Program-made: the position numbers and the translations under genes | From: a virus | Lineage: Duplodnaviria; Heunggongvirae; Uroviricota; Caudoviricetes | Virus record (IMG/VR): IMGVR_UViG_3300042549_006728 | DNA length: 64,000 nucleotides | Strand: one strand, 5' to 3' | In this document: piece by piece, positions 1 to 64,000 of the stretch | How the letters are laid out: every line of letters begins with the position of its first letter | Numbering within the stretch: the stretch's first letter is position 1 | Notes under the pieces: model-generated | Told to the model about the DNA's origin: nothing | Databases searched by the model: none | What the model saw: only the letters and a program-made list of their open reading frames with translations

Positions 1-90
1 TCTATTATGTAGTCTCTAACCATACTTTCATCACCAGATATTGATGGTAGGGACAAAACTTCTTTTAAAAAATCTAAATTCATATCTTAT
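1..90 (-). CDS. Hypothetical protein, N-terminal fragment; the gene continues past the window start
   Basis: ATG at 88-90 (minus) opens MNLDFLKEVLSLPSISGDESMVRDYII... and runs off the window edge. A TAnnTTTG-type motif (CATATATTTGTCTAAAAATAAGAT) lies immediately upstream at 91-115. Confidence 0.4.
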
Positions 91-135
91 TTTTAGACAA
101 ATATATGGAATAGATTCCGAATAACCAAATTTTTA

Positions 136-333
136 TTGATTTATTATTTACAAAATAATATTAATACTGATATTTATAATAATAACATTTTAAAAAAACT
201 TAATCAAATGGGTTGCGGTTGTAAAAAGAAAAAACCAGTGGTTACTACTCAAAGTAGTAATCAAAGTACTACTCAAAGTAGTAATCAAAGTACTACTCAA
301 AGTAGTAATCAGTCAAATAATAGTGGTAACTAA
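136..333 (+). CDS. Small repetitive ORF carrying TTQSSNQS x3; coding status doubtful
   Basis: ORF track. It contains a 24-bp tandem repeat x3 and a possible internal start MGCGCKKKK. Confidence 0.25.
   Translation: MIYYLQNNINTDIYNNNILKKLNQMGCGCKKKKPVVTTQSSNQSTTQSSNQSTTQSSNQSNNSGN
241..311. repeat. Tandem repeat, 24 bp x about 3 (agtactactcaaagtagtaatcaa)
   Basis: Three consecutive near-identical 24-nt units are visible in the sequence. Confidence 0.8.
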
Positions 334-750
334 TTAAGTTAATTGATTTGCGGGTCCTCTAGCAGGCTCAACCGACCACGGTGAGCTATCTATTGGATTC
401 GCAACTCCCCTATTTACATCTTTAAGAGGCCAAACAGTAGAAGATCCACCAGCAGGTGCACCTTCATCCTCCTCGTCTAATATTTCTTCATCAGTATAAT
501 CATCAATACCGATACCATATTCAGTTACGACAAGTCCGTACCCACCTTCTTTATCATAGTACCCTAAATAGATATCATTATCATCATACACTACTGTTTC
601 GTATGCATTACTATCAAACCTAAGTCTTTTAGGTTCACCATTAACCCATTTAAGTATTTTCTTATACCAACTTTTAGGATCTTTGATTGTTTCACCAAAT
701 TCCCTAATTAGTATTTTTTTATATTGACTTTCTGTAATTATTATTTTCAT
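334..750 (-). CDS. Hypothetical protein, member of the N-terminal 'ITESQYKKL' motif family
   Basis: The ORF track start is TTG/GTG. The likely true start is the ATG at 748-750, giving MKIIITESQYKKIL. It overlaps the upstream TGA stop in an ATGA arrangement. The protein has an acidic, Gly-rich C-terminus. Confidence 0.6.
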   Translation of the reverse strand: MKIIITESQYKKILIREFGETIKDPKSWYKKILKWVNGEPKRLRFDSNAYETVVYDDNDIYLGYYDKEGGYGLVVTEYGIGIDDYTDEEILDEEDEGAPAGGSSTVWPLKDVNRGVANPIDSSPWSVEPARGPANQLT

Positions 751-1100
751 CACCAATTTCTTTCTTTATTGTTAATAACATTTAGCAATTTAACTTTTAT
801 GTTTTTATTTCCAGTCATATCCATTATTTCCCCTTTTATATCATAGAAAAAACTACCTACATCTGCACTATCAAAAATAGAATCAATATAAATTATTAAA
901 CCAATTTCATTATCAAAAGAAGTTGCAACTTCGACATTTTCTACTATATCCAATATTTCACAATCAACATCCTCATCAGCATAATCCCAATCCTCATCTT
1001 CTGTAGCGTGTTCACACTTATCCCTTAAATTATTTAATGAGATGTCCACTATTTTTTGATAAACAGTTTTAAGTTGGTTTTCAGTTATTAAAACTTTCAT
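750..1100 (-). CDS. Hypothetical acidic protein, N-terminal motif family (MKVLITENQLKTV)
   Basis: ORF with a 4-nt ATGA overlap to the next gene. It shares the N-terminal motif with five other proteins. Confidence 0.6.
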   Translation of the reverse strand: MKVLITENQLKTVYQKIVDISLNNLRDKCEHATEDEDWDYADEDVDCEILDIVENVEVATSFDNEIGLIIYIDSIFDSADVGSFFYDIKGEIMDMTGNKNIKVKLLNVINNKERNW

Positions 1101-1678
1101 TCTATTAATTTTATATAGGATTTATATTGATCTGGCGTCCAATCAGTTGAAAAATCAAATAAAGTATCTCTAGCCATATCCCTCACAAGTTCTGCATCAT
1201 CCAAATCCCAATCCAAATCAGGAAACTGATTGGGGTATGTGTCCACTAACTCTATATCATTAAAATTTCGATCTCTAATTTTAGAAATGACATTTTTTAA
1301 TGCCTCTTGACGTGATCCTGCCCTAACAGTAATTTCATAATCTAAAAATGATCTAGCAGTAATTACAGTTGGTAAGTTAGCCTTTATTACATAAGTACCT
1401 TGAAATTCCAACGGAGTATTTAAAAATGTTTCATATTCCCCATCAGGTAAATCTCTAAATGTTTTTTCATAGTTATGTACTATTGTAGTTGCATCAACAT
1501 CACTCAAATCCCAATTAAACATTAAATCTTCAATAGTTTTATCGGCATTAGTATAGATATTTTTTAATGCCCTCATAATTCTTAGGACTTTTGGAGTGAT
1601 TAAATCTCCAACAGACGATGATTCAGTATCCTCTTTAAATAATTTTTTATATTGTTTTTCAGTTAATTTAATTTTCAT
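1097..1678 (-). CDS. Hypothetical protein, N-terminal motif family (MKIKLTEKQYKKLF)
   Basis: ORF in a tandem array of four motif-bearing genes. Confidence 0.6.
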   Translation of the reverse strand: MKIKLTEKQYKKLFKEDTESSSVGDLITPKVLRIMRALKNIYTNADKTIEDLMFNWDLSDVDATTIVHNYEKTFRDLPDGEYETFLNTPLEFQGTYVIKANLPTVITARSFLDYEITVRAGSRQEALKNVISKIRDRNFNDIELVDTYPNQFPDLDWDLDDAELVRDMARDTLFDFSTDWTPDQYKSYIKLIE

Positions 1679-1679
1679 C

Positions 1680-2060
1680 TTAAACGGTTTTTGTTAAAGT
1701 TAAATCTACACTAGATGATTTAATTGTGAATGTATTTAATTGTTTTTTGACATGTGAAATTATATCATTCATTTGATTCGTGTCTATATTAAAAGTTTTA
1801 CCTGTACTATCTTTTACACCATAACCATCTTCAGTCTCCCATATATTTTTGATTAAAACTCCACCATCATAAAATAAAGTGTTTACCTTTAATTTATAAT
1901 AGTAAACCATATCTTTATACATCACTTTAAGTTGTCCAGAGTATTTACCATATTTCGGATCATCCCAATTAATAGGTACTGCACTAACCTTAGTATTGGA
2001 AACTATAATAGTTTCTATAAGTAAATTATTAAATTGACTTTCTGTAATAACTATTCTCAT
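1680..2060 (-). CDS. Hypothetical protein, N-terminal motif family (MRIVITESQFNNLL)
   Basis: ORF in a tandem array of four motif-bearing genes. Confidence 0.6.
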   Translation of the reverse strand: MRIVITESQFNNLLIETIIVSNTKVSAVPINWDDPKYGKYSGQLKVMYKDMVYYYKLKVNTLFYDGGVLIKNIWETEDGYGVKDSTGKTFNIDTNQMNDIISHVKKQLNTFTIKSSSVDLTLTKTV

Positions 2061-2371
2061 TAATTAGTCTTTTCCTCGTCTTTATTTTTATGTCTTAATG
2101 AACCAATTGTTTCGATTACATTTAAAAATTTACCACCAAAAGTATAACCCGCAAATAAAACCATTGCATATTCTAAGGCATCTATGATAATTTGGAACTT
2201 ATTTAAATCCAATGTATTTTCTTTACTAACACCTTTAAACATTAACACACCTAGTGTAATATAATATGCGATGATTGCCCACAACAGATATACTCTACTT
2301 TGAGAGTACATACCTTTTTCTGTAAGCATGTCTTTAAATATTTTCATAATTAATTTAATTTTATTACTCAT
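2060..2371 (-). CDS. Small membrane protein with 2-3 predicted TM helices (holin-like?)
   Basis: Hydrophobic segments LLWAIIAYYITLGVLMF and AMVLFAGYTFGG; charged C-terminus. Confidence 0.45.
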   Translation of the reverse strand: MSNKIKLIMKIFKDMLTEKGMYSQSRVYLLWAIIAYYITLGVLMFKGVSKENTLDLNKFQIIIDALEYAMVLFAGYTFGGKFLNVIETIGSLRHKNKDEEKTN

Positions 2372-2410
2372 AAAATAAAACGTTTAAATTGTTATTATAA
2401 TAAATATCTT

Positions 2411-2441
2411 TAAAAACAAAAAACCCAACTAATGTTGGGTT
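2411..2441 (-). terminator. Factor-independent terminator (minus strand)
   Basis: Hairpin acccaac-taat-gttgggt followed on the minus strand by TTTTTGTTTTT. Confidence 0.6.
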
Positions 2442-2447
2442 TTGATA

Positions 2448-2738
2448 TTATAAAATTTCTTTTATTTTTTTATTTAAGACAGATTCACTGAGAACACCAC
2501 TATTCCTCCAAATCTGTTTACCCTCTTTAACTAAGACTATGGTAGGTATAGTCCTTATCTGAAATTGAGCGGCGACACTCCTATCCTCATCTATGTTAAT
2601 TTTTACTACTTCAATATCACTATTATTTTTTTTAAAACTTTCTATAATAGGATTCATCATCCTACAAGGTCCGCACCATTCTGCCCAAAAATCAATCAAA
2701 ACAGGTTTTTCTGATTGTAATATAGTTTCTAATTCCAT
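2448..2738 (-). CDS. Thioredoxin
   Basis: WAEWCGPC active-site motif; 96 aa. Confidence 0.85.
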   Translation of the reverse strand: MELETILQSEKPVLIDFWAEWCGPCRMMNPIIESFKKNNSDIEVVKINIDEDRSVAAQFQIRTIPTIVLVKEGKQIWRNSGVLSESVLNKKIKEIL

Positions 2739-2770
2739 CTATAAATTTTATTTAATTATTATTATATTAT

Positions 2771-2799
2771 AAATATAAAAGGGGATTAAAAATCCCCCT
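2771..2799 (-). terminator. Factor-independent terminator (minus strand)
   Basis: Hairpin ggggatt-aaaa-aatcccc with a T-rich tract on the minus strand. Confidence 0.55.
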
Positions 2800-2811
2800 C
2801 TGAAATAATAT

Positions 2812-3237
2812 TTATTTTACTTCTAATACCTCTACGTCAAAAATTAATTTTTTACCTGCCATAGGATGGTTGGCATCAATTTTAACACCTTCCTCATTAA
2901 TTTCGGTAACAACTACGTTTATTGTACCCTTATCTCCAGTAGATTGTAAGAAATCACCTACATTAACTCCTTCAGGTGCTCTGTCATTAGGGATAATTGT
3001 TACTAACCCATCAAGATACTCACCATAACCTTCTTCAGGATCAATCTCGATAGTTTTTTTATCTCCCTTATTTAAACCAACTAAACCTTTTTCAAATCCA
3101 TTGATTAATGTACCCTGTCCTAAAACTATATTTAAAGGTTCTCTACCTTCCGCTAAAGAAGTGTCGAATACTGTACCGTCCTCAAATCTTCCTGTGTAGT
3201 GGACTACTACACCCTTACCATTTTCTACTGTCATCAT
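2812..3237 (-). CDS. FKBP-type peptidyl-prolyl cis-trans isomerase (SlyD/FkpB-like)
   Basis: VVVHYTGRFEDGTVFDTS...LNIVLGQGTLINGFEKGLVGLNKGDKKTIEI is the FKBP domain signature. Confidence 0.75.
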   Translation of the reverse strand: MMTVENGKGVVVHYTGRFEDGTVFDTSLAEGREPLNIVLGQGTLINGFEKGLVGLNKGDKKTIEIDPEEGYGEYLDGLVTIIPNDRAPEGVNVGDFLQSTGDKGTINVVVTEINEEGVKIDANHPMAGKKLIFDVEVLEVK

Positions 3238-3285
3238 TTTATTTTTTTTAAATTATAATGATAAAAAAATAAATAGTAAAGTATT

Positions 3286-3708
3286 TTATAATTTTATTTC
3301 GAACCTATCTTTCATTATTTGAATTTTGTCTTCAGGAACACCATGTTCATTTATACCTTCGTGTCTATTTTCTACAATAATTGAGAACACTTTATAATCA
3401 TACTGTTTTGCCAACTCATAATAACGTTCCATTTCCCATTCTTGTGTAAATGTATTAGAAACTGCAATCTCTCTGTAGAAGTTATCGTTAATCAGTGAAT
3501 CCTTCATATATGTTTCAACTGTATCCTGACAGAATTTATGTGCGTCTTTGATTTTACTAAAATCAAAATTATATTCTCCAGTCTCTTTATCGACAAAATA
3601 TTTGTCCGCCTCACAAACTAAAAAATCGTGTTCCACTAATCTTTTGGCGAATGTAGATTTACCTGAACCAGGTACTCCTCTTACAATATATAAAATTTTA
3701 TCATCCAT
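3286..3708 (-). CDS. P-loop kinase (polynucleotide-kinase-like)
   Basis: Walker A GVPGSGKST close to the N-terminus; about 140 aa; sits beside a phosphoesterase and an RNA ligase. Confidence 0.55.
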   Translation of the reverse strand: MDDKILYIVRGVPGSGKSTFAKRLVEHDFLVCEADKYFVDKETGEYNFDFSKIKDAHKFCQDTVETYMKDSLINDNFYREIAVSNTFTQEWEMERYYELAKQYDYKVFSIIVENRHEGINEHGVPEDKIQIMKDRFEIKL

Positions 3709-3726
3709 TTTATTCTGATTTAAAGG

Positions 3727-4017
3727 TTAACAACTTTCTTGATATTCTTTTCCTCCTTGTGTAATAGCATCTAATACTCTAAATAAAGGAACTAATATAG
3801 TACCATTGGTATAGACTTCTTCTTTATCTTTAAAACTATAATCAATTATAAAATCAATAATCTTAAGCTGCTCATCTGTCAATGTTGTAGAATCTAATCT
3901 ACTTTTTACAGATATATCATTTTTTATTTCTTCTTTGTCCATCTTATTTTGATTTAGGTAGTTTTTATTAGGATACGGATATTGCAATAATAGCGATAAA
4001 AGTAAACCATATGACAA
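3727..4017 (-). CDS. Hypothetical protein
   Basis: ORF only. Confidence 0.4.
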   Translation of the reverse strand: MSYGLLLSLLLQYPYPNKNYLNQNKMDKEEIKNDISVKSRLDSTTLTDEQLKIIDFIIDYSFKDKEEVYTNGTILVPLFRVLDAITQGGKEYQESC

Positions 4018-4047
4018 CTACGATTATTGTTACTAAATTTGGGTTTT

Positions 4048-4230
4048 TCATCTTTTATATATCAAATAAGTTACTACCAAAATAACGATTAAAAGTAATA
4101 CTGGTATCCACAATGGTGCAGTTACCCACCACCAACTCCAATCAACGTGATTAGTTAGTTTTAGAACCATAAAAATAAGGAATAGAATCATACCTAATCC
4201 TATCCCACTTGATGAACTGTTTTCACTCAT
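4048..4230 (-). CDS. Small membrane protein (2 TM, Trp-rich)
   Basis: ORF with hydrophobic segments. Confidence 0.35.
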   Translation of the reverse strand: MSENSSSSGIGLGMILFLIFMVLKLTNHVDWSWWWVTAPLWIPVLLLIVILVVTYLIYKR

Positions 4231-4244
4231 AATTTATTATTTAT

Positions 4245-4901
4245 TTATATTCTTTTTTCGTGATGATCTTTTGGTAAACATAATTTTTTAATTGGTTGAT
4301 TTTTAACAATGGTTAAAATTTCATCCAAAGATAAGGGACATAAATTATTACCATCTACACCCACATCCAATGATTTACCGTCACCCAATCTTAAATTAGT
4401 TGGTAGGTGTACGTGACCATGTAAATGTATTGTACCATCATTCATACTATCCCACGATGCAATTGGGTAGTGCATACAGACAAAAGAGTATTTGTCCATC
4501 AACCCCTTACCCAAAATAGATGGTCTACGAACATCTAAAAACAAATAGTCGTGTGTTGAGGAAAAAATATCTTGTATATCTTCTTTGTTTTTGCGAATGT
4601 GGTGATCGTGATTCCCATAAGTTAAATGAACATTCTTACAGATTATTCTATTACGAAATTCCTCTATTTTCTCAAATCCACCAAAACTCCAATCACCCAA
4701 ATGAATCAATACATCATCTTCACCAACAACCTCATTAATATTATTCACTAATGTGTCATTCATATGATTGAGTGAATTAAACTTACGTGTTAGCTTTTCT
4801 GCACCAACCCAACCAGTTGTTGCAGAACAAATATTTGCGTGATTATAATGTGTATCACTCGTAAAAAATAACCGTTGCCCTTTTTCTAATACTAATTTCA
4901 T
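4245..4901 (-). CDS. Calcineurin-like metallophosphoesterase
   Basis: Motifs DTHYNH, GDWSFGG, GNHDHH and GHVH. Confidence 0.8.
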   Translation of the reverse strand: MKLVLEKGQRLFFTSDTHYNHANICSATTGWVGAEKLTRKFNSLNHMNDTLVNNINEVVGEDDVLIHLGDWSFGGFEKIEEFRNRIICKNVHLTYGNHDHHIRKNKEDIQDIFSSTHDYLFLDVRRPSILGKGLMDKYSFVCMHYPIASWDSMNDGTIHLHGHVHLPTNLRLGDGKSLDVGVDGNNLCPLSLDEILTIVKNQPIKKLCLPKDHHEKRI

Positions 4902-4924
4902 TTTACAAATATATTTATAATTTT

Positions 4925-5575
4925 TTAATATTCCAAACTTTTAGGTAAAAATAATAGGGTTGGGTTCTTCTTTTGAATATCTAAGTTTGGGTATTCCTCT
5001 TTAAATTTCATCACGTCAAACTTCTTAGTGATTAAATGGTACCCATTTTTAGTTGGGATAATAGCTTCAATCTTTGGACCAACTTCATGTCCAATTGGTA
5101 TTCCTACCTCGTCAAATTTAACTTTGGTAATTGGATTACATTTATATTCAATAAATGCCATCATTACTGGACTAGGTATATGACTATCATCGATATCTAT
5201 AATCCACCTCTTCTCGTGAGTTTTAATTTGACCAACAACTGAGTCAAATAAACCTTGTTGTTTATCTACACCATCTCTAATACGTTCTGCCAGTATCGCC
5301 AACATATTAAGGGAAACATCCTTATGGTTTTGTTTCTGAACATGAATATATGCCCTCGCCTTAAACATTTCACAAAGTTGTTTAATCTCGTCATACCTCT
5401 TTTCAAGATGATCAATAGATTCTATACAGTAAGTTTTAATTGTTCTTACTGACTGATGATTATCTCTTTCCCCTTCAGGTTGATCCTTTTTACGTTTAAA
5501 AACATATAACATATAAAAATCACCTTTATCAGTGAAATGTAATAGTGGTTTTATTAATTCTAAGTTATCTATCAT
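4925..5575 (-). CDS. Hypothetical protein in the RNA-repair neighbourhood
   Basis: ORF with a 4-nt overlap to the RNA ligase gene. Confidence 0.5.
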   Translation of the reverse strand: MIDNLELIKPLLHFTDKGDFYMLYVFKRKKDQPEGERDNHQSVRTIKTYCIESIDHLEKRYDEIKQLCEMFKARAYIHVQKQNHKDVSLNMLAILAERIRDGVDKQQGLFDSVVGQIKTHEKRWIIDIDDSHIPSPVMMAFIEYKCNPITKVKFDEVGIPIGHEVGPKIEAIIPTKNGYHLITKKFDVMKFKEEYPNLDIQKKNPTLLFLPKSLEY

Positions 5576-6627
5576 AGTTTCCTAAATTTTGGTTTTAAAG
5601 CACTCCATATAATTTTATCATAATCTTTACCATCCCACATCGCAAACATAATTGCCTTTGCAATTGGATGGTGATTCTTAATATGTTCCGCAAATTCTTT
5701 CTTAGTTGGTTCTACTTCTATATCACCGTATTTACCAAATCTAAAATAATCATAAGTTTTACCTAGTTGGTTATAGTATTGGTACCAATGATACCCCAAA
5801 CTACTGGCGTAAGTTTTAATCTTACCATAAAATTCATCAGGAACATCTTTAAGAAAATCTTCTATTTTACCACCACTAGATAAAATTTCCCATACAGTTG
5901 TAGTTGATACATTTGTCATTATTTTATGTAATCTGAGATATTCTTCACCCTTTATCTTCATTCTGTCACCATTAGAAAATTTAACTACATAACCCTCTTC
6001 ATCATCTTTTATTATATTTTTTAAGGTAGTAAAATCAGTTATGCCATCATATTTTTTAACTACTCTGAATCCTATATTTTGAATTAAATTTTTTAATCTT
6101 AAATCTACATCTTCACTATGTAAGACAACTTCATTTTCGGTTTTAGTATTTATCATACCTAATAACACTAAATCCTCAAAATCATACTGTACCACTATTC
6201 GATTATCATCGTATATGATTTCAAATAAATAAGTATAATCTTTATGTAACTTATCGTAATCATATTTTTGTAATAAATCAAAACCCTTTATAGATTGTTC
6301 AGAAGTGAATGAACCTCTAGTTGCCAATACCCATTGATCACCATAATGAAATAGAATTCCTAATGAACCATCCATTTTATCATAAACGTCAAATTCAGAT
6401 GTGGTAGTATGTTTACCTTCTTCCATATTAAAGAATTTTTTAAATGGTCTACCAACAATATCACCATCGGAATTTGTTACTAATCCCCTACACATCAGAG
6501 TTATATTATCCCATAATGATTCGTATTGTACTTTTTCACTATAATTCCAAATAGTTAGATCCAAAGTAGGGTGAACTTGTTTATGTAATAAACCCTTATC
6601 AAAATATTCATTTAAAATTTCATTCAT
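5572..6627 (-). CDS. RNA ligase (Rnl1-like, ATP-dependent)
   Basis: Nucleotidyltransferase motif I YDKMDGSLG (KxDGSL); 351 aa. Confidence 0.75.
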   Translation of the reverse strand: MNEILNEYFDKGLLHKQVHPTLDLTIWNYSEKVQYESLWDNITLMCRGLVTNSDGDIVGRPFKKFFNMEEGKHTTTSEFDVYDKMDGSLGILFHYGDQWVLATRGSFTSEQSIKGFDLLQKYDYDKLHKDYTYLFEIIYDDNRIVVQYDFEDLVLLGMINTKTENEVVLHSEDVDLRLKNLIQNIGFRVVKKYDGITDFTTLKNIIKDDEEGYVVKFSNGDRMKIKGEEYLRLHKIMTNVSTTTVWEILSSGGKIEDFLKDVPDEFYGKIKTYASSLGYHWYQYYNQLGKTYDYFRFGKYGDIEVEPTKKEFAEHIKNHHPIAKAIMFAMWDGKDYDKIIWSALKPKFRKL

Positions 6628-6650
6628 AATGCAAATATACTATTTTTTTT
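6628..6650 (-). promoter_or_regulatory. Promoter-like TAnnTTTG motif abutting the ATG (leaderless?)
   Basis: Minus-strand reading is AAAAAAAAATAGTATATTTGCATT followed directly by ATG. Confidence 0.4.
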
Positions 6651-6654
6651 TATA

Positions 6655-6685
6655 TAAAAAAACCCACATATGTGGGTTTTTCTAA
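6655..6685. terminator. Bidirectional factor-independent terminator
   Basis: Hairpin aacccacat/atgtgggtt with T-runs on both strands. Confidence 0.6.
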
Positions 6686-6701
6686 ATATATGTTATTTTT
6701 T

Positions 6702-8216
6702 TTAAACATTTTCTAAAACCTTAGTCAATCTTTCTCTAATTTGAGTAAGGGTTGTTTGGTTATAAAATACACCATCTTCATAGATTGCTTTTAAATCACC
6801 AGTATTTTCACCCGACCAAGTTTGTTGATCAACTAATTTATACCCACCTTCACCTGTTGTTACTCTAAGTAATCCAGTTGCAGATTTTTTGGTACCATCG
6901 TCAGTGATTGGATCTTTGAATATTTCACGACCCTCAATTGAGAATGATGGACTTCCTGACTCCGCCATATGTTTAACTTCAACATAGGTTGCTTTCATTG
7001 CGAATCCAAATGTATCACGTGTGTTGTATTGGTAAGTGAATGAACCGATACCCAAAACAACATTTGTTGATGCAAATCCTTTTGCTTCTAATCTAGCGCA
7101 AATTTCATTTGCTCTATCGATTGTAATTGAGTCGCCATAGATTGCTCCGATATGTGGATCAAGTACTTTATAACCTTGTTCGTTTATTGTTCCACCGAAT
7201 ACATCCCAAAGCAATTCAATAACACCTTTAAGTTCAGGCATTAATTCGGTTCCTTTTTCATTACCTAATTTAATTCCACAAATAATATCAACTGGATCAC
7301 CAGAGTCAGGACGAATAACCAATTTACCATCACGACTCATAATTTCTTCTTTCAAAGTAACTACGTGTTCAGTACATACTTTCCACAAGTCCCATGTATC
7401 GGATACTACTGAAAGGATTCCAGTTGGGTATGTTTCTAATAATCTACGGAATGTTTCTATTTCATCTTCTTTACCACCAGCACACATTACTGAATGTTCT
7501 GTCGCATTTACTGAACCACCAACAAAACCTTCTTCACCGTAATATTTACGAGCCCCATAAATTGCTGGAAGTGAATCTGTTCCTGAGAATGATGTTAGAT
7601 GTCCAATACCTGATGAAATAGTTGCATCGATTGAGTCTAATCCTCTCATTGAGAAGTCGTGTCCTTGCCAATCAACAAACCAAGCTCTTTCAGTATCGGT
7701 TTTTTCTTGCCAAGATGTTAATACCTTTCTGTAGTTATGTGCAATGGTTGCTGAAGTCATTGGTTTCCAAAGTAAGTTAGAGATAATCGTCTCCAAATAA
7801 TTAGTTACCCAATAAAAATCAGGATGTGTATTGTAGATTGTTAACACAGGAATCTTTTCCCCAATTACAGAACCCTCCTCAATTGACTTTACCTTAATAG
7901 GTAAGTATTGTAAATCCCAAAGAGCTTCAAAATGTGATACATCATAATCTGTGTTAAGATACATAGATAATTCTTTTTTCATTTCTCCACAAACATGTTC
8001 TTTTGGTTGGTGGAAGAAATCTTTCTCGAATGATTCATGAATTATTTTCATAACCATTTGTTGACCAAAAGACACTATCTCTTTACAGTGTTTTGGTGCG
8101 TGTTTCAAACTTCTAGGTGTGAAATTTGAATAGACTAATGTTGTACCCTTTGGATACTGCTGATGATGTCCTGTTTTGTAACCATCTGTTAAAAGTAACG
8201 GATTGATGTTTCTCAT
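6702..8216 (-). CDS. nadV: Nicotinamide phosphoribosyltransferase (NAMPT/NadV)
   Basis: LLTDGYKTGHHQQYP N-terminus; 504 aa; family hallmarks are present along the full length. Confidence 0.9.
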   Translation of the reverse strand: MRNINPLLLTDGYKTGHHQQYPKGTTLVYSNFTPRSLKHAPKHCKEIVSFGQQMVMKIIHESFEKDFFHQPKEHVCGEMKKELSMYLNTDYDVSHFEALWDLQYLPIKVKSIEEGSVIGEKIPVLTIYNTHPDFYWVTNYLETIISNLLWKPMTSATIAHNYRKVLTSWQEKTDTERAWFVDWQGHDFSMRGLDSIDATISSGIGHLTSFSGTDSLPAIYGARKYYGEEGFVGGSVNATEHSVMCAGGKEDEIETFRRLLETYPTGILSVVSDTWDLWKVCTEHVVTLKEEIMSRDGKLVIRPDSGDPVDIICGIKLGNEKGTELMPELKGVIELLWDVFGGTINEQGYKVLDPHIGAIYGDSITIDRANEICARLEAKGFASTNVVLGIGSFTYQYNTRDTFGFAMKATYVEVKHMAESGSPSFSIEGREIFKDPITDDGTKKSATGLLRVTTGEGGYKLVDQQTWSGENTGDLKAIYEDGVFYNQTTLTQIRERLTKVLENV

Positions 8217-8236
8217 TTTTTATTTTTATTTATTTA

Positions 8237-8713
8237 TTATTCAAAGTTAGTGATAAAAAAGTTATCAGTCAAAAGATTTTCAATATTTTCATATAAAGGT
8301 ATATTATATCTTTCACAAACTATTTCAACATTACCCTTTCTCCAAAAACCTTCTGGACAACAAACCAATAGTTTCCCACTAGACGCATATAATCCTAATT
8401 CCAATAAAGATATCGGTGATTTTGAATCAGGTAATAAGTAAAGGATTATAATATCCGATTTATTAAGTGCGTCTAATTCCCAATTAACTTGTTGATAGAA
8501 CTGTGGGTTTTCTATTTTTTGTTCCCAAGAAGAATCCCATTCGTCTCTGCGTGGGTTTAGAATAGTATAAGGTATGTCTTTTAAAATTACAGTTACTTTC
8601 GTTTGCCAATCTTCTGAATTACCCATTTCAATTGTACCCGCCAAAAATACTTTAGTAAACCCTTTTTTACTATTTTTAACTACTGACTGAGGTGCTTTAA
8701 TTACATTTTTCAT
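8237..8713 (-). CDS. Hypothetical protein (nucleoside 2-deoxyribosyltransferase-like fold?)
   Basis: ORF with a weak FLAG...LELGxA pattern. Confidence 0.4.
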   Translation of the reverse strand: MKNVIKAPQSVVKNSKKGFTKVFLAGTIEMGNSEDWQTKVTVILKDIPYTILNPRRDEWDSSWEQKIENPQFYQQVNWELDALNKSDIIILYLLPDSKSPISLLELGLYASSGKLLVCCPEGFWRKGNVEIVCERYNIPLYENIENLLTDNFFITNFE

Positions 8714-8875
8714 TATTGTTTTTTTATATAAAATTTTCTATTAGGTTCATCATAATCTAAAGACATATCTCTAATTAGTGCCGAATATACCCAATTACAT
8801 AACATTTCATTAGGACATATACAGACTAACTGATCATTTATTATTTCTCCATTATCAGGATCAATATCATTATAT

Positions 8876-9130
8876 CTAATCTCTATCATTTAGTTCTGTG
8901 ATTACTTTTATTCTTTGTGTAGGAACTTCTATTATTGATTTATCGCATGATTTGATAGTAGTAATACCACTATCACTACTACTTACTGAAGTACAATCCA
9001 TTTCCGTTCCATCAGTGAAAACAACGTGTTGATCACATTTTTTATCATCTTCAATTATTAGATATAAAATGATACCATAACCTAATGATATAGTTAATGC
9101 AATTAGTATAATTCTTGTTATTCTATTCAT
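8876..9130 (-). CDS. Small membrane-anchored protein
   Basis: N-terminal TM helix and a Cys-containing ectodomain. Confidence 0.4.
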   Translation of the reverse strand: MNRITRIILIALTISLGYGIILYLIIEDDKKCDQHVVFTDGTEMDCTSVSSSDSGITTIKSCDKSIIEVPTQRIKVITELNDRD

Positions 9131-9132
9131 AA

Positions 9133-10014
9133 TTAAAATACATTAATTTGTGTTAAATAATCTTTGTTAACAGTATAGTCTGAATTATATTCTACATCAT
9201 AATTTGATCTTGAATTAGTACAATATATGTGTTTAATATGCTGACTTAATTCATATAATCCGTTTGAGAAAATACCGTGAGTTATTGCTAATGAAACATT
9301 TGCCAATGGTCTTTCTTTATGTATTGCCTTAGCGATTTCGATAAAGGTTCTTCCACCGTCACAAATATCATCAACAATTAAAAAGTCATTAATTTTAGAA
9401 TCGATAAAATCTAATGGAACATGAGTACTTAAAATTTTACCACTTTTAATGTCTCTATGTTTTGACGCAATTAAAATATCTCTATCGTATTCTAATTTTT
9501 CTGCCAAATTATAAACCTTTTTCAATGCTCCCGCATCTGGTGAAACCAAAGTAAATGAATCAACTGCATTCCTTAGACTAATTTTATTATATTCTGTTAA
9601 TGCAACTTTGATGAACCAAGAATTATCTGAAACTATTAAGTTGTTAATACAGGCAGGCGCTACATCACTATGAACATCAATACATGTTACTGATTCATAA
9701 TTTTGTGCATTTATAATAGGTGCAATAACATCTCTTAAATAAGATGTACCACCAGTTACAAATTGTCTATCACTTCTCGCCCCTAATATGTATGGGATGT
9801 ATAAATGTATTTTCTCCACTTTTAGATTTCTAAGTGCCTTAGTTGCACATAATATTAATTCTAAATCTTTAAAAGAATTAAACCTAGACTTAATGGTTAC
9901 TTCTTTTATAGGAAAAGTATGACTCCCAATAACGATATCTTGTTGTCCATCAGGAAATTTAGATATCTTATATTTTATATTACTATTTTCTAAATTTTCT
10001 AAATTTAATTTCAT
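9133..10014 (-). CDS. prs: Ribose-phosphate pyrophosphokinase (PRPP synthetase)
   Basis: FPDGQ, ARSDRQ and the PRPP-binding loop LIVDDICDGGRT. Confidence 0.8.
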   Translation of the reverse strand: MKLNLENLENSNIKYKISKFPDGQQDIVIGSHTFPIKEVTIKSRFNSFKDLELILCATKALRNLKVEKIHLYIPYILGARSDRQFVTGGTSYLRDVIAPIINAQNYESVTCIDVHSDVAPACINNLIVSDNSWFIKVALTEYNKISLRNAVDSFTLVSPDAGALKKVYNLAEKLEYDRDILIASKHRDIKSGKILSTHVPLDFIDSKINDFLIVDDICDGGRTFIEIAKAIHKERPLANVSLAITHGIFSNGLYELSQHIKHIYCTNSRSNYDVEYNSDYTVNKDYLTQINVF

Positions 10015-10026
10015 ATATGTTTTTTA

Positions 10027-11628
10027 TTAAAGTGGTAAAGTAGTAAAATCTATTTTATTATTTTTATCTCTACTAAAGATGATATGTTGTGCCCTACCAT
10101 CATTATGGATGATAACATGTGTCTGTAACCAACCACTAGGACCATTATTATACCCAACTCTTAGTTTTGTACTCGTACCTACTGCCAATGCCCCATCTTT
10201 ACGTCCTGGTGAGTGATAATGTCCAACAACAATTTTAGTATTCAATTTACGAAATTGTTGTAAAGAACCTCTACTACCATTAGATCCAACGTCACCATGT
10301 TGTCCTAGTTCCCAATTCTTCACTTTGTAAGAATCATTTCTACCTAATGTGATAAATTTAGGGTATCTCTCATTGATGATGTCAGGTATTACACCTTTAA
10401 CGTCACTAGGATTTTCACCGTATTGTTTTAAAAGTCTGGAACTTAAATCCATATACAATGGTGCGTTTTTAAATGTAGGTTGTTTTTTCCAATCCTCATT
10501 TTTTAACCATCTATCTACAAAGTCATCATGATTTGATCTAACTATAACCACATTTTCAAAATCACTAAATCTATCTAGTTGATCCATCATAGTGAATATT
10601 TCTTTACCTAAATCATTAGTCCCATTCATTTCTTTACCATATTGTACAAATGGATCTTTCATCTGGTGGTGACTTATAGAGTCTCCATCAAATACATCAT
10701 GTAGAATAACATGTTTAGGGACTAAATCTACCATTAAATCAAATGTAGATTCTAATACATCTTCATCGTGATGTCCGTAGTGAAGGTCACCTAAAATTAT
10801 CGCAGATACGGATGAATTTTTATTAACGACACCTTTTTCTACTCTATTATATAAGTCTGAAAAATTACCACTCTTATCATCGGCAGTTACTTGTCTGACA
10901 AAAAATGTATCTTCATCTTTAATTTCCACAATAACAAAACCAAAAGTATGATGAAATTCACCTTTCTTACCTGATTTAGAATCAGTGTAATTCTTTTTAG
11001 TTATTGATCCTGTCGTTAACATCATCTTAGGTTTTTGTTTAACTAAAACAGGTATTGTCTCCATATGTACCTTTGGTGAACCAAAAATACAAGAATTAAT
11101 TCCACTCAAACCTTGTAATCCTGTCATAGGATCAACTGCGGTTGGTTGTATTTTAACATCTGATAGAATAGAAACATATTTATGTATGTCATGTCTATTA
11201 GCATCTAAGTACTTAACTATCTTACTATCCCAAAATTCGTTATTTTCTTGATTACTAGTCCATACAGATGTTGGATTTTTGTATCTACCTGCAATAACAT
11301 GTATATCAGCACCCAAATGATTTGCGTATGCCTCCATATTGGTGAGTAATCCGTTATGGACAGGTGTATTATTTTGTGCCCAAGTAATTAAAAATATCTT
11401 TTTATCTTTATCATACTTTTTTAATTTGGCAGCCTCAAATTGTTCCGACTCTTTATCTACTTTCTCTTTGAAATTAAATTTCTCCGAACACCATTTTCTT
11501 ATAGTCCTTTCCGATCTATCGAAATACTCAATTAGAATTGACATTCTCTCATCCCACTTTAAGTTTTTGTCAGTGTAGATGGAATAAGCATGTTCTATGT
11601 CTTTTTCTGTTACATCTTTAAATTTCAT
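10027..11628 (-). CDS. Metallophosphoesterase-domain protein with an unassigned N-terminal domain of about 270 aa
   Basis: GDLHYGHHD, LHDVFDGD and SNHDDF motifs in the C-terminal half. A PxHxG-like element in the N-terminal half may relate to NAD salvage. Confidence 0.65.
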   Translation of the reverse strand: MKFKDVTEKDIEHAYSIYTDKNLKWDERMSILIEYFDRSERTIRKWCSEKFNFKEKVDKESEQFEAAKLKKYDKDKKIFLITWAQNNTPVHNGLLTNMEAYANHLGADIHVIAGRYKNPTSVWTSNQENNEFWDSKIVKYLDANRHDIHKYVSILSDVKIQPTAVDPMTGLQGLSGINSCIFGSPKVHMETIPVLVKQKPKMMLTTGSITKKNYTDSKSGKKGEFHHTFGFVIVEIKDEDTFFVRQVTADDKSGNFSDLYNRVEKGVVNKNSSVSAIILGDLHYGHHDEDVLESTFDLMVDLVPKHVILHDVFDGDSISHHQMKDPFVQYGKEMNGTNDLGKEIFTMMDQLDRFSDFENVVIVRSNHDDFVDRWLKNEDWKKQPTFKNAPLYMDLSSRLLKQYGENPSDVKGVIPDIINERYPKFITLGRNDSYKVKNWELGQHGDVGSNGSRGSLQQFRKLNTKIVVGHYHSPGRKDGALAVGTSTKLRVGYNNGPSGWLQTHVIIHNDGRAQHIIFSRDKNNKIDFTTLPL

Positions 11629-11682
11629 AATGTTTTTTTTTAAATTTAATTATAATTTTATTAAAAATCAATAGATTAGATT

Positions 11683-12417
11683 TTATAATTCAAATGTGGG
11701 TTTTAACCAAAGTCCTCTACTGAATATTAATTTAGTAAAACCTGGTATTCTTTGTTCCACCATACCAAATAAAGTTAATGTCGCCACAGTATCATGTTTC
11801 ATCATTTTTAAAACTTCCTCTCTGATTCTTTCTGCAGATACAACATCTTTAAGTTTATCCATTATTTCAGGTTGTTCCATAGCCCTAAAAATAGACTGGT
11901 GTATGAAGAATCCTTTAGTGATAGAAAATCTTAATGCCCTAAGAAATCTGAGTGGATCATCCATCATTGTTTGTTCGGCAGGTAAAGGAGTTTTTAGTAG
12001 TCTCGCACTTAAATGACCTTTACCGCCAAATAAATCAATTAGATTCCCATTTTCATCTTCCGCCATCGAATTCAATGTGAAATCTCTTCTAATTAGATCA
12101 TCTTCTAATGTCCCTAATTCTAAAATAGGTTGTCTAGTCCCTTCTTTGTAACCGACCTCTTTTCTTGCGAGAACAAAGTCCGCAACTAATCCTTCGTTAA
12201 CATCACCTTTAGGAAATTTAGCTCTGATAGTGAACATCTCTGGAGTAGAAAGGAATATAGTAAACTCTTTATGTTCCATCCATTGTTTCATTATTTCGAA
12301 ACCTTCATCTACTGTTCTATCTATGTTGTCGAGTACAAATGTGAAGTCAATATCTTTAGATTCAACACCTAAGATACTATCTCTTACACAACCACCAACT
12401 TTATATATCTGAGGCAT
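11683..12417 (-). CDS. tRNA nucleotidyltransferase (CCA-adding) / poly(A) polymerase head-domain protein
   Basis: GGCVRD...DIDF class II nucleotidyltransferase motif; 244 aa. Confidence 0.7.
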   Translation of the reverse strand: MPQIYKVGGCVRDSILGVESKDIDFTFVLDNIDRTVDEGFEIMKQWMEHKEFTIFLSTPEMFTIRAKFPKGDVNEGLVADFVLARKEVGYKEGTRQPILELGTLEDDLIRRDFTLNSMAEDENGNLIDLFGGKGHLSARLLKTPLPAEQTMMDDPLRFLRALRFSITKGFFIHQSIFRAMEQPEIMDKLKDVVSAERIREEVLKMMKHDTVATLTLFGMVEQRIPGFTKLIFSRGLWLKPTFEL

Positions 12418-12419
12418 AA

Positions 12420-12656
12420 CTATTCAGGTAATAATCCAACTCTCTCAATGAGATTCCAAACTCTTTCTTTGTATTGATCAACTGTTTCATCACCAATTTC
12501 AGTTATTCCACGATCAGTCATTTCAGCTAGATAATCTAAAAGTTCTCTAGTAACTTTATCGATATCTTCGATAGATAGTTCACCTCTCTTAACTCCGTTT
12601 TTTAGGATTTGGTACTTTACCATAACCATTTTAGAAACTTTTACACCCATAGTCAT
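12420..12656 (-). CDS. Hypothetical protein
   Basis: ORF only. Confidence 0.45.
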   Translation of the reverse strand: MTMGVKVSKMVMVKYQILKNGVKRGELSIEDIDKVTRELLDYLAEMTDRGITEIGDETVDQYKERVWNLIERVGLLPE

Positions 12657-12900
12657 TTGTTTTATTTTATCAAAGATATATATAATACTTCAATCTGCCA
12701 AATTTTTTGGTTATTTATATTGGTTATAAATAAGGTGATAGTGATGGAGTACCCGTCTCGCTCCAATCTTAAGTGCTTAATCGTAGTTTTACGAGGCCTC
12801 GGCACTGTCCTTTTCAGGGGGTGATGAATTCCTGATCCACTCTGGATTGTCGACATCCGTTGAGTGGGGAAAACCACTATCAGTATTTTAATTGTTTATG

Positions 12901-12974
12901 TGGTCCTTGTTGGAATCGAACCAACCACCTACTGATTATGAGTCAGTTGCTCTAACCGAATGAGCTAAAGGACC
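12901..12974 (-). tRNA. tRNA-Met (anticodon CAU)
   Basis: Hand-folded cloverleaf: acceptor GGTCCTT/AAGGACC, D GCTC-ATTCGGTTA-GAGC, anticodon loop CTCATAA, T-loop TTCGATT. Confidence 0.8.
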
Positions 12975-13135
12975 AATTAGCGGAGATTTCATCCCATCCA
13001 TTGATCACCCAAGGACTCGTTTCTAATGTATTTGGCACTCCGCCATTGTAAGTTTTCTGTTGCTTACGCCCTCATTCGTGGACTTCCGACATCCCAATGA
13101 GTTTTACCGTCCTATCGGAGTCAGGTAACCGCTTG

Positions 13136-13227
13136 TAGTCAGGACAGGACTCGAACCTGTATGTACAGTTATACAGAACTGCACATCCCTGTATGGATAT
13201 TTGCGTCTACCATTTCGCCACCTGACT
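13136..13227 (-). ncRNA. tRNA-like element with canonical acceptor, D and T arms but an atypical central module
   Basis: AGTCAGG-TG-GCGAAATGGTAGACGC ... ACAGG-TTCGAGT-CCTGT-CCTGACT-A. The middle carries two hairpins, one of them CAGTT-CTGTATA-AACTG. Confidence 0.45.
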
Positions 13228-13418
13228 ATAAAAACACACTCTTCAGCTTTCTACTTCCAGCTCCGAGAAATTATATATAACTTAGCCCATCTCACCGCTG
13301 TATGGGAACTGAAGTTTATGTGTCTTAAGGTTGAGAGCCTCTGTGTTGTAATGTTAATTCTACATTTACATTATTTATTACGTTTAATTCCTTTCTCAAG
13401 GGAACAACACAATAATTA

Positions 13419-13494
13419 TAGATAGGGTGGGATTCGAACCCACAATGAACAACCTTAAAAGGACTCGGCACCGTGCCTCATTACGCTCCTACCT
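13419..13494 (-). tRNA. tRNA-like, 76 nt, anticodon arm unresolved (loop contains UUUUAAG)
   Basis: T-arm GTGGG-TTCGAAT-CCCAC and acceptor AGGTAGG/CCTATCT. I could not fold a canonical anticodon stem. Confidence 0.3.
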
Positions 13495-13500
13495 ACACTG

Positions 13501-13577
13501 AACTACCCATAGGACTCGAACCTACAACCCTTCGGCCTTAGTGACCAATGTGCAAACCAATTTACACCATAAGTAGT
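13501..13577 (-). tRNA. tRNA-like with anticodon loop CACUAAG (possible CUA anticodon, A33 atypical)
   Basis: Acceptor ACTACTT/GGGTAGT, D GTGT..GCAC, anticodon stem TTGGT/GCCGA, T-arm GTAGG-TTCGAGT-CCTAT. Confidence 0.35.
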
Positions 13578-13673
13578 TAATCAAGAAAACATATCAGAAA
13601 TTACTGGTACCAAATCTCACTGCGATATATGATACATCTTCTTGTTAGGATTGGTTAATTACTCCTATCTTTG

Positions 13674-13745
13674 TACTCCCACGGAGAATCGAACTCCGAT
13701 TTTCAGGATGAAAACCTGATGTCCTAACCGTTAGACGATGGGAGC
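13674..13745 (-). tRNA. tRNA-Glu (UUC)
   Basis: Acceptor GCTCCCA/TGGGAGT, Glu-like D-arm TC-GTCT-AACGGTTAGGAC, anticodon stem-loop TCAGG-TTTTCAT-CCTGA. Confidence 0.7.
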
Positions 13746-13964
13746 AAATTGTGACAACCTTTGGGTTCGATTGTCACTTTTACGTGAAAGGAGTGATCAG
13801 ACCCTCTAACATCACGAGTGTAAGTTTTTCACATTAAACTATCTCTACAAAACGTCAGTTTTTATCGCCCTTAAACTGAATAAACGGTTTGACACTTTGT
13901 ATCCCCTTTTTTAAGTGCGTGATACATCTTCTCTCAAACTGAACTCTACTGAGAACACTCCCTG

Positions 13965-14036
13965 CGGTCTATGAGAGAATCGAACTCTCGGCACATCCGT
14001 GACAGGGATGTATGTTAGCCACTACACTAATAAACC
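13965..14036 (-). tRNA. tRNA-Asp (GUC)
   Basis: Acceptor GGTTTAT/ATAGACC, anticodon stem-loop CATCC-CTGTCAC-GGATG, T-arm GAGAG-TTCGATT-CTCTC. Confidence 0.75.
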
Positions 14037-14261
14037 AAGTTTCCCCACTCTGAGATTACAAGTGAGTAGTCGTATCGGTTTTTTTTCTATTTGAAAAACC
14101 TGATGGGCATCCCCGTTGAAAAAGTCAGCTCTATACGTCAGCAGTGCAGAACCTCGCTACTGTTATTCTGAATCGATTGCCTTAGGGAGGCGTTTTTTAA
14201 CCCTATCCATTGTTAAATGAGTCTTGGATAAAAGACTACTGAGTATCTCTTACTCATTATG

Positions 14262-14418
14262 TAGTTGGGGTAGGACTCGAACCTACATAAACACTTTGAA
14301 ATTTACCTACGCACCGTGAGGTAGTGTTCTTCATCATTTGCATTGCCTAACCATTGATCGATTTTACGTTTCGGCTGCCGTGCGTGTCAATAAGCGTCTA
14401 CCATTTCGCCACCCAACC
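14262..14418 (-). ncRNA. tRNA-like element with an insert of about 105 nt between the D-arm and T-arm
   Basis: GGTTGGG-TG-GCGAAATGGTAGACGC ... GTAGG-TTCGAGT-CCTAC-CCCAACT. The acceptor pairs cleanly. Confidence 0.45.
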
Positions 14419-14466
14419 ATACTACATCTCCTTTCGATTCTATAAGGAATCTACTCCGTTCTGTTG

Positions 14467-14540
14467 TACACCCGCCAGGATTCGAACCTGGGACCTATTC
14501 ATTAGAAGTGAATTGCTCTATCCAGCTGAGCTACGGGTGC
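14467..14540 (-). tRNA. tRNA-Arg (UCU)
   Basis: GCACCCG-TA-GCTC-AGCTGGATA-GAGC-A-ATTCA-CTTCTAA-TGAAT-AGGTC-CCAGG-TTCGAAT-CCTGG-CGGGTGT. Confidence 0.85.
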
Positions 14541-14759
14541 AAATAAAAGATGATAAATGGATTTATCAGGAATCTGGCTATAACCATAAACACTTCCTAT
14601 AATTTCTATACTATTGTCATTAGCGTATATGAGCTTCACACACCATTAGAGAGTCGGGTTGTTACATCAATACAATTAAGATCGAATACCTTTCCTTAGT
14701 GTGTACCTTTGCGTCACGTCTCTCCACGCTTACCATTCTACGCTTTGTATCATCTTTTG

Positions 14760-14843
14760 TACTCGAATCGGGACTTGAACCCGAACGGGCAATTGCCCAC
14801 AAGATTTTAAGTCTGGCGTGTCTACCGATTCCACCATCCGAGC
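14760..14843 (-). tRNA. tRNA-Leu (UAA), type II
   Basis: GCTCGGA-TG-GTGGAATCGGTAGACAC-G-CCAGA-CTTAAAA-TCTGG, then variable arm GGGCAATTGCCC, then T-arm. Confidence 0.85.
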
Positions 14844-15021
14844 TTATGAGGGTGAGAAGTCCTCTGTGTTGTGAGTTTTAGAACCAAAGGAACCGCACCC
14901 ATCCATCCTTTCTCAAGGGAACAACACAATATTCTTTATAACCAATATGTCAATGAACTTATTTTCTTTTTCAAAGTTAAATATAAAAAACCAAATTGTC
15001 AATTATTTTTAAACTTTTTTT

Positions 15022-15282
15022 TTATTTCCTTTTTGATAATATGTCATCAATCTTCTGTAATGTTTCTGGATCTGTTATTGGTAAAAGAGAAATAATATCT
15101 AATCGTGTTTTCATTTCTTCTTTTAACCCCCAACCACTACCACAGGTTTTTGCTTGTTCACCAAACATATTAATAAACTGATCCTCAACAACACTTCTCA
15201 ATGGATAATCACCACCAAAAGGTACTTTACTTCTGTCAATAGGACCTATTTTACAAAACCAATATTCTAAATTATTTTCCAT
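15022..15282 (-). CDS. Hypothetical protein
   Basis: 86-aa ORF inside the tRNA island. Confidence 0.45.
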   Translation of the reverse strand: MENNLEYWFCKIGPIDRSKVPFGGDYPLRSVVEDQFINMFGEQAKTCGSGWGLKEEMKTRLDIISLLPITDPETLQKIDDILSKRK

Positions 15283-15374
15283 TTATTTTATTTTTTGTAG
15301 TTAGAGTAGAACTCTAACCTACGACTTAGATATTATGAGGATCTAGATATACCACTGTTCTACCCCGATATATA

Positions 15375-15644
15375 TTATTTCAATAAACTTATAACATACG
15401 GTTTAAATATGGTTAATTTAGTTCCGTCTGAATTATAATACCAGACAGAATCCTTGTTCATACCGTATATCGTATCAGTATATGCAACTGCTGGTCGAAG
15501 TTCTTGTGTTACATTTACTTCATTCCAATCAACTTGTCTTTCGATCATGACTGGAACTTGACCTTCAATTTTGTACTTATAAGTTTTACCTTTACAAGAA
15601 AGGAATAAAACCGTTAATACTGTTGTATAAAATACCTTTTTCAT
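15375..15644 (-). CDS. Putative lipoprotein
   Basis: Signal peptide with lipobox MKKVFYTTVLTVLFLSC. Confidence 0.5.
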   Translation of the reverse strand: MKKVFYTTVLTVLFLSCKGKTYKYKIEGQVPVMIERQVDWNEVNVTQELRPAVAYTDTIYGMNKDSVWYYNSDGTKLTIFKPYVISLLK

Positions 15645-15658
15645 AACTATTTGTTTTG

Positions 15659-15775
15659 TAGTCAGAACAGGATTCGAACCTGTGTTTACACTTTACTTGT
15701 ATTAGTTGTGTCCGATAGATTGGGTATCAATACATTTCCCGCACCACCTGCTCTTAACCACTGAGCTACCTGACT
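15659..15775 (-). ncRNA. tRNA-like element with a type-I D-arm and an insert of about 65 nt replacing the anticodon arm
   Basis: AGTCAGG-TA-GCTC-AGTGGTTA-GAGC-A ... ACAGG-TTCGAAT-CCTGT-TCTGACT. Confidence 0.45.
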
Positions 15776-15869
15776 ATTTTATTTAACGATTCGGAAACCA
15801 ATATTCCCCTATATAGTAACCATTTTCATTACACCATTGTTCTAATTCATTCATAATTTTTATTTTTTG

Positions 15870-15994
15870 TAGTCAGGACAGGATTCGAACCTGTATGATA
15901 ACTTATGAGCAGTCTTAACGGGTCTTTCGAGGTTACTCGCGTTATCTTTACTATTAACCTTTATTCATGCGTCTACCAATTCCGCCACCTGACT
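15870..15994 (-). ncRNA. tRNA-like element with a central insert of about 74 nt
   Basis: AGTCAGG-TG-GCGGAATTGGTAGACGC ... ACAGG-TTCGAAT-CCTGT-CCTGACT. Confidence 0.45.
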
Positions 15995-15999
15995 ATTTG

Positions 16000-16194
16000 T
16001 TAATCTTGTCTTGAGTTAATATAACCAAATACATTTTCACCAAAAACAGATTTCATTGCCGTTTCAAAAATGTAATGGTTGTAATCATTGTCTTCATAGT
16101 ATTCTTCATCATTATCAACGAAATCAAGGTATTCTTGACAGATTTTTTTTAATTCATCTAAATTTGGTTTTTCTAATTGATGTGGTTTTTCCAT
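16000..16194 (-). CDS. Small acidic hypothetical protein
   Basis: ORF only. Confidence 0.4.
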   Translation of the reverse strand: MEKPHQLEKPNLDELKKICQEYLDFVDNDEEYYEDNDYNHYIFETAMKSVFGENVFGYINSRQD

Positions 16195-16210
16195 GTTATT
16201 TTATTTTTTG

Positions 16211-16292
16211 TAGTCAGGACAGGATTCGAACCTGTAACATAACAATCGCTTTCAACCTTCTAGTTAGCGTCTACCAATTCCGCCACCTGACT
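16211..16292 (-). ncRNA. tRNA-like element of tRNA length with no foldable anticodon arm
   Basis: Same acceptor, D and T sequences as the 15870 element. The 31-nt middle (TAACTAGAAGGTTGAAAGCGATTGTTATGTT) has no 5-7-5 hairpin. Confidence 0.45.
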
Positions 16293-16336
16293 ATATTAAA
16301 AAGGGAGTGATGTTAACGACTCACCCCCATTATTTA

Positions 16337-17284
16337 TTACTTAATGTTTAGGAATGTTCCTGATCCACCTGCTACAGTAGTTGGTAATTTTCCATCCCAT
16401 TTCTGAGCCTTTAAAAACTCAACGTATAAAGGTGTAATCTCTTTTTGTTTGAGTTTCATTGTTAAGGCAGATGCTTGTGCATCAATCACTGATTTCGCAG
16501 AATCACCTCTAGCAATTGCAATTTTCTCAAACGCCTCTGCCTGTGCAACCAAAGTACGTTGCTGAGCCGCCTGTGCCTCTTGTACCGCTTTAGTTTTACC
16601 TTCGATAGCTTTTTGTAGTGACTTAGGTGGGATAATATTAGTACGTAACTGAGATACTGTAAACCACTTAGATACTCTTTTATTACACTCCACTATGATA
16701 GCTGATTCAAATTCTTCTCTTTTATTAAAGATTGCGTCAACTTCCCAACGATTGGCTACATCATTAACAGATGATACGATAGCGTTCTTTAACCATCCCT
16801 GCTCAATCTCTTTAATGTCTAATCGAAGGTTGGTAAACATATCCCCAATCGCATCTTCTCTAAGTGAATAGTTAAAAGACGGTTTGATTGTTGCGGCAAA
16901 CCCACCTTTTGTGATAACTTGTTGTGCATCGTACTCAATGTGTTGTTGAAACAGTGGGAATTCTTTTACTTGTTCCGTCCAATCGTTATAAACAACCCAT
17001 CCTGTTTTGTACTGATACTTTGCAACACCTCTTTCAGAACCAGTTAAATTAACTTTAAGTCCTTTGTTACCCGCATCAATTCTCTCAATTGCGAATGGTT
17101 GTAATAATCCAACCAAAATCGATAAAAATAAAATTCCGATAGGTTTTACTAACCACTTTGAGTTAAAATTGTCACTATCATCACCCCATCGATCCTTTCC
17201 TGTAATATACATTACATCTTTTGTTGTAAACGCAGTAAATACTGCGACTAATAACCCAATAATAAAAATACTAAATCCAATCAT
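16337..17284 (-). CDS. SPFH/band-7 (prohibitin/HflC-like) membrane protein
   Basis: N-terminal TM helix and a coiled-coil AQAEAFEKIAIARGDSAKSVIDAQA band-7 C-terminal region. Confidence 0.6.
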   Translation of the reverse strand: MIGFSIFIIGLLVAVFTAFTTKDVMYITGKDRWGDDSDNFNSKWLVKPIGILFLSILVGLLQPFAIERIDAGNKGLKVNLTGSERGVAKYQYKTGWVVYNDWTEQVKEFPLFQQHIEYDAQQVITKGGFAATIKPSFNYSLREDAIGDMFTNLRLDIKEIEQGWLKNAIVSSVNDVANRWEVDAIFNKREEFESAIIVECNKRVSKWFTVSQLRTNIIPPKSLQKAIEGKTKAVQEAQAAQQRTLVAQAEAFEKIAIARGDSAKSVIDAQASALTMKLKQKEITPLYVEFLKAQKWDGKLPTTVAGGSGTFLNIK

Positions 17285-17475
17285 TTTTCTTTGTTTTTGT
17301 TTTTAAATAAAATACTTGCGGTTATGCCTACTAAATATATAAGGACTCCTACCAACCCGACAAACCCTAAAAGTTGGAGGTACCCGTTAACTTCTCTATT
17401 TACGATGTACTCACCGTAAAGTGATATGATTACTATAAAACCTAACCACATCAATACTAATTTAAAATAATTCAT
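17281..17475 (-). CDS. Small membrane protein (2 TM)
   Basis: ORF preceded by a TATATTTGTAAAAAAAA motif. Confidence 0.45.
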   Translation of the reverse strand: MNYFKLVLMWLGFIVIISLYGEYIVNREVNGYLQLLGFVGLVGVLIYLVGITASILFKNKNKEK

Positions 17476-17477
17476 TT

Positions 17478-17505
17478 TCTTTTTTTTACAAATATATGTT
17501 ATTTA
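17478..17505 (-). promoter_or_regulatory. Promoter-like TAnnTTTG motif
   Basis: Minus-strand reading is ACATATATTTGTAAAAAAAAGAAA followed by ATG. Confidence 0.45.
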
Positions 17506-17838
17506 ATCCATAACTCCTAATTTATTTTCTAAAAAATAACATTCTTTTAAATCATAAAAAATTCCATTGGTTGATTCAATCTGAAATGTAGGCTGGAATG
17601 CCATATATTTTATCTCACCTTTAGACTCTGGTTTTTCCATTGTCCTAGTACCTTTAACTGAATGATCCGCAATATATATTAATGACTTTTCTGTGTCTTC
17701 ATCAAAAATAAAAGACTGTTGTACAGATATACGTTTGACTATACCTTTGGCTCTACCGTATTTACTTTTATAAACAAATTCTCTACCAACATACATCTCA
17801 TTAAAGGTATCTCTTAATTTACTTAAATTTTCTTCCAT
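17503..17838 (-). CDS. Hypothetical protein
   Basis: ORF only. Confidence 0.5.
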   Translation of the reverse strand: MEENLSKLRDTFNEMYVGREFVYKSKYGRAKGIVKRISVQQSFIFDEDTEKSLIYIADHSVKGTRTMEKPESKGEIKYMAFQPTFQIESTNGIFYDLKECYFLENKLGVMD

Positions 17839-17841
17839 ATA

Positions 17842-18204
17842 TTATATTTTTTTTACTAATACTGATACTGTTCCGATATTTTTTTTAGATATCTTTTCAA
17901 AACAGGATAAACTCAAATCAATGTGTCTATTACCACCGTTACTAACATCAGTTATCTCAACGGTATCTATTTTATTATTTGTGGTGTTGGTTACTTTTAA
18001 AAGACTACCCTTTGTTATTCTGTCACCATATACCCTACCGACATTTAAATTCAGATCCCTTATTAAATCGTTACTTACTGCCGCAGTTGAGTGTTTTCGG
18101 TATACTTTTTTATGTTTAGTGGTATCATACCAAGTTGCCCTACATTTATATTCATTTGTAGTTAGTAACATTAATGTAGTACACATTATTAAAATTTTAA
18201 TCAT
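17842..18204 (-). CDS. RlpA-like double-psi beta-barrel (3D-domain) protein; possible lytic transglycosylase
   Basis: ATWYDTTKHKKVYRKHSTAAVSN...VTNTTNNKIDTVEITDVSNGGNRHIDLS. The likely true start is the internal MIKILIMCTTL signal peptide. Confidence 0.55.
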   Translation of the reverse strand: MIKILIMCTTLMLLTTNEYKCRATWYDTTKHKKVYRKHSTAAVSNDLIRDLNLNVGRVYGDRITKGSLLKVTNTTNNKIDTVEITDVSNGGNRHIDLSLSCFEKISKKNIGTVSVLVKKI

Positions 18205-18529
18205 ATATTTTTTTATGTTTAGATTTTCTATTATATAAATTTTTAGGTGTTTCTGACCTAGATACAAAACGACCATCAAAAAATCCTGCCTCAATTTGTT
18301 GATAACGCATTTGAGTTCTTACCATTTTATGTTGATCATATTTTTTCATACTAATCTATTATATATTTTAAATGACATAAAAAAAATATCTATGTAAAGA
18401 AAATTTTTACTAAAATTAATACCAAATAATGAATTATCCAAAGATCTATTAAAAATATCCCCATCGTAATGGAATAAATGTAAAACAAAACCGTTCCAAC
18501 TACTCCATTCACTACAAAATATTATAAAA

Positions 18530-19135
18530 TTATTTATTTTCATCCTTATCTATATTTAATTCACATCTAATTTTGTTTGAGGAGTTATCCTTTCTATGAG
18601 TGAAATGTGTATGAGAGTCAACTGTCATAGTATTTCTATCAGGATTATTCTTCCACTTTTCATGTCTTATAACTTGTACAATATCAAACGCCATTCTACA
18701 ACTATCATCAACAGATGGGTGATGAATACCCCAAGAACCATTACTATTCATCGTTGTATCATTTATTAATAAATTACGAGGTTGTACCAACATCATATCT
18801 ACATTATCTCTAATTCTATGATACCTAGAATAATCGGTACTTAATTTAACATCCTTTAATTTCTTCCATTCTTTTTTATCACACCAACGATTCAATTTCT
18901 TATCAACTGAACCATTTATTAATGCCTTTCCGTTTTTGATTTCGAGAATTTCACCTTGTGGTGTTCTATCACCGACTTCAGGTTCTTTAGTAGGTCTACA
19001 TACATCCTCCAAATATATTTCAAATGTAGGGTGTTCTTTTATAACGTTAAATTGTCCTATACCTACTCTAGAATAGAAATCTAACGCTTGTTGTACCAAC
19101 CAAAGTTGTTCATCTGTTAATTCTAATTTATTCAT
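18530..19135 (-). CDS. Hypothetical protein
   Basis: ORF only. Confidence 0.5.
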   Translation of the reverse strand: MNKLELTDEQLWLVQQALDFYSRVGIGQFNVIKEHPTFEIYLEDVCRPTKEPEVGDRTPQGEILEIKNGKALINGSVDKKLNRWCDKKEWKKLKDVKLSTDYSRYHRIRDNVDMMLVQPRNLLINDTTMNSNGSWGIHHPSVDDSCRMAFDIVQVIRHEKWKNNPDRNTMTVDSHTHFTHRKDNSSNKIRCELNIDKDENK

Positions 19136-19514
19136 CTTTTTTATATTTTAAATATTGTTTAACATATTCATATGTAGACTCAAATGAAAAACATATAGGG
19201 TTACCATTCTCATCGTGTGCACCATATGATTTTACAGGGTCTTTCTCAATTATTTTTCCAGTTTCTTTATCAAATGTAGGCATCGAAGACCAATCTTTAG
19301 TACCCCAATCATTCTCATATATAAACCAAGTAATCCAATCAATACCTTCATCTGTATAATGAGAACTTAATGTTGCATTTAACATTCCTTCTACTTTGGT
19401 TTCCAATCGATATTTACCTTCAAAAAAATCAAAACCCATTCCGTATAACTCACTAAAATCTTCACTTAGACTTTTATATGACATCAGTACCCCTAAAAAT
19501 TCTTCGTATTTCAT
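19128..19514 (-). CDS. Hypothetical protein
   Basis: ORF only. Confidence 0.5.
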   Translation of the reverse strand: MKYEEFLGVLMSYKSLSEDFSELYGMGFDFFEGKYRLETKVEGMLNATLSSHYTDEGIDWITWFIYENDWGTKDWSSMPTFDKETGKIIEKDPVKSYGAHDENGNPICFSFESTYEYVKQYLKYKKDE

Positions 19515-19795
19515 ATTAATTTTGTTTTTAACAATATTTTACCTTCACCTTCTTTAGATCTTTCGATAGACTCAATCACTAAACCTTTTAAGTCTTCATG
19601 TATATATTCCATATCCATATCAACACTAATAAAAGGTCCACCAGATGGATCAATCGCATGATAATTTAAAAAATTACCTTCTTCGTCCACATTGAATAGG
19701 TATCGGTAATAGTCACCACCCTTCATTTCAAACGTATCACCTTCTCTAATAAAAAGTATTTCGTTTCTATATCTGTTTATAAATTTATATTCCAT
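19511..19795 (-). CDS. Hypothetical protein
   Basis: ORF only. Confidence 0.45.
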   Translation of the reverse strand: MEYKFINRYRNEILFIREGDTFEMKGGDYYRYLFNVDEEGNFLNYHAIDPSGGPFISVDMDMEYIHEDLKGLVIESIERSKEGEGKILLKTKLI

Positions 19796-19814
19796 CTTTT
19801 TTATTTTTTATTAT

Positions 19815-20567
19815 TCATAAACCTCTTTCTTTCATTAAATCAACATATTCTTTTTGTTTCTCAATTAAAATATATTGTCTATTATTATTTTTTGCTGCTA
19901 GTCCTGTAGTCCCCGTTCCAGCAAAACAATCTAAAACAACCTCACCTTCTTTTGTTGTTAATAATAAACAAGTTTCAGGTAGGGCTATGGGAAATCCTCC
20001 GTGCCCATATTGTGATTTAGTTTCTTTTCTACCAAAATCATTTTTGGATACTTTATTACCTTGATTAAATGGTATTTCCCAAACATTACCCACATTTTTT
20101 GTTTTGAAGATAGTAGGATTTTTATTATATGCTCCATCTTTATTTAAATCAACACCAGCCGATGTATGTCTTAACATAAACACATACTCAACCTGATTGG
20201 TTAATTGTCTATTAGAATTACAAGGTTGTTGATTAAATCTATACCATATTACCGTATCGTGTAATTTATACATCAATTCTTCTGTTGCAATATTTAATAT
20301 CTCAAATGCTCTAGTAGTTACTTCACTATCATTTATTACATTTAACCATAATGTTCCTGTTGGTTTAAGAACTCTCTTACATTCAATTAACCACTTCTTA
20401 GTCCATCTAATATATTGGGCATAAGAATTGAAATATGCTTCATAAGCAAATCCCTTCCAATAAGGAGGTGATGTGATAATACAATCAATACTACCATCCT
20501 TTAATTTTTTTAATTCTTCTATACAATCCCCTTCTATTATTGATTGGTGATTTACTTTTTTTTCCAT
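19815..20567 (-). CDS. DNA methyltransferase (N6-adenine / N4-cytosine, beta class)
   Basis: ITSPPYW catalytic motif and C-terminal FAGTGTTG SAM-binding motif. Confidence 0.8.
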   Translation of the reverse strand: MEKKVNHQSIIEGDCIEELKKLKDGSIDCIITSPPYWKGFAYEAYFNSYAQYIRWTKKWLIECKRVLKPTGTLWLNVINDSEVTTRAFEILNIATEELMYKLHDTVIWYRFNQQPCNSNRQLTNQVEYVFMLRHTSAGVDLNKDGAYNKNPTIFKTKNVGNVWEIPFNQGNKVSKNDFGRKETKSQYGHGGFPIALPETCLLLTTKEGEVVLDCFAGTGTTGLAAKNNNRQYILIEKQKEYVDLMKERGL

Positions 20568-20737
20568 AATTACCTTTTATTTTTTAATTCTTCTTTTAAT
20601 GATTCGTAAATATCAGTTAACAGATTTACATCATGTAATTTTTTTACAGTTTCCACTGTGTCTTGATTAACGGTTGAAGATATTAATACGTTATCTTCAT
20701 CATCAAGTAGTTGTAGTTTAATTTTCATATTTTTTAA

Positions 20738-21118
20738 TTATCTATTTTTAAATTTTTCATATTCTTCATCACAAAGAGTTCTGTACCAACCAAGATCCTT
20801 TCTCAACTCACCTGGTTTTCCTGTTTCTTCACAAATTTCATAACTTTTTCTCTCTGCCTCAGTTATTTTTTTGAATATTTCATCACTACCTCCATTGATG
20901 TAGAATCTAAGTCCACCAAATTTTTCTTTTACTTGACAAGTTTGTTTATCCCAACCCAAAGTTATTAGATCTTCAATTAATTCCTTTATCAATTCAAACC
21001 AACCATTATTAACATCAAAAAAGTTACAATCTTTAATGGGTTCCCTATCTGAATAGAAACCGTTTTCTAATCCCCCAATGGAAACTAAAAATTCGTTCAT
21101 TTGTTCATTAGTCATCAT
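20738..21118 (-). CDS. Hypothetical protein
   Basis: ORF only. Confidence 0.5.
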   Translation of the reverse strand: MMTNEQMNEFLVSIGGLENGFYSDREPIKDCNFFDVNNGWFELIKELIEDLITLGWDKQTCQVKEKFGGLRFYINGGSDEIFKKITEAERKSYEICEETGKPGELRKDLGWYRTLCDEEYEKFKNR

Positions 21119-21133
21119 ATTTTTTATTTAAAG

Positions 21134-21424
21134 TTAAAGATTATTTTTGTCTTTGTCAAATTCATCTAGATTATCATACAATCCGTTTTCCTGATCCATT
21201 CTCATAATTTCGGATAGATGAAATTCTTGACATTTTTTCAAATCAATCCCATGATTTAATCCTGAAATAAAATCATCCTTTTCCCAACCAAAAGAACCCT
21301 CAGAGAAATATAACCCTAAAACTATACCTATCTCATTTCCTATATCAGAAGAATCCCCATTATCATATGGTAGGTTAGATAACCTTTCAGAAATTTCTTT
21401 ACAAACTGTTAAAAAATCACTCAT
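21134..21424 (-). CDS. Hypothetical acidic protein
   Basis: ORF only. Confidence 0.45.
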   Translation of the reverse strand: MSDFLTVCKEISERLSNLPYDNGDSSDIGNEIGIVLGLYFSEGSFGWEKDDFISGLNHGIDLKKCQEFHLSEIMRMDQENGLYDNLDEFDKDKNNL

Positions 21425-21521
21425 AACTTAATAAAAATTTCTACCACAATGAATCATAGAATTAATTTTTTCTTTTTCTAAAAAATTAATGTAGTTAATT
21501 ATCTTTTTTAGTATTTTCATA

Positions 21522-21782
21522 TCAAACAATTAATTTATCTATTACTATACCTTTTTCATTTAATTCTTCGATTAAAAGTTCTAAGAATGAATCAACACCA
21601 TCATATACGGTTGGTTTTTCATCTTTTTCCTCCATATCCTCAAATTTATAATATAATTTTTTCTTTGTATTATAAACCATTTCCCACAATACCATCGCCA
21701 TATCAGTTGATTTAGTCATCCTCTCAAATTCCATTCTATCATCGAAATCTGTTAAATCAAATTCTAATTTTGCCTTACTCAT
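21522..21782 (-). CDS. Hypothetical protein
   Basis: ORF only. Confidence 0.45.
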   Translation of the reverse strand: MSKAKLEFDLTDFDDRMEFERMTKSTDMAMVLWEMVYNTKKKLYYKFEDMEEKDEKPTVYDGVDSFLELLIEELNEKGIVIDKLIV

Positions 21783-21793
21783 CGTTTTCCATT

Positions 21794-22342
21794 TTATATA
21801 TTTAAAAATTTTATTATTCTTTCTTTAATCCCACTTTGTTTAATACCTTCTGTACTCTTAGGTGTCAACACAAAATTATCAAGTCCCCAATCTCTCCAAT
21901 TCTCACCATTCTTACCCATATCCAAATCATCAACTGCAACCCAATGAGTTATTTCTGGATGATTATGTAGATATTGTTTTATTTCAATTGATCTAGTTTG
22001 TTCTAAATCCCATTGTGGTGACCACATAAAATTGTTTCCATGAACGGTACATTCACTTAACATCGGTGTTAAGTCTATTGGTGGTTTAATACCTCTAGTT
22101 ATATACATTTCTTTCATTTGTTCTAATGTACCCCATCTTTTCCAGTCTGAAGAGATAACTAATTCACATCCTGTTTCCTCAATAATTTTTTTGAGTACTT
22201 TAATTGCCTTATCGTCAAAATTATCCATTCTTACATCTAAAGGGGTTTCGGGATTACTATCGTATCCTTTTTTCTTAAACCTACCTCCCCAGTTGTTTGC
22301 CAAACATATCACACCATCGTGATCTAAAAATATTACTTTCAT
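21794..22342 (-). CDS. HAD-superfamily hydrolase (5'(3')-deoxyribonucleotidase-like)
   Basis: VIFLDHDGVI matches HAD motif I (DxDGx). Confidence 0.55.
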   Translation of the reverse strand: MKVIFLDHDGVICLANNWGGRFKKKGYDSNPETPLDVRMDNFDDKAIKVLKKIIEETGCELVISSDWKRWGTLEQMKEMYITRGIKPPIDLTPMLSECTVHGNNFMWSPQWDLEQTRSIEIKQYLHNHPEITHWVAVDDLDMGKNGENWRDWGLDNFVLTPKSTEGIKQSGIKERIIKFLNI

Positions 22343-22343
22343 A

Positions 22344-22781
22344 TTAAACTGTGTGTTCTATTTGTACTCTTACACAATCTTGTGGTAGTCTATGTAAGTG
22401 TAAGTAATTATTTATATAACCCATAATATTTGCACTACCAACTGCGTTAGCGGAATGAGTTACTACTCTAACAACTGTCTTACCATCCAGCCATTGATTA
22501 ACTAACCATTTGGCACAATCGTATCCAGTCTTTTCTGTAATGTTATCATAGTTGATTGTATAATTCTTAACTACACCATAATGCCATTCCTGCATTGCAG
22601 AATCACCCAAATCGTGATCTAATGAAATTAGATCAATGTTATCCAATCCTACCGTATTTACTTTTTGGACGAACTCATCATAAGAACGAACAACTGTCCA
22701 TTCCTCAATACCATCAACCCATTCATTATTAGGACTTAACGGTGTCCTAACGTCATCTAAATATATTCTATACTTTTCCAT
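22344..22781 (-). CDS. Hypothetical protein
   Basis: ORF only; carries an LDHDLG motif. Confidence 0.5.
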   Translation of the reverse strand: MEKYRIYLDDVRTPLSPNNEWVDGIEEWTVVRSYDEFVQKVNTVGLDNIDLISLDHDLGDSAMQEWHYGVVKNYTINYDNITEKTGYDCAKWLVNQWLDGKTVVRVVTHSANAVGSANIMGYINNYLHLHRLPQDCVRVQIEHTV

Positions 22782-22790
22782 ATTTTTTAT

Positions 22791-23099
22791 TTATAAATTT
22801 ATTTTATTATCCAAACAATATTTTATTATGTATTCCCTCAAATTAACTATAGATTCTTTAAAATCAATTTTTTCGAAATCATTCGACCATCTTTCAGACT
22901 TTTTATCATCCTCTAATAATTCAAAACAACTTTTATTAATTTCAGAAATAAGTTGTTTTAATATAATAGTTTGATCACTTTTTTGTTTATTTTCAACAAC
23001 CTCATCCTCCAATTCCCTACAATAATCGATCAAACTATCAACTGGTTCTAAATCCATTAAATGTTCATTACCTTTGAATATCTGATTTATTGATCTCAT
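22791..23099 (-). CDS. Hypothetical protein
   Basis: ORF only. Confidence 0.45.
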   Translation of the reverse strand: MRSINQIFKGNEHLMDLEPVDSLIDYCRELEDEVVENKQKSDQTIILKQLISEINKSCFELLEDDKKSERWSNDFEKIDFKESIVNLREYIIKYCLDNKINL

Positions 23100-23788
23100 A
23101 GAAATACTATTTCATTAGTAAACATATCCCATTCTACATTAACGGGTTTATTTCTGAATTCATATCTACCATTAAGAACTGCCGCATTTATATAGTGAGT
23201 ATTACCATCGAATACATAACCATAACCTTCGTGAATATGTCCAAATATATGTATTTTAGGTTTCATATCCTCCACAACTTTTAATAGTTCTTCACAACCA
23301 ACATTTACATTATCATAATAAACATAATCTAATTTACCGTATGGTGGACCATGTGTGATAAGTATATCAGTATCTTTAGGAATCATATCCCATTTTTCTT
23401 TTATCTTTTCACCTCTAGGTAGATTAAATGCCCAATTATGGAACTCTGGTTGCCAAGGTGATCCATAAATAACTAATTGTTGATCTTCTTCATCATACAG
23501 ATCCAATCTTTCGTCTTGAAGGTACTCAATAGTTTTATATCCTGTTAATAAACCTCTTATTTTTTCGTTATCATCTTGAAACCCAAAATCATGATTACCC
23601 GCAATAAATACTTTGGTATCATAATTATCTATTTCATCAAACCACTTCATAAAGTTTTCAATCTCTGTTATATATCCCCTACTAGTGATGTCACCACCAC
23701 AAATAAGTAAATCACCACCAGGAAGAAAATCTTTTATCTGTAAATGTTTGGTGTGTGTATCACTAATAAATGTTATCTTTTTTTTCAT
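23096..23788 (-). CDS. Calcineurin-like metallophosphoesterase (Ser/Thr phosphatase-like)
   Basis: Motifs DTHTKH, GGDITSRG, GNHDFG and GHIHEGYG. Confidence 0.8.
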   Translation of the reverse strand: MKKKITFISDTHTKHLQIKDFLPGGDLLICGGDITSRGYITEIENFMKWFDEIDNYDTKVFIAGNHDFGFQDDNEKIRGLLTGYKTIEYLQDERLDLYDEEDQQLVIYGSPWQPEFHNWAFNLPRGEKIKEKWDMIPKDTDILITHGPPYGKLDYVYYDNVNVGCEELLKVVEDMKPKIHIFGHIHEGYGYVFDGNTHYINAAVLNGRYEFRNKPVNVEWDMFTNEIVFL

Positions 23789-23790
23789 AC

Positions 23791-24534
23791 CTACTTCTTT
23801 TTAAATTGTTCAAACCATTCTTTAAATGCTCCAAAGTATTTGAATTCTTTTTCACCAAATGTATATGCAGCTCTTACCATTTTTTCAACTTCTTCCTCAC
23901 TATACATTCTTTCAGCTTGCCATTTAGCACCTTCAATAAAACACTCTTTTGATGCATCACATATATCAATACCATTTATAACATAAACTCCTTCAATATA
24001 TCTTTTCTTAGCTGCTTCTTCAAGTGTTTCTTGTTTAGGTCCAGTATTACAAGTGCAAATATCCTTAATACAACCATACTCTTTTATATGTTCGCATTCT
24101 TGTTTAGGTTCTTCTTGTGGAATGATGATTTTGTATCCCACAAAAGGTTCAACCGTAAAATCAGAATATCTTTTCTGAACAGAAACGTGCTCACAACTCG
24201 GATTCTTAACAAACCATTGTAAAAAAGTATCATCAATAACTTGTACACCATCTTTGATTAAGTCTTGGTCGGTTGTTAGGATGATTTTTTTAAAAGTAAT
24301 ATCTTCAAATTGAGTATCAATAAATGAATACTTTTGTACGTTACCACCCCCCTTATAAAGAGAACTAATCTTAACAACCCAATCATCTTCTTTAATTTCT
24401 TCATCAGAAGTGATATAGATGTTTTGATATTCTGAACCATTATAAAAATCAAAGTTCCTAGTAAGTTTTAATTCACCACTCACTTTAAATAACCTACTTG
24501 GTTTATCTGTTGGTACTAAATGTATGTTTTTCAT
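23791..24534 (-). CDS. Hypothetical protein ending in a ...SEEEV...WFEQFKKK tail
   Basis: ORF. The C-terminal roughly 40 aa are homologous to the protein at 33053-33274. Confidence 0.5.
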   Translation of the reverse strand: MKNIHLVPTDKPSRLFKVSGELKLTRNFDFYNGSEYQNIYITSDEEIKEDDWVVKISSLYKGGGNVQKYSFIDTQFEDITFKKIILTTDQDLIKDGVQVIDDTFLQWFVKNPSCEHVSVQKRYSDFTVEPFVGYKIIIPQEEPKQECEHIKEYGCIKDICTCNTGPKQETLEEAAKKRYIEGVYVINGIDICDASKECFIEGAKWQAERMYSEEEVEKMVRAAYTFGEKEFKYFGAFKEWFEQFKKK

Positions 24535-24535
24535 A

Positions 24536-25036
24536 TCAAATCTTTCTAAGTATTAAACAACCATCTGAATCAAGTTTTGGATTACCTGTAGTTATACACT
24601 CACCTTTTCTGTTTACACCATCACAAGTAGGATCTAAACATTCTTCAACTATCTCAACATCCCATTCAGTTTGTTGTAGTGATGTAATATATTCACCCAA
24701 TGTTTCCTTATGATCTTGAAACTTTAATGCCTTGTTCCAACAATTCATCATATCTTCTAAAGTGAATAATTTATTTTTATTCAATTCGATTGATTTTTGG
24801 AATCCTTGTTTGAATGATCCGTAGTTATCTCCAACCTCATTATTATTGTTTGACCATTTATGACTATTCACGTCAATCCATTCTTCAGCCAACTCATCCA
24901 AATCATAACCACGCTCAATTGATTCACAGTTTTTAACAGATAACCTAGCATAAGGTGCGTTCTCATCTGTAGCATACATAATGTTGTTTACTAATAGCAT
25001 CCAACCATTATCTAATTTATTTAGTTTTGTTTTCAT
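24536..25036 (-). CDS. Hypothetical protein
   Basis: ORF only. Confidence 0.5.
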   Translation of the reverse strand: MKTKLNKLDNGWMLLVNNIMYATDENAPYARLSVKNCESIERGYDLDELAEEWIDVNSHKWSNNNNEVGDNYGSFKQGFQKSIELNKNKLFTLEDMMNCWNKALKFQDHKETLGEYITSLQQTEWDVEIVEECLDPTCDGVNRKGECITTGNPKLDSDGCLILRKI

Positions 25037-25412
25037 ACCTTTTAATTTTTTCTAACTCTTCCTTCAATACATCAACTTCGTATTCCCATTTTTCCATATC
25101 ATAAAGATGATCATTATATTGACATCTTTTGACATTGAACTCCATAATATAGAGTTCTCTTTCTACGTCTTTTATAGTTCTTTTATTCATAATGTTTAAC
25201 CAAAAAAACCACCAAAGTATAAAATAGAAGTATAAATTAAAACACTGATAAATGTCACAAAAAAATCATGATCACCAGTTTTTGGTTTACCGTGCAAGTG
25301 TGCACCGAATAATAAGTTTGTCCCCAAAAGTATTATCATTAAAATTTGACTCATTCCCATATTAAAATTTTAGTTAATACAAAACTAATAATTATTTTCC
25401 AATAAAACAAAT

Positions 25413-25793
25413 TTATTTGAATTTACCAACTGGACATTCATCAATAAGTTGTTTTAGTTTGTCTTTTAACTTGTTGAACTCTTTTCTACCTTTTATCAAT
25501 GTTTTACACTTTGGATAAAATCGTATTGTGTCTTCAAATTTTTCAGTTTCAATTTCAAAATCAAAAATAATATTTTCAATATTCTTATAATACCCAATAT
25601 CAATATCAAACCAAGGAAAGTTTTCACCCCAATTTTTATGTCCCCAACAAGATTGTGTTGTCCCAATGTTGTTATAATTCAATAAAACAATTAATTCTCT
25701 AATACCCTCATCAATACCACAACCCAATCCATCGGTAATTATTTTTGATTTCTCATCTATTTTTTTATATCTATCATTCATAGGATAAAACAA
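25413..25793 (-). CDS. Hypothetical protein
   Basis: ORF only. Confidence 0.45.
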   Translation of the reverse strand: MFYPMNDRYKKIDEKSKIITDGLGCGIDEGIRELIVLLNYNNIGTTQSCWGHKNWGENFPWFDIDIGYYKNIENIIFDFEIETEKFEDTIRFYPKCKTLIKGRKEFNKLKDKLKQLIDECPVGKFK

Positions 25794-25809
25794 ATTAATA
25801 ACTAAAAAT

Positions 25810-25860
25810 ATAACAAATGATAAACAACATTAAAACGATTGTTTATCATCGGACGTTATA
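25810..25860. repeat. Intergenic repeat R1, copy 1, carrying the palindrome GATAAACAA-N11-TTGTTTATC
   Basis: Identical 51-bp copy at 27838-27888. Confidence 0.8.
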
Positions 25861-25885
25861 ACCAATACTACGAAAGTGTTCCAAA

Positions 25886-26083
25886 TTAAGTTTTTTCAAG
25901 TAATGAATTATCCAATTCTATATCTAAACCAAATAGTGATTTTTCAATTACTTCACGTATTGTTAATGTTGGTTCATCTTTCATAATATTTAAACAAACT
26001 AACATTAACTCATTTGTTCTATCAGTTTGATTGGTGAATTTAATCACATAATCAATAAATTTTAAATCATCAAAATGTTTCAT
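25886..26083 (-). CDS. Hypothetical protein
   Basis: ORF only. Confidence 0.4.
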   Translation of the reverse strand: MKHFDDLKFIDYVIKFTNQTDRTNELMLVCLNIMKDEPTLTIREVIEKSLFGLDIELDNSLLEKT

Positions 26084-26085
26084 AA

Positions 26086-26454
26086 TTAATTAAGTATTAT
26101 TTCACCACACATTCTTTCATTATTTATAAATTCCTCACCATCAAACAATTTATCACTGAATTTAACACCAGCACCAATAATTTCACCTTCTTTTCTTTGA
26201 ATAAAATGTTTTAATTCAAAAATATCATTACGATAAATAAAGATTCTATCAATCTCATTTTCAAAAATAACATCATATTTATCATCAAAAATACTTGTAT
26301 CAACAATGTCTAATAAACTAGTTGGTATTTTTATAATATTTTGTCCATTCATTAAACACGCTTTACTGATTTGTGCCGAAATTTGATTTGATTTAGTTAG
26401 TAATAACTGTGATGTTATCTCACCAGTTAATTTAATTTTCCAAGATGTTTCCAT
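26086..26454 (-). CDS. Hypothetical protein
   Basis: ORF preceded by the promoter cassette. Confidence 0.45.
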   Translation of the reverse strand: METSWKIKLTGEITSQLLLTKSNQISAQISKACLMNGQNIIKIPTSLLDIVDTSIFDDKYDVIFENEIDRIFIYRNDIFELKHFIQRKEGEIIGAGVKFSDKLFDGEEFINNERMCGEIILN

Positions 26455-26464
26455 AATTTTTCTT

Positions 26465-26538
26465 TTTTTTTTACAAATATACTAATTATTTTTCATTTAA
26501 TCAAGTTTTATCTTAAAATCACCGTACTGGTTATAACC
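26465..26538 (-). promoter_or_regulatory. Promoter cassette R2, copy 1 (TAGTATATTTGTAAAAAAAA plus upstream element)
   Basis: About 75 bp near-identical to 27075-27148. The TAnnTTTG box sits 20 nt upstream of the ATG. Confidence 0.5.
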
Positions 26539-26554
26539 AATACTACTTTTGTTC

Positions 26555-26935
26555 TTAGATGTTAGTATCTGAGTTAAAACTTTTTAAAATTTCTTGACAT
26601 TTCCTCCAAGAAAAACAATCTTCACCCTCATAAAACCAATCATCAGTTTTAAAATTTGGATGTTTCTTATCATTATCATACTCTTCACCAAAATCTCTGG
26701 TTAATGAATATACCTCATTGTTAATAATTAAAGTAACTGTCATAGTACCAATCCACGCACCTTTCATATATTCATCTTCAATGATCCTATTGGTTGATGT
26801 TACGTTAACTGAATCTGGTTCGTGTTTGAATATGACTTTAAAATCATCTTTTATCATAGTTTCCAGTGATTGTGGGGAACCTTCCATTAACCCATATAAT
26901 CTACTTACAATAAATTCTTTGTATTTGTTTTCCAT
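26555..26935 (-). CDS. Hypothetical protein
   Basis: ORF only. Confidence 0.45.
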   Translation of the reverse strand: MENKYKEFIVSRLYGLMEGSPQSLETMIKDDFKVIFKHEPDSVNVTSTNRIIEDEYMKGAWIGTMTVTLIINNEVYSLTRDFGEEYDNDKKHPNFKTDDWFYEGEDCFSWRKCQEILKSFNSDTNI

Positions 26936-27074
26936 TGTTTTAGTATTTCTTTAATAACATCTTCCCATTGATTGGTTTCGGTTATATGTTTAATTTTGTT
27001 TTCTGAAAAAGAAGATACTTGTCTATGACCTTCTTTATCAGTAATAATAATCTCCATTTTAGATTCCATAATCT

Positions 27075-27148
27075 ATTTTTTTTTACAAATATACTAATTA
27101 TTTCCCAATTAGTCAAGTTTTATCTTAAAATCACCGTACTGGTTATAA
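27075..27148 (-). promoter_or_regulatory. Promoter cassette R2, copy 2
   Basis: Repeat of 26465-26538. It precedes a short ORF start at about 27070 that is absent from the 60-aa ORF track. Confidence 0.45.
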
Positions 27149-27247
27149 CAACGTGTATATTCAAGTTTGCATCAGCATTTGTGCATAATTCAAATTTAAT
27201 CAAAGCAAACCTGAAATATACACGCATCCGTTATACACAATATTTTT

Positions 27248-27436
27248 TTACCCACCCAAAACCCATTTCATTAACGCATTCATTGAGTGTTGTTCATTTT
27301 CACCATTAATGTGTTCTTGTATATTTTCAATAGTTACATCATCGTATTTATTTGGATTTCTAACCTTATCCATTAATAATTCAAGATGTCTTAACATTTC
27401 ATCGTATTTTTCTCTAATTTCGGTTTCCGTTCTCAT
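27248..27436 (-). CDS. Hypothetical protein
   Basis: ORF only. Confidence 0.4.
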   Translation of the reverse strand: MRTETEIREKYDEMLRHLELLMDKVRNPNKYDDVTIENIQEHINGENEQHSMNALMKWVLGG

Positions 27437-27768
27437 AATTTTTCAACCCATTCTAAATTTTTAGTTAATGTCCATAAACAATTAACATCATCTACATCTT
27501 TACTAACAAATCTTTCTGTTATATCTTCACCAGTGTCAACATTCTTTACAGATTTTATTTTTAAAAATGGATTTTGACCAACAAGTTCAACTAATAAATC
27601 AGATGGTTTTGGTGTTGGTTCTTCTTTGAAGATGTTTTTGAAAAACTCTTTATGTTCACCACTAATTTCAAGCGAATTTATTTTACTTTCACGTTCTTCT
27701 GTTAATGAATAATCTTTATCATTACCTTTTATTAAGTAAACACCATTCTTTAATTCTTCTTTTTCCAT
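27433..27768 (-). CDS. Hypothetical protein
   Basis: ORF preceded by a TATATTTGTAAAAAAAA motif. Confidence 0.45.
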   Translation of the reverse strand: MEKEELKNGVYLIKGNDKDYSLTEERESKINSLEISGEHKEFFKNIFKEEPTPKPSDLLVELVGQNPFLKIKSVKNVDTGEDITERFVSKDVDDVNCLWTLTKNLEWVEKL

Positions 27769-27774
27769 AATTTA

Positions 27775-27805
27775 TATTTTTTTTACAAATATACTAATTT
27801 ATTTT
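27775..27805 (-). promoter_or_regulatory. Promoter-like TAnnTTTG motif
   Basis: AAATTAGTATATTTGTAAAAAAAATATAAATT followed by ATG. Confidence 0.45.
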
Positions 27806-27837
27806 TAATTTATCAACCCTCCCACAAAATACTGTGT

Positions 27838-27888
27838 ATAACAAATGATAAACAACATTAAAACGATTGTTTATCATCGGACGTTATA
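27838..27888. repeat. Intergenic repeat R1, copy 2
   Basis: Identical to 25810-25860. Confidence 0.8.
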
Positions 27889-28145
27889 TTCAATTAAAAA
27901 TTACTAACATAAGTAGAAAAATTACTATAAAAAGTTGTATTGTGTAATTATTTGTTGTTATGTAGTCATAACCAAGATTGATTGTTACTTCCTCATTTTC
28001 CCAATCATCCCACTTTTTATATAATTTTTTTATAAATTTAATCATAATTTTTAACTAAATATAACAAGGTATATGTGAAATACCTCATAAAGTTTCTACT
28101 AAATTTTAAAGTTCTGTGGTAAGGTACTTCACATATACCCGACCG

Positions 28146-28340
28146 TTATAAAACATTATAGTTGTTTTTTATTTTACTCCATAATTTTCCAAAAGCATTA
28201 CCCATATTTCTATCATTAAAATCAATTGCACCTTGAATATACGCATCATTTACAATTTTCTCTAGTTCATAGTATGTAAATGAATATTTTTTTGATTCTT
28301 GCTTTACTATTTCTTTCTTTCTAAATAATTTTCCTATCAT
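28146..28340 (-). CDS. Hypothetical protein (start trimmed to the internal Met)
   Basis: The ORF track start overlaps tRNA-Leu. The internal MIGKLFRKK start at 28340 avoids that overlap. Confidence 0.35.
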   Translation of the reverse strand: MIGKLFRKKEIVKQESKKYSFTYYELEKIVNDAYIQGAIDFNDRNMGNAFGKLWSKIKNNYNVL

Positions 28341-28405
28341 AATAAACGTTTTATAACAACAAATATAGATATTAATTTCTATATAAACAAATTTTTTTAA
28401 AAATA

Positions 28406-28480
28406 GTACCAAAGGTGAGATTCGAACTCACAAACCTTTGTTTCTAAGACAAAGAGGTATACCGATTCCCGTCACTTTGG
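28406..28480 (-). tRNA. tRNA with anticodon UAG (Leu by anticodon) and a short variable arm (atypical)
   Basis: Acceptor GCCAAAG/CTTTGGT, anticodon stem-loop TTTGT-CTTAGAA-ACAAA, T-arm GTGAG-TTCGAAT-CTCAC. Confidence 0.6.
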
Positions 28481-28486
28481 CATTTT

Positions 28487-28559
28487 GAGCAGGTAGAGAG
28501 AATCGAACTCTCGTCCTCTGATTGGAAGTCAGACATAATAAGCCACTATACGATACCTG
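28487..28559 (-). tRNA. tRNA-Gly (UCC)
   Basis: Acceptor GCAGGTA/TACCTGC, anticodon stem-loop TCTGA-CTTCCAA-TCAGA, T-arm GAGAG-TTCGATT-CTCTC. Confidence 0.8.
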
Positions 28560-28560
28560 C

Positions 28561-28595
28561 ATTAAGATTATTTTCTCTTAATCTTTTTTTTTAAT
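28561..28595 (+). terminator. Hairpin plus T9 run (plus-strand terminator-like)
   Basis: taagatta-ttttctc-ttaatctt followed by ttttttttt. Confidence 0.4.
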
Positions 28596-28731
28596 TTAAT
28601 AAATTTTATTAATCTTATTAAATTAATAGAATTTTTTCTAGACTCGATAATATTAAAATTATCTTTCGATGATCTACCAGAACCCGTCATTACCTCTCTC
28701 ATACTTATTTATTTTACTTTTTATTATTTGT

Positions 28732-28804
28732 GGATACATCTCGGCTTCGAACCGAGGACTCCTGAGTGCAAATCAGGTGTGATAGCCAGCTTCACCAATG
28801 ACCC
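28732..28804 (-). tRNA. tRNA with anticodon UGC (Ala by anticodon); the acceptor stem has two mismatches and no G3:U70
   Basis: D GTGA-AGCTGGCTA-TCAC, anticodon stem-loop CCTGA-TTTGCAC-TCAGG, T-arm CTCGG-TTCGAAG-CCGAG. Confidence 0.55.
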
Positions 28805-28810
28805 AAATGG

Positions 28811-28885
28811 TTGCGGGACTGGGACTCGAACCCAGAACTTCGGCTTATGAGACCGACGAGATAACCAATTTCTACATATCCCGCA
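28811..28885 (-). tRNA. tRNA-Met, initiator-like (CAU)
   Basis: CTCGTCGGTCTCATAAGCCGAAG anticodon arm and a ...CCCGCAAC 3' end, as in bacterial tRNA-fMet; T1:A72 base pair. Confidence 0.8.
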
Positions 28886-28918
28886 ATTTTTAATTACACC
28901 GAATTCGGTATAATTGAG

Positions 28919-28993
28919 TTCCCCCGACAGGATTCGAACCTGTGGCCCGTACATTAAAAGTGTAATGCTCTAAACCAACTGAGCTACGAGGGA
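28919..28993 (-). tRNA. tRNA-Lys (UUU)
   Basis: TA-GCTC-AGTTGGTTTA-GAGC-A-TTACA-CTTTTAA-TGTAC...CAGG-TTCGAAT-CCTG. Confidence 0.8.
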
Positions 28994-28999
28994 TTGTTG

Positions 29000-29071
29000 A
29001 GGTTTCGCTCAGATTCGAACTGAGGACACTTGATTACAAATCAAGAGTTTTACCGACTAAACTACAAAACC
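29000..29071 (-). tRNA. tRNA-Thr (UGU)
   Basis: Acceptor GGTTTTG/CGAAACC, anticodon stem-loop CTTGA-TTTGTAA-TCAAG, T-arm CTCAG-TTCGAAT-CTGAG. Confidence 0.8.
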
Positions 29072-29077
29072 TAATTG

Positions 29078-29151
29078 TCACCCGTATGGGATTTGAACCC
29101 ATGATCTTTTCCGTGAAAGGGAAACGACTTAAACCGCTTGTCCAACGGGCG
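29078..29151 (-). tRNA. tRNA-Glu (UUC), second copy
   Basis: Acceptor CGCCCGT/ACGGGTG, anticodon stem-loop TTTCC-CTTTCAC-GGAAA, T-arm ATGGG-TTCAAAT-CCCAT. Confidence 0.7.
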
Positions 29152-29159
29152 ATATTTAG

Positions 29160-29232
29160 TAGTCTCTGTAGGGTTCGAACCTACGACAACTTGCATGTAA
29201 AACAAGTGCTCTACCAACTGAGCTAAGAGACT
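29160..29232 (-). tRNA. tRNA-Val (UAC)
   Basis: Acceptor AGTCTCT/AGAGACT, anticodon stem-loop CTTGT-TTTACAT-GCAAG, T-arm GTAGG-TTCGAAC-CCTAC. Confidence 0.8.
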
Positions 29233-29233
29233 G

Positions 29234-29309
29234 TGGCGGTCCATGACGGTTACGATCCGTCTACTCTACCGTGACAGGGTAGGATGATAAGCCATTTCAC
29301 CAATAGACC
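29234..29309 (-). tRNA. tRNA-Asp (GUC) with encoded CCA and a non-canonical T-loop (ATCGTAA)
   Basis: Acceptor GGTCTAT/ATGGACC, D GTGA..TCAT, anticodon stem-loop CTACC-CTGTCAC-GGTAG, 3' end ...G-CCA. Confidence 0.6.
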
Positions 29310-29311
29310 AT

Positions 29312-29459
29312 TTAAATGATAATCAGGATTAGATTATATACGTGCTCTACCAACTGAGCTACCGCCGCCCCGAAGGACAACGGACAGGATTCGAACCTGC
29401 GACACCGAGCTTAAAAGGCTAATGTAATTGTTGCTGAAACAATCCTTTTATTATCATTT
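29312..29459 (-). ncRNA. Y RNA-like / circularly permuted tRNA-like RNA (YrlA-type candidate)
   Basis: Terminal stem AAATGATAAT...GGATT pairs with AATCC...ATTATCATTT, with an internal bulge. Internally the RNA order is T-arm GCAGG-TTCGAAT-CCTGT, then the hairpin CCGTTGTCC-TTCG-GGGCGGCGG (acceptor-like stem capped by a UUCG loop), then D-arm TA-GCTC-AGTTGGTA-GAGC. A second hairpin ATTGT-TTCAGCA-ACAAT is also present. Confidence 0.55.
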
Positions 29460-29460
29460 G

Positions 29461-29546
29461 AGGAAGAGGTAGGATTCGAACCTACGGTACCTTTCAGTAC
29501 GCTAGTTTTCAAGACTAGTACAATAAACCAACTCTGTCACTCTTCC
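29461..29546 (-). tRNA. tRNA-Ser (UGA), type II
   Basis: Acceptor GGAAGAG/CTCTTCC, anticodon stem-loop CTAGT-CTTGAAA-ACTAG, variable arm GTAC-TGAAAG-GTAC. Confidence 0.8.
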
Positions 29547-29569
29547 AATTTTTACCAATACGTCAAAGA

Positions 29570-29606
29570 ACTAAAAACAAAAAACCCTAAGTTCTCACTT
29601 AGGGTT
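29570..29606 (-). terminator. Factor-independent terminator (minus strand)
   Basis: aaccctaag-ttctca-cttagggtt followed on the minus strand by TTTTTGTTTTTAG. Confidence 0.6.
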
Positions 29607-29754
29607 TCCATTATATAGTATTTAAATTTTTAAATGTTATCTATTACAATATACCCTAAGATCTGGTTGCAGCGAATCCGCTCCCTCCATTTTCGTCTTA
29701 ACGACCTCTAATCTGTATGTCATTGTATTTTTCATTGAAATTTTTACCTTTTTA

Positions 29755-29820
29755 ATTAAATATACATAAAGTTACGAAAGTTTCTTCAAAAAGTCAAATA
29801 ATTTTTAATTTTTTTTAAAA
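29755..29820. promoter_or_regulatory. Repeated AAAGTTTC..AAAAGTCAAATA..TTTTTTTT element (minus-strand TTGACT -35-like), copy 1
   Basis: About 65 bp similar to 31845-31910, with a shorter version at 46322-46364. Confidence 0.35.
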
Positions 29821-29835
29821 TTTATTTTATTTAAG

Positions 29836-29909
29836 AGGTCAGAGAGGGATTCGAACCCCCGAATAATGGATTTGCAGTCCACCCCTTTAAACCACTCAGG
29901 CATCTGACC
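29836..29909 (-). tRNA. tRNA-Cys (GCA)
   Basis: Acceptor GGTCAGA/TCTGACC, anticodon stem-loop GTGGA-CTGCAAA-TCCAT, T-arm GGGGG-TTCGAAT-CCCTC. Confidence 0.7.
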
Positions 29910-29978
29910 ATTAGTTCACTAAACTATAATTTGCTCGATAAACTATATCTGTTTATTGTAGCAAAAATAAGTTTATTG

Positions 29979-30051
29979 TACACTCTGAGAGATTCGAACT
30001 CCCATCTTATAGTCCGTAGCCATATGTTCTGATCCGTTGAACTAAGAGTGT
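29979..30051 (-). tRNA. tRNA-Arg (ACG)
   Basis: Acceptor ACACTCT/AGAGTGT, anticodon stem-loop TATGG-CTACGGA-CTATA, T-arm GGGAG-TTCGAAT-CTCTC. Confidence 0.75.
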
Positions 30052-30053
30052 AT

Positions 30054-30128
30054 TGGTAGGGATGGGTGGAGTCGAACCACCGAGACAACTGTATAAGAGT
30101 TGCATGTTCACCGTTACATCACATCCCC
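30054..30128 (-). tRNA. tRNA-Ile (UAU), encoded CCA
   Basis: Acceptor GGGGATG/CATCCCT, anticodon stem-loop CAACT-CTTATAC-AGTTG, T-arm GGTGG-TTCGACT-CCACC, then ACCA. Confidence 0.7.
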
Positions 30129-30135
30129 ATTTTTG

Positions 30136-30223
30136 CGGAAAGAATAGGATTCGAACCTATGGTACCCTTACGAGTACAACACCTTAGCAGGGTGCCTCAA
30201 TAAACCAACTCTGACATCTTTCC
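30136..30223 (-). tRNA. tRNA-Ser (GCU), type II
   Basis: Acceptor GGAAAGA/TCTTTCC, anticodon stem-loop GCACC-CTGCTAA-GGTGT, long variable arm. Confidence 0.8.
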
Positions 30224-30228
30224 ATTTG

Positions 30229-30302
30229 GGTGTATGACGGGAATTGAACCCGTGACCTTTTGATTCACAATCAAACACTCTAACCAACTGAGCTACATAC
30301 AC
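30229..30302 (-). tRNA. tRNA-His (GUG)
   Basis: Acceptor GTGTATG/CATACAC, anticodon stem-loop TTTGA-TTGTGAA-TCAAA, T-arm ACGGG-TTCAATT-CCCGT, discriminator C. Confidence 0.8.
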
Positions 30303-30304
30303 AG

Positions 30305-30375
30305 TTGTCTCCCAAGGATTCGAACCTCGATTCAGTGGTCCAAAACCACTTGTCCTGCCTTTAGACGAGGAGACA
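30305..30375 (-). tRNA. tRNA-Gln (UUG)
   Basis: Acceptor TGTCTCC/GGAGACA with U1:A72, anticodon stem-loop AGTGG-TTTTGGA-CCACT, T-arm CGAGG-TTCGAAT-CCTTG. Confidence 0.8.
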
Positions 30376-30438
30376 ATTTAAAATTATTCACTACCCAAAT
30401 ATCGAATTTTTTACTACTTTTGGGAAGTTAATAATTAG

Positions 30439-30513
30439 TCTGGGTAGCGAGACTCGAACTCACATTATGTCCACATCCCAAATGTGGCGGCTTACCAATT
30501 AGCCAATACCCAG
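30439..30513 (-). tRNA. tRNA-Pro (UGG)
   Basis: Acceptor CTGGGTA/TACCCAG, anticodon stem-loop CCACA-TTTGGGA-TGTGG, T-arm GTGAG-TTCGAGT-CTCGC. Confidence 0.8.
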
Positions 30514-30520
30514 TTAAAAG

Positions 30521-30594
30521 TGGTGATGGGTGGAATCGAACCACCGACAACCTAGATCTTCAATCTAGTGCTCTACCAACTGAGCTACATCACC
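30521..30594 (-). tRNA. tRNA-Phe (GAA)
   Basis: Acceptor GGTGATG/CATCACC, anticodon stem-loop CTAGA-TTGAAGA-TCTAG, T-arm GGTGG-TTCGATT-CCACC. Confidence 0.85.
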
Positions 30595-30599
30595 ATTTG

Positions 30600-30672
30600 C
30601 ACATCTCCAAGGATTCGAACCCTGATCAAACGATTTGGAGTCGTTTATGCTAAACCATTACACCAGAGATGT
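30600..30672 (-). tRNA. tRNA-Trp (CCA)
   Basis: Acceptor ACATCTC/GAGATGT, anticodon stem-loop AACGA-CTCCAAA-TCGTT, T-arm CAGGG-TTCGAAT-CCTTG. Confidence 0.8.
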
Positions 30673-30756
30673 GTATAAATGTTCAGGAAGACTTTTTGTT
30701 TTCAAATTTCCGATCTTGATTTTTTTATTTTGCTGAAATCTTCCTTTTAACATTTG

Positions 30757-30839
30757 TGAGGGTAGTAGGATTCGAACCTACTCAGTCATAGACAACAGAT
30801 TTACAGTCTGCCCCAACTCTCCAACTTTGGCGTACCCCC
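30757..30839 (-). tRNA. tRNA-Tyr (GUA), type II
   Basis: Acceptor GGGGGTA/TACCCTC, anticodon stem-loop GCAGA-CTGTAAA-TCTGT, variable arm, T-arm GTAGG-TTCGAAT-CCTAC. Confidence 0.75.
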
Positions 30840-30855
30840 ATTATTAATTTAATCA

Positions 30856-31395
30856 CTAAACATTTATTAAACCCGCATGTATTTCTGAATGACAATTAGA
30901 ACACACTAAAATACATTTATCTACTTCATATTTTAATTTTTCGAAGGATAAACTTTTACCTGATATTGTAAAATCTTTACTATTAGGATTTAAATGGTGG
31001 AATTCTAACGCATTAAAACATTTGTTATATCCACAAATTTGACACTTACCACCTTTATATTCTACTAATCTAATTTTCACTCTCTTTCTCCATAAAATAA
31101 CAGATTCAGAAGATGTCATTGTTTTAATTCTATCTTTAGTTTTAATATATTTTTTTAAAGTATCAAAAGAACGTTTAGTTATTTTAGATACTTTTTTTAT
31201 TGAACCTAGTTCATCATATAATTTTTGATATAATTCAATGTCCTCTTTAGTAGTTTTTTGATTATTATCACCTAAACCATTCATTTTACAATGATAAGAA
31301 ACTGTAGACATTGCACACCCTAAAATCTTAGTTATCTCTTTATACGTTTTACCTTCTTTTCTTAATTCTAAAATTTTTTTCGAATACCTTTCCAT
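30856..31395 (-). CDS. HNH homing-type endonuclease with an N-terminal HTH
   Basis: CQICGYNKCFNALEFHHLNPN...CSNCHSEIH HNH motif. It sits between two tRNA blocks. Confidence 0.75.
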   Translation of the reverse strand: MERYSKKILELRKEGKTYKEITKILGCAMSTVSYHCKMNGLGDNNQKTTKEDIELYQKLYDELGSIKKVSKITKRSFDTLKKYIKTKDRIKTMTSSESVILWRKRVKIRLVEYKGGKCQICGYNKCFNALEFHHLNPNSKDFTISGKSLSFEKLKYEVDKCILVCSNCHSEIHAGLINV

Positions 31396-31472
31396 AAGAT
31401 TAACATTTTTAATTAATAAATATGGTATAATACTAATAATTTAATTTTAAAAAATCAATAGGTAAAAAATTG

Positions 31473-31559
31473 CTGACGGGGTGGGATTCGAACCCACGGT
31501 GGAGAAATTCTCGTCGGATTAACAGTCCGATGCGTTCGGCCTACTACGCGAACCCGTCA
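31473..31559 (-). tRNA. tRNA-Asn (GUU) with an unusually long variable region
   Basis: Acceptor TGACGGG/CCCGTCA, anticodon stem-loop TCGGA-CTGTTAA-TCCGA, variable region of about 16 nt, T-arm GTGGG-TTCGAAT-CCCAC. Confidence 0.65.
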
Positions 31560-31598
31560 TTTACTTTCATAACAATATGTCAAAGAACTTTTGTTCTG

Positions 31599-31674
31599 TC
31601 GGTATGGTAGGGATCGAACCTACGAATCTTCTCGATATCAGCGAGATGCCTTAAACCAACTTGGCCACATACCG
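31599..31674 (-). tRNA. tRNA-Ile (GAU)
   Basis: Acceptor CGGTATG/CATACCG, anticodon stem-loop TCTCG-CTGATAT-CGAGA, T-arm GTAGG-TTCGATC-CCTAC. Confidence 0.8.
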
Positions 31675-31680
31675 TAATAA

Positions 31681-31713
31681 ATTAAAAAACCCCAACTCAT
31701 TTCTGAATTGGGG
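31681..31713 (-). terminator. Factor-independent terminator (minus strand)
   Basis: ccccaa...ttgggg hairpin followed on the minus strand by TTTTTTAATTT. Confidence 0.55.
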
Positions 31714-31964
31714 TTCCACTTTGGTTTTATTTAATATCTACTTAAAATTTATCCATAATATACCCCAATCCGCCGCTATACGGTTGACACCATTGACTAA
31801 AATTAATATGTATATTATTTGTTTTCATTTTTACTGTTATAATTAAATATATACAAATATAGGAAAGTTTCATTTAAAAGTCAAATATATTTTAAAATTT
31901 TTTTTTATTGGTAATATGGTACGTATTTTGTTAAGGTTATTTTCTTAATAACTAACACCGTAAA

Positions 31965-32005
31965 AATATAAAACCCCCTTACACTAATAAGGGGGTTTAT
32001 TTTTA
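31965..32005. terminator. Bidirectional factor-independent terminator
   Basis: aaccccctta-cactaat-aagggggtt followed by tatttttaat on the plus strand; the minus strand is also T-rich. Confidence 0.65.
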
Positions 32006-32028
32006 ATAACCAACAAAGTTTATTACTA

Positions 32029-32196
32029 CTTAACTTCGTTTGAAGTTGCTTCTACTGAAGTACTATCACTAGTAGTTACATTAGAAGTTGCTTCTGAAGT
32101 TGCTTCTGTACTTGCGTTTTCAGATGCTTCTGTTGAGTTACCTCCGCAAGACACTAACAATGACATTACGGTTAATACTAAAAAAATTTTTTTCAT
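32029..32196 (-). CDS. Small lipoprotein with EATS low-complexity repeats (below the 60-aa track cutoff)
   Basis: Minus-strand ATG at 32194-32196 opens MKKIFLVLTVMSLLVSCGGNSTEASENASTEATSEATSNVTTSDSTSVEATSNEVK, with a lipobox LVSC. Confidence 0.4.
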
Positions 32197-32347
32197 TTTA
32201 AAAAATTTAATTTAATTGTTATTAAGGCTTTTCACCCATCGGAGATTATAAGTATCTCTAACTTCTTTTATGTTACAAATTTAACATAAATATATTAAAT
32301 GTCAAAATATTATAACACTATTGTTAAATATTTTAACATATTTTAGG

Positions 32348-32650
32348 TTATTCCTTACCATATTTTTTTCTTAAATATTCTCCCCAATCTGACTGTTTCC
32401 TTCCATTTACAAAGAACCATCCTAAATTTAGTTCAAACCATTTAATAAATTTATTTACTAAAATCATAATTAAAAAATTTAAAGTTACTACAAAAAATAC
32501 AACATATGGTAATAAAGGGATCCAACTGATAACTTTACCATACCATTTTAAACTATCCTTCATTACCCCTTCACAAACCAATATATACTGGATGAATAAT
32601 AGAAAGAAAATAAATAAAAAAACAACTGTTATTCCAATAATCTCAAACAT
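32348..32650 (-). CDS. Membrane protein (3 TM)
   Basis: ORF with hydrophobic segments. Confidence 0.45.
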   Translation of the reverse strand: MFEIIGITVVFLFIFFLLFIQYILVCEGVMKDSLKWYGKVISWIPLLPYVVFFVVTLNFLIMILVNKFIKWFELNLGWFFVNGRKQSDWGEYLRKKYGKE

Positions 32651-32658
32651 AACTAATC

Positions 32659-32892
32659 TTATTCTGATTTTTTAATAATTTCACAATCAACTAAATATTT
32701 AGAAGGTATTGTGACTCTGTGTTTTCCTCTAGGTGGTGAAAGTTTAATTAAATGACTATCATCCGCTTCTAAAATTAAACAATCATTTGTTTTTTCAATT
32801 ACAAACCAAATTTTAGTTTTATCATTATGACTGTAAAATCTTTTAGATGTAAAAGTTACAACATCACCAACAATACATTCTTCTTCTGTCAT
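32659..32892 (-). CDS. Hypothetical protein
   Basis: ORF only. Confidence 0.4.
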   Translation of the reverse strand: MTEEECIVGDVVTFTSKRFYSHNDKTKIWFVIEKTNDCLILEADDSHLIKLSPPRGKHRVTIPSKYLVDCEIIKKSE

Positions 32893-33052
32893 ATCATTTC
32901 TTTTTTTGTGAGTTTAACACGTATTACTTCTCCACCTTCAAAATTTTCAAAAATATTTTGTGTAAAAACATTACCTATTTTTATAGATTTATCTTTTGTA
33001 AAAAATGATGTTATTTTACCTCGTTTACTTTTCATATATATGTAAGGCATAG

Positions 33053-33274
33053 TTATTTCTTTTTAAATTGTTCAAACCACTGTGTTAACGACATTCTTTC
33101 TCCACCACCTAAGAAATATTCTGTATGTTTAAATAAAATATCATATACTTCTTCCTCACTATAACTATTTTCTTTACATTCTGTATAACCACGTTTGAAT
33201 GCAATTCTTTCCATCAATTGATTTTCATCTGAGTAAAAATCTTTTGCAAGTTCTTCAAGTGTTTCTTGTTTCAT
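33053..33274 (-). CDS. Hypothetical protein with a C-terminal ...SEEEV...WFEQFKKK tail
   Basis: ORF. The tail is shared with the protein at 23791-24534. Confidence 0.45.
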   Translation of the reverse strand: MKQETLEELAKDFYSDENQLMERIAFKRGYTECKENSYSEEEVYDILFKHTEYFLGGGERMSLTQWFEQFKKK

Positions 33275-33735
33275 AACTTTTCTTTTACAAGTTCAATTAG
33301 TTTTGTTAGACAAGCAAGTTCTGCGTCTTCGTATGTTCTATATATGTCAGAATATTGACCTATATTATTTTCCCAACCCCACTCTTGTTCAGTTAGATCT
33401 TTTGGGTTTCCATAAAATGTGTTATAGGTAAAAACAAATTTAGGTTCTGTGGTACAATCGGTTAACACTTCGGGAAATATCAGGTACTTCTCTCTAAACC
33501 ATCTAAATGCTTGTGAGTATGTTGGTGCTGCAACTCTAAGTGAATTAAAATCGTTGACATAAAACTTGCTACTTTGTGTACCATTAATTCTAAATCCTGA
33601 AGAATACAATCTTACCGTATCTGTTATGCTAAAATTTTGTTCATCAAATCCTGACCATATAGCAAAACATGATCCATCATATCTAAGTTGCTTCATTCTT
33701 AAAGCTAACTCATAAGGTACAAATTCTTTTTCCAT
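33271..33735 (-). CDS. Hypothetical protein, paralogue A (MEKEFVPYELALRMK...)
   Basis: Tandem paralogue of 33739-34167. Confidence 0.5.
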   Translation of the reverse strand: MEKEFVPYELALRMKQLRYDGSCFAIWSGFDEQNFSITDTVRLYSSGFRINGTQSSKFYVNDFNSLRVAAPTYSQAFRWFREKYLIFPEVLTDCTTEPKFVFTYNTFYGNPKDLTEQEWGWENNIGQYSDIYRTYEDAELACLTKLIELVKEKL

Positions 33736-33738
33736 AAC

Positions 33739-34167
33739 TTATTTATTTTCTACAATTTCAATTAGTTTTTCAAGACAAGCAAGTTCTGCTTCAGGATAAG
33801 TATCAAATGTTGGATGACCATTGTTTATAGTAGCAACTATATAACCACTAATTTCAGTTTCATTACTAATAGTAGATTTGATTACACACAACCACTTATC
33901 ATTATAAATGTTGATTGAAGGATATAAATTATGCTTCTCTCTAAACCATCTAAATACTTGTGAGAATGTTGGTGCTGAAATATAGTGTTCAGGTATCTCT
34001 GAATTTTTACAAGTTCTATATCCTGTTAACAAATATTGTTCATTATCATCAACCATAATAGGTCTGATTTCGGCAGATTCTTTTTGATAAAAACCAAAAC
34101 AAGGTTCATCAAATCTAATTGCTTTTAATCTTAATGCTCTATCATAAGGTACAAATTCTTTTTCCAT
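33739..34167 (-). CDS. Hypothetical protein, paralogue B (MEKEFVPYDRALRLK...)
   Basis: Shares N- and C-terminal blocks (...AELACLxKLIE) with 33271-33735. Confidence 0.5.
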   Translation of the reverse strand: MEKEFVPYDRALRLKAIRFDEPCFGFYQKESAEIRPIMVDDNEQYLLTGYRTCKNSEIPEHYISAPTFSQVFRWFREKHNLYPSINIYNDKWLCVIKSTISNETEISGYIVATINNGHPTFDTYPEAELACLEKLIEIVENK

Positions 34168-34407
34168 ACTTTTATATATTTAACGGTATTTTTCAGAAAA
34201 TTCTTCATCTACTAATTCAGTAGGATATTCATCCACAATATGACGTTTCCACCAAGATATGATATATAATTTAATTTTTTTTATCATAATTACTAATGTT
34301 GATTACTGTATAGATTTGCCAATATTAGTCTAACCATTCTGAATTCTCTAACTTTTTTCAAATTCAGATCGTACTTATCGGCAATATATTTTAAATGAGG
34401 ATACGCC

Positions 34408-34590
34408 TCACTTATTGTCATTTCCCCTATTCGCATATTCTTCATAATCTTCTTTATTTACACAAACATAAACATCCTGATACCAACCAAAAACACATTC
34501 ATCATACATTTTATATGGTTTGAATTCATCCCAATTAAAGTTATCGATAGTGTCATAATATGACTCATTAGGGAAACGTACTCTAGTCAT
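34408..34590 (-). CDS. Hypothetical small protein
   Basis: ORF only. Confidence 0.35.
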   Translation of the reverse strand: MTRVRFPNESYYDTIDNFNWDEFKPYKMYDECVFGWYQDVYVCVNKEDYEEYANRGNDNK

Positions 34591-34828
34591 TTAATTAGGG
34601 TATTTTTTAACATACTCCACCATTAAATTAGATAGGTATTTCATATTTCTCGATAATTCTATTTTTCTAACTTGTTCTTCTGCAGTTAGTCTTTTATGGT
34701 TACTTCTACCATTTCTGTTTAACCATTCTTCAAACATTCTTTCGTAATATCCTTCTGGTGGCATAGTCTTTTATTTTAAAACAAATATATAAATTATTTT
34801 TGAATAAACAAAGTAATTTAAAAAATAA

Positions 34829-35398
34829 TTAATCCCACCATCTTTCGATGTGATTACTAATTATATTAAATAACAATTTATGACATCTTTCTTGATTCTC
34901 ATGTGCAATTTCCATCGCAATTAATTTTTTATCCTTTTCCTCAATAGGACGGTTATATCTATTTATTACTCCACTTAAAACTTTTTTATACTGTATCGGA
35001 TACTTTTTGAAGTATTCGTCAAAATTTTCAGATATTAACTCATCTTCCATTGTATAATATTCCTCAGTCTCGTCAGTAGGTACAAACTCAAATTTAGATT
35101 TATGATAATCCATATATTCCATACCATAAGTGTCATCCTGCTGAAGTTTTATTAGTCTAGATACTAACAACATACGTTCCGCATCACGTTTGGCTTCAGT
35201 ATGGAAATTCCTATCACCTATATATTTCGCCTGATTCTCAATTTTAACTCTAAGAATCTCATATATGAAAAAAGAATCCCAATCCCTATCTTTCCAAATA
35301 GTAGGGAACCATTTCCATAGGTTTTTTACACCTTTAATAAAGTCTTTATGGTAGTATCTTGCTTCAAACCTCCACCAATATCTTATTTTATCTATCAT
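34829..35398 (-). CDS. Hypothetical protein
   Basis: ORF only. Confidence 0.5.
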   Translation of the reverse strand: MIDKIRYWWRFEARYYHKDFIKGVKNLWKWFPTIWKDRDWDSFFIYEILRVKIENQAKYIGDRNFHTEAKRDAERMLLVSRLIKLQQDDTYGMEYMDYHKSKFEFVPTDETEEYYTMEDELISENFDEYFKKYPIQYKKVLSGVINRYNRPIEEKDKKLIAMEIAHENQERCHKLLFNIISNHIERWWD

Positions 35399-35571
35399 AT
35401 TAAAATTTATTAGGTTTTAAAAAACTAATTATAAATCCGTAAAAGTAAATGTATTTTACATAACCTTGCATTTGACTAAATGTGAATTTATTTGAAATGG
35501 ATAATCCATACCCAAATATTCTGAACCAAAAAAGTCCACTTCCTTTATACCAACTAAAAATTTTTTTCATA

Positions 35572-36066
35572 TTATACCATTAAAAATTGTTTCCATTCTT
35601 CTTTAATTATACCATTCATTCTTTCTATGAATTGGATGTATGTCGGAGTAAATGGTTTTCTTAAAAATACCATATCCGCTTCTTCAGGTGTTCTATCATC
35701 TTTTTTTAGATTGCATATTCCACAACAAGTAACTAAATTTTTCCAACTATTATCCCCACCTCTAGACTTAGGAAGAACATGATCGATAGTTAAATTTTTA
35801 TTTGTTCCACAGTATACACATTTATGTCCATCTCTCCTAAAAATATTAAATCTACTTAAAGGAACTTTTTTATATGGCATATAAATAAATCTATTTAATC
35901 TTATAACTGAAGGTCTATTAAAATTCTTAAAACTCGATATGATAGGGTTAGACTCGTCAGAATATACTATCTCCGCCTTTCCCTTGTAAACTAATTTAAA
36001 CCCTCTATTAAGTGTGGTTACATTTAATGGGGTATAGTCATTATTTAAAACTAATACCTTTTCCAT
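35572..36066 (-). CDS. HNH endonuclease
   Basis: HKCVYCGTNKNLTIDHVLPKSRGGDNSWKNLVTCCGICNLKK. Confidence 0.75.
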   Translation of the reverse strand: MEKVLVLNNDYTPLNVTTLNRGFKLVYKGKAEIVYSDESNPIISSFKNFNRPSVIRLNRFIYMPYKKVPLSRFNIFRRDGHKCVYCGTNKNLTIDHVLPKSRGGDNSWKNLVTCCGICNLKKDDRTPEEADMVFLRKPFTPTYIQFIERMNGIIKEEWKQFLMV

Positions 36067-36081
36067 AAAACTCTATTTTTT

Positions 36082-36702
36082 TTATAAATGGGATTGTAAA
36101 ATATCCCTACAATACATTTCTAAATTTGGGTACTCATTTAACACTTCTTTATTTAAAACCATACCCCCACTAAACTCTAATTCAGATTTGACAACATGTG
36201 TTTGGTTAAATTCATCATTCAATAGTTGGTTATATATTCTAACCCTCTTCGTGTTGAATAAATCTGTTTCTTCCCCCAATTTATAATCTGGTGCCCCAAA
36301 ATACCCAAAAGACGCATAAGGGTGATCCTTTAAAATATTTTTTATTTCACCTACTAATAATGAGAATATTTTAAAGGGGATATTCTCTTTAGTTTGGTAA
36401 CTATATTTATCATAAAACTTTTGTCCTTTATCTGCCAATCTTTGTTGTCTTACATAAAAATCAGTATTAAGTTTGGGGAAAAAAGAAATAAGGAAATAAT
36501 CATATTCATACTCCTCTATATGTACAATGTATTTGTATTTAGGAGTATGAAAAGTATACACTCTTAATTTTTTATACTTATTATCAGTCTTAGGATTTTG
36601 TGTTTGAACATATCTCCAACCAAACTTATCCCTAAGTTCATCCGATTGTTCTTGTGAAAATTTAATTTCGTTTAATATCCTTTTAATTTTTTTCTGTAAC
36701 AT
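36082..36702 (-). CDS. Hypothetical protein
   Basis: ORF only. Confidence 0.5.
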   Translation of the reverse strand: MLQKKIKRILNEIKFSQEQSDELRDKFGWRYVQTQNPKTDNKYKKLRVYTFHTPKYKYIVHIEEYEYDYFLISFFPKLNTDFYVRQQRLADKGQKFYDKYSYQTKENIPFKIFSLLVGEIKNILKDHPYASFGYFGAPDYKLGEETDLFNTKRVRIYNQLLNDEFNQTHVVKSELEFSGGMVLNKEVLNEYPNLEMYCRDILQSHL

Positions 36703-36880
36703 GATCTCTCTTCACCTTTAATTTCTCATTATATTCTGGCGAATCGAAAACTACCAAATCCCAATTACCGTAAAACTTTGGGTTAGTCATAGGACATTCA
36801 TTAGATTCCATAAGTTCTTTGTTAAACTTATCTGACATTTCTTTCGTATAATTTACAACAAATGGAAGTTTTGAGTTCAT
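36683..36880 (-). CDS. Hypothetical small protein
   Basis: ORF only. Confidence 0.4.
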   Translation of the reverse strand: MNSKLPFVVNYTKEMSDKFNKELMESNECPMTNPKFYGNWDLVVFDSPEYNEKLKVKRDHVTEKN

Positions 36881-36949
36881 AATCTTTTTATCTATAAAGT
36901 AAAATTAATAAAAAAATCCGAATCTGCCAAATTTTTTTATATAAATATT

Positions 36950-36985
36950 TGTTAAAAATAAAAAAGTCCCGAATTAACGGGACTT
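36950..36985 (-). terminator. Factor-independent terminator (minus strand) immediately downstream of the tmRNA
   Basis: aagtcccg-aattaa-cgggactt followed on the minus strand by TTTTTTATTTTT. Confidence 0.6.
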
Positions 36986-37051
36986 TAAAGGGCCGATAGG
37001 ATCACTATCAACTTCCACCACTTCGTTTTTAAGGAACAAAGAAACCTAATG

Positions 37052-37449
37052 TGGAGATGGAGGGAGTCGAACCCTCGTCCAATCAAATTGCCATTAAAAA
37101 TTCATTCACAAGCTTAGTTCATTTTTCTTAATGAACAAAATATTTGGTTTTATTTATAACATGGTTACCAACAACCCTGTTTCGATAATTGTTTAGAGAG
37201 TTTTACCGTCAACTCTATTTTTTACACCTTTCTGTTTCTAGGTAAGTGTGACCCACCGATTAAACTAATTCCATTAATTCAATCTCTTCAACCACCGCTG
37301 AGCGAGTGATAGAAGTTGGGATACTCATCATATCCTCTGTGTTGTATGCGTTTGCATTTATATTTTGATAGGTGTTTAAGGGTTTCCATCTAACCCTGCT
37401 TGCATCATTTCAAACTCAACCTTTGACTGTCAAATCCAAAACCATCCCC
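37052..37449 (-). ncRNA. ssrA: tmRNA (SsrA)
   Basis: 5' end GGGGATGGTTTTGGATTTGACAG..., 3' end ...GAGGG-TTCGACT-CCCTC-CATCTCC-A. Acceptor GGGGATG/CATCTCC with G3:U70. GCA-AAC-GCA-TAC... resume frame at about nt 95. About 398 nt. Confidence 0.8.
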
Positions 37450-37589
37450 AGTTTTCAAAGAACTTTTCTTTATTTTATCTTTAGTGTATAATATTCTATC
37501 CATCCATTCTCTATCATCATAACGATCTTTTTCTCTATATTTTTCGTCTTCGTATATTTTTTTAGATGCTCCCATATTTAACACTTATT

Positions 37590-37615
37590 ATATATATACA
37601 AATATATATACTTTT
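37590..37615 (-). promoter_or_regulatory. Promoter-like TAnnTTTG motif upstream of the tmRNA
   Basis: Minus-strand reading is TATATATTTGTATATATATAATAAG. Confidence 0.4.
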
Positions 37616-37643
37616 TTCCATAAAAACAAATATTTATAATAAA

Positions 37644-37976
37644 ATGTCATTAAAATTTTTAAATATAATAAACGAAGAAAAAGAAAGTTGCAAATATCAG
37701 ATTCGTGATATAGGTGGTGACGTATATTATAAAAAATGTAAGGGTAATTCTAAATGGATCTTTACTGATGAGGTGGACTTCTTAAAGAACTCTAAAAAAT
37801 CTAATATAGAAAAATGGGAGAAACCTAAAGAAAAAAAATCCAAAATTAGACAATTAGATGTCCCACAAAAAAAAGGGAATAAATTAGAAGATTTAAAAAT
37901 CTATTATACTAATCTATCCCCAGATAATTATGAAATCAAAATAGAAGGTGGTAAAATTATAATTCTTCCATCTTAA
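37644..37976 (+). CDS. Hypothetical protein (plus strand; start moved to the internal ATG)
   Basis: The ORF track starts at 37566 inside the tmRNA promoter region. The MSLKFLNI start at 37644 is more plausible. Confidence 0.4.
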   Translation: MSLKFLNIINEEKESCKYQIRDIGGDVYYKKCKGNSKWIFTDEVDFLKNSKKSNIEKWEKPKEKKSKIRQLDVPQKKGNKLEDLKIYYTNLSPDNYEIKIEGGKIIILPS

Positions 37977-38235
37977 TTTCTAAATCTTTAAAAGAATCAT
38001 AATCGAATAAATCACTTTTCAAAAGATCAAAAACATCTTTAATCATTTTACCTTGCGTTTTATGATCTAAACCCTCACAAGCAATTTTAGTAGTCATAAC
38101 TAATCCACTAACCATAATTGATAATAACTCAAATTTTGTTGGTCCTGAATCACCTTCATACATTTCAAAATTTAAATATAATCTACCGTCTTCTTTTACT
38201 TCAGAAACAATAGTAACTTTTTTTTTACCTTTCAT
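37957..38235 (-). CDS. Hypothetical protein
   Basis: ORF only. Confidence 0.45.
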   Translation of the reverse strand: MKGKKKVTIVSEVKEDGRLYLNFEMYEGDSGPTKFELLSIMVSGLVMTTKIACEGLDHKTQGKMIKDVFDLLKSDLFDYDSFKDLEIKMEEL

Positions 38236-38236
38236 C

Positions 38237-38725
38237 TTAAACGATTTCTTCGATTATACCAATTAATTCACTAACAACTAATAAAGTTGTTGCAACAATT
38301 AAGTTATATGGTATAAAACAATACCCAACTATCCTAACACCAGATTTAATAAAAGATATTATCTGATGCCACTTTTGATTTGGTATCTTATCAATGTCTT
38401 TATCACTTTTATAATATTCCACTTTTTGTATCATTTTATCCCTATAAGAATTTAATGGGTTCTTTTTACCCGTCAATTCCTCATAAAAAGGATTTAACTC
38501 ACCAGTTTGTGGATCGTGTGTGGGAATCTCAAAATTAGTTTTCCAATTAGAAGATTCATTATCATTTAAATTAGATGCGATTTCAATATTACTTAAAACT
38601 ACCCCAACATTTTCATAGTTAGGTACTGGTGTATTAAGTATCTCTTCTGATAAGACATCAAATAATCTTTTAACATCCTCACCAATAAATTCTAATCTTC
38701 TTTTATAATCATTTTCTCTTTTCAT
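38237..38725 (-). CDS. Hypothetical protein (C-terminal TM)
   Basis: ORF only. Confidence 0.5.
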   Translation of the reverse strand: MKRENDYKRRLEFIGEDVKRLFDVLSEEILNTPVPNYENVGVVLSNIEIASNLNDNESSNWKTNFEIPTHDPQTGELNPFYEELTGKKNPLNSYRDKMIQKVEYYKSDKDIDKIPNQKWHQIISFIKSGVRIVGYCFIPYNLIVATTLLVVSELIGIIEEIV

Positions 38726-39104
38726 AAGGTTCTTTCATTTGAATTTTAATCATCAAACTTGTTACTTCTTCAGGTGATAACCAACCCTCAACCTCTATAC
38801 TATCATCAGAAAGAGGAAACCCTACCTCAAATGTTTTAACACCATCACCATATAAACCTTGACCACCACCAATTACAGAAGCATAGTGTCCATTGTCGAA
38901 ATTTAATACCGACTGAACTGCACCTTCCATCCATTCATTTCCGTGTTTCCCAAATTTTAAATCGGAAAACGTTTTAAGATCGTTAGGATATAATTCTTTA
39001 ATGAAATTAAAATCATAACCCATTTCATTATGTAAAATACTAAATTTTTCGTAGTTAGGTTTACCACTCAAATAATCTAATAATTTTTGTGTCAGTTTTT
39101 CCAT
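38709..39104 (-). CDS. Hypothetical protein
   Basis: ORF only. Confidence 0.5.
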   Translation of the reverse strand: MEKLTQKLLDYLSGKPNYEKFSILHNEMGYDFNFIKELYPNDLKTFSDLKFGKHGNEWMEGAVQSVLNFDNGHYASVIGGGQGLYGDGVKTFEVGFPLSDDSIEVEGWLSPEEVTSLMIKIQMKEPYEKRK

Positions 39105-39154
39105 AGTTTAAAATTATTGGTAAATATAAGTAAAATAGTTTAATAAAAAAAATT

Positions 39155-39580
39155 TTATTGTAAATTATTAATCTTATCATAAATTTTATGGAGTGTATTA
39201 TCTATCTGAGATTTAATCTGATTTTCATACATTATCCTTTCCTCATCCACTTTTTTATCAAAATGGTTAACTAATTTAACTATATCTTTTTTGGGTAATG
39301 TAATTACATAATGATATACGTGATTAGTTATTTCAACTTTACTATCTTCCATTATCACAAAAATATCAATAGTTTTATTCACTAGATATCTCTTATTAGA
39401 TAATGGGGCAATTGTATATTTAGTATCTTTGTGATTTATAGTCTTTCTAACTATTGCAGTACATATAGCTTCATAACCTGTATATTCAAACTTATCTTTA
39501 AAAATAGATGCTTCAAATAATTTATAGTTAACAACTATTTTTTTAAGTTTTTTTCTTAAATAATTTTTAAACCAACCCAT
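39155..39580 (-). CDS. Hypothetical protein
   Basis: ORF only. Confidence 0.5.
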   Translation of the reverse strand: MGWFKNYLRKKLKKIVVNYKLFEASIFKDKFEYTGYEAICTAIVRKTINHKDTKYTIAPLSNKRYLVNKTIDIFVIMEDSKVEITNHVYHYVITLPKKDIVKLVNHFDKKVDEERIMYENQIKSQIDNTLHKIYDKINNLQ

Positions 39581-39581
39581 A

Positions 39582-40487
39582 TTATTTATTTTCTTTATAA
39601 AGTTTCAATAGTCTTTCTTTAGCGTAATCACAATAATCCTCAACTAAATCAATCCCTATATACTGTCTTCCCATTTTAGATGACGCATACGGTGTAGTTC
39701 CTGTACCTGAAAAATTATCTAAAACAATATCATTCGGTTTAGAATATAAGTCAATAAAATAATTTGCGAACTCTGTTGAGAAAGTTGCTTCGTGTCCTTC
39801 TACTTTACCATCATTATTTTTAGCCTCTATAAAATTATAATAGGTATTAAAATATTTTTGTCCTGTTTTAGAAAGTGACGATACTATTTTATTGGTGGCA
39901 AAATTAGGTGTTTTCGCAAATATATAAACCATCTCAACAATTCTAGTTAACCTATTTGGTTGACCACTTAATGGTACACAAGATTTCTTTTTCCAAGCTG
40001 CGGTATCATATATCTCTAATGAAGTGTTTTCAAATACTTCGTTAATTAATAGATAGGGTAACGATGGATTAAATGTAGTGTAACTATAATTAAATACGAT
40101 TACACCATCATCAGTTAATATCCTTTCATATTGTTTAAAAACATCTATTAACCAACTAATGTATTCTTTAACAGGTTGGTTATCCTTTATAAGGTCTTTC
40201 GCACCTGGATATTTATGATTATCTTTTCTTATAGATGCTAAATAGGGTGGAGATGTTAAAATTAAATTAATACTCTTATCTTTAATTTTTTTCATTGTCT
40301 CAACAGTATCTCCACAGTATATCTGATTGGTTATTAATCCAACATCTACAGAATTAACAACATTAGTTACTTCTTCAGTAGTGTCAACAATAACGTCATT
40401 TTGTTTATCGATAATAATTTTTTCCATAGTAATTTCATCAAACAAACTTAATTGTTCATTTTTTCTTTTTTTAGGTATTCTTCCCAT
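39582..40487 (-). CDS. DNA methyltransferase (N6A/N4C, beta class)
   Basis: LTSPPYL catalytic motif and C-terminal FSGTGTT. Confidence 0.8.
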   Translation of the reverse strand: MGRIPKKRKNEQLSLFDEITMEKIIIDKQNDVIVDTTEEVTNVVNSVDVGLITNQIYCGDTVETMKKIKDKSINLILTSPPYLASIRKDNHKYPGAKDLIKDNQPVKEYISWLIDVFKQYERILTDDGVIVFNYSYTTFNPSLPYLLINEVFENTSLEIYDTAAWKKKSCVPLSGQPNRLTRIVEMVYIFAKTPNFATNKIVSSLSKTGQKYFNTYYNFIEAKNNDGKVEGHEATFSTEFANYFIDLYSKPNDIVLDNFSGTGTTPYASSKMGRQYIGIDLVEDYCDYAKERLLKLYKENK

Positions 40488-40492
40488 AATAA

Positions 40493-41401
40493 TTAAAATA
40501 TATGTTTAAATAAATCTAACTGAGTCCCATATGGTGGTAATATATATTTGTTTTCACCATAATTCATAATGAGGATTTCTTGACCCATATTTTGTTTAAC
40601 CCCACTTTTAGCGGCTGCCGCCTTTGCAAACTCTTTTGTTTCCCAAACATAATCGTTTTTAGGGAACCATTCCCTAAGTAATGGGAAATCATAATAACTT
40701 AAAGAGAATTTACCCTTTATAGATTTTAACGAAATTGCTAACCTTTCGTGATCACTTCTATCAAAATCATGATTAGAATAATAATTTTCTGTTTTCCAAT
40801 AAGGTGGATCCACATAAAAATAAGTTGTTTCTGAATCATACTTCTGTATTACATCATTAAAATCTAAATTTTCAACAAATGAAATCCTATCAAAGTGTTC
40901 TCTATATTTTGGATCTTTTAATTTGTCCATAAAAATTAAAATCTTACATCTATATTTACCTTTATAATCCATATAATTAGATGTTTCAGGTTTAGATCCA
41001 GAAAATATTTGTGTTAAGACATACACATATTTTGCAGCAATTTCATATTTATTTTCTTCAGTAATTGGAATACCAAAGGAACCGAATAATTCCTTTTGGT
41101 ATTCCGCAAACATTTCTGAATAAATTTGAGGTGTTTCTGATATACCTAATTGTTGGCAAGGATAGTTTGAAAGTTCATCCCATAACCTATCATAGTCTTT
41201 ACAACAATTTAATAGATTCGCATTTAACCCATTAAAATCATTATAGACAACTGTTTTAAGATTTGGGTACTTTTTCAAATCCATCTTAAAGAATACCCAA
41301 AACATACCACTAAATGGTTCAACATATGTTTCTATGTCTTCTGAAATAAATGGAACGATCCATTTAGATATTCTCGCCTTACCTCCAATATAACTTATCA
41401 T
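40493..41401 (-). CDS. Dam-family DNA adenine methyltransferase
   Basis: MISYIGGKARI...VEPFSGMF N-terminus and a VDPPY motif. Confidence 0.8.
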   Translation of the reverse strand: MISYIGGKARISKWIVPFISEDIETYVEPFSGMFWVFFKMDLKKYPNLKTVVYNDFNGLNANLLNCCKDYDRLWDELSNYPCQQLGISETPQIYSEMFAEYQKELFGSFGIPITEENKYEIAAKYVYVLTQIFSGSKPETSNYMDYKGKYRCKILIFMDKLKDPKYREHFDRISFVENLDFNDVIQKYDSETTYFYVDPPYWKTENYYSNHDFDRSDHERLAISLKSIKGKFSLSYYDFPLLREWFPKNDYVWETKEFAKAAAAKSGVKQNMGQEILIMNYGENKYILPPYGTQLDLFKHIF

Positions 41402-41610
41402 TAGTCTCTTCTACTTTTTTCGATATGCATTTTTATTCTCTCAACTTTTTGAAGTAGGAATTCTCTATCTTCACTACTGAGTTCAATGGTTTCTGACCAT
41501 TTCATTCCTAACACACTCATCAACTCCCAATTCTTTTCTTGTATCGATAAAGTGGGATCTGTAGCGAGTTTATTTATCGTATTTTCATTATTTGACTGCA
41601 TCTTCTTCAA
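41401..41610 (-). CDS. Hypothetical small protein
   Basis: ORF only. Confidence 0.4.
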   Translation of the reverse strand: MKKMQSNNENTINKLATDPTLSIQEKNWELMSVLGMKWSETIELSSEDREFLLQKVERIKMHIEKSRRD

Positions 41611-42013
41611 TTTGTTTTTGTTCTAAAAGTACTGAGATACTTTCTTTTATTGACTGGTACGTATCTATACCGTATTTTCTTAATACCCCACTAAATGTAC
41701 TTACATCAGGATTGATAATTGTAATTTTATCTTTATCCATATCATATACAATCTTAGCTAAAAGATCATTTACGACATATTCTTTTTGGGTGTCCTCCAA
41801 CTGATCAAATATTGGTTCGTTAACTTGAATTATGATATCATAATCAGTCATATATTTTACAATATCTTGTGATTTATTTACCAAACCAAAATCTTTCTTT
41901 ATTTTGTTATTAGATAAGATTTTAATTTTAATAAATTTAGGAATGGAACTTTCATTAATGTGTTTTTGAAACAATTCCAAAGTGTCTTCAAAAACTTCTT
42001 CAAATTTTGACAT
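41588..42013 (-). CDS. Hypothetical protein
   Basis: ORF only. Confidence 0.5.
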   Translation of the reverse strand: MSKFEEVFEDTLELFQKHINESSIPKFIKIKILSNNKIKKDFGLVNKSQDIVKYMTDYDIIIQVNEPIFDQLEDTQKEYVVNDLLAKIVYDMDKDKITIINPDVSTFSGVLRKYGIDTYQSIKESISVLLEQKQIEEDAVK

Positions 42014-42068
42014 ATTTTTTTATTTTTTAATTATTAATGGACAATATTAATCATTTATTTTCATAATA

Positions 42069-43064
42069 TCAAATTTTTAATGATTTTATTTTTTCTTTTT
42101 CTTCTTTATCTATATTTGAAGGTATGTCAACCCATATTTCTAATAACATATCCCCTGTCATATTATCCCTTACAAACCCTTTATTAGGAACTCTTAACAT
42201 TGTACCTACTTTAGTACCTGAAGATATTTTAAATCTTATTTTTTTATCCATAGTATCTACCTCAATAGAATCATTACCTAATACTAAATCCTTATAGGAA
42301 AGATTTACTTTCTGGTATATGTCTAATCCCACCCTTTTAAATTTTTCATGTAGAATTTGTACTACATTAATTAATAAGTCACCTTCTAAACCATTCCTAA
42401 TTGCGTTACCCATATTATAAACTCTCAATGTTTCACCATCCATAATTCCTTTAGGTGTATCAAATTCAAATGTCTTATCTTCTTTAATTACACCATTACC
42501 TACACAGGTACCACATTTTTTTGTAATTATATTCCCTTCACCATTACACTTAGGACAGTGAACAGTACTCTGCATTTTACCAAATGGGGTATTCTGAACT
42601 TGATTAACCATACCAATCCCATTACAAGTGTCACAACTAATACTATCACCACCAGTCCCACCACAAGGTGTACATTTTACAAATTTTTTATATATAATTT
42701 TTTTATTCGACCCATTATATATTTCTTCTAAAGTGAGTTTAAGATTTATCCTTATGTCCCCGCCTTTGGATCTCCTATTCTTAATACTACCGTAAAAAGA
42801 GGATAATATGTCTTCCATATTATCACCAGCAAATGGATTAGTCCTACCATCTGCAGTACCAAACCTATCATAATTTAATTTTTTTTCTTTATCGGACAAT
42901 ACCGAATACGCTTCCGCAATAGATTTAAATTTTTCTTCTGACTCTTTATTATCTGGATTTAGATCTGGATGATGTTCTTTAGATAGTTTCCTATACGCCT
43001 TTTTTATTTCAGTTTCATCGGCATTTTTACCCACACCTAAAATATTATAATAATCTTTACTCAT
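42069..43064 (-). CDS. dnaJ: DnaJ (Hsp40) co-chaperone
   Basis: J domain [30 protein letters not shown] and a CxxCxGxG zinc-finger repeat region. Confidence 0.85.
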
Positions 43065-43118
43065 TCTTTATATTTATTTTTTATAAATTATAAGTATTTT
43101 TAATTAAAAAATAAAGGT

Positions 43119-43769
43119 ATGGTGTATAGAATTATTATTACCCAGAATGGTAAGAAAAGAAAAATACTTTATGAGGGGAGAAATGAGAATACTGCAAAGG
43201 AAAAATACTTTTCCTCAAAAGATGAAAATATAGTTTTATTACCTAAAAAAAACAATACATATAAGAAAATTAAACCAGTGAGTTTTGAAATTCTTTTATT
43301 GAAAGAAAAGGAATGGAATGATGTGGATTACTTTGATAGGGATGACTTAGGTAGAACTATACCTGTAACATTAAATAGTGATAAATGGAACTTAATACAT
43401 AAATCAGAATATTTTTATGAGGAGAAATTTAGTGTGTTTGGTTATAAAGAAAGGATGGACACTAAAAAAATATTAAAACTTTTTTTACTTAATAGAACTA
43501 AAGAAGATAAAATTAAACAAGTTAATTACATTAACAATAAATTATTAATATATCAGAATTATGATTTTGATATAATTATCTGTAAAAATTCTTATGATAC
43601 TAAAAGACTATACAATGTCCTTATTGAATTTTGTGAAACGAATAATGTGGATAACATTTTATTTACGGGATCAGTAAATAAAAAAAATAGGACTAAAACT
43701 TATAAAAGAATTGTAGAAAAAACTGGGTGGACAATTAATAAAACTTATAGATCATCCACCCGTCCTTAA
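43119..43769 (+). CDS. Hypothetical protein (plus strand)
   Basis: 216-aa ORF in a strand-switch region. Confidence 0.5.
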   Translation: MVYRIIITQNGKKRKILYEGRNENTAKEKYFSSKDENIVLLPKKNNTYKKIKPVSFEILLLKEKEWNDVDYFDRDDLGRTIPVTLNSDKWNLIHKSEYFYEEKFSVFGYKERMDTKKILKLFLLNRTKEDKIKQVNYINNKLLIYQNYDFDIIICKNSYDTKRLYNVLIEFCETNNVDNILFTGSVNKKNRTKTYKRIVEKTGWTINKTYRSSTRP

Positions 43770-44243
43770 TTATTCTACTCCCACTTGAAATTTATTTGAT
43801 ATATCCTCAATTAAATCATTAAGTCTATCAAACTCACTCTCATCTTTAATGTGGACAGGGTTAATACACTTAATTTCTTCCTTATCATCGGTAGGTAAAA
43901 AGAATAGTCTAACTTCATCCCCTTTATTTTCCAAATAGGTTCTCACACTCTCACCATAAGTTTCTATCATCTCCCTATTGGCAAATAAATCTCTCTGTAA
44001 GTAAAAAACTAAAATTAAAGGTGTGTAACTACTATTTTGTGTTTTAAATTTCTCTAACGTAACGTATTCGATATCCTTAGTCGATACATCATATGTTTCA
44101 CTTAACATATTTTCTTTTTGAGTTCTATCTTCTTCACCAACCGCATCTTTACATTCGATAGGATTTCCGTTATCATCATTTACATAAATTAAATAATGTC
44201 TAATCCCTTTTTCTAATCTGTTATTTTTAGTAACAATTTTCAT
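43770..44243 (-). CDS. Hypothetical protein
   Basis: ORF only. Confidence 0.5.
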   Translation of the reverse strand: MKIVTKNNRLEKGIRHYLIYVNDDNGNPIECKDAVGEEDRTQKENMLSETYDVSTKDIEYVTLEKFKTQNSSYTPLILVFYLQRDLFANREMIETYGESVRTYLENKGDEVRLFFLPTDDKEEIKCINPVHIKDESEFDRLNDLIEDISNKFQVGVE

Positions 44244-44307
44244 AAATTATATTTTGTCAATTTTATTATTTTAAATAATTTTAATAAAAATATTTTAAAC
44301 TGTAAAT

Positions 44308-44349
44308 GTTATAAAATAAAAAAGGGAAAGTATTTCTACTCTCCCTTTT
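44308..44349 (-). terminator. Factor-independent terminator (minus strand) closing the rsr transcription unit
   Basis: aaaggga...tcccttt hairpin followed on the minus strand by TTTTATTTTAT. Confidence 0.55.
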
Positions 44350-44865
44350 AAATTTTGGTGTCGGAATGGTGATCCTTCTTTTATTTTCGGTGGTAGAGTA
44401 CCCACCCTAAGTATTTTAATCCGTTCTAGTTCGGATGTCTTATTATTTAGTTGAGACAAAACCAACTACTATTTTTTACTTGTAGTAAACAAGAGGTATG
44501 TTTTACGACCTAAAGTGTAGGGGTTTCCTACGTTTAAACTCTCCTATGGTCGCCACTTTATATTTTTTTTCGAGTAAAGTGGTAAAACTCTGATCTATCT
44601 GCTTTTTTTCTAGTAAGTGTTTGCAGAAACCATTCGTTTATCGGACTTAAAGGGAATTCGTATATTCCCAATCCATTACACCTAATAACATTGTGGTATC
44701 GGAATTGTCTGACACTTTACATAACTCTGAGTGGTCCCCCGCTTTCACGGTTTACACCCTTATGGTTATATGGGTTATCAAAGCCCCTCTTTCTTAGCTG
44801 AATTGTAGTTTTTTAATTTTGCTGCAATTATTCCTTAGCTACCACAAATATTTTCAAAGAACTTA
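44350..44865 (-). ncRNA. Structured non-coding region 3' of rsr; candidate Y RNA locus
   Basis: About 516 nt with no long ORF, between the rsr stop and the terminator. Local GC enrichment and multiple perfect hairpins (GGGAAT-ATACGA-ATTCCC, GGTGG-GTACTCTA-CCACC, CCACTTTA...TAAAGTGG) plus a GTCCGA motif. Confidence 0.35.
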
Positions 44866-46281
44866 TTATACAGTTATTACACTATATCTTTTATCATTAA
44901 CAGTATCCATCATTATGGATTCTGGTGTCATATTTTTACCCCCTAATAGAGACTTTAGTATTGATGGACTAAATCCCGAAACTAATGCAGTTCCGTTTTT
45001 ATCAAACTCAACTGGAAAGTTACCACCACTAGAATTTAAATTCCAATATACTACATTAGGCATTTTATATCCTGCCTCTTTATACATTTCCTCAATCATC
45101 GATTGTGCACCCAAACTATTTCTTCTAGTTGCCTGATTGAATTGCATATCAGATAAAATTAATATCTTAGTCGGCATAAATTCCTCACTAATATTATTGT
45201 TTTTTGCCTGAGTTAGAATTAAGTTAAATACTTTTTCTAAATTAGTACTCATACCCCAATCTGAACTTATTAATTGTGATAGTCTTTGTTCTAAACTACC
45301 TTTTAAATACTGTAATTCAGGACTTTCGGAAAATGTAATAAATGCATCTTTGAAGTTACCTTCACTTCTTTCAGAAATATACATACCTAATGATACTGCA
45401 ATATCCATACAAGTTAGGTTTGGGTTACCTCCCGCTGGACATTCCATAGACCCTGAAACGTCAACAACTGGTAAAATTCTTTCTTCAGATCCCTCCATCC
45501 AATTAGGTAGTGACTCCCACTGTTTACTATTTACTACTTCATCACCACCCATCTTCATAGATTTTATAATGTCGTATGGGTAAACCGCACCTGCATTAAC
45601 TTTTGCAGTTCCTTCAATTAGAGAATTTTTATACTCCTCATATCTTTCAATATCATTTCTTTTAAATGATTTTTGGTATCTTGATGATGCCAATGAAGGA
45701 ATTTTTGAGTAGTCGATTGATTCCCAATCTTTTGAACACATCTTAGTTTCTACAACATTAGTTAAATCAACTAACATTTTTCTATATTGTTTAGGAGTAG
45801 TTTTAAATAATCTTCTAAGTTTATTTGCCACTTCACCTTTTCTAGGCATCCATTTTGCACAAAGTCCATCACCGTTAGTTAATGCGGTTTTGATAATTTC
45901 AAACATTTCATCCTCTAATTCGGTACCCATAAGGACTAATATATCATCCCATCTACCAAACTCTGAAATAAAATTTATATTTTTTCTAAGTGTTATAGGT
46001 GAGTTGACAGATAGATACTCAATAACGTCTCTAAATACTTTTCTTTCACCCGCACCACTTCTAATATCTCTAACCCAAAAAAGTATTTTTGTTGCCACTA
46101 AAGGATTTTCTAAAAAGGCTTGATTAAAAAGTTTATTAACCAATTCTTTAGATTTTCCTCTCATCGCCCCAATAGCGAAAAATAAATCCACACACTTATT
46201 AAGTGTCGTAGGATTGGTAACCATACCATTATCGGTTAATGTTACATTTTGTTCTTCCGTATTAGTTAACTGAGTGTCCAT
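44866..46281 (-). CDS. rsr: Ro60/Rsr orthologue (TROVE domain plus von Willebrand A domain)
   Basis: LFFAIGAMRGKS aligns with LFALAIYTQRRDGM; YPYDIIKSM with HPFHILIAL; ERILPVVDVSGSM with KRFLLAVDVSASM at the MIDAS site. The C-terminal vWA block order matches human Ro60. Confidence 0.75.
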   Translation of the reverse strand: MDTQLTNTEEQNVTLTDNGMVTNPTTLNKCVDLFFAIGAMRGKSKELVNKLFNQAFLENPLVATKILFWVRDIRSGAGERKVFRDVIEYLSVNSPITLRKNINFISEFGRWDDILVLMGTELEDEMFEIIKTALTNGDGLCAKWMPRKGEVANKLRRLFKTTPKQYRKMLVDLTNVVETKMCSKDWESIDYSKIPSLASSRYQKSFKRNDIERYEEYKNSLIEGTAKVNAGAVYPYDIIKSMKMGGDEVVNSKQWESLPNWMEGSEERILPVVDVSGSMECPAGGNPNLTCMDIAVSLGMYISERSEGNFKDAFITFSESPELQYLKGSLEQRLSQLISSDWGMSTNLEKVFNLILTQAKNNNISEEFMPTKILILSDMQFNQATRRNSLGAQSMIEEMYKEAGYKMPNVVYWNLNSSGGNFPVEFDKNGTALVSGFSPSILKSLLGGKNMTPESIMMDTVNDKRYSVITV

Positions 46282-46321
46282 AATCTTTTTTTATCGTTTG
46301 TGAATGTAAATATATATACTA

Positions 46322-46364
46322 TTTTTTAAAAAGTCAAATATTTTTTTAAAAAAATTTAAATTTT
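46322..46364 (-). promoter_or_regulatory. Sigma-70-like promoter-like element upstream of rsr (TTGACT-N17-TATATA)
   Basis: Minus-strand reading is ATATTTGACTTTTTAAAAAATAGTATATATATTTACA. It shares the AAAAGTCAAATA core with 29790 and 31880. Confidence 0.35.
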
Positions 46365-46991
46365 TTAATTGTCGAACCAAAAAACTATTCTAATATCCTT
46401 AGGATCACCTAATTCCAAAAGAGTGTCTACAACTGTCCTAAAAAAATAAGTTCCTATCCCTATCTGATCTAATTCATTATCTGTCATATTATAATAATGA
46501 CTTTCTATAATTTCATCTAAGTATAAAAAATTATGTGAATGTCCATCCATATCCCATTGATCACTTAAGTTACAAATTTCTTCAGATACATCATCAGGTA
46601 AACCTCTATCCATATCAGCTATCAAATCCATAGAACTATCTCTAACACCTGCTAACGCACCAAACAAACTATAATTTCTACCATTATACGGTTGATCGGT
46701 TCTGGGATCAGATAATTTACCGTATACATGTATTTCTTTTGAGTCATCAGAAAATAAATCTACTAAAAATTTATTAAAAACAAATTCTTCTATTTTATTA
46801 GAAGGTTGACCACCTTTAAAATATTTTTTTATCATACGATTAGATTCTTCCTTAGTCAAACCTAAATTATGTTCCATATACTCTTCAGCTTTCTCTAAAC
46901 TGTAGTCATAGAAAAATTCATTACCGACCTTTTCCCATTTATTAGTTTTAGTATTTCTTTTTTCTGCAAACATATGTACATCACAACCCAT
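46365..46991 (-). CDS. Hypothetical protein
   Basis: ORF preceded by a TATATTTGTAAAAAAAAATATT motif. Confidence 0.5.
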   Translation of the reverse strand: MGCDVHMFAEKRNTKTNKWEKVGNEFFYDYSLEKAEEYMEHNLGLTKEESNRMIKKYFKGGQPSNKIEEFVFNKFLVDLFSDDSKEIHVYGKLSDPRTDQPYNGRNYSLFGALAGVRDSSMDLIADMDRGLPDDVSEEICNLSDQWDMDGHSHNFLYLDEIIESHYYNMTDNELDQIGIGTYFFRTVVDTLLELGDPKDIRIVFWFDN

Positions 46992-47037
46992 AATATTTTT
47001 TTTTACAAATATAATAAAAATTTTATTATAAACAAAT

Positions 47038-48048
47038 TTATTTATATAATTCTTTCAGATAATCCATATTCTTTTTAAGAACATTTTTACCCATAAATTT
47101 TTCAGTAAACTTTTCGTGTCTATTATATAACATAATACCGTTATAATCTGGAGATTCACCTGAAAATATATCTATATACCTATATTTAGGATTCGATGTA
47201 CTTTGTTTAGCGACATACGCTCTTCTTTTAACTTGAACTAAATAAATTTCACCTTCTTTTTCCATAATAAGATCGATACCATATATCATATCAATAAAAT
47301 TACCATTACAACCTTCATAGAGTAAAACGTACCCATCTTCTTGTAAAAGTTCTTTAGTTAAGTTTTCCACATAATCACCTATCTTAGTATTATTTTTAGT
47401 GTTGTATGTGAAATCTTCATATTCGTCTAAAGTAAAATATTTTTCCAATAATTTAGTTAAGGTTTTACCTTTTATAGTTAATAAGAAATTTTTGATTTCA
47501 GTACTATTCATTTTAGATAATTTTTCTATTTGACCACCCTTAATGAACAATGTAGTTAAAAGTTCTGCTAAATCACTATAATTTGTATTTAATTTATTAA
47601 CATAACTCCAATCACCATTTTGATCTTTAACTAAACAACAATTATTTAATTTCTGTGTGTAATATGTTCCATCAGATTTTTTTATGATATCTCCAATTAT
47701 ACCAGTCCTATGTAAATATTCTAATGGTTTCTGGTACATACCATTTAAATTTTCACATTCGAATGCATCTCTCAAAACTGTATAGATATTATCTTTCATA
47801 TCTAGTCCATCCTTATCACATACCCAACTACTCAGTTTTTTTATATTGTCACAAACTAATTTTTCATTACCATAAAATCTTTCACAACAATAGTATTCTA
47901 TCATTCTATTTTCAATGATAATATCAGCTTCCTTACGTTCCTTGTCCTCAAATTCAACACTTGGGTGACTCAATCCATTATCAAATGTTTCTTTATCATC
48001 ATTTAAAAGGTAATCCATAAAATCTTTGTGGGTACTATTTTCTTCCAT
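47038..48048 (-). CDS. Hypothetical protein
   Basis: 336-aa ORF. Confidence 0.5.
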   Translation of the reverse strand: MEENSTHKDFMDYLLNDDKETFDNGLSHPSVEFEDKERKEADIIIENRMIEYYCCERFYGNEKLVCDNIKKLSSWVCDKDGLDMKDNIYTVLRDAFECENLNGMYQKPLEYLHRTGIIGDIIKKSDGTYYTQKLNNCCLVKDQNGDWSYVNKLNTNYSDLAELLTTLFIKGGQIEKLSKMNSTEIKNFLLTIKGKTLTKLLEKYFTLDEYEDFTYNTKNNTKIGDYVENLTKELLQEDGYVLLYEGCNGNFIDMIYGIDLIMEKEGEIYLVQVKRRAYVAKQSTSNPKYRYIDIFSGESPDYNGIMLYNRHEKFTEKFMGKNVLKKNMDYLKELYK

Positions 48049-48100
48049 ATTATATTTTTTTATATGTATAATGATATGGAATTTTTAAGTAATTGTCAAA

Positions 48101-48322
48101 TTACTTGATTTCGAAAACAAATGTGATTCCTGCTATGTTAATTTCTATCACATTATTGTGGATGAAGTTGGTGAGGTTATTATTTGTATTATAAAATAAT
48201 TCCTCATCTAACTTTTTATGTATTTCCGCATCTAACTTATATTGGATTGTTAATCCTTCCGTTGGAATTGACTCATTTTCCACACATTCATTTGCTATTT
48301 GTAAAACTTTGTCTAAATTCAT
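48101..48322 (-). CDS. Hypothetical small protein
   Basis: ORF only. Confidence 0.4.
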   Translation of the reverse strand: MNLDKVLQIANECVENESIPTEGLTIQYKLDAEIHKKLDEELFYNTNNNLTNFIHNNVIEINIAGITFVFEIK

Positions 48323-48323
48323 A

Positions 48324-48515
48324 TTAAAATATTTTCAAAAACTTTTCCCAAGTTCGTTTAAAAAACGACTTTTTTATTTTTTTTACTTTACCACCATTAA
48401 ATTTAATGTGGTTACCTAATCCATTTTTTATTTCTTTGATAAAGTTTTCTTTTTTGAGTTCTGTCTTTAAGTTGTCCAACCTAATGTCAGATTCCACCTT
48501 TTTTAATTCGTTCAT
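48324..48515 (-). CDS. Hypothetical small basic protein
   Basis: ORF only. Confidence 0.4.
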   Translation of the reverse strand: MNELKKVESDIRLDNLKTELKKENFIKEIKNGLGNHIKFNGGKVKKIKKSFFKRTWEKFLKIF

Positions 48516-48527
48516 ATTTAATAATAG

Positions 48528-48929
48528 TTAAAATATTCTAACAAGTGAAGAAAATAAGGTAGGAAATAATGGTTTTGGTAAATCATTTATATCAAACCAA
48601 CCCCAATCTTGATTTTCTTCGTTTAAATCGCAATCATATTCTTGATCACAAAACCCAATAAAAAAATGATAAGGGTACCCCATTTCCCATTGAGTTTCGA
48701 ATAATATATATTTAATATTATCAGATTTTATATTAGTCTCTTCGTATAACTCTCTTTTAACCCCATCTAATTCTGTTTCACCATTTTCTATTTTACCACC
48801 AAATAAACTCCAAGTATTAGGAAAACTTCCATTTTTTCTTCTTTGCCCTAATAAAAATCTATTTGTTGTGGTACATATTAATAAAACTCCACCATATATT
48901 TTTCTTTTCATTATAAACTTTCTTGCCAA
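48528..48929 (-). CDS. Nudix hydrolase
   Basis: Nudix box GGKIENGETELDGVKRELYEETNI. Confidence 0.75.
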   Translation of the reverse strand: MARKFIMKRKIYGGVLLICTTTNRFLLGQRRKNGSFPNTWSLFGGKIENGETELDGVKRELYEETNIKSDNIKYILFETQWEMGYPYHFFIGFCDQEYDCDLNEENQDWGWFDINDLPKPLFPTLFSSLVRIF

Positions 48930-51166
48930 TAATAATATTTATCCATTGCGGTTGCAGGTCTTATTGTACCCCACCCATAAACTTCATTATAGGGTGATCC
49001 ACCACCACACCTAGGTTTCAAATTTTTAGGTTTAGTAACTCTTTCCTCAAAGTGTAAATGAGCACCATGAGATTTACCAGTATTACCCATTAACCCTATC
49101 GGATCACCTACTTTTATTTCCTGCCCATTTTTTACATATATCTTAGCTAAATGACCATATGCGGAATATATTCCCCCACCATGATTTATAGATACGAAAT
49201 TACCGTAACCACCACAAACAGATGCGTAATCCACAACACCTGATTTATTACAAACTATAACATTTTTACCATAACCATATGGTCCAACAACATCATAACC
49301 GTGATGTGGTTTTCCCCACCTATTTGCAGTTGGTAATGAAGTCTTTTTACCTGATGAGGCACTCGCAACTTTTTTACCTAATACAGGTTTTGGTAGAGTT
49401 TTTTTATCAGGTTCAGTTTTTTTATCAGGTTCAGTTTTTTTACTATTACCACTTTTTATTTCTCCCGTTTCCATATCGATGAACGAACTTAATTTCTGTA
49501 GTATCGGTTTATCTGGCAATCCAACATGTACATGATGGTATGTACCACTATCCCATCTTGATATTTCCCCAATCGGTGTCCCTAAATCAACTTTTTGTCC
49601 TTTAGATATTTTTAAATTCTGTAAATGCGTATAAAATATATCAGGATACCCATTTTCACCTGTAACAGTTACTTGTGCACCATAAACTTTACCATCATGA
49701 TCGTTTTGGTTTCCACCTATTTTACTAACAGTACCCTTTGTTATCGAATAAACAACACTTCCAGGTTTTCCAGGTATATCCGTAGCGTTATCCGATTGCC
49801 AATTACCTAATTTTCTACTACCATGATTTGCAGGACCATTTTTATCAATTTTTACACTTTTACCTATAATATATTTACCACTTCCAACAAATTCATCGTC
49901 TTCTGTTTGTGCGTCATAACCTGGTTTACCCTCTCTAACCCATTCTTTACCTTTATGTTTAAACGCAATTTCAACATAATCGTTTAATGATCCTGTTTTA
50001 TCTAAACCTGTATTTTTATCACAATCAGATAACATTCTATTAACATAATTTAATCTATAACTATCCTGATTAACCCAATTTCTAAATGCGTTACCATCTG
50101 CAGTACTTTTTATGTGTTGATTATACAATTTTCGTTCATCCACAGTTAATGTACAATTATCATCTTCTATTGAACCCCCTCCATATTTTTCAATATGTTT
50201 AGGGTTAAGTGTACCATTATATTTAAGGATTTCTATTACCAGACCACCCGTACCCCAAGTTTTTAATTCACCAACTTCAGAAGCAATTGACATTGCAGTT
50301 ATATCATTATTTTTTAATTTTGATACCACATTATTATATCTCCCATTAGTCAAAGTTTTAACAGTAGCATTTAATCCTGAATTATATGTCTTATAATTTC
50401 TTACACCTGGACTAGATCCTGAAGGACATGTTCTACAACCTGTAGGTGTATAACCAACACCATTTTTTAAACAATTATAATAACAACCTTCATTTGCCTG
50501 ATCTCTATATGTTGTAGCAAATGGATTATACGTTGATTCTGATGATTCTCCACTTCTCCATGCAAAGAAGAACATCATTTTTTCACATGTGACTTTTGTT
50601 CCAATAGATTTTAATATATCTTGATAAAATTTAATATCCATAGATGGTGGTAAAATAACTTTTCGTCTATTACCTTTATTATTTTTACCAAAATTACACG
50701 CCTCTAATGTTTTAAACACTTCTTCTTCTGAATCATCTATTACCGCCACATCACTGTTATCCTCAACTTCTGCTACGTCACTATTTTCATTATCTACTAC
50801 TGCGATATCACCACTAACAAAATCACTGTCAATACCACTATCGAATCCAAAAACATTAGGTAATACTTTATCCCTAGGGTTAATTTTAAAATCTACATAA
50901 TCCTCTATGATTTTTTCTATCTGTTTCCTTTCCTCAGATGAATATTTAGTGGAATCTAAATAAACTACCCCATGTTCAATTTTATCGACATAAACATCTT
51001 TTGTGATTTTATTCATTGCGAAATAACCTGTTAAATGGGTTAGAGTGTCTAAAATATCATGACTAACATCTTTTTCATCTTCAGGATTATTAAATATAAA
51101 AAATTGTTCATTTAATAATTTAACTAATTTACTATATTGACTTTCTGTGACTAAAATTCTTTTCAT
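48911..51166 (-). CDS. Large virion-associated peptidoglycan hydrolase with two M23/LytM peptidase domains and the N-terminal motif (MKRILVTESQYSKL)
   Basis: C-terminal HGYDVV...GKSHGAHLHFEE, plus an upstream second M23-like block YTHLQNL...GTYHHVHVGL. It also contains a repeated KKTEPDKKT linker. 751 aa. Confidence 0.8.
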   Translation of the reverse strand: MKRILVTESQYSKLVKLLNEQFFIFNNPEDEKDVSHDILDTLTHLTGYFAMNKITKDVYVDKIEHGVVYLDSTKYSSEERKQIEKIIEDYVDFKINPRDKVLPNVFGFDSGIDSDFVSGDIAVVDNENSDVAEVEDNSDVAVIDDSEEEVFKTLEACNFGKNNKGNRRKVILPPSMDIKFYQDILKSIGTKVTCEKMMFFFAWRSGESSESTYNPFATTYRDQANEGCYYNCLKNGVGYTPTGCRTCPSGSSPGVRNYKTYNSGLNATVKTLTNGRYNNVVSKLKNNDITAMSIASEVGELKTWGTGGLVIEILKYNGTLNPKHIEKYGGGSIEDDNCTLTVDERKLYNQHIKSTADGNAFRNWVNQDSYRLNYVNRMLSDCDKNTGLDKTGSLNDYVEIAFKHKGKEWVREGKPGYDAQTEDDEFVGSGKYIIGKSVKIDKNGPANHGSRKLGNWQSDNATDIPGKPGSVVYSITKGTVSKIGGNQNDHDGKVYGAQVTVTGENGYPDIFYTHLQNLKISKGQKVDLGTPIGEISRWDSGTYHHVHVGLPDKPILQKLSSFIDMETGEIKSGNSKKTEPDKKTEPDKKTLPKPVLGKKVASASSGKKTSLPTANRWGKPHHGYDVVGPYGYGKNVIVCNKSGVVDYASVCGGYGNFVSINHGGGIYSAYGHLAKIYVKNGQEIKVGDPIGLMGNTGKSHGAHLHFEERVTKPKNLKPRCGGGSPYNEVYGWGTIRPATAMDKYYYWQESL

Positions 51167-52074
51167 ATTACTGTTATTAATCTTAATAATTTTCTTTTAA
51201 ATGATTCACCTAAAATATTAAATTTTCTTTCTAAATCAATTAAGAATCTATCGGTTGATTTTATCTTTGGTAAATTACCTTCTGTATAATAGAAACACAT
51301 TATTATTTTGTAAAGTTCACTTTTTCTATCATCTGTGAGATTAGTTATCTCTTTTAAATATTCATCTGATTTAAAATTTATCATAGTTTCTGCAAATATA
51401 TACATTGGTAACCCCTTTAAGATGTCAATAAAATCATTGTAGTCTTTAGGTTCCGCTTTTGATATCATACTTCCAGCTTGTTGTATAAATGCATTTATTT
51501 CAAATGATTGCGAAATATATAACATATATGCGATCCTATCAACTGCGTCCCCATTAATATCTCCATTTTTGTAGACTTCTTCACACCCTTTAATTTCTTT
51601 TGGTGTTTCTAAATTCCTATTTACCCATTCATATACATGCATAAACTCATGTGATAAAAAAGATGAAAAATAATAATGTAGTGTACCATAATCAATCTCA
51701 TCTCTATTTTTAGGTAATTTCATTATAACGTCAAATTCAACATCTAAAATATTATACGTATCATCATCATTTTCTATTATTTGAGTATAGAAAGGATTAT
51801 ACCCCATACTAACATCTGCAAAATCGTCATCTATATCATCAATAATCACTGTCATTATTATACTATCAATTGGTACATCTTTATAAAAATCTTTCCCCTT
51901 AAGTTTTAATGATAATTTTTTTAATGTGTAGACATCCTCTTCCACATCTTGTTTCATAATAGTGGGTAGTAATTCGTCAGTTACATAATCCGCCCAATTT
52001 TCAACAGTTTTAGAATAACCTCTATTTTCTTTGAGTATTTTTTTATATTGACTTCTATTTACAATTACCTTCAT
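51163..52074 (-). CDS. Putative zinc metalloprotease (HExxH) with the N-terminal motif (MKVIVNRSQYKKIL)
   Basis: HEFMH motif, followed by a downstream E. Confidence 0.5.
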   Translation of the reverse strand: MKVIVNRSQYKKILKENRGYSKTVENWADYVTDELLPTIMKQDVEEDVYTLKKLSLKLKGKDFYKDVPIDSIIMTVIIDDIDDDFADVSMGYNPFYTQIIENDDDTYNILDVEFDVIMKLPKNRDEIDYGTLHYYFSSFLSHEFMHVYEWVNRNLETPKEIKGCEEVYKNGDINGDAVDRIAYMLYISQSFEINAFIQQAGSMISKAEPKDYNDFIDILKGLPMYIFAETMINFKSDEYLKEITNLTDDRKSELYKIIMCFYYTEGNLPKIKSTDRFLIDLERKFNILGESFKRKLLRLITVI

Positions 52075-52128
52075 ATTTAGTATACTTTATAAATAAATAT
52101 CAATTTTTTTAATAAAAAAGTAAGCATT

Positions 52129-52449
52129 ATGGAATTATTATTATTAATTTTAGTTAGTTACGGGATTTCTAACATCATTGTATACGGTACAATATTCGAA
52201 AGTTTAAGAGAGACTGCCGAAGTATATAACCCTAGTTTTTTTGGTAAACTCTTAGGTTGTATGATGTGTACCCCTTGGTGGGTTGGATTTTTCTTATCTT
52301 TAGGTTCGCAATTAAGTGGATTCACCCAATTTTCACCATTCTACCATTATGGTTTAGAATTTGCACCAGTATCGATTTTCTTAGATGCCTGTTTAATATC
52401 AGGAACTTCTTGGTTAATCCATACTATTCAGGAAAAATTAGAGGTATAA
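52129..52449 (+). CDS. Membrane protein (plus strand)
   Basis: ORF followed by the terminator at 52446-52480. Confidence 0.45.
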   Translation: MELLLLILVSYGISNIIVYGTIFESLRETAEVYNPSFFGKLLGCMMCTPWWVGFFLSLGSQLSGFTQFSPFYHYGLEFAPVSIFLDACLISGTSWLIHTIQEKLEV

Positions 52450-52480
52450 AAAAAGAGGGTTTTAAACCCTCTTTTTTTTA
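52446..52480. terminator. Bidirectional factor-independent terminator
   Basis: aagagggttt-t-aaaccctctt followed by ttttttatt. Confidence 0.65.
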
Positions 52481-52924
52481 TTCTTCAATTAAGACATTTT
52501 CTTTTGTAGGTGGTAGTTCAACACCATTATGTATTTTTGGTGTATTACTAATATCTTTTAAAGTTGGTTCATCAACTGTTTCCATAACAAACCTTAGTTT
52601 TTCTAATTCGTGTAAGGGTTTTTCACTAAATAAAAATTTAAGTTCTTCTATCTTAGCCTTTAGTAATGTCAATTTATTTTCTTTTTCAATATTGAAATCT
52701 ATTACAAATTGTACATGTTCTATAACTCTATCAATAGTCCCACTATTTTCTTGTGAGAAAACCATAAAATAATTTTTATTATTGTTACTTGGTTTATAAG
52801 AAACAGTATCGGACTCAAACATATCCCATCCATCTAATAAAACGACATCTACAACAGGTAGATCTTTTACAAATCTAATACCTGTCACATAAGGTCTCAT
52901 CTCATTTAATTTTTCGTGAAACAT
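52478..52924 (-). CDS. Hypothetical protein
   Basis: ORF only. Confidence 0.5.
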   Translation of the reverse strand: MFHEKLNEMRPYVTGIRFVKDLPVVDVVLLDGWDMFESDTVSYKPSNNNKNYFMVFSQENSGTIDRVIEHVQFVIDFNIEKENKLTLLKAKIEELKFLFSEKPLHELEKLRFVMETVDEPTLKDISNTPKIHNGVELPPTKENVLIEE

Positions 52925-53119
52925 TTATAAGTTTATTAATACTGTTATTATTGTCGTAATAAAATAAGAAATAGATATACCTAAAACTAAAAGGGGTAAC
53001 TTTTCCATTATAAACCTTTCTTCGGTTCTTACATTACGCATCAAAAAGAATGTATTTCTTACTATATTTAATGTAGATAGTACGAATAAAAATAAATATA
53101 TGTTATTAAGTATATCCAT
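52925..53119 (-). CDS. Small membrane protein
   Basis: ORF only. Confidence 0.4.
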   Translation of the reverse strand: MDILNNIYLFLFVLSTLNIVRNTFFLMRNVRTEERFIMEKLPLLVLGISISYFITTIITVLINL

Positions 53120-53125
53120 ATCTAA

Positions 53126-53308
53126 TTAATCGTTAGCTTCAGTTTTTTTACTGGATACATCAACTCTGATGTCTTGACAAAGATTTTTAATGTCTTGACA
53201 AGTTTTTCTTACTCTAGTTCCTGCCGCCTTATTTTTTTTGTCATAAAATTTAGTTACGTCCTCATTAAGTTCAGAAACTAATTTAGTTAATTGTTCATAC
53301 AATTCCAT
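53126..53308 (-). CDS. Hypothetical small protein
   Basis: ORF only. Confidence 0.4.
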   Translation of the reverse strand: MELYEQLTKLVSELNEDVTKFYDKKNKAAGTRVRKTCQDIKNLCQDIRVDVSSKKTEAND

Positions 53309-53319
53309 TTTAATTTATT

Positions 53320-53562
53320 TTAAACATTGTTATTATTTTCAGTTTTATCATCCAAATTAGCCAAAGTACCTAAATAATCACTTAACATCTGTATTTTATT
53401 ATTTGTTACTGTGATAAATGATAATACAGAATCAAACTCGTTCTTTTTTGAAAGAAAATTTTCTTCTTTATTAAGAATTCTATTTAATTCTAGTTCGTAA
53501 GTGTCTCTTTGGGATACTAAGTCAGATAAAACTATTTCCAAAAATTTTATTTTTGTATTCAT
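53320..53562 (-). CDS. Hypothetical small protein
   Basis: ORF only. Confidence 0.4.
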   Translation of the reverse strand: MNTKIKFLEIVLSDLVSQRDTYELELNRILNKEENFLSKKNEFDSVLSFITVTNNKIQMLSDYLGTLANLDDKTENNNNV

Positions 53563-53602
53563 ATATATACCAATATAGTTAAAAGAAGATTAAAAATCAA
53601 TA

Positions 53603-54070
53603 CTAAATCACATTTTTTAATTTTTTATTCAAACTTTTTTCAAATAATTTATACAATTCAATCATTATATCCATATCAGATCTTGATTTTAGTCTATAAT
53701 AGTTAAAAGATAAGTTAGGTAAGTTATCTATCTTTTCTAGATTTTTATCTTTGTCTTTATAAAATAATTCATCGTAAAAGAAAAAAAAGTAATTTTTTAA
53801 ATCATCAGTATCATTAAAAACTATTTTTTCTTTTTTAAAATTATCCATTACTTTTTTGAAACACCAGTTGTAATGTTCTATCTTTTGGGTATCGTTACCG
53901 ATATATTCGTCACCCATATATGTGTCGGAAATTAATTTATTTAATGTTTTAATGACATCATAATATAAATTACATTTTTCATATTTAACATCATTCGCCT
54001 TATACAATAGATTCATTTGTTCGTATGTTAACGGATCTATCATATAACTCATAAATTCAGAACTATTCAT
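53603..54070 (-). CDS. Hypothetical protein
   Basis: ORF only. Confidence 0.5.
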   Translation of the reverse strand: MNSSEFMSYMIDPLTYEQMNLLYKANDVKYEKCNLYYDVIKTLNKLISDTYMGDEYIGNDTQKIEHYNWCFKKVMDNFKKEKIVFNDTDDLKNYFFFFYDELFYKDKDKNLEKIDNLPNLSFNYYRLKSRSDMDIMIELYKLFEKSLNKKLKNVI

Positions 54071-54159
54071 AAGATAAATATAATATAATTTATAGAATTA
54101 TAAAGATAATAACATATCAATTAATTATTGTTGGGGAAACGTATCTTTTTTTTATTTTG

Positions 54160-54912
54160 TTATTTATTTTGAACCCATTTCATATATTCTTCTATTACCC
54201 ACATATCTTCTAAAACAGTGTCTTGTATACTATTGAACAGTTGAGAGAAGTGTTTATTTAAACTTTCGTTGGATAAATTTTTAAACGTAGGAATGTTCAT
54301 ATATCCACTATCTATTATTTCTTCATATTCACCTCTTTTCAATATTTGTTTGGCATTAAATTCAGCTAAATCATCATCATGTGTAATAAAATCCCAACCT
54401 ATACCTTTTCCTGTATCATTAAAAACACCACAATAAAAAATTACATGTGGTAAAGTATTCGATTCAAAATACCCTATTATTGAGTAGGATTCTTCCGCAA
54501 GTGACTCACTTAAATCCATCATTAACCCTACTTTAAATTCTCCATCACCAACTTTAAATAATATTTTACCATTAAAATTATCATTAAAATATTTTAATAA
54601 TAATGCTGATAACATATCTTTATCGTTAATGTCTAAAGTACCGTATTCAATATTTGATACGTCATCTTTAAATAATATATCTTTATATTTTATAAAAAAT
54701 TTATATAGTGAGTATATCTTATCTAAATCATTTACTCCTGTCATTTCAGAAACTTTAATCATCTTTTCGCCATCACTTAAATCAAATTCCTTTGTAGAAT
54801 ATGTACTCTTATCATCATCTACAATATTAAAAGTTTTAAGGATTGCCTTTTCTTGTTTAGAAATATCTAAATTGTCTATAACGGATTCAGTAATTAATTT
54901 TTTAAACTTCAT
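54160..54912 (-). CDS. Hypothetical protein
   Basis: ORF only. Confidence 0.5.
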   Translation of the reverse strand: MKFKKLITESVIDNLDISKQEKAILKTFNIVDDDKSTYSTKEFDLSDGEKMIKVSEMTGVNDLDKIYSLYKFFIKYKDILFKDDVSNIEYGTLDINDKDMLSALLLKYFNDNFNGKILFKVGDGEFKVGLMMDLSESLAEESYSIIGYFESNTLPHVIFYCGVFNDTGKGIGWDFITHDDDLAEFNAKQILKRGEYEEIIDSGYMNIPTFKNLSNESLNKHFSQLFNSIQDTVLEDMWVIEEYMKWVQNK

Positions 54913-55017
54913 ATTAATAAATATTACTTAAATTAAAAAACCGTCAGACAATAAAGGTTGATTTAAAAAAGTCATTAAAAATTTGGTGGATTCAATTTAA
55001 ATTAGTAATTTAGTTCT

Positions 55018-55434
55018 ATGAAAACTATCCTTTTAACCCTATCGTTATTTTTTGTGAATTTAGTTAGTTCACAAGTTATTAAAATTCAAGTGTCTGAGGT
55101 TATGGATACCTATGGTTACGACACAAGTGTGACAAATTTTTTAAAAGACACAACCCTTATCTTTGAGACAAGAAAAGTTAATGGTGTTTATAATATCGAT
55201 TTAACACATAAAACTTTTATCCACATAAAAGATAATGTAGTTGAGAGTGAGGGTGAGATATCCTTTGAATGTAAAAATGGGGTTATATCGGTTAATTTTT
55301 TATTTGATGGATATAATATTTGGATGGTTATTAATACCGATATATATAATGAACAAGTAACTTGGTTCTCAGTATCCAATAATTTTATTGACTTAACTAA
55401 ATTTACAGGATTTATAATTGTGAAAGGTTCTTAA
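55018..55434 (+). CDS. Secreted hypothetical protein (plus strand)
   Basis: Signal peptide MKTILLTLSLFFVNLVSS; a terminator follows. Confidence 0.5.
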   Translation: MKTILLTLSLFFVNLVSSQVIKIQVSEVMDTYGYDTSVTNFLKDTTLIFETRKVNGVYNIDLTHKTFIHIKDNVVESEGEISFECKNGVISVNFLFDGYNIWMVINTDIYNEQVTWFSVSNNFIDLTKFTGFIIVKGS

Positions 55435-55440
55435 AATAAA

Positions 55441-55470
55441 AAACCCATCTTTTGATGGGTTTTTTTATTA
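55441..55470. terminator. Bidirectional factor-independent terminator
   Basis: aacccatc-ttttg-atgggtt followed by ttttttatt. Confidence 0.65.
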
Positions 55471-56865
55471 AGATTTAGATGGTATTTTAGGAGTAGTAGT
55501 TAAAGCTGCCCTTGTCTGAATATCAGGTTTAATATACGTATCGTAAAACCAATTCCATATAGTGTATTTTGGGTTTTTAGAATCGACAGGTTGATTCCAT
55601 ATTTTAAGTTTTTCATCCGTAACAAATTGTTGAGACTCAATAAATCCTTTTAAAGACTTTAATCCGACAGATGCTTCAGAAAATAGACTTTGTATCATCT
55701 TAGAATTACCCCAAGAAAACTGTAATGGACTTCTTCCTATGAAAGCTAATGAATGCCATATGTTCACAACAAATAGTACCATACCGTTATTGTCTCCCCC
55801 TCCCGCATAGAAACCTAATTTTTTTGCGTATGGGTTTTCAGTGGACGGATTAGAAGGTACACCTACAAATTTACTAAAAGTATCACTGTCTTTAAAATCT
55901 AATTTATATGTAATACCATCTGGAGTTTTATATACTTCCTTTAAATATTGTCTCGCAGTTACCGATTGGTTATTACCTAATACTCTACTTTTTTCTTCTT
56001 CCGTAATTAATAATTTATTCATATTCTTAGATGACTCATATAACCTTTTAAAATTATTAGTTTCTTCACCATAGTTATTAGTTTTACCCATAGAATCTTC
56101 ATATGAATAATTGAATAATTTTTTCATTTTATCCATATCTTCATTAATCATACTCTTATTTTTATGGGATATTACAGTACCTTCGTTAATAGAATCGTCC
56201 CATCTTACTTTATATGTTTGGTTACCATCTGTCATTAAGAATACATTACCGTCTGTTTTATAACTTTCTGGAATCAATACTTTCATATCATACTCAGATT
56301 CAAATTCATTTTTAAAGTTTAATCTTTTCATTTTTTTTGTTTTTGATTCGTTTGTTACTCTAACTTTAGGAGTTAAGTGATACTCTTCTGGTTTTCCGTA
56401 TTTATGTTTAATATATTTTTTACTATTATCTTTTAATGTTTCATAGGTTTCATCTTCTTCATCAGTTTCACCAAAACCATCATGTGTCCCAAATTCTTTA
56501 TCGTATTCAGAAGTATCATTTAATTTATCCATTCTTTCTGAAAAAGATTTAAATACTTCAGTATCCTCATTATCATACTTCAAACCTAACATTTTACCAG
56601 CACCAAGATCTTCTATTTCATATGCTTCTTCGTATTCTGATCTATTATATTTAGGTGATTTAAAATCATCCTCATTATCAAATTTATAATAATCTGACAA
56701 TTTTTTATCGAAATTCTTAAGGGCATCAGAATTAAATTCCCCACTTTTAGATCTAGCATCCATTGCCTTAGCCAATCCCGCAGGTTGTTTATCTTCCCTT
56801 ATAGTAATTTTACTTTTTTTAGTTAAGAATCTTCTTTCCATTTTTCTTTTATTTATAAATATCAC
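55468..56865 (-). CDS. Hypothetical protein (465 aa)
   Basis: ORF only. Confidence 0.55.
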   Translation of the reverse strand: MIFINKRKMERRFLTKKSKITIREDKQPAGLAKAMDARSKSGEFNSDALKNFDKKLSDYYKFDNEDDFKSPKYNRSEYEEAYEIEDLGAGKMLGLKYDNEDTEVFKSFSERMDKLNDTSEYDKEFGTHDGFGETDEEDETYETLKDNSKKYIKHKYGKPEEYHLTPKVRVTNESKTKKMKRLNFKNEFESEYDMKVLIPESYKTDGNVFLMTDGNQTYKVRWDDSINEGTVISHKNKSMINEDMDKMKKLFNYSYEDSMGKTNNYGEETNNFKRLYESSKNMNKLLITEEEKSRVLGNNQSVTARQYLKEVYKTPDGITYKLDFKDSDTFSKFVGVPSNPSTENPYAKKLGFYAGGGDNNGMVLFVVNIWHSLAFIGRSPLQFSWGNSKMIQSLFSEASVGLKSLKGFIESQQFVTDEKLKIWNQPVDSKNPKYTIWNWFYDTYIKPDIQTRAALTTTPKIPSKS

Positions 56866-56932
56866 TTTTTTATAAAAAATTTTGGTAGATTAAAATATTT
56901 ATACTATATTTGTTCTTATAAAATCAAACATT

Positions 56933-57208
56933 ATGAAAAAGTCAATTTTAATTATCGCAATGATTACCCTTTCTAATTTAGGGTTTAGTCAAACTATCAG
57001 TAATCAAAATAATACTGATGTAAATACAAAAAATTTAGTTGTAAATGATTTAGGTTATGACCCTAAAGTTTTAGGTGATAAAACTGTAGAATCACTTAAC
57101 GGTAAAAGTCAAGAAGAAAAAGAATGGTTTAAAAATACTTTTGTTCATAAAAGAGGTCAATTTAAAATCCCCTCTACACCAATAGTAGACCCATACTCTG
57201 AAAGATAA
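56933..57208 (+). CDS. Small secreted protein (plus strand)
   Basis: Signal peptide MKKSILIIAMITLSNLGFS. Confidence 0.45.
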   Translation: MKKSILIIAMITLSNLGFSQTISNQNNTDVNTKNLVVNDLGYDPKVLGDKTVESLNGKSQEEKEWFKNTFVHKRGQFKIPSTPIVDPYSER

Positions 57209-57227
57209 TATCTAAGTCTTGGGTGGA

Positions 57228-57659
57228 TTAAAGACTATTAAAATAATCTTCCCAAGCTTTATCTGTACCACTATCCATAGTACAAAAATAAGGAAGACTT
57301 TTCATTGGTCCACTATATGATATTAATGCAATACTATCAACAGTTGCATCAATTTCATTACTAAATCTATCACCTAAAGATTCGATAGGTACTATATCTA
57401 ACATAAATTGTCCTTCATCACCTGCATTTCCTGCCACATTATCCATAGCACCAGCAACACTTCTAGTTAAAAGAAGTCTTTTTATTCCTTTAGGTAAATT
57501 ATATTGTTGATTATATGTTAAACCATTTTCTCTAAAAGATGTATTCCTTTCAGTGTTTTTACAAAAAATATTTAATTCGGCACCAACTGGTTGTTCATTT
57601 AATAATCTTTTATTCGCCTCCATTATCATTTCTCTCTTTATTTTATCAATTCTACCCAT
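57228..57659 (-). CDS. Hypothetical protein
   Basis: ORF only. Confidence 0.5.
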   Translation of the reverse strand: MGRIDKIKREMIMEANKRLLNEQPVGAELNIFCKNTERNTSFRENGLTYNQQYNLPKGIKRLLLTRSVAGAMDNVAGNAGDEGQFMLDIVPIESLGDRFSNEIDATVDSIALISYSGPMKSLPYFCTMDSGTDKAWEDYFNSL

Positions 57660-57660
57660 T

Positions 57661-58950
57661 TTACTTCAATTTTAAATTACCTTTTTTTATTATTTTACTC
57701 TCACTATAAAATTCTATAGCTTCGGGACTTTGGTTACAATAAGGGAAAGTTTTACATTTTTCTTTTACCCTCACTTTTTGATATCCTAAATTAGTCATAT
57801 CTGGTTGTGTTTTTTTAACGGGTACTTTACCAGGACCCTTATCTGTTAACATAAATTTACTTTTTCCCCAACCTGATGTCGCATAAGTAGCGTTTGACGA
57901 AGCTCCAGTTGCTTCTTCAACTGAATTATCATCACACACACAATTTTCTTTAAGACTATCACACTCATCACAGTAATTAACTACCTCATCCTCAGAAATC
58001 ATTTTAGATTTATTTGGTTTATTAAATCTATTACTAAATAATCTATTAATTGGTCCACCAGCTCTACCTACAAAAGATCCTGAAGATGATGCACCTGTGC
58101 CCTCATCAACCTCACCTTCTTCTGAATCAAAATCCTCTACCTCATTTTCGTCTTTATATCTTTGGAAGTCCTCTATTTCCTTTTTTCTTCTTTCTTGCTC
58201 TTCTTCTTTTCTTTTTCTAATTACATTAAAAATATCATCTTTACTAAATCTCTTTTCAGATTTCTGTTTTAATTGATCCCTAAGACTTTTAGTTATTTCA
58301 TTATAATCTAAATCTTCGTTCATACCACCTTTAAATGATATTTCAACCCCATCTACAGTAATCTTACCTTTATTATGTAAATCTTTCATTTCTTTTTTAG
58401 AAAGTCGTAACGATTTTTTATTCTTTTGGTTTTTATCACCTATCGATATTATCCCATATTCAGAGTCACTATAAAAATTAGGTGTTTCTGATATATGATC
58501 CATAGCTATTTTTTTAGCTTCTTTTTTATCATCACTGTGTTCCATCTCTATCTTAGTACCAATAAAGATTTCTTTCCTTATATCTTCTATATCTAAATTA
58601 TGTTTCTCAGCAATTTCTTTCTCAGTTAAATTATTTTTAGATTCACTAAATCTTATCTTTTTTAAATCTGGTGTTCCTGATGATGATGCCGCAGCTTTAA
58701 ATTGTTTACCAATTTCTGACATACCCTCCTCTAAATTTTCTTCACCAAGTTTAATTCTCATTAAACCAATAAGATTTTCTAATTTATCTAATTTGTCATC
58801 TGGTAACGAATGCATTTTATTTAATTGGTTATACATTTTAACTGCCACTTTTAATTGACCAGAATTTTTACATGAAAGAATAACATCCTTAGTTCTTTCA
58901 TAATCACCCATCATTTTATTAGTATCCATCATTTTATTGAGTTTATCCAA
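57661..58950 (-). CDS. Hypothetical protein (429 aa, charged, Cys-rich C-terminus)
   Basis: ORF only. Confidence 0.5.
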   Translation of the reverse strand: MDKLNKMMDTNKMMGDYERTKDVILSCKNSGQLKVAVKMYNQLNKMHSLPDDKLDKLENLIGLMRIKLGEENLEEGMSEIGKQFKAAASSSGTPDLKKIRFSESKNNLTEKEIAEKHNLDIEDIRKEIFIGTKIEMEHSDDKKEAKKIAMDHISETPNFYSDSEYGIISIGDKNQKNKKSLRLSKKEMKDLHNKGKITVDGVEISFKGGMNEDLDYNEITKSLRDQLKQKSEKRFSKDDIFNVIRKRKEEEQERRKKEIEDFQRYKDENEVEDFDSEEGEVDEGTGASSSGSFVGRAGGPINRLFSNRFNKPNKSKMISEDEVVNYCDECDSLKENCVCDDNSVEEATGASSNATYATSGWGKSKFMLTDKGPGKVPVKKTQPDMTNLGYQKVRVKEKCKTFPYCNQSPEAIEFYSESKIIKKGNLKLK

Positions 58951-59189
58951 AATTGTCTTTTAATCCACAATTCTTTATATAATTGTACTAAAACGTCTTT
59001 ATTAATATCTAAGATATCTTTTCTTAAATTTTTACCTTTTAGTTCTTTTTGTATTATTTTTAATACTTTTTTTTCTAAATCATCACCAAAAGCGTTTTTT
59101 ATTTCTTTTCGTATCATAACCCCAATTTGATTTTCATCAGTTTGAGTTAAAGATTCTTTAATAGTATGCCTTAAGTGATTTTTATCCAT
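58929..59189 (-). CDS. Hypothetical protein
   Basis: ORF only. Confidence 0.45.
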   Translation of the reverse strand: MDKNHLRHTIKESLTQTDENQIGVMIRKEIKNAFGDDLEKKVLKIIQKELKGKNLRKDILDINKDVLVQLYKELWIKRQFWINSIK

Positions 59190-59234
59190 ATAAAATATTT
59201 CTATATAAATATTAAGAAAAAGTAAAAGATGTAA

Positions 59235-60020
59235 TTATTTATTTTTAAAATTCGATAAACGATAAAGATATTTCAACCCAACTTGTCTATTTGTATTACC
59301 ATCTATCATCAACATATGTTTTTTATATTGAACTGCAAATGCTAAAGATACTGCATTTGGGATATCTTGATTGAAACTACTTTGGAATCCTCCACCCAAT
59401 AACAATCCCCATTTACTTTGTTTCTCTGGTGTTGGTAAAGGTAAACTATTTATGTCCATTGAGTCGACAATTAACCATTCAGGGCCAATAAGTCTAGATT
59501 TCCATATACCTCTATCTGTTTCTGTCATAACAATCTGTAGAGGTAATTTACCAAAAGTAAATTCACCTTTATAGAATGCAGTTTTTCTATTGACAAAACC
59601 ATTCCATGTGATAAAACTATTCTTTTCATCAGGATAGTTTAATTTTAAGTCTATTCTATTGGTGTCATTTTTATTAACTGACCCAAAACCTTCTGTCACT
59701 TTACCTTCTAACGTAACTATAGTATTGTTTATCATTAAAAGTCTCTCATCTTGTTTTTTAATCAATCTAAATAAATCTTCATTCTGTTCTTTTAACTGAT
59801 TATTTAAATCTTTTTCACTATTAAAATAATTAACTAATTTTGCGTATTGACCGTCTGATTCTTTAGTGGTTTTATCCATACTTAAAATCACCTTATTACC
59901 GTTATTGATTTCATCATATAATTTTTTTTGCATCTGGTTGTATTTAACCCAACCAAATAGCATTAAAATTATTATCACAACAGATAATACTATCAATAAT
60001 ATATCTTTAATATTTTTCAT
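59235..60020 (-). CDS. Membrane-anchored hypothetical protein
   Basis: N-terminal TM helix. Confidence 0.5.
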   Translation of the reverse strand: MKNIKDILLIVLSVVIIILMLFGWVKYNQMQKKLYDEINNGNKVILSMDKTTKESDGQYAKLVNYFNSEKDLNNQLKEQNEDLFRLIKKQDERLLMINNTIVTLEGKVTEGFGSVNKNDTNRIDLKLNYPDEKNSFITWNGFVNRKTAFYKGEFTFGKLPLQIVMTETDRGIWKSRLIGPEWLIVDSMDINSLPLPTPEKQSKWGLLLGGGFQSSFNQDIPNAVSLAFAVQYKKHMLMIDGNTNRQVGLKYLYRLSNFKNK

Positions 60021-60547
60021 TACATTGCACCACTTTCTTCTTCTTCACCAGTTTCAGCGTTTTCTAATGGTTCAGGACCAGTCTCTTCATTTTCTTCGTC
60101 CCTTGTATCGTTTTTATATTCTTCTGCAATTTTAGTAGCCCATTCATTTGCCCAAGATTCATAATAAGCAACTAACTTTTGAATTTGTGTAAGTGTTTGA
60201 TCATTTAATTGTAACAAATCTGCAGTAATATAAACACCTCTTGTGTCATCTAAAGAATAAAACCATTCAATACTACTATCAGTAAACTTACCACTGAACT
60301 CAACATTTTGTGCCTTAGGATATAATCTAAATCTATTAAATTTAACTCTAGGTGTTACAGTATCTCTGAATTTCTTTTCTTCTTCAGAAAGTTCTGATGG
60401 ATCCAAATCCTTATCTTCTTTAGATTCGTCAGCCTCTCTAAGGAGTCTACTTTTTTGTTTATTTTCTCTGATAAGTATATTTTTTCTATTTCTATCAGAT
60501 TCTCTAATTAACTCTAACATTTTTTTAGTTACATCGTGTTCACTCAT
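60020..60547 (-). CDS. Hypothetical acidic protein
   Basis: ORF only. Confidence 0.5.
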   Translation of the reverse strand: MSEHDVTKKMLELIRESDRNRKNILIRENKQKSRLLREADESKEDKDLDPSELSEEEKKFRDTVTPRVKFNRFRLYPKAQNVEFSGKFTDSSIEWFYSLDDTRGVYITADLLQLNDQTLTQIQKLVAYYESWANEWATKIAEEYKNDTRDEENEETGPEPLENAETGEEEESGAM

Positions 60548-60557
60548 ATCTTTTTTT

Positions 60558-61166
60558 TTAATTTTCTATTAATTCTTTAAAATTTTTAAATTCCCAACTA
60601 GGATTTAAATCTGTACTATCTTTATAATAGTTGCTTCTGTACGTTATTCCTTCAAAATACTCCACACCATCTATAAATGTATTATGTCCAACACAATTTT
60701 TAGGTATTTCATATTTTTCGCAAAGATATTTAACTAAATTTGCGCAAGAGATAATTTGTTTTTTAGTGTATGAGTCCCAATACGTAAACCCACGCCACCT
60801 TTTTTCAAATACATTCTTACTTTTATTATAAATATTGCCAACCCAATTAAAATACTCATTGTTGAGTAAATCTTTTTGTAACCAACCTTGATTTTCTATC
60901 AAAATAGATATTATTTTCTTATCCATAGATTTATTCTCTAAAAAATCTGAGTACATCGATGGGTTAAAGTGTTGAACTATTTCACCATTCTTAAAAATAG
61001 TAAAGGTGGAGGTTTTTTTATAATCTCCACCCATTCTAGTTTTCCAACCTTTTATATGATAATCTTTTTCAGAAAAACTGTTACCTATAACAATTTGTCT
61101 TTTATTAAACTCAGTCTTATAGAAATTTTTTTCATCTAACTCATATTTTTCTAAGTTAATATCCAT
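60558..61166 (-). CDS. Hypothetical protein
   Basis: ORF only. Confidence 0.5.
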   Translation of the reverse strand: MDINLEKYELDEKNFYKTEFNKRQIVIGNSFSEKDYHIKGWKTRMGGDYKKTSTFTIFKNGEIVQHFNPSMYSDFLENKSMDKKIISILIENQGWLQKDLLNNEYFNWVGNIYNKSKNVFEKRWRGFTYWDSYTKKQIISCANLVKYLCEKYEIPKNCVGHNTFIDGVEYFEGITYRSNYYKDSTDLNPSWEFKNFKELIEN

Positions 61167-62140
61167 TAATCTATTCTTTTAATATCACTTCTTTTATTTT
61201 TAGTCCCAACTGGAGGAGAATTTTTTTGTTCTTTATATTTTTTTAAGGCGTTTTGTAATAACTCATTAGGACTTTGTTCTTCTTTAATTAGTGCATTAAA
61301 AAAAACTTCAGCATCTTTTTCACTTAATTCTTTATCAATACTCTCCATATCGGTAATTAACTTTTCTTCATCATCTAACCCATCGTTTAATGTATTGTCC
61401 CAAACGCTCATATCGTCTTCGTCATCTTCGTCTTCAATTGGATCTACATAGTAAGGTGTAAATGCTAATGCGGAAGGTTCATCTTCAATATCCTCTTTTG
61501 TTGGTATGGGTAATTTACCTTCTTCCCTCAATCTATTAACTCTACCCCAAACTTCCTTTTGTATGTCATAATATTTACTTACTACATCGTCACCTACCAC
61601 CTCTTCCATTTTAGTAGTGGTATCATCTATTGTTTCTTTTATTTCTTTAGTATCGACTGTATCCTCATTCGTTGAATCTACTTTTTCGTATTTAACAAAA
61701 AAGTGTAGTGATGTTAATGATATTATTGGTAATAAACCACCTTCTAAAAATGCCAACCATCTTTTCATAGAAGGTATGTCTGTTGGATCAGATCCTACCA
61801 ATTCCCACATAGGACCAGTTAACTCAACCCAAGATTTAAATAGCTCACCATTGGGGTCTATTTCTTTATATGAAAAGAATATATTACCTATCATTTGGAT
61901 TAATGTCACAATACCAAACATAAACCAAACACCACCCTTAATTTTATTAGTTGCCGCAACTAATGCAGTCATAGCACCAACCTCAATCGCAACTGATAAA
62001 TAAATTGCCCAATTTAATGGGTTTGCGATATTATACCAAGTAACTACGTGCGAAATAGAAATTGCCGCAACTAGTAAAATCGGTACTAAAAACATTGCCC
62101 TATTAGGATTATTTTTAATCCATTCCCAGATTTTTTTCAT
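61166..62140 (-). CDS. Polytopic membrane protein with an acidic C-terminal tail
   Basis: About 5 TM segments in the N-terminal half. Confidence 0.5.
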   Translation of the reverse strand: MKKIWEWIKNNPNRAMFLVPILLVAAISISHVVTWYNIANPLNWAIYLSVAIEVGAMTALVAATNKIKGGVWFMFGIVTLIQMIGNIFFSYKEIDPNGELFKSWVELTGPMWELVGSDPTDIPSMKRWLAFLEGGLLPIISLTSLHFFVKYEKVDSTNEDTVDTKEIKETIDDTTTKMEEVVGDDVVSKYYDIQKEVWGRVNRLREEGKLPIPTKEDIEDEPSALAFTPYYVDPIEDEDDEDDMSVWDNTLNDGLDDEEKLITDMESIDKELSEKDAEVFFNALIKEEQSPNELLQNALKKYKEQKNSPPVGTKNKRSDIKRID

Positions 62141-62165
62141 TATAATTGATGTTATTAGTTTACTA

Positions 62166-62495
62166 TTATTTTTGGAGTTTTTTGATATTTTCCTTTACAA
62201 CCATGTGTAACTCCATTAACTGTTCACTTCTGTTTTTTTCAGATATATAATCATCATATTCAGAATGTACTTTTAATTTCTCAACTCTGATTACTTCCGA
62301 AATATCTTTGATGGTGTCTTTTTGTCCATTAATGACAAAATTTAAACTATCAATAACTTTAGAGTTATGTATTTCCTCTTTTTGTAATTTTTTTACTTCA
62401 CTAGATTTAATACAAGACCTAAAGAAGAAAATAAATAACAATGTTGACAAGATGTGAATCTTATACTTTTTCAAAAATTCGATAAAATTTTTCAT
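62166..62495 (-). CDS. Hypothetical protein (N-terminal TM)
   Basis: ORF only. Confidence 0.45.
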   Translation of the reverse strand: MKNFIEFLKKYKIHILSTLLFIFFFRSCIKSSEVKKLQKEEIHNSKVIDSLNFVINGQKDTIKDISEVIRVEKLKVHSEYDDYISEKNRSEQLMELHMVVKENIKKLQK

Positions 62496-62540
62496 ACTTT
62501 TTTTTTAATAAATATAATATTTTTTACTTTTAAAGTAAAT

Positions 62541-62567
62541 AGAAAAAAAATGGGGGATAATCCCCCA
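62541..62567 (-). terminator. Factor-independent terminator (minus strand)
   Basis: tgggggat-aa-tccccca followed on the minus strand by TTTTTTTTCT. Confidence 0.55.
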
Positions 62568-62570
62568 AAT

Positions 62571-63368
62571 TTATATGTTAAATATTCCACCCATATTATT
62601 CCTAATTTTTCTGATGGCACCCTCTTTTATTTGTCTGACTCTTTCTTTTGTAAGTCCTACCTCATCTCCTATCATTTCCAGTGTCATAGGTTCACCATTA
62701 ATACCGTAATAACAATTAATTATCTCAATCTCTCTAGCGGATAAACCTCTAATTATTCGATTCATTTCTTTAGCTTTAAGATATTCTTCTTCCTCAGTGA
62801 AAATGTCTGGTCTTTTAAAGAAATTATCTTCTAATAGATTAATCATTTCTTCACCATCCTCATTAATAGTCATATTATATGATATACAAATAGGTGTAGA
62901 TATTTGTTCTACTTCATCATTTTGAGGATTTCTTTGGTTTTCTTTTTCAAAAGATTCTATTTGTTTCTTTATTTTAGATAGTTTATTTATAATATTACCT
63001 GGTAATCTAACAGTTCTAGAATTATCATTCAAAGATTGTAATATAGATTGTTTAATCCACCATATCGCATATGATATAAATCTGAAACCTTTAGTATGAT
63101 CAAATCTTTTTGCTGCCGTAATTAATCCATAATTACCTTCAGAAATTAAATCTGCAATTGGTAATCCTTGATTTTGGTATTCCTTAGCCACTTTAATAAC
63201 AAATCTTAAATTTGCCTTAACTAATTGGTTTAGGGCATTTTGATCCCCATCTTTAATTCTCTTTGCTAAACTAACTTCCTCATCTATTGTTAAGATATCT
63301 GTTTTTCTAACGTCTTTTAGGTATAGGTTTAATGAATCTTCTGTTAAGTCAATATATTTATTTGTCAT
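62571..63368 (-). CDS. Sigma-70 family RNA polymerase sigma factor
   Basis: Region 2 LISEGNYGLITAAKRFD and region 4 LTLEMIGDEVGLTKERVRQIKEGAIRKIR. Confidence 0.8.
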   Translation of the reverse strand: MTNKYIDLTEDSLNLYLKDVRKTDILTIDEEVSLAKRIKDGDQNALNQLVKANLRFVIKVAKEYQNQGLPIADLISEGNYGLITAAKRFDHTKGFRFISYAIWWIKQSILQSLNDNSRTVRLPGNIINKLSKIKKQIESFEKENQRNPQNDEVEQISTPICISYNMTINEDGEEMINLLEDNFFKRPDIFTEEEEYLKAKEMNRIIRGLSAREIEIINCYYGINGEPMTLEMIGDEVGLTKERVRQIKEGAIRKIRNNMGGIFNI

Positions 63369-63391
63369 AAGTAAACTTTGTTTTTTATTTG

Positions 63392-63883
63392 TTATTTATT
63401 TTTTATTTGATCCCTTAATTTTGCGGCAGTTTCGTAATCTTCTTTATCCAATGCTTCTTTTAATTCTTCTTCTATACTTTTTTCAGTAAAACCTTTAAAA
63501 CCATAATCTGTAATCTCATCAAAAATCCCATTCTTAATGTTTTTTAAAGTCTCTTGTATTTGTTCAAAGGGTAGTATATTAAGTTGTTTACCAAATAACG
63601 CCTCCTCAAAACTCTTATCTTCTAAATTCGCTGCGTAAAACCCAGGTGTCATCTCAAATACAATATACGATTTCTTACCCATATCTAGTAACTCTTTTAT
63701 CTCTAATAGATTGAAGCTACTTTTAAATGTGGCAATTATTAATCCTGATCCACTAACAAAATTAACATTAGTTTCTGAAATAATAGTTAAATCCTCCTTT
63801 AACTCCTCTATACTATTGAGTCCTACAACACAATAAGTTTTTAAAAAATTTCTTTCCATATCTACAACATTAAATATCAACAA
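63392..63883 (-). CDS. Hypothetical protein with a C-terminal UVR-like motif
   Basis: ORF ending ...YETAAKLRDQIKNK. A TTATATTTGTCAC motif lies about 50 nt upstream. Confidence 0.5.
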   Translation of the reverse strand: MLIFNVVDMERNFLKTYCVVGLNSIEELKEDLTIISETNVNFVSGSGLIIATFKSSFNLLEIKELLDMGKKSYIVFEMTPGFYAANLEDKSFEEALFGKQLNILPFEQIQETLKNIKNGIFDEITDYGFKGFTEKSIEEELKEALDKEDYETAAKLRDQIKNK

Positions 63884-64000
63884 AAATCATACACATTATT
63901 TTATAGTGACAAATATAACAATTTCTATTTGATTTGCAAAGTAGAAATGTCATTTATTTTTTCTACTGTAACAATTTTGTCAGCCCAGTCCTGAACTATG

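Follow-up and report, generated by a model that had tools for sequence, protein, structure and literature searches.

Six genes in a DNA stretch of 64,000 nucleotides from a large uncultured phage, analysed here as a whole and called the window, encode proteins beginning with one and the same short block, which is a modular N-terminal signal common to unrelated proteins. This tag is probably a capsid-targeting propeptide of the T4 style in a new sequence form of about 16 residues, M-K-I-I-I-T-E-x-Q-Y-K-x-L-L-x-E. Such a propeptide is the best reading because head genes, wherever they are visible on contigs carrying the tag, are T4-type and because the tag itself matches the cleavage rule of the gp21 protease twice. 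The six genes are the following.

334..750, minus strand: tagged gene 1 of a tandem array, 138 aa, acidic (pI 4.5); tag MKIIITESQYKKILIRE, encoded at about 700-750, [LIVM]-x-E sites at E7 and E17, 44.5 bits.
750..1100, minus strand: tagged gene 2 of the array, 116 aa, acidic (pI 4.2); tag MKVLITENQLKTVYQKIVD, encoded at about 1044-1100, E7 kept and Asp at the usual second-Glu site, 19.0 bits.
1097..1678, minus strand: tagged gene 3 of the array, 193 aa, acidic (pI 4.7); tag MKIKLTEKQYKKLFKE, encoded at 1631-1678, 34.4 bits.
1680..2060, minus strand: tagged gene 4 of the array, 126 aa, basic (pI 8.7); tag MRIVITESQFNNLLIE, encoded at 2013-2060, sites at E7 and E16, 40.4 bits.
48911..51166, minus strand: tagged double-M23 protein, 751 aa, Peptidase_M23 in two stretches (E=2.4e-33); tag MKRILVTESQYSKLVKLLNE, encoded at 51107-51166, with a one-residue insertion and sites at E8 and E20, 26.1 bits.
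51163..52074, minus strand: tagged HExxH protein kept across the clade, 303 aa, HExxH at residue 142; tag MKVIVNRSQYKKILKE, encoded at 52027-52074, R in place of E7 and E16 invariant in the family.

The first-pass annotation had reported these genes with their shared start, and their coordinates, common strand and N-termini are confirmed. The block itself is real, its length being about 16 residues rather than the 13 first proposed, usually with [LI]-x-E at its end (window pattern M-K-I-x-[ILV]-T-E-x-Q-[YF]-x-x-[LI]-[LI]-x-E). Two tags depart from the others: MKRILVTESQY is one residue longer, and in MKVIVNRSQY the pair N-R replaces T-E. Downstream of the block the six proteins have no mutual similarity, as had been supposed, and the dual M23 peptidase and the HExxH protein are both borne out. 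Acidic proteins exist as described; three of those in the tandem array of four are acidic (pI 4.2-4.7), where the annotation counted two in all. Pfam and PHROG searches returned no matches for the HExxH protein or for any protein of the array, and a shared C-terminal motif or charge bias was looked for among the cargos and not found.

The tag is confined to these six genes when the remaining genes and frames of the window are searched, a check that the annotation had proposed for the full genome. A six-frame scan for [TN][ER][SNK]Q[YFL] retrieves the six N-termini and one 18-codon non-gene only. A position matrix trained solely on tag-bearing families from outside the window scores the six tags at 19-44 bits and the other 109 N-termini of the window no higher than -0.7 bits. 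Inside the window proteins, no 16-mer exceeds 0.6 bits, once the 48911-51166 tag read with a shift is set aside. An origin by chance or AT bias is ruled out, as 0.00 matches to the strict DNA pattern are expected in shuffles of the window.

Beyond the window, the DNA pattern of the tag is found in at least 118 IMG/VR loci, every match lying at the start of an ORF, on contigs whose GC content is 24-35% and whose length reaches 409 kb. Deprived of their first 20 residues, the tagged proteins fall into at least 31 unrelated families, and the tag is almost always at residue 1, which bears out the annotated idea of a modular signal on unrelated proteins. Of the 106 distinct occurrences of TE[SN]Q[YF] in 1.1 Mb, 100 are located at a called start, five others being N-terminal variants and one spurious. 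A tag profile run against 1.84e9 protein representatives (clusters at 50% identity, cut-off E<=0.001) yields 108 clusters, with the tag at residue 1 in about 90 of the 97 newly found ones. A 40-aa query containing the tag recovers short fragments only from a set of 5.8 billion proteins. Cellular genomes give 8 matches in 596 Gb, of which the phage-like ones are a single-cell genome and MAG contigs. Among cultured relatives there is no near DNA match to the window; the nearest cultured capsid proteins, about 43% identical, belong to Microcystis phage Mel-JY01 and Flavobacterium phage immuto, the latter with a single weak tag copy of the internal type. A tblastn search of the GenBank phage collection finds neither a close copy of the tag nor a homologue of the conserved HExxH cargo.

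The cargos in relatives include lysozymes, a GH19 domain, peptidoglycan-binding domains, an ADP-ribosyltransferase polyprotein, a weakly DHH-like protein and a sigma-70-type factor. The family of 334..750 is present in 11 related loci. The HExxH family (107 clusters) keeps M1, K2, I4, V5, N6, Q9, Y10 and E16 invariant along with H142, E143, H146 and E149. The tandem array comprises four or five genes among near-identical phages, the fifth tagged gene of one near-identical relative being inserted upstream of the counterpart of 1680..2060, and the internal-protein loci of T-even phages are variable as well (PMC3012670).

The specificity published for gp21 is L/I-X-E (PMC9026906), and the N-terminus of T4 Alt is removed at ITE-6 (PMC5694885). 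The first match to this rule in the tag is the near-invariant I-T-E7. Of 137 tagged proteins, 111 (81%) have a second [LIVM]-x-E whose Glu falls at residues 13-19, compared with 7-22% in controls. Weighing against these matches, L/I-x-E is a brief motif, Glu-rich helices are common and the 750-1100 tag has Asp at the second site. In the HExxH family, E7 is lost and E16 is invariant. The mature portions of tagged proteins contain relatively few [LI]-x-E motifs (observed/expected 1.00 vs 1.16, about 2.7 sd). The capsid protein of the clade reads F-L-I-N-E|A where T4 gp23 reads F-L-T-E65|A.

The visible head genes of tag-carrying contigs are always T4-type (portal gp20, protease gp21, capsid gp23), and phmmer searches with T4 proteins detect homologues of gp17, gp20, gp21 and gp23 in 13 tag loci. 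In the gp21 homologues, the motifs ELNHP and G-[IV]-SSRG, which hold the catalytic His and Ser, align with T4 gp21. The search for a prohead protease gene that had been called for thus succeeds in tag-bearing relatives (gp21/Peptidase_S77 in L010, L029, L034, L040, L043, L050, L117 and L213), and neither such a gene nor any head gene is present in the window or its 10-kb flanks. As the head genes lie beyond this region, a protease is seen in relatives only, and the relatives that have it share with the window the tag and several cargo families.

Some tagged genes adjoin head genes. They lie between portal and protease in L043 and directly before the protease in L213, four stand before TerL in L006 and L215, and tagged genes adjoin Peptidase_S77 and Gp23 on a 210-kb contig. 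A general clustering at head modules is rejected, as tags are found on only 6 of the 1073 ORFs that surround 80 capsid genes and the 13 of 118 tag loci touching a head module are roughly at chance level.

The tag is predicted to be detached from the protein fold. In the AlphaFold2 model of the HExxH protein (pLDDT 86.7), residues 1-17 are the sole segment below 50; in that of the 193-aa protein, the residues below 50 (1-5 and 9-20) are likewise N-terminal, within 1-20. A helix is predicted over tag residues 7-16. Some large proteins (327-700 aa) begin with two tags in tandem, and in P0166 internal tags stand between the ART-PolyVal, LRR and C-terminal parts, a Peptidase_S77 gene lying some 6 kb from the ART-PolyVal gene. 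It has been proposed that polyvalent proteins enter the host along with phage DNA (PMC5512222).

With a capsid-targeting propeptide, the following route would be expected. During assembly, the tag would dock its protein on the scaffolding core of the growing prohead. After closure of the shell, a gp21-type serine protease would cut past Glu7 and/or Glu15-17, both of which are candidate sites because they match L/I-x-E. The mature protein would then lie free among the packaged DNA and be ejected with it into the next host. The cargo would be a pre-made set of early-acting enzymes, consisting for the window of the double M23 cell-wall peptidase, the HExxH protein and four small proteins. One point against this route is the presence of at least 10 tagged genes within about 75 kb, far past the T4 precedent of three internal proteins and Alt. 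Others are that tagged genes neither cluster at head modules nor show a late-promoter signal, that one tagged family neighbours putative baseplate genes, that the tag is unlike the T4 signal, that the protease is seen in relatives only, and that the GenBank phage collection gave no close copy of the tag.

The tag could also be a handle for a process outside the virion, such as a chaperone, a protease for timed degradation or an export route to the envelope, which seems rather unlikely. It is portable and predicted to be detached from the fold, and its basic-hydrophobic-basic start (K-I-I-I) may resemble generic chaperone-binding segments. Tagged genes are scattered among metabolic genes and carry no late-promoter signal, and the window encodes a DnaJ, an example of a candidate chaperone. 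A handle of this kind leaves unexplained both the frequent gp21 consensus at the end of the tag (the 81% given above) and the tags separating domains in the polyvalent ART protein beside a head module; moreover, the tag has no long hydrophobic core and no signal-peptidase site, and it is nearly absent from cellular genomes. Sec, Tat and lipoprotein signals combine a positive start and an uninterrupted hydrophobic core of about ten residues or more with a peptidase site, or with a twin-arginine motif or lipobox Cys. A signal peptide of these types is rejected, since the tag, as read from its sequence, is limited to 3-4 hydrophobic residues before T-E-x-Q and Lys. Genuine lipoprotein-like starts, of which the window has an example at 32026-32196, look different.

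It is improbable that the tag directs proteins to the tail lumen or baseplate instead of the head, in the manner of the N-terminal packing signals of contractile-injection-system payloads, with the hydrolases acting during penetration. This explanation would suit the several peptidoglycan enzymes among the cargos (M23, lysozyme, GH19, PG-binding domains) and the one tagged family that directly follows putative baseplate genes (gp25-like and gp6-like by their N-termini) in L007, L014 and L099. However, other cargos act in the cytoplasm (the sigma factor and the ART polyprotein), and two conserved L/I-x-E sites indicate a head protease. Linkage to baseplate genes is likewise found for the alt family of T4, although Alt itself is packaged into the head (PMC5512222). 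The volume of a head would accommodate double-tagged 700-aa proteins and upwards of 100 cargo families better than the lumen of a tube.

An equally small probability is given to the tag as an inherited strand and helix that aids folding, solubility or oligomerisation, spread by duplication and shuffling with no sorting role. Tandem arrays and paralogue families are indeed common, a neighbouring gene is tagged as well for 42% of tagged genes, and the predicted helix at residues 7-16 would fit such an element. Against it, conservation of the tag far exceeds that of the protein behind it, as in the paralogues of 1097..1678, which are 26% identical overall with nearly identical tags. It also occurs on the unrelated Pfam domains of at least 31 families, can be tandemly duplicated and, in the predicted models, makes no packing contact with the domain.

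The tag is a portable peptide under selection at the peptide level and not a DNA element. Its Thr uses all four codons, GAA/GAG and CAA/CAG ratios equal genome-wide usage and position 8 is freely variable. The DNA upstream of tagged genes is not conserved, and no enrichment of a late promoter or other upstream motif is found there (TATAAATA in 8.6% vs 5.2%). Conservation at the nucleic-acid level, as a translation enhancer, an RNA-binding repressor site or a hotspot for cassette-swap recombination, is therefore highly improbable: the AT-rich start, the AAA second codon and the array gene content varying between near-identical phages would agree with it, whereas the synonymous codons of T6, E7 and Q9 following genome-wide usage, Ser drawn from both AGY and TCN, the unconserved upstream DNA and the internal and tandem copies far from any start codon all oppose it.

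[quoted passage not shown] In both cases, a short N-terminal peptide ending in L/I-x-E is borne by unrelated, fast-evolving proteins (PMC3012670, PMC9026906), from variable tandem loci outside the head module (PMC3012670) and in phages that, here as far as their head genes are visible, have gp20, gp21 and gp23. The peptides themselves differ, MKTYQEFIAE in T4 and MKIIITESQYKKLLxE here, agreeing in nothing but M-K at the start and Glu at the end, a dissimilarity that excludes homology and not analogous function. The first-pass interpretation is thus partly supported: fully for the modular signal, and for a T4-like signal removed by a prohead protease by indirect but substantial evidence, namely the doubled gp21 consensus, the gp21 genes of relatives, the predicted detachment from the fold and the tandem and internal copies. 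The tag has 16 residues and two consensus sites where the T4 CTS has 10 and one; it is carried by more than 100 families, with at least six copies per 64 kb, compared with three proteins in T4; and it is also found as tandem or internal copies.

The T4 Alt propeptide, cut at ITE-6 (PMC5694885), recalls the I-T-E at residues 5-7 of the tag, and Alt, an injected ADP-ribosyltransferase packed in the head, has a parallel in the tag-containing ART-PolyVal protein of the clade. However, the Alt propeptide has six residues and is unique among T4 proteins, whereas the tag is conserved for nine residues further, up to its second site. In the giant phages phiKZ, 201phi2-1 and SPN3US, many proteins inside the head are also processed after Glu by a gp21-related protease, with several sites possible in one propeptide (PMC5694885, PMC9026906), but the motif there is S/A/G-x-E, the propeptides often exceed 100 residues and share no common tag, and the protease is of the S80 type. 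A propeptide of the phiKZ type is excluded, as P3 of the tag is I, L or V and the protease matches T4 gp21/Peptidase_S77 (S77). The polyvalent proteins of Iyer et al. 2017 (PMC5512222) are multi-domain and predicted to be injected, and P0166 has an ART-PolyVal domain near head genes. Their processing is credited to their own peptidase domains (PMC5512222), whereas here a linear tag separates the domains, and the six window proteins are not polyvalent.

More tentatively, the tag may be a general cargo-loading code by which uncultured jumbo phages of a widespread T4-like clade from aquatic habitats pack and inject dozens of different enzymes per genome. Cell-wall hydrolases, an ADP-ribosyltransferase polyprotein that would be cleaved at its internal tags and a sigma factor would be among them, with tandem tags tuning dosage. 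Such a code would amount to protein delivery beyond the scale known for any T4-like phage. If the tag is a capsid-targeting propeptide, T4-style cargo loading would have been reinvented with a different peptide and extended from about four to more than 100 cargo families, which would account for the orphan genes arrayed in tandem in these genomes and provide a second, orthogonal tag for loading foreign proteins into phage heads. A 16-residue pattern would then allow the early-acting proteins that abundant uncultured phages inject to be listed from sequence alone, and these proteins, otherwise invisible in metagenomes, would be prime candidates for anti-defence and host-takeover functions.

The first-pass annotation had reported six unrelated proteins that begin with a common motif of 13 residues, here called the tag and found to extend over about 16. 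All six genes are present with the starts it quoted and are listed below with the RNA features of the window.

Tagged genes and RNA features of the window
334-750, minus strand: tagged gene of the four-gene array
750-1100, minus strand: tagged gene of the four-gene array
1097-1678, minus strand: tagged gene of the four-gene array, 193-aa protein
1680-2060, minus strand: tagged gene of the four-gene array
48911-51166, minus strand: tagged gene, 751-aa double-M23 protein
51163-52074, minus strand: tagged gene, 303-aa HExxH protein
12900-14843 and 28406-31674: two tRNA clusters
13135-13227: 93-nt tRNA-like gene, called with a four-base anticodon (taca)
37051-37449: tmRNA gene with its own tag peptide

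A six-frame scan of the window for [TN][ER][SNK]Q[YFL] returned the six N-termini, one 18-codon non-gene and nothing else, and the strict DNA pattern of the tag has a chance expectation of 0.00 matches. With a position matrix trained exclusively on tag-bearing families of other contigs, the six tags score 19-44 bits, all remaining window N-termini at most -0.7 bits, and internal positions at most 0.6 bits, except where the 48911-51166 tag is read in a shifted register. By both approaches, only the six N-termini carry the tag. No conservation was found in the DNA upstream of the six genes. Downstream of the tag, comparison confirmed that the proteins are unrelated and that one carries two M23 stretches and another HExxH; acidity, previously attributed to two proteins, was found in three of the four tandem proteins. 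The gene at 54160-54912 begins with MKFKKLITESVIDNL, a near-variant of the tag that was unscored by the matrix.

The window is a piece of a large phage genome with 29.6% GC, about 115 genes almost all on the minus strand, 28 tRNA genes and one tmRNA; no close relative of the phage was found in GenBank. Its products include DNA methyltransferases, a sigma factor and an RNA-repair and NAD-salvage set (5572-8216, 11683-12417, 44866-46281) with a T4 Rnl1-type RNA ligase, NAMPT (nicotinamide phosphoribosyltransferase), a CCA-adding/poly(A) polymerase family enzyme and a Ro/TROVE-like RNA-binding protein. On a near-identical contig (L130, 14000-14683), the phage flank about 4 kb outside the window start encodes ferritin and ribosomal protein S21.

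The degenerate DNA pattern of the tag occurs at 118 or more IMG/VR loci; among the matches listed, all sit at ORF starts, on contigs that reach 409 kb and have 24-35% GC. Many window genes recur in tag loci with 60-100% amino-acid identity; a 281-kb contig holds one of these loci. Once the first 20 residues are trimmed, the tagged proteins of the listed loci form 31 families without detectable mutual similarity, with Pfam domains for phage lysozyme, PG_binding_1, GH19, sigma-70 regions 2 and 4, GP88 and M23, and in one family a weak, below-threshold DHH match. A looser protein-level scan of 1.1 Mb gave 154 distinct tagged N-termini, and in six frames of 1.1 Mb, 100 of 106 distinct TE[SN]Q[YF] occurrences lie at a called start, the others being five N-terminal variants and a spurious one. 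The consensus, M-K-I-[IK]-[ILV]-T-E-x-Q-[YFL]-x-x-[LI]-[LI]-x-E, includes positions left free by the search pattern, and all 31 families have L or I at position 13. Against 1.84 billion cluster representatives, the tag profile gave 108 matches (E<=0.001), and the tag starts at residue 1 in about 90 of the 97 that were new. Across 596 Gb of genomes of bacteria and archaea, the DNA pattern has only eight matches, at least six of them on low-GC, phage-like contigs (MAGs and one single-cell genome). The latter, from a sorted Prochlorococcus cell (sp. AG-409-L21), bears tagged gene arrays on two contigs of 64 kb and 32 kb with about 30% GC (QCKH01000009 and QCKH01000014; L215 and L216), which may hint at the host. 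Of the other six matches, four are Bacteroidota MAGs.

The tag is also used in tandem and internally. Double tags such as MKIRLTESQYDKLLKVVNQNKKLIITESQYKRLI head some proteins, large when full-length (327-700 aa), and in a few proteins internal tags separate domains. Thus, in the 785-aa protein P0166, KRIFVTESQYKQLINE separates the ART-PolyVal domain (E=1e-19) from a central part bearing BspA-type LRRs, and RRIFITESQLKMLKQHINE lies between that part and the C-terminal one. Upstream of the terminase lies the gene for a conserved protein (about 420 aa) that begins with a variant tag ending I-N-E-A (MGNLTEKELDRIVNKIINE/APIDY). The unit also occurs in an internal form, as ..RMQKLAGIITESQFNEE.. or ..QKQAGIITESQYKKLLKE.., in gp083 of the cultured Flavobacterium phage immuto (NC_055915 111675-112139) and, repeated, in the 531-aa metagenomic protein P0135. 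Other recurrent leaders of tag-using phages, MKLIITEEEKNRILGMH, MKKIIRLTESDLTRIVRRVIKEQ and MKLSKLITENT (L007 693-2703; L099 7338-9348; L130 14758-18597), may be sister tags. Two huge phages encoding homologues of the weakly DHH-like tagged cargo (L119, LR745206, 635 kb, 2534-4986; L120, LR756501, 735 kb, 1525-5678) have a different recurrent N-terminal motif (MLKNYWTYIKES, MLRYFDYIKES, MISKYNQFINEE), likewise ending in I-x-E and closer to the T4 capsid targeting sequence (CTS) MKTYQEFIAE.

Tag residues 5-7 read I-T-E. Farther along, in a region outside the search-pattern constraint, 111 of 137 tagged proteins have another [LIVM]-x-E whose Glu falls at residues 13-19, usually 15 or 16, versus 7-22% of control windows; L/I-x-E is, as a caveat, a short motif. 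The HExxH family has lost the first Glu (N-R), but Glu16 is invariant in 31 aligned members. The capsid protein of the clade reads F-L-I-N-E/A-T-G, aligned to F-L-T-E/A-E-I of T4 gp23, which is cleaved at L-T-E65. The mature parts of tagged proteins contain relatively few [LI]-x-E sites (observed/expected 1.00 vs 1.16, about 2.7 sd), weakly supporting a propeptide. In T4, the prohead protease gp21 cleaves after Glu in L/I-X-E (PMC9026906), and Alt is trimmed at both ends, by six residues at ITE-6 and by a C-terminal piece at LTE-619 (PMC5694885). Every internal head protein of T4 enters the scaffolding core by way of an N-terminal CTS of 10-20 residues, the sole shared feature of the diverse T-even internal proteins (PMC3012670, PMC5694885). 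The capsid-targeting propeptide proposed in the first-pass annotation is the best available interpretation and reasonably probable, now with independent but indirect support from these sites and from gp21 homologues in relatives, although the T4 CTS is unrelated in sequence. Tandem tags would then provide higher avidity, and internal tags would allow the release of polyprotein domains.

Homologues of T4 large terminase, portal, prohead protease and capsid (gp17, gp20, gp21, gp23) were identified by phmmer in 13 tag loci. The gp21 homologues keep ELNHP and G-[IV]-S-S-R-G, both aligned with T4 gp21 motifs; a 210-kb contig additionally has Pfam Peptidase_S77 and Gp23, and a 296-kb contig combines a head module (L117, L133) with tagged genes at three separate sites. 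The clade capsid protein is abundant (at least 600 IMG/VR stretches, 75-94% identity), its nearest cultured relatives being only about 43% identical. Tag-bearing relatives thus encode the prohead protease; no head gene, protease included, was found in the window or 10 kb on either side, so that the protease is tied to the window genome by relatedness. In L043, the gp20-like portal gene (1772-4735) encodes 987 aa, whereas that of L006 encodes 648; the additional segment shows intein-like and HNH-like sequence features.

In some lineages tagged genes are part of the head module: in L043 between the portal and protease genes, in L213 just ahead of the protease, and in L006 and L215 as four genes upstream of the terminase, those of L215 directly upstream of T4-like terminase and portal genes. 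Head modules are nevertheless not enriched in tagged genes: among 1073 ORFs surrounding 80 capsid genes, only 6 bear a tag. Of at least 118 tag loci, 13 touch a head module, near chance expectation. No promoter signal was found at tagged genes. A tail or baseplate loading signal is a rival reading, as one tagged family directly follows putative baseplate genes, but T4 alt-family genes are likewise linked to baseplate genes, yet Alt itself goes into the head (PMC5512222). Another rival is a non-virion handle for chaperone, degradation or export. The cargo types, cell-wall hydrolases, an ART domain and a sigma factor, fit injected proteins, and polyvalent proteins with such ART domains have been proposed to be injected alongside DNA (PMC5512222).

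An inherited structural cap is a third rival. In AlphaFold2 models, the tag is predicted to lie outside the fold: residues 1-17 are the sole segment below pLDDT 50 in the HExxH protein (pLDDT 86.7, pTM 0.85), and residues 1-5 and 9-20 also fall below 50 in the 193-aa protein, whose first confident helix starts at about residue 29. The HExxH family comprises 107 clusters with invariant H142, E143, H146 and E149; its confident model has no solved-structure match, only uncharacterised proteins of uncultured phages matching. Conservation acts on the peptide level: the Thr uses all four codons, Ser both AGY and TCN, the proportions of GAA to GAG and of CAA to CAG are those of the genome as a whole, position 8 varies freely, and paralogues of the 193-aa family with 26% overall identity have near-identical tags. 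A nucleic-acid element is effectively excluded by codon usage and internal copies.

The tag resembles the T4 CTS and the Alt propeptide in apparent function, as judged from sequence, without sequence kinship to the T4 CTS. Compared with the T4 precedent, it stands apart by its length, its two consensus sites, its tandem and internal use, the far larger number of tagged genes (the window alone has six) and its more than 100 cargo families, and it is known here from sequence alone. From phiKZ-type propeptides, with an S/A/G-x-E motif, another length and an S80 protease, it differs on all three counts. A full-text literature search for its core strings found no paper. The four-gene array has five genes in a phage with identical flanking proteins, recalling the variable internal-protein loci of T-even phages, and a near-identical relative has at least three further clear tagged genes in the next 10 kb, beyond the six of the window. 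A tagged DHH-like gene is present in a 281-kb relative (L115, neighbouring proteins 86-92% identical) and absent from window 25886-28400; tagged cargo genes thus come and go among close relatives.

Follow-up and report, generated by a model that had tools for sequence, protein, structure and literature searches.

What kind of RNA keeps the acceptor, D and T arms of a tRNA while carrying unrelated sequence where the anticodon arm should be? The question is raised by a 64,000-nt stretch of tailed-phage DNA (IMG/VR record IMGVR_UViG_3300042549_006728; here called the window), in which an earlier note had listed five such elements on the minus strand; sequence and scanner both confirm them. E1 (13136..13227, 92 nt) combines an AGTCAGG frame with a 42-nt insert, or cargo, folding as two hairpins; E2 (14262..14418, 157 nt) has a GGTTGGG/CCCAACT frame and a structured 107-nt cargo; E3 (15659..15775, 117 nt) an AGTCAGG acceptor stem, a class-I D arm and 66 nt of cargo; E4 (15870..15994, 125 nt) the AGTCAGG frame and a 74-nt cargo (ATGAATAAAGGTTAA…GAGTAACCTCGAAAGACCC…); and E5 (16211..16292, 82 nt) the AGTCAGG frame, a Leu-type D arm and 31 nt of cargo, where insert length is the span between D arm and T stem. 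The 7-bp acceptor stem, A73, D arm and T arm are present in all five, with U3:A70 and an intact D arm, and the inserts are short and diverse; as the note had held, a usable anticodon arm is absent from every one.

The Rfam tRNA covariance model (gathering score 29) scores E5 at 43.8 bits, E3 at 43.7, E1 at 40.3 and E4 at 39.1; in its alignments to E5 and E3, most or all of the anticodon arm becomes a local insertion (19 and 61 nt). E2 was not detected by this model; the scanner finds its perfect 7-bp acceptor stem, Leu-type D arm and T arm. Four copies of the 27-nt 3' half occur in the window at ≤1 mismatch, against 0.00 in dinucleotide shuffles. Standard ARAGORN calls only E1 among the five, as 'tRNA-???' with a 4-base anticodon. 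When introns are allowed, it forces E2 to E5 into Gly, Pro, Leu and Phe tRNAs, placing at position 33/34 'introns' that measure 62, 26, 43 and 4 nt; the four solutions do not agree with one another.

Two further aberrant tRNA-like elements, not listed in the earlier note, lie nearby on the same strand. X7 (13419..13494) is another member of the family (22.7 bits with the Rfam tRNA model), with an AGGTAGG/CCTATCT frame, a non-standard D region and cargo AGCGTAATGAGGCACGGTGCC…; its seven versions carry five different acceptor sequences, one of them AGTCAGG, and all are 7/7 paired. X8 (13501..13577) is a 77-nt tRNA-like sequence with a paired acceptor stem, a T arm and the non-standard anticodon loop CACTAAG; neither ARAGORN nor Rfam calls it, and it has a homologue in locus L126 and is missing, through an indel, from the close relative L141. 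A suspected sixth relic at about 15301-15370 proved real: R6 (15299..15369, minus strand) is a degenerate tRNA(CAT)-like sequence with a D arm, a CAT stem-loop, the T loop TTAGAGT and an unpaired acceptor stem, called tRNA-Met(cat) by ARAGORN at a relaxed threshold only. It is conserved in L141 and has the ACTACAAAAAATAAAATAA-ATG trailer seen at E4 and E5. Elsewhere the window encodes a tmRNA (37049-37449), an RNA-repair set (Rnl1-type ligase, kinase, phosphatase and CCA enzyme), and a YrlA-like RNA (29312-29478) with T arm, closed acceptor stem, D arm and long bulged terminal stem, whose tRNA-like module is matched at 29341-29407 with the diagnostic closed acceptor stem. A DUF2828/DUF7788 protein (44866-46281) weakly matches solved 'TROVE domain-containing protein' chains (E = 0.0024), and its gene is followed directly by some 530 nt of conserved, structured sequence.

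The elements are packed among small minus-strand ORFs and tRNA genes. A 64-aa ORF (16000..16194) lies between E5 and E4, its start 16 nt past E5 and its stop 5 nt short of E4; a 23-aa mini-ORF (15783..15854), identical in L141, follows E4 by 15 nt and stops 7 nt before E3; an 89-aa ORF with a lipoprotein-like N-terminus (15375..15644) starts 14 nt after E3; and an 86-aa ORF (15022..15282), whose homologue in Leptolyngbya phage Lbo-JY46 sits within an ordinary gene array, starts about 18 nt after R6. E5, E4, E3 and R6 occupy the whole intergenic space, with the next ATG 14-18 nt downstream; the upstream stop precedes E4 and E3 by 5-7 nt and R6 by about 5 nt, whereas E5 lies about 44 nt after the upstream ORF, with a terminator-like hairpin between. 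In the family as a whole, 63/200 elements have an ORF start 5-35 nt downstream, compared with 54/352 canonical tRNAs (p = 1.3e-5), with a preferred spacing of 14-16 nt; the ORFs that follow are small and diverse (58 distinct sequences, median 72 aa). Two thirds of family members, E1 and E2 among them, have no adjacent ORF.

The elements and the real tRNAs of the same phages have matching processing contexts. Canonical tRNAs for Leu(taa) (14759-14843), Arg(tct) (14466-14540), Asp (13964-14036), Glu (13673-13745) and Met (12900-12974) are on the minus strand, and elements and canonical tRNAs share an N73-CA trailer and an A-N-A-T leader. T occupies position -1 in 83% of elements, 69% of canonical tRNAs of the same phages and 30% of background, and A at -2 and -4 is similarly common to both kinds of gene. 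Where a canonical tRNA lies no more than 1 kb away, which is so for 86 elements, element and tRNA always point the same way. No CCA is encoded in either the island tRNAs or the elements; directly downstream of the island is the gene for a 244-aa nucleotidyltransferase (11683..12417, minus strand; CCA-adding/poly(A) polymerase head domain, Pfam PolyA_pol E = 4.7e-18).

The frame AGTCAGG…ACAGGTTCGAATCCTGTCCTGACTA is phage-specific and widespread, and essentially missing from cellular genomes and cultured phages. More than 140 phage contigs in IMG/VR carry it, with some 200 different inserts (236 copies, 198 distinct, at 141 catalogued loci), and its exact 3' half occurs on at least 120 IMG/VR contigs; among 185,579 cellular species genomes we found it on 16 contigs, all of them MAGs with inconsistent taxonomy, and no cultured phage carries it. 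The family was collected by an exact 3'-half pattern, which in part accounts for the nucleotide uniformity of the AGTCAGG frame. Discriminator A is found in 191/197 tallied elements of the AGTCAGG family, the T loop TTCGAAT in 154/195, and T at position 48, beside otherwise unconstrained cargo ends, in 164/195. By one pattern the D arm is Leu-type in 111/198 members, and in 133/195 it begins TGG[C/T]G[G/A]AA. Near-canonical members on the same frame are rare, an example being the 73-nt tRNA-Thr(tgt)-like gene of locus L095, and a few copies have gained or lost a single base in the 3' half.

The frame helices are under RNA-level selection. This was seen among relatives retrieved through their cargo, not through their frame, and it bears out the covariation that the earlier note had proposed to look for in related phages. 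Acceptor stems are 7/7 paired over three to five different sequences per class (5/5 relatives in the E2 class, 8/10 in E3, 14/17 in E4 and 7/7 in X7), the T stem shows compensatory change in all four of these classes, and the D stem does so in classes E3 and E4. In one E3 version both the acceptor stem (TTCGGTG/CACCGAA) and the D stem (ATTC/GAAT) are fully compensated.

The inserts are conserved as well. All five window cargos recur in other phages, at 86-100% identity even with unrelated flanks; of 84 same-cargo pairs, 33 have random identity in both flanks, and their median cargo identity is still 86%. The 31-nt cargo of E5 is 100% identical in L208, where the flanks are unrelated and the sole difference from E5 within the element is an A-to-T change in the T stem; E1 cargo has an identical copy in L212, again between unrelated flanks. 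The E4 class comprises 19 distinct versions in IMG/VR, borne on three different covarying acceptor/T-stem frames, with a mean column identity of 90% (15 aligned members) and a putative anticodon region that varies in length among homologues; the E3 class has 10 distinct versions. E2 cargo, in 16 distinct versions, is found on three different acceptor frames and also free-standing, with no tRNA frame and closed instead by a plain covarying stem. It contains a covarying helix and a covarying palindrome: 94.8% of alignment cells are paired (82.9% in shuffles), covariation scores 0.338 where shuffles give 0.103 and 0/500 reach the observed value, and in one helix six of seven pairs show double changes. 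These comparisons show that the cargo, as judged from its sequence, is a functional RNA, and with the covarying frame they lend strong support to the note's view of a selected tRNA top half around a free central module. A closing helix on the cargo is not enriched (terminal pairing 3.22 bp, compared with 3.10 bp in shuffles), and thermodynamic stability is unremarkable for four of the five window cargos. No cargo yielded a target or partner: antisense matches in the window do not exceed chance, and for 14 element-rich loci the 150 matches listed, of 198, are all to tRNA.

The inserts also behave as cassettes, with close relatives bearing different inserts at the same site. L141 is 97-100% identical to the window across aligned blocks of the RNA island, and in it the E5 and E1 cargos are cleanly replaced, with breakpoints inside the frames; at E5 not only the cargo but also the 3' half and the ORF downstream (16000..16194) are replaced. 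At the E1 site, four relatives carry four different cargos, one of which is that of E2.

This is apparently an undescribed and very large family in uncultured phages, pairing one tRNA frame with hundreds of interchangeable RNA inserts. We think it probable that E1 to E5 and X7 are separate small-RNA genes, all belonging to one large phage family, the frame being a handle for processing and stability, the insert a cargo, and the repeated frames a means of cassette swapping. The parts kept (7-bp acceptor stem, A73, U8, D arm with G18G19, U48, and T arm with TTCGAAT loop) are the ones that give a tRNA its L-shape and that tRNA-processing enzymes recognise, while the anticodon arm and variable region are replaced by some 20-130 nt of cargo, itself a conserved RNA module. 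The elements would be transcribed together with neighbouring tRNAs, cleaved by RNase P at the 5' end and trimmed at the 3' end after A73, and would receive CCA from the adjacent phage nucleotidyltransferase; the predicted outcome is a stable L-shaped RNA displaying its cargo. At the DNA level the near-identical frame halves would act as portable homology, through which we propose that cargos and adjacent small ORFs are exchanged between co-infecting phages, giving a hypervariable RNA island. That the cargos are many, strongly conserved and yet quickly replaced between near-identical genomes suggests effectors acting on host or competitor factors.

The insert could also be read as unconstrained filler, with only the tRNA top half mattering, the frame then being a cleavage signal that sets the 5' and 3' ends of small mRNAs and neighbouring RNAs, as in mitochondrial tRNA punctuation, and a repeated homology that shuffles gene cassettes like the PeSLs of T4-type phages. 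The filled intergenic spaces and short distances to stop and ATG, the enrichment and diversity of small ORFs downstream, and swap breakpoints inside frames all agree with this; yet inserts conserved in unrelated contexts are no filler, the E2 insert covaries and stands alone, and most members have no ORF to punctuate, so that we rate this account unlikely. About one third of members do abut ORFs, twice the rate for canonical tRNAs, and a role in mRNA punctuation or expression is therefore inseparable from the cargo role. A little less likely still, the frame itself might be the effector, as a chargeable tRNA mimic or decoy whose leucylated form binds or titrates LeuRS, EF-Tu, the ribosome or aminoacyl-tRNA-dependent transferases, or which soaks up host nucleases that target tRNA in defence. 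In E. coli, LeuRS does not read the anticodon, and its identity set is A73, a Leu-type D arm, G18G19 and A15:U48. The frame keeps this set, and leucylation would therefore be possible: Leu-type D arms are frequent (the D arm TGGCGGAATTGGTAGACGC we take to be the same sequence as that of E. coli tRNA-Leu), A73 is nearly invariant and U48 conserved, and the RNA-repair set is typical of phages under tRNA-directed defence. Against this, the E3 and X7 classes have other D regions on the same acceptor/T frame, and a decoy role leaves hundreds of strongly conserved, class-specific cargos unexplained.

The idea of a selected RNA on a tRNA scaffold has thus held up, but none of the three specific mechanisms that the earlier note offered for it (Y RNA-like effectors, tRNA-miRNA chimeras of the gammaherpesvirus kind, and intron-containing tRNAs) is borne out. 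A Y RNA reading gains some interest from the TROVE-like DUF2828/DUF7788 protein, which the elements might tether to effectors through the variable insert; Ro/TROVE proteins use tRNA-like RNAs and are encoded by some large phages. We consider it improbable: E1 to E5 have no Rfam YrlA match at E≤5, their ends are open and form a plain 7-bp acceptor stem rather than a bulged Ro-binding helix, and they lie 30 kb from the DUF2828 gene, which has a structured stretch beside it, in a phage with a proper YrlA-like RNA elsewhere. Introns, removed by self-splicing or by the phage kinase, phosphatase and ligase to leave decoding tRNAs, would accommodate the ARAGORN calls for E2 to E5, the Rnl1-type ligase and kinase, and the near-canonical gene of L095. 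They are more doubtful again, since those calls disagree, no anticodon stem can be rebuilt and the residual ones do not pair, the E4-class anticodon region is of variable length, the 'exon' part of E2 cargo belongs to the frame-free module, and over the whole family the ARAGORN 'anticodons' spread across 20 types. To our knowledge, position 33/34 is no intron site. At about 200 nt upwards, group I introns are much longer than the inserts; Rfam reports no intron family in the region. The note's own counter-reading, decaying pseudogenes from duplication in a tRNA array, could point to the truly degenerate R6 and to the few copies with indels, but we give it hardly any credence: frame and cargos are conserved over more than 140 contigs, all three frame helices show compensatory changes, and cargos are identical in unrelated contexts.

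Our preferred reading, small-RNA genes with interchangeable cargo on a tRNA frame, has partial parallels. T4 species 1 (rnaC) and species 2 (rnaD) are likewise non-decoding RNAs (119-139 nt) whose genes sit within a phage tRNA cluster, on the tRNA strand, and in rnaC the ends pair, the T arm is canonical (CCGGGUUCGAAUCCCGG) and the interior is large and structured; rnaC differs in lacking a D arm and in its weak acceptor pairing, and the Rfam tRNA model matches neither T4 RNA. We know of no function for this pair and of no family of interchangeable inserts. In YrlA Y RNAs (RF02553), T arm, D arm and acceptor-like stem make up a module derived from tRNA. These RNAs are recognised by tRNA enzymes and occur in phages encoding Ro/TROVE proteins; their acceptor stem is loop-closed, and the RNA ends, on the anticodon side, form the Ro-binding stem (PMC4201824). 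The topology of E1 to E5 is the inverse. tmRNA also joins a tRNA-like acceptor/T domain to a long functional insert at the site of the anticodon arm and is processed and charged like a tRNA; it has a reduced D region, the alanine identity pair G3:U70, pseudoknots and a tag reading frame, whereas E1 to E5 have an intact D arm, U3:A70 and short, diverse inserts. In the TMERs of MHV68, too, a viral tRNA-like element is the processing handle for another small RNA, but there the hairpins come after the tRNA-like part, from which RNase Z frees them, and the setting is eukaryotic Pol III transcription, while the cargo of E1 to E5 is internal.

At the DNA level there is an analogy with the PeSLs of T4-type phages (promoter/stem-loop elements) and with integron attC (recombinase sites): the small variable genes of a hyperplastic region sit between short conserved repeats, and these repeats are where exchanged cassettes begin and end, as breakpoints here fall in frames. 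The phage repeats differ in being RNA genes, with helices under RNA-level selection and no dedicated recombinase evident. The design of Ponchon and Dardel reportedly keeps the acceptor, D and T arms, with the result that the chimera is processed by tRNA enzymes and accumulates stably; its cargo is said to be grafted on the anticodon stem as a closing helix. This 'tRNA scaffold' is used for recombinant RNA expression (PMC3753655, PMC3401473). Both systems put an RNA of interest in place of the anticodon arm, with the same insertion site and retained parts; the scaffold is man-made, whereas the phage elements replace the variable region too, show no enrichment of a closing helix and are only predicted to be processed. 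If our reading is true, these elements would be the natural counterpart of that engineered scaffold.

The phage represented by the window is large, with 28 tRNA genes and a tmRNA, and is without a close relative among cultured phages. Its minus-strand RNA island at 12.9-16.3 kb holds five ordinary tRNAs (Leu-taa, Arg-tct, Asp, Glu, Met) together with five tRNA-framed elements: E1 (13136-13227, 92 nt), E2 (14262-14418, 157 nt), E3 (15659-15775, 117 nt), E4 (15870-15994, 125 nt) and E5 (16211-16292, 82 nt), all on the minus strand. The earlier note had reported acceptor, D and T arms in each, and this observation is confirmed as written; the acceptor stem is paired at 7/7 positions and followed by A73 in 5/5 elements. 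The acceptor is AGTCAGG/CCTGACT in E1, E4 and E5, AGTCAGG/TCTGACT in E3 and GGTTGGG/CCCAACT in E2; the D arm reads TGGCG(G/A)AAT(T)GGTAGACGC in E1, E2, E4 and E5 and TAGCTCAGTGGTTAAGAGC in E3; the D arms include G18G19, and the T arms have a T-Psi-C-type loop, either TTCGAAT or TTCGAGT. Four copies of the 27-nt 3' half are present in the window, where shuffles predict 0.00. Within this frame of retained tRNA arms, inserts (cargos) of 31-107 nt take the place of the anticodon arm and variable region.

The Rfam tRNA model (RF00005) aligns to E1, E3, E4 and E5 at 39.1-43.8 bits (gathering score 29), in local alignment only, and has no match to E2; these scores show the elements to be tRNA-derived, not that they decode. 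In the two alignments displayed most or all of the anticodon arm is skipped: E5 retains 3/5 anticodon-stem pairs around a 19-nt insertion, and in E3 the arm is wholly unaligned, with a 61-nt insertion. ARAGORN in normal mode calls only E1 among the five, with an 'anticodon' of 4 bases. With introns allowed it again finds no canonical arm, returning Gly, Pro, Leu and Phe solutions with 'introns' of 62, 26, 43 and 4 nt, each at position 33/34, which follow no consistent isotype and are forced fits. As had been claimed from the sequence, then, neither ARAGORN nor the Rfam alignments reveal in E1-E5 a standard anticodon arm, with 5-bp stem, 7-nt loop, U33 and 3-nt anticodon.

The degenerate CAT relic R6, suspected earlier, does lie at ~15299-15369, with its acceptor stem unpaired. 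The island also contains two aberrant tRNA-like elements absent from the earlier note, X7 (13419-13494, minus strand) and X8 (13501-13577, minus strand, 77 nt). The acceptor and T arms of X8 are good, and its anticodon-type hairpin has the loop CACTAAG, in which CTA is present but U33 is missing. X8 is called by neither ARAGORN nor Rfam, and a homologue in another phage locus (L126) is 88% identical.

The frame is widespread among uncultured phages. An exact search with the 3' half (ACAGGTTCGARTCCTGTYCTGACTACA) finds it in at least 120 IMG/VR contigs, and over all loci retrieved the catalogue of AGTCAGG-frame elements comprises 236 (198 distinct) at 141 loci, with lengths of 54-311 nt (median 103). 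The 198 distinct members have in common the conserved top half of a tRNA and, between D arm and U48, a conserved insert specific to each class. The search pattern was the 3' half alone; the 5' half, outside the pattern, in most cases reads TGGCGGAAT(T)GGTAGACGC, which is a D arm of the tRNA-Leu type. The ~200 distinct cargos on this one frame come from ~2 Mb sampled. The few ARAGORN 'anticodons' in the family scatter across 20 types, and near-canonical members are rare, such as a 73-nt Thr(tgt)-like gene in locus L095; these rare members suggest that the family descended from real tRNA genes.

Among 185,579 species genomes the frame pattern is found in only 16 contigs, 16/16 of them from MAGs; their taxonomy is scattered, about half being Bacteroidota, so they are probably mis-binned phage DNA. 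The INPHARED collection holds no cultured phage with the frame. This rarity and absence, including absence from isolate genomes, exclude a remnant of a host tRNA or of an attachment site (attP). A MITE-like transposable element was likewise rejected, since target-site duplications are missing on either side of the copies, all of which run in the same direction as the tRNAs.

To avoid circularity, relatives were retrieved through the insert, and the frame was then inspected; a covariation test of the acceptor anchored on the D arm had caught mostly ordinary tRNA-Leu genes, and cargo-anchored tests were used instead. Acceptors of the class sharing the E2 cargo (GGTTGGG, AGTCAGG, AGCCATG) are fully paired in 5/5 cases. 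Those of the E3 class, which include TTCGGTG/CACCGAA with D stem ATTC/GAAT, are fully paired in 8/10, and those of the X7 class, with five different acceptor sequences, in 7/7. Members of the E4 class carry AGTCAGG, AGTGAGG/CCTCACT with T stem ACAAG/CTTGT, or TTTAGGG/CCCTGAA with T stem GTAGG/CCTAC and D stem GTGC/GCAC, and 14/17 of the whole class are fully paired. In the exceptions from the E4 class and in one from the E3 class the 3' half has a single-base indel; in the other E3-class exception the acceptor pairs at 6/7 positions, with one mismatch. Compensatory changes keep the acceptor paired in relatives, and the frame is under selection as RNA. The tRNA core is maintained as well: position 48, the base before the T stem, is T in 164/195 members, while the positions 3-6 bases upstream of it are of near-uniform composition. 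This is as the tertiary pair A15:U48 of a Leu-type tRNA core would demand.

The surroundings of the elements also resemble those of tRNAs. In the 5' leaders of family members, position -1 is T (83%), -2 is A (71%) and -4 is A (73%), compared with 69%, 61% and 67% for canonical tRNAs of the same loci and a background of 30% T. After the discriminator the 3' trailer starts with CA in elements and canonical tRNAs alike, and none encodes CCA. Where a canonical tRNA lies within 1 kb of an element, the two share a strand in 86/86 cases, and multi-copy loci have all their copies on one strand. The gene immediately downstream of the island (11683-12417, minus strand) encodes a 244-aa nucleotidyltransferase that belongs to the CCA-adding / poly(A) polymerase family. 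RNase P prefers U at -1 and recognises an acceptor/T-arm minihelix, and CCA-less tRNAs require 3' trimming and CCA addition; from these rules, the leader and trailer sequences, the co-orientation and the adjoining enzyme, we infer that the elements may be matured like tRNAs. A set of RNA-repair and NAD-salvage genes occupies 3286-8216 and 11683-12417 (minus strand), with an AAA_33 kinase, a metallophosphatase, an Rnl1-type RNA ligase and the CCA-adding-type enzyme; the NAD-salvage member matches, by DNA similarity only, phage genes annotated as nicotinamide/nicotinate phosphoribosyltransferase.

Far from being filler, the inserts are conserved modules. Homologues of each of the five window cargos exist elsewhere, and as frame stems covary and the cargos recur in other phages, the proposal of a selected tRNA scaffold with a free central module has strong support. 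The E5 cargo is 100% identical in one locus (L208) and the E1 cargo in another (L212), with unrelated flanks in both, and the limits of similarity coincide with the element ends. Among same-cargo pairs, 33/84 have both 40-nt flanks at random-level identity (below 60%; random median 55%), with a median cargo identity of 86%. Nineteen distinct versions are known for the E4 class, with mean column identity of 90% (15 aligned members) and most cargo positions invariant, 10 for the E3 class and 16 for the E2 cargo. Diversity is nevertheless large, the 328 distinct non-canonical elements (a few scanner artefacts included) falling into 267 clusters, of which 230 are singletons.

The E2 cargo motif (14290-14395, minus strand, inside E2) recurs in loci L028, L100, L183, L187, L189, L191, L194 and L198. 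In its alignment the proposed structure has 94.8% of cells paired versus 82.9% in shuffles, and a covariation score of 0.338 versus 0.103 in shuffles that was reached by 0/500 of them; one helix shows double changes at 6/7 pairs. Two invariant TGCG-containing segments might pair alternatively with ACGCAC. A 4-nt palindrome varies (GCGC, CGCG, TCGA, GTAC) and is palindromic in every version; because its paired bases are adjacent, intermolecular pairing fits better than a hairpin, which suggests that these RNAs may homodimerise through a kissing contact. The module also occurs without any tRNA frame, either bearing a plain covarying 8-10-bp closing stem that is sometimes followed by a U run, or placed directly after another element. 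As an RNA motif the E2 cargo is both structured and autonomous.

Terminal closing helices are not in excess on the cargos, so a uniform architecture of anticodon stem plus insert is rejected. Rfam scans returned only tRNA and noise for the island region at E<=5, and at the gathering threshold only tRNA among the best 150 of 198 matches in 14 element-rich loci. A role of the cargos as antisense regulators of the phage's own genes was discarded, since their longest complementarity to the 64-kb window is 11-13 nt, the same as for shuffled cargos.

Each cargo is conserved in a gene-like manner, yet is swapped between near-identical genomes. Relatives retrieved through the neighbouring nucleotidyltransferase include three loci syntenic with the window (L141, L142, L143). 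Aligned island blocks of L141 are 97-100% identical to the window, compared with ~94% for the flanking protein-coding DNA. Differences within the island are clean-cut. In L141 one block, made up of the E5 cargo, the 3' half of E5 and the ORF after it, is replaced as a whole, identity being lost just past the 5' frame half of E5 and resuming with that of E4; the E1 cargo is replaced between two retained frame halves; and whole modules are present in one genome and absent from the other, among them X8, which L141 lacks. The E1 site, marked by a conserved upstream leader, bears four different cargos in four related phages, one of which (L139) has the E2 cargo there on an AGTCAGG frame. This leader module of ~100 nt (13228-13330, minus strand; ACACATAAACTT…CCCATACAGCGGTGAGATGGGCTAAGTT…GAGTGTGT) is also found upstream of or beside elements in L137, L139, L141, L007, L081 and L098.

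An adjoining ORF is about twice as common for family members as for canonical tRNAs: 63/200 elements have an ORF start 5-35 nt downstream, versus 54/352 canonical tRNAs (p = 1.3e-5), with a modal spacing of 14-16 nt. For E5, E4, E3 and R6 the next ATG is 14-18 nt away; E4, E3 and R6 begin 5-7 nt past the preceding stop, and E5 comes ~44 nt after the Band_7 ORF upstream of it, with a terminator-like hairpin immediately before it. Counts from a promoter and terminator scan were no different from those of shuffles. The downstream ORFs are small, mutually unrelated and almost all singletons, and the idea that a conserved protein is encoded after the frame was dropped on this ground and because the homologue of an 86-aa product has no tRNA-like neighbour. 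The latter's ORF (15022-15282, minus strand), which follows R6, has 75% nucleotide identity to a hypothetical gene of Leptolyngbya phage Lbo-JY46, located there in an ordinary gene array.

The island has other peculiar RNA features. Spacers after its tRNA-Leu, Arg, Asp and Glu genes (13580-14760, minus strand) are unusually long, at 200-300 nt, and 99-100% conserved in L141; a motif common to them, (A/G)AGATG(T)A(T/G)(C)A, follows shortly behind each tRNA. Compared with the island, a second tRNA cluster at 28.4-31.7 kb is closely packed. A second RNA family of constant frame and variable centre is represented at 13340-13415 and 14866-14935 (minus strand), in which GTGTTGTTCCCTTGAGAAAGGA and ACAACACAGAGGACTTCTCAYCCTCA enclose 30-90 variable nt. 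Its 15 distinct copies in the loci usually lie just upstream of a tRNA or an AGTCAGG element, and its GTGTTGT/ACAACAC and TGAGAA/TTCTCA complementarities cross in a pseudoknot-like manner; in L141 the centre of the 14.9-kb copy is replaced by that of the window's other copy.

We lean towards a two-layer picture in which the tRNA frame is a handle, the insert is the working part, and the frame repeats allow cassette exchange. At the RNA level, the top half and core would let host and phage tRNA enzymes excise the element from the island transcript and would stabilise it, leaving the insert to do the work. At the DNA level, repeated frame halves would provide short homologies for swapping cargos, along with adjacent small genes, between phages, and such exchange would account for near-identical genomes that differ exactly at the cargos. 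One main rival would make the frame only punctuation and a recombination signal; this agrees with the adjacency to ORFs and is at odds with the conservation of the cargos. The same conservation finds no account in the other main rival, that the frame is itself a chargeable Leu-tRNA mimic or decoy, with which A73, the Leu-type D arm and U48 agree, and for which the other D regions of the E3 and X7 classes are a further difficulty. Beyond the handle-and-cargo picture, a bolder proposal that we hold only tentatively, and think rather unlikely as a whole, is a display library: hundreds of structured RNA effectors on one maturation-hijacking tRNA frame, cassette-exchanged among uncultured, probably Bacteroidota-infecting phages, with the cargos serving as decoys, sponges or aptamers against host factors. 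Such a library would be an RNA counterpart to integron gene cassettes or anti-defence islands and, together with its cassette exchange, could prove to be something categorically new.

The specific identities offered earlier for E1-E5 fared less well. Intron-containing tRNAs are not supported, given the inconsistent ARAGORN isotypes, the variable length of the putative anticodon region in the E4 class and the 'exon' part of E2, which belongs to the module also found free-standing; Rfam reported no group I or II intron families in the island region at gathering score or E<=5. A tRNA-miRNA chimera is not supported either: in those chimeras the small RNA lies downstream of the tRNA-like part, not within it, unlike the internal cargo here. 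As for Y RNA effector-like RNAs, the Rfam YrlA model has no match in 12500-16800 at E<=5 and the topology is opposite, the ends of E1-E5 forming a plain 7-bp acceptor stem and not the long bulged Ro/Rsr-binding helix; the TROVE-like DUF2828 gene (44866-46281) is ~30 kb away. Nor do E1-E5 fit tmRNA, which has a G3:U70 pair for alanine identity, a tag reading frame and pseudoknots: their position 3:70 is U:A, and the sole match to the Rfam tmRNA model in the window is at 37049-37449 (minus strand, 113 bits), with an unusually long predicted tag, ANAYNTEDMMSIPTSITRSAVVEEIELMELV.

The window itself supplied a positive control for the YrlA search, a match at 29341-29407 (33.2 bits, short of the gathering score of 69; E = 7.9e-6 when 221 nt were searched) comprising T arm, 9-bp closed acceptor stem with UUCG loop, and D arm. 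This is the core of a YrlA-like RNA (29312-29478, minus strand) between tRNA-Ser and tRNA-Asp in the second tRNA cluster, whose fold has in addition a long bulged terminal 5'/3' stem, in agreement with the architecture described for YrlA. The DUF2828/DUF7788 protein weakly matches solved TROVE-domain chains, and directly downstream of its gene a ~530-nt noncoding stretch (44330-44865, minus strand), ending in a terminator, is conserved in five relatives, several of its hairpins having changed in a compensatory way; it probably represents a large structured ncRNA. The YrlA-like RNA, the DUF2828 protein and this stretch are better candidates for a Ro-type RNP than E1-E5.

If expressed, the elements would constitute a large unexplored repertoire of phage small RNAs, overlooked by tRNA finders and not in Rfam, and a ready-made natural source of foldable RNA modules, the E2 cargo among them, whose structure and function could be studied; they would also represent a new way in which phage accessory regions evolve by modules. 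There is also a warning for annotation: calls of 'tRNA-???' and of odd-length or intron-containing tRNAs in phages may be such elements.

We class the elements among tRNA-derived non-decoding RNAs. To our knowledge only isolated cases of non-decoding tRNA-like RNAs in phages are known (T4 species 1, phage Y RNAs), and full-text searches of the literature gave no account of a phage tRNA-frame family with interchangeable inserts. tmRNA and YrlA are also tRNA-derived RNAs with large additions, but E1-E5 have the distinguishing features of neither. The closest natural analogue is T4 species 1 RNA (rnaC), a 139-nt stable RNA in the T4 tRNA cluster, which is undetected by the Rfam tRNA model and has a canonical T arm and weak terminal pairing without a D arm. 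The only descriptions known to us of the tRNA scaffold as a means of stabilising arbitrary RNAs are of a laboratory design, which appears here to be in natural, large-scale use. The engineered scaffold follows the same logic as the proposed handle and cargo, and as a closing helix is not a general feature of the cargos here, the likeness is functional, not exact.

Follow-up and report, generated by a model that had tools for sequence, protein, structure and literature searches.

A stretch of the minus strand at 29312-29459, lodged between two tRNA genes, carries the arms of a tRNA in the wrong order, and the question it raises is whether we are looking at a decayed tRNA, a rearranged tRNA gene or an RNA of another kind. 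The limits used here are those of an earlier note on this DNA, which had placed the element between tRNA-Asp and tRNA-Ser(UGA). This location was confirmed: tRNA-Ser(UGA) at 29460-29546 (minus strand; ARAGORN and Rfam) directly adjoins the 5' end of the element, and tRNA-Asp(GUC) at 29234-29309 (minus strand; ARAGORN) starts 2 nt past its 3' end. Both belong to an array of 22 tRNA genes (28406-31674) in the window, i.e., the whole 64-kb stretch of viral DNA that was analysed, which is AT-rich (ca. 29% G+C), has nearly all of its genes on the minus strand and also encodes a tmRNA. A terminator-like hairpin at 29580-29609 (minus strand; from a consensus scan only), upstream of tRNA-Ser, suggests that a new transcription unit starts just before this tRNA and would read through the element. 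The earlier note had expected a gene caller to overlook the element or to report half a tRNA, and this was borne out, since ARAGORN with default settings made no call at 29312-29459 and a scan of the window at the Rfam gathering thresholds returned nothing there.

Read 5' to 3' on the minus strand, the element begins with the outer 5' strand of a basal stem, AAAUGAUAAU (29450-29459), which pairs with AUUAUCAUUU (29314-29323) according to sequence and fold. AAA separates it from the inner 5' strand, AGGAUUG (29440-29446), whose partner UAAUCCU is found at 29325-29331, with covariation supporting both inner strands. Between the inner and the outer 3' strands there is a bulged G (29324). The ends, said in the earlier note to pair over about 15 bp with a bulge, do so as a bulged basal stem of 10 + 7 bp. 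Inside this stem come an unpaired conserved motif, UUUCAGCAAC (29430-29439, with the core CAGCAA at 29431-29436), and a variable (V) region of 29 nt (29401-29429), in which a small hairpin with the 7-nt loop CUUUUAA is followed by GUGUC, a sequence like that of a tRNA variable loop and ending in C48. Next are the T arm, GCAGG/UUCGAAU/CCUGU (29384-29400; identified by sequence, Rfam alignment and covariation), and an acceptor-like stem that is closed by a loop, CCGUUGUCC-UUCG-GGGCGGCGG (29362-29383; 7 + 2 bp). Three of its pairs are G-U, so that this stem can pair on the minus strand only. There is no CCA encoded at the acceptor-like stem, the junction being the UUCG tetraloop itself. U8 and A9 then lead into the D arm, GCUC/AGUUGGUA/GAGC (29344-29359, or 29344-29361 with these two bases; supported by covariation), which has A14, G15, G18 and G19 all in place, and a linker of 12 nt connects the D arm to the 3' strand of the inner stem. 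The T arm, the UUCG-closed 9-bp acceptor-like stem and the D arm inside a bulged terminal stem are thus present as the earlier note had read them. Its additional hairpin, ATTGT-TTCAGCA-ACAAT, had to be abandoned: all homologues use the 5' arm for the inner basal stem, TTCAGCAAC is conserved and left unpaired, and other family members are unable to form the hairpin.

Minimum-free-energy (MFE) folding, one of the checks proposed in the note, recovers the basal stem, T arm, closed stem and D arm (-44.1 kcal/mol; z = -3.4; only 1 of 200 shuffles as stable). When 201 bases comprising the element and its surroundings were scanned permissively against Rfam, one meaningful match emerged, to the bacterial Y RNA family YrlA (RF02553), at 33.2 bits, the curated gathering score of this model being 69 bits. 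Its alignment is limited to model positions 24-84, i.e., the T arm, closed stem and D arm, and positions 1-23 and 85-114 (the flanks, with the presumed Rsr-binding motif) stayed unaligned on the element. The proposed Infernal check is favourable as far as YrlA is the only Rfam family to match, and unfavourable in that the match has a low score and takes in the tRNA-like core alone. The Rfam tRNA model reached 15 bits (E = 1.3), without the D arm. When the sequence was rotated to start at the acceptor 5' strand and introns were allowed, ARAGORN did report a class-II-like cloverleaf, with a 51-nt "intron" that is the basal stem and an "anticodon", aac, that is part of the CAGCAAC motif. Incidentally, the record of Citrobacter phage Ci1 contains a "tRNA-Pseudo-AAC" ca. 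600 nt downstream of a Ro-like gene, which may be a mis-call of the same kind of element. Among GenBank phages, megablast with 24 kb of the window gave no match, and a distant blastn search with the locus gave tRNA matches only.

Relatives were recovered from IMG/VR by pattern. A first scan, for a T loop and a D arm 18-30 bases apart, returned mostly tandem tRNAs, together with two near-identical relatives (L032 and L033), differing from the window by one base over the compared stretch, and several loop-closed elements, of which L026 and L028 have TTCAGCAAC and the AGGAU stem in common with the window. A second scan required a T loop after TTCAGCAAC and gave at least 119 loci, with the same architecture in many of them, sometimes in tandem. 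From 35 elements of the second scan (alignment A1) we built a covariance model with four helices (R1), which at E <= 1e-7 found 83 elements, coming from 55 viral loci plus the window and Salmonella phage FelixO1. The window has one strong copy (96 bits, E = 4e-17), at 29318-29450, which is the family-conserved core of the element. The copies of FelixO1 and of mycobacteriophage BigCheese carry no annotation.

The alignment of 77 distinct sequences provided the comparative check called for in the note, and it supports both the terminal stem and the permuted arms. Standard pairs fill 97.6% of the cells of the four-helix pairing and 21 of its 23 pairs have double-sided changes; the covariation score is 0.87 versus 0.22 in shuffles (0 of 500 reaching 0.87), and slid partners give at most 0.14. 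Compensatory changes affect all seven pairs of the basal stem, where 98.7% of cells are paired. The closed acceptor-like stem covaries at 7/7 pairs and the T arm at four of five, and the D stem covaries as well. It should be noted that these pair counts come from an alignment fitted to R1, which favours that structure; the basal, T and D helices, including compensatory changes in them, had however come out earlier from plain MAFFT with RNAalifold. Judging from this conservation of sequence and pairing, the element is a real, conserved RNA.

These data also bear on a rival explanation, namely, a functionless relic at the junction of two decayed tandem tRNAs, with the 3' two-thirds of one followed by the 5' third of the other. 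The tRNA array around the element is dense, relaxed ARAGORN settings call a "tRNA-Lys(ttt)" in the 5' part of the element, which is similar to an anticodon arm, variable loop and T arm, and Chen et al. warned that tandem tRNAs can mimic YrlA (PMC4201824); R1 matches on tandem tRNAs do reach ca. 40 bits. However, in the 13 sources searched, tandem tRNA junctions scored no higher than this, far below the 96 bits of the element, whose halves do not each give a complete cloverleaf with an anticodon arm. The acceptor-like strands pair with each other across the UUCG tetraloop, and the basal stem, which has no counterpart in tRNAs, covaries throughout. Furthermore, unrelated phages, with hosts from Actinobacteria to Enterobacteria, have this architecture and the CAGCAA motif too, and the single base by which L032 and L033 differ from the window falls in the unpaired linker. 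The covariation of the basal stem, together with the wide distribution of the family, rules out a two-tRNA relic, which we regard as extremely improbable.

The apical module of the element corresponds to the "top half" of a tRNA (T arm, loop-closed acceptor stem and D arm), with the nucleotides of the U8-A14, 15:48 and D-loop/T-loop contacts. Within the family, U8 and A14 are invariant (77/77 sequences) and the Levitt pair 15:48 covaries, being A15:U48 in 34 sequences, G15:C48 in 28 and some other combination in 15. The element of the window has G15:C48, G18, G19 and the T loop UUCGAAU. A module of this kind could also belong to a circularly permuted or split tRNA gene, whose product would be cut by RNase P, CCA-tailed and used in translation, or at least be chargeable. 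In the permuted tRNA genes of Cyanidioschyzon merolae, the 3' half of the tRNA precedes the 5' half, and a short linker connects the acceptor strands. Their transcripts mature, by bulge-helix-bulge splicing, to ordinary tRNAs with an anticodon loop. In contrast, the phage element has a stem-and-motif module in place of the anticodon arm: the basal stem and the conserved CAGCAA stand where an anticodon stem-loop belongs, and joining the termini does not create one. Neither a bulge-helix-bulge motif nor a splicing endonuclease was evident. What speaks for a permuted tRNA is the cloverleaf that ARAGORN finds after permutation, the presence of a CCA-adding-type enzyme and an RNA ligase in the phage, and a purine-CCA right after the 7-nt acceptor 3' strand in 11 of the 77 family members, when ca. 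1 would be expected by chance. The YrlA RNA of Mycobacterium smegmatis is cleaved by RNase P and CCA-tailed (PMC4201824), and the sequence analysis hints that some NCCA-type members of the family are cut in the same way. However, the acceptor junction in the window has no CCA or processing motif and is closed by a tetraloop, so that this copy is probably not cut by RNase P at the closed stem. In addition, the short members of the family described below consist of the basal module without the tRNA part, which argues that the conserved function resides in the basal module. With no anticodon arm, no CCA here and tRNA-less short members, we judge a permuted tRNA gene to be very unlikely.

The basal module consists of three elements. 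In its bulged stem the A-GG/CC-U pairs are conserved, the G immediately 3' to this stem never varies, and U(U/A/G)CAGCAA, which is left unpaired, follows the stem at a distance of 2-3 nt. The motif is also present in matches that had not been chosen via the search pattern, and a G starts every 4-mer listed after the 3' strand of the stem. In the closest relatives of the window (L054, L056 and L104), an outer stem TAGACA/TGTCTA can be read by eye. As the outer stem extends the helix, the invariant G becomes a bulge, which accounts for the "long bulged stem" of the earlier note. The apical domain that accompanies the same basal module may be tRNA-like, a hairpin or larger, which is the broad architecture of Y RNAs. 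Similarly, metazoan Y RNAs and Yrn1/Yrn2 of Deinococcus radiodurans are RNAs of ca. 100 nt whose paired ends form a bulged Ro60-binding stem, with a variable apical module and several Y RNAs per genome, although the metazoan ones have the stem motif GGUCCGA with a bulged C and are devoid of a tRNA-like module.

The closest known relative is YrlA (RF02553; Chen et al. 2014, PMC4201824). The two share the succession of 5' stem, V region, T arm, closed acceptor-like stem, D arm and 3' stem, the tRNA tertiary nucleotides including the 15:48 covariation (Chen et al., PMC4201824), a Ro60-type ring protein encoded in the genome and, in some members of the phage family, a 7-bp acceptor stem plus CCA as in M. 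smegmatis. Unlike YrlA, there is no GNCGAAN0-1G motif within 29312-29459, its position being taken by U(U/A/G)CAGCAA next to an A-GG/CC-U-G basal stem; the partner would be a DUF2828/PHROG 850 protein and not a TROVE-annotated Rsr; and in the window 15 kb separate the gene from the copy, which is part of a tRNA operon. Further defining traits of YrlA are binding by Rsr and modification by TruB and DusA. The Rfam YrlA model gave no match at E <= 0.01 on the FelixO1 and BigCheese copies, and no model of Rfam 15 reaches threshold for the RNA family. Hence, the label "YrlA-type" given in the earlier note is right for the order of parts and the tertiary nucleotides, and does not extend to the GNCGAAN0-1G motif or the gathering score (33 versus 69 bits). 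On sequence criteria, the element is outside the strict Rfam YrlA and belongs to a sister family, which differs in its motif and has a DUF2828-type Ro60-like protein as partner candidate. We propose that UUUCAGCAAC contains the recognition site of this protein. The mode of recognition is not simply transferable from Rsr to RNAs that lack GNCGAA. Four other viral contigs (L003, L015, L029 and L030) have GNCGAAG-type or otherwise YrlA-like elements, and no TROVE or DUF2828 gene was found in their fetched flanks.

The candidate partner is the 471-aa product of a gene at 44866-46281 (minus strand), which has the domains DUF2828 and DUF7788, belongs to PHROG 850 ("RNA-binding protein") and contains the MIDAS motif DVSGSM. 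By sequence, its similarity to the Ro60 proteins of the PDB is marginal with the single sequence (E = 0.0024) and not significant with a profile (E = 0.35-0.9), so that the link to Ro60 required structure prediction. An AlphaFold2 model (mean pLDDT 79, pTM 0.73), obtained with a 72-sequence alignment, was compared to the PDB with Foldseek. The top six matches were all Ro60 (E = 1e-8 to 9e-5), with Ro60 of Thermus phage phiLo as the best (9KOP; E = 1e-8, TM 0.54) and Xenopus and human Ro60 among the others, and lone vWA domains ranked after them; the TM-scores of the Ro60 matches are only 0.36-0.54. The product is thus predicted to fold like Ro60. To the Rsr that YrlA RNAs bind according to the earlier note, this genome offers a counterpart as far as the predicted fold is concerned, albeit one of DUF2828 type, not a TROVE-annotated Rsr, and lying, on the same strand, 15.4 kb upstream of the element. 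No Ro60 (TROVE) gene was detected within ca. 4 kb of 29312-29459 on that strand. DUF2828-type homologues are present in 711 of 50,697 GenBank phage records, annotated as "RNA-binding protein" or "vWFA protein" and, in mycobacteriophages, as "Ro-like RNA binding protein".

The gene and the RNA are much closer to each other elsewhere. Of the 55 element-bearing loci (mean length, 8.6 kb), 21 include a DUF2828 gene, mostly less than 500 nt away, and in each of the 31 element-gene pairs both members have the same strand. The shared strand has little weight, phage modules usually having one orientation, and the co-occurrence could be inflated by the preference of both Ro-like genes and tRNA-like elements for tRNA islands. 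For a test independent of the RNA pattern, 11 cultured phages were fetched by the protein alone and screened for a signature consisting of a stem of at least 6 bp, 2-3 nt, CAGCAA, and then the 3' strand and G. It was found 30 times on the strand of the gene versus six times on the other, mostly as tandem copies of 50-70 nt adjoining the gene. The phages bearing it were FelixO1, BigCheese and phages of Staphylococcus, Campylobacter, Aeromonas, Rhizobium and Enterococcus, and R1 gave strong matches downstream of the gene, at 98 nt in BigCheese and at 1 kb in FelixO1. In FelixO1 (NC_005282), where the Ro-like protein is ORF42, the predicted RNA spans 24576-24711 and three short copies are at ca. 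23872-23939, 24039-24097 and 24493-24561. Four of the 11 (phi-ST2, LP-048, Ci1 with the strict pattern, and an Erwinia jumbo phage) had no convincing module within 5 kb. Taken as genomic evidence, these counts demonstrate that the neighbourhood of the RNA family and the gene with the predicted Ro60 fold is non-random.

Such proximity might have another origin, if the stem with CAGCAA were a cis signal for processing, stability or autoregulation of the transcripts of the Ro-like gene and the tRNAs, and not a trans-acting RNA. The tandem copies adjoin the gene, and in L041, L091, L105 and L129 its 5' leader consists of truncated elements just ahead of the ribosome-binding site. In the window, a second copy (see below) is apparently co-transcribed with the gene up to the terminator. 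Against this, the element at 29312-29459 lies in a tRNA operon at a distance of 15 kb from the gene, and from such an operon a tRNA-like fold would be cut out as a separate molecule; it has kept the nucleotides of the tRNA tertiary contacts, which have no obvious role in cis; and the known RNA partners of Ro60 act in trans. A purely cis role is possible for the leader copies and unlikely for the copy at 29312-29459, and as a general explanation we give it a low probability, if a better one than the permuted tRNA. Both roles are compatible, and the protein could regulate itself through the leader copies.

The second copy in the window is a candidate Y-like RNA at 44691-44847 (minus strand), located directly past the stop codon of the Ro-like gene and conserved in four relatives. 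Its outer stem (UUGUGGUA/UACCACAA) is followed by a loop, the inner stem GGAAU/AUUCC and UG-CAGCAA, and its apical domain is not tRNA-like. The candidate forms the first domain of an intergenic region that is conserved over ca. 520 nt and finishes with a terminator. For this region, RNAalifold on five related genomes gave 126 pairs, 23 of them with compensatory changes, and Rfam had no match to it. The presence of the same basal module in two otherwise unrelated RNAs, one of which adjoins the gene, is the best local argument for the module being the binding site of the protein.

Taking all this together, we consider it probable, from the sequence comparisons, that the element is a stand-alone Y RNA of YrlA type, released from the tRNA transcript and bound by the Ro60-like protein of the phage. 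It would be transcribed within the tRNA operon, its 5' end being generated by the 3' processing of tRNA-Ser and its 3' end by RNase P cleavage at tRNA-Asp. The ring protein (44866-46281) would then bind the basal module. Through its tRNA-like module, the RNA would gain stability and attract tRNA-binding factors or an exoribonuclease of the host, e.g., PNPase, a role proposed by analogy with bacterial YrlA/Rsr and with Ro60 of phage phiLo. The resulting Ro-like ribonucleoprotein (RNP) might act in RNA surveillance or repair, or in the evasion of defence, during infection, which would fit the tRNA-repair genes in the window and the work on YrlA/Rsr/PNPase, phiLo Ro60 and Bas63 gp130. The window also encodes an Rnl1-type RNA ligase, a P-loop kinase, a phosphoesterase and a CCA-adding-type enzyme.

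There are precedents for phage particles of this kind. YrlA RNAs adjoin Ro60 genes in bacteria and in 22 phages (PMC4201824), and the Ro60 of phage phiLo binds two adjacent Y-like RNAs and PNPase (PMC12135203). As in phiLo (Yrl1/Yrl2; PMC12135203; PDB 9KOP and 9L5Y), the window has a phage Ro60-like ring with Y-like RNAs encoded beside it, and among PDB structures none matches the window protein better than phiLo Ro60, at a sequence identity of ca. 17%. However, Yrl1 and Yrl2 were chosen by a CGAA motif and a stem-bulge-stem, and a tRNA-like module has not been described for them. The homologue in phage Bas63, gp130, is likewise Ro60-like and is reported to counter the Ppl defence system, and the authors of that work (a preprint; PMC11482910) only guessed that "tRNAs" nearby might be Y RNAs. 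In the literature searched on DUF2828 and Ro-like phage proteins, the RNAs found here are not described, and no RNA partner is identified for the phage "RNA-binding protein", which now gains candidates. Ro60/Y RNA particles have been well studied in animals and in a few bacteria, and the phage cases known are a handful. To judge from the genomes compared, the family is widespread in phages and has been missed or mis-called in the GenBank records examined. This is an annotation gap, with gene callers skipping these RNAs or labelling them as pseudo-tRNAs, as in the Ci1 record. The conserved RNA candidates with a defined motif, including those of the tractable phage FelixO1 (and, by extension, Bas63), make binding, structure and anti-defence activity testable.

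A wider reading, which we find possible if somewhat less probable than its opposite, is that the bulged stem with CAGCAA defines an undescribed, phage-wide class of Ro60-like RNPs, in which one DUF2828/PHROG 850 ring works with interchangeable RNAs. These may be tRNA mimics, hairpin RNAs of 50-70 nt and, here, a structured RNA of ca. 160-520 nt. The carriers of the ring protein (at least 711 sequenced phages) include FelixO1-like, Listeria, Staphylococcus, Campylobacter and cluster-L mycobacteriophages. If true, such particles would be the agents behind the anti-defence activity reported for the Bas63 protein, e.g., by recruiting a host exoribonuclease or by decoying tRNA-directed immunity. 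The tRNA array of the window contains one more candidate for the short type, AGGAAGAU-UU-CAGCAA...UCUUCCU-G (30684-30745, minus strand), between tRNA-Tyr and tRNA-Trp. Compared with shuffles of the window, its signature is not significant (p ca. 0.16-0.2), and a pattern scan for its relatives retrieved one true element, L168, located beside a DUF2828 gene.

Salmonella phage FelixO1 (NC_005282.1) carries four unannotated Y-like RNAs, three of them short, i.e., with the basal stem and the CAGCAA module and no tRNA-like part, and one tRNA-like. They sit within the tRNA cluster that comes shortly after the "RNA-binding protein" ORF42, at positions 5752-5819, 5919-5977, 6373-6441 and 6456-6591 of the fetched locus L153 (record coordinates about 23872-24711), and all four show the pattern AGAAGACC...ACAGCAA...GGUCUGG. 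These RNAs are well suited as experimental candidates. In Mycobacterium phage BigCheese (MH834600.1, locus L157), the unannotated gap 3′ of the "Ro-like RNA binding protein" gene is filled by three tandem Y-like RNAs, in the order short (5436-5486), tRNA-like (5493-5625, 71.6 bits with our covariance model R1) and short (5631-5693), none of which was detected by the Rfam YrlA model at E ≤ 0.01. The Ro-like "RNA-binding protein" gene of Listeria phage LP-048 (neighborhood at 4974-11479 of locus L159) adjoins tRNAs, an RtcB-like ligase, an RNA ligase and a phosphohydrolase, similar to the bacterial rsr-rtcBA arrangement; a search up to 5 kb from this gene gave no CAGCAA module.

Directly after the Ro-like gene of the window there is a conserved and highly structured intergenic RNA of ~520 nt (44320-44850, minus strand), with a terminator at its end. 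RNAalifold applied to five related genomes gave 126 predicted pairs, 23 of them with compensatory changes, and the region had no match in Rfam. Its first 157 nt (44691-44847) have the bulged stem and CAGCAA module in common with the tRNA-like element. Truncated elements, consisting only of the 5′ stem, UUCAGCAAC, the V hairpin and the T-arm hairpin, were present in four IMG/VR contigs (L041, L091, L105 and L129), in each case followed directly by a DUF2828 gene with its ribosome-binding site and start codon. That these copies immediately precede the ribosome-binding sites suggests that the stem and CAGCAA module is also used as a leader or autoregulatory element. Within the tRNA island of the window, between tRNA-Tyr and tRNA-Trp, a 62-nt candidate short Y-like RNA (30684-30745, minus strand; AGGAAGAU-UU-CAGCAA...UCUUCCU-G) agrees with the flank consensus of the tRNA-like Y RNA family. 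Its signature by itself was not significant in the window (p about 0.16-0.2 in shuffles), and no relatives of it came to light.

Among the 77 distinct homologues of the tRNA-like element, 11 have a purine and then CCA right after the 7-nt acceptor-like 3′ strand, within the loop of the closed stem (loci L037, L051, L075, L083, L111, L117, L138, L146 and L150). They look as if built for an RNase P cleavage that would expose a tRNA-like 3′ end. A loop-closed tRNA-like element of the classical GNCGAAG type, found in a viral tRNA island (L030, 4518-4651, minus strand), scored 46 bits against Rfam RF01656 (nematode sRNA ceN72-3_ceN74-2; gathering threshold, 38), with the full model covered.

The second tRNA cluster of the window holds odd tRNA-like genes, all on the minus strand: one of 93 nt with a four-base anticodon call, taca (13135-13227), and three Rfam tRNA matches of 82 to 125 nt (15659-15775, 15870-15994 and 16211-16292), for which ARAGORN gave no call and which may contain introns or insertions. 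The same strand encodes a phage tmRNA (37049-37449, 113 bits; tag peptide ANAYNTEDMMSIPTSITRSAVVEEIELMELV) and a tRNA-repair kit (3286-6627 and 11683-12417) made up of a P-loop kinase (AAA_33), a metallophosphoesterase, a T4 Rnl1-type RNA ligase and a CCA-adding-type nucleotidyltransferase. Close to this kit are genes for NAD salvage (NAMPT-like and PRPP-transferase-like). As for the host, one of the relatives of the window phage has a gene for an SprB-domain protein (L172, 20528-21419), which hints at Bacteroidota (gliding bacteria) as hosts of this phage group.
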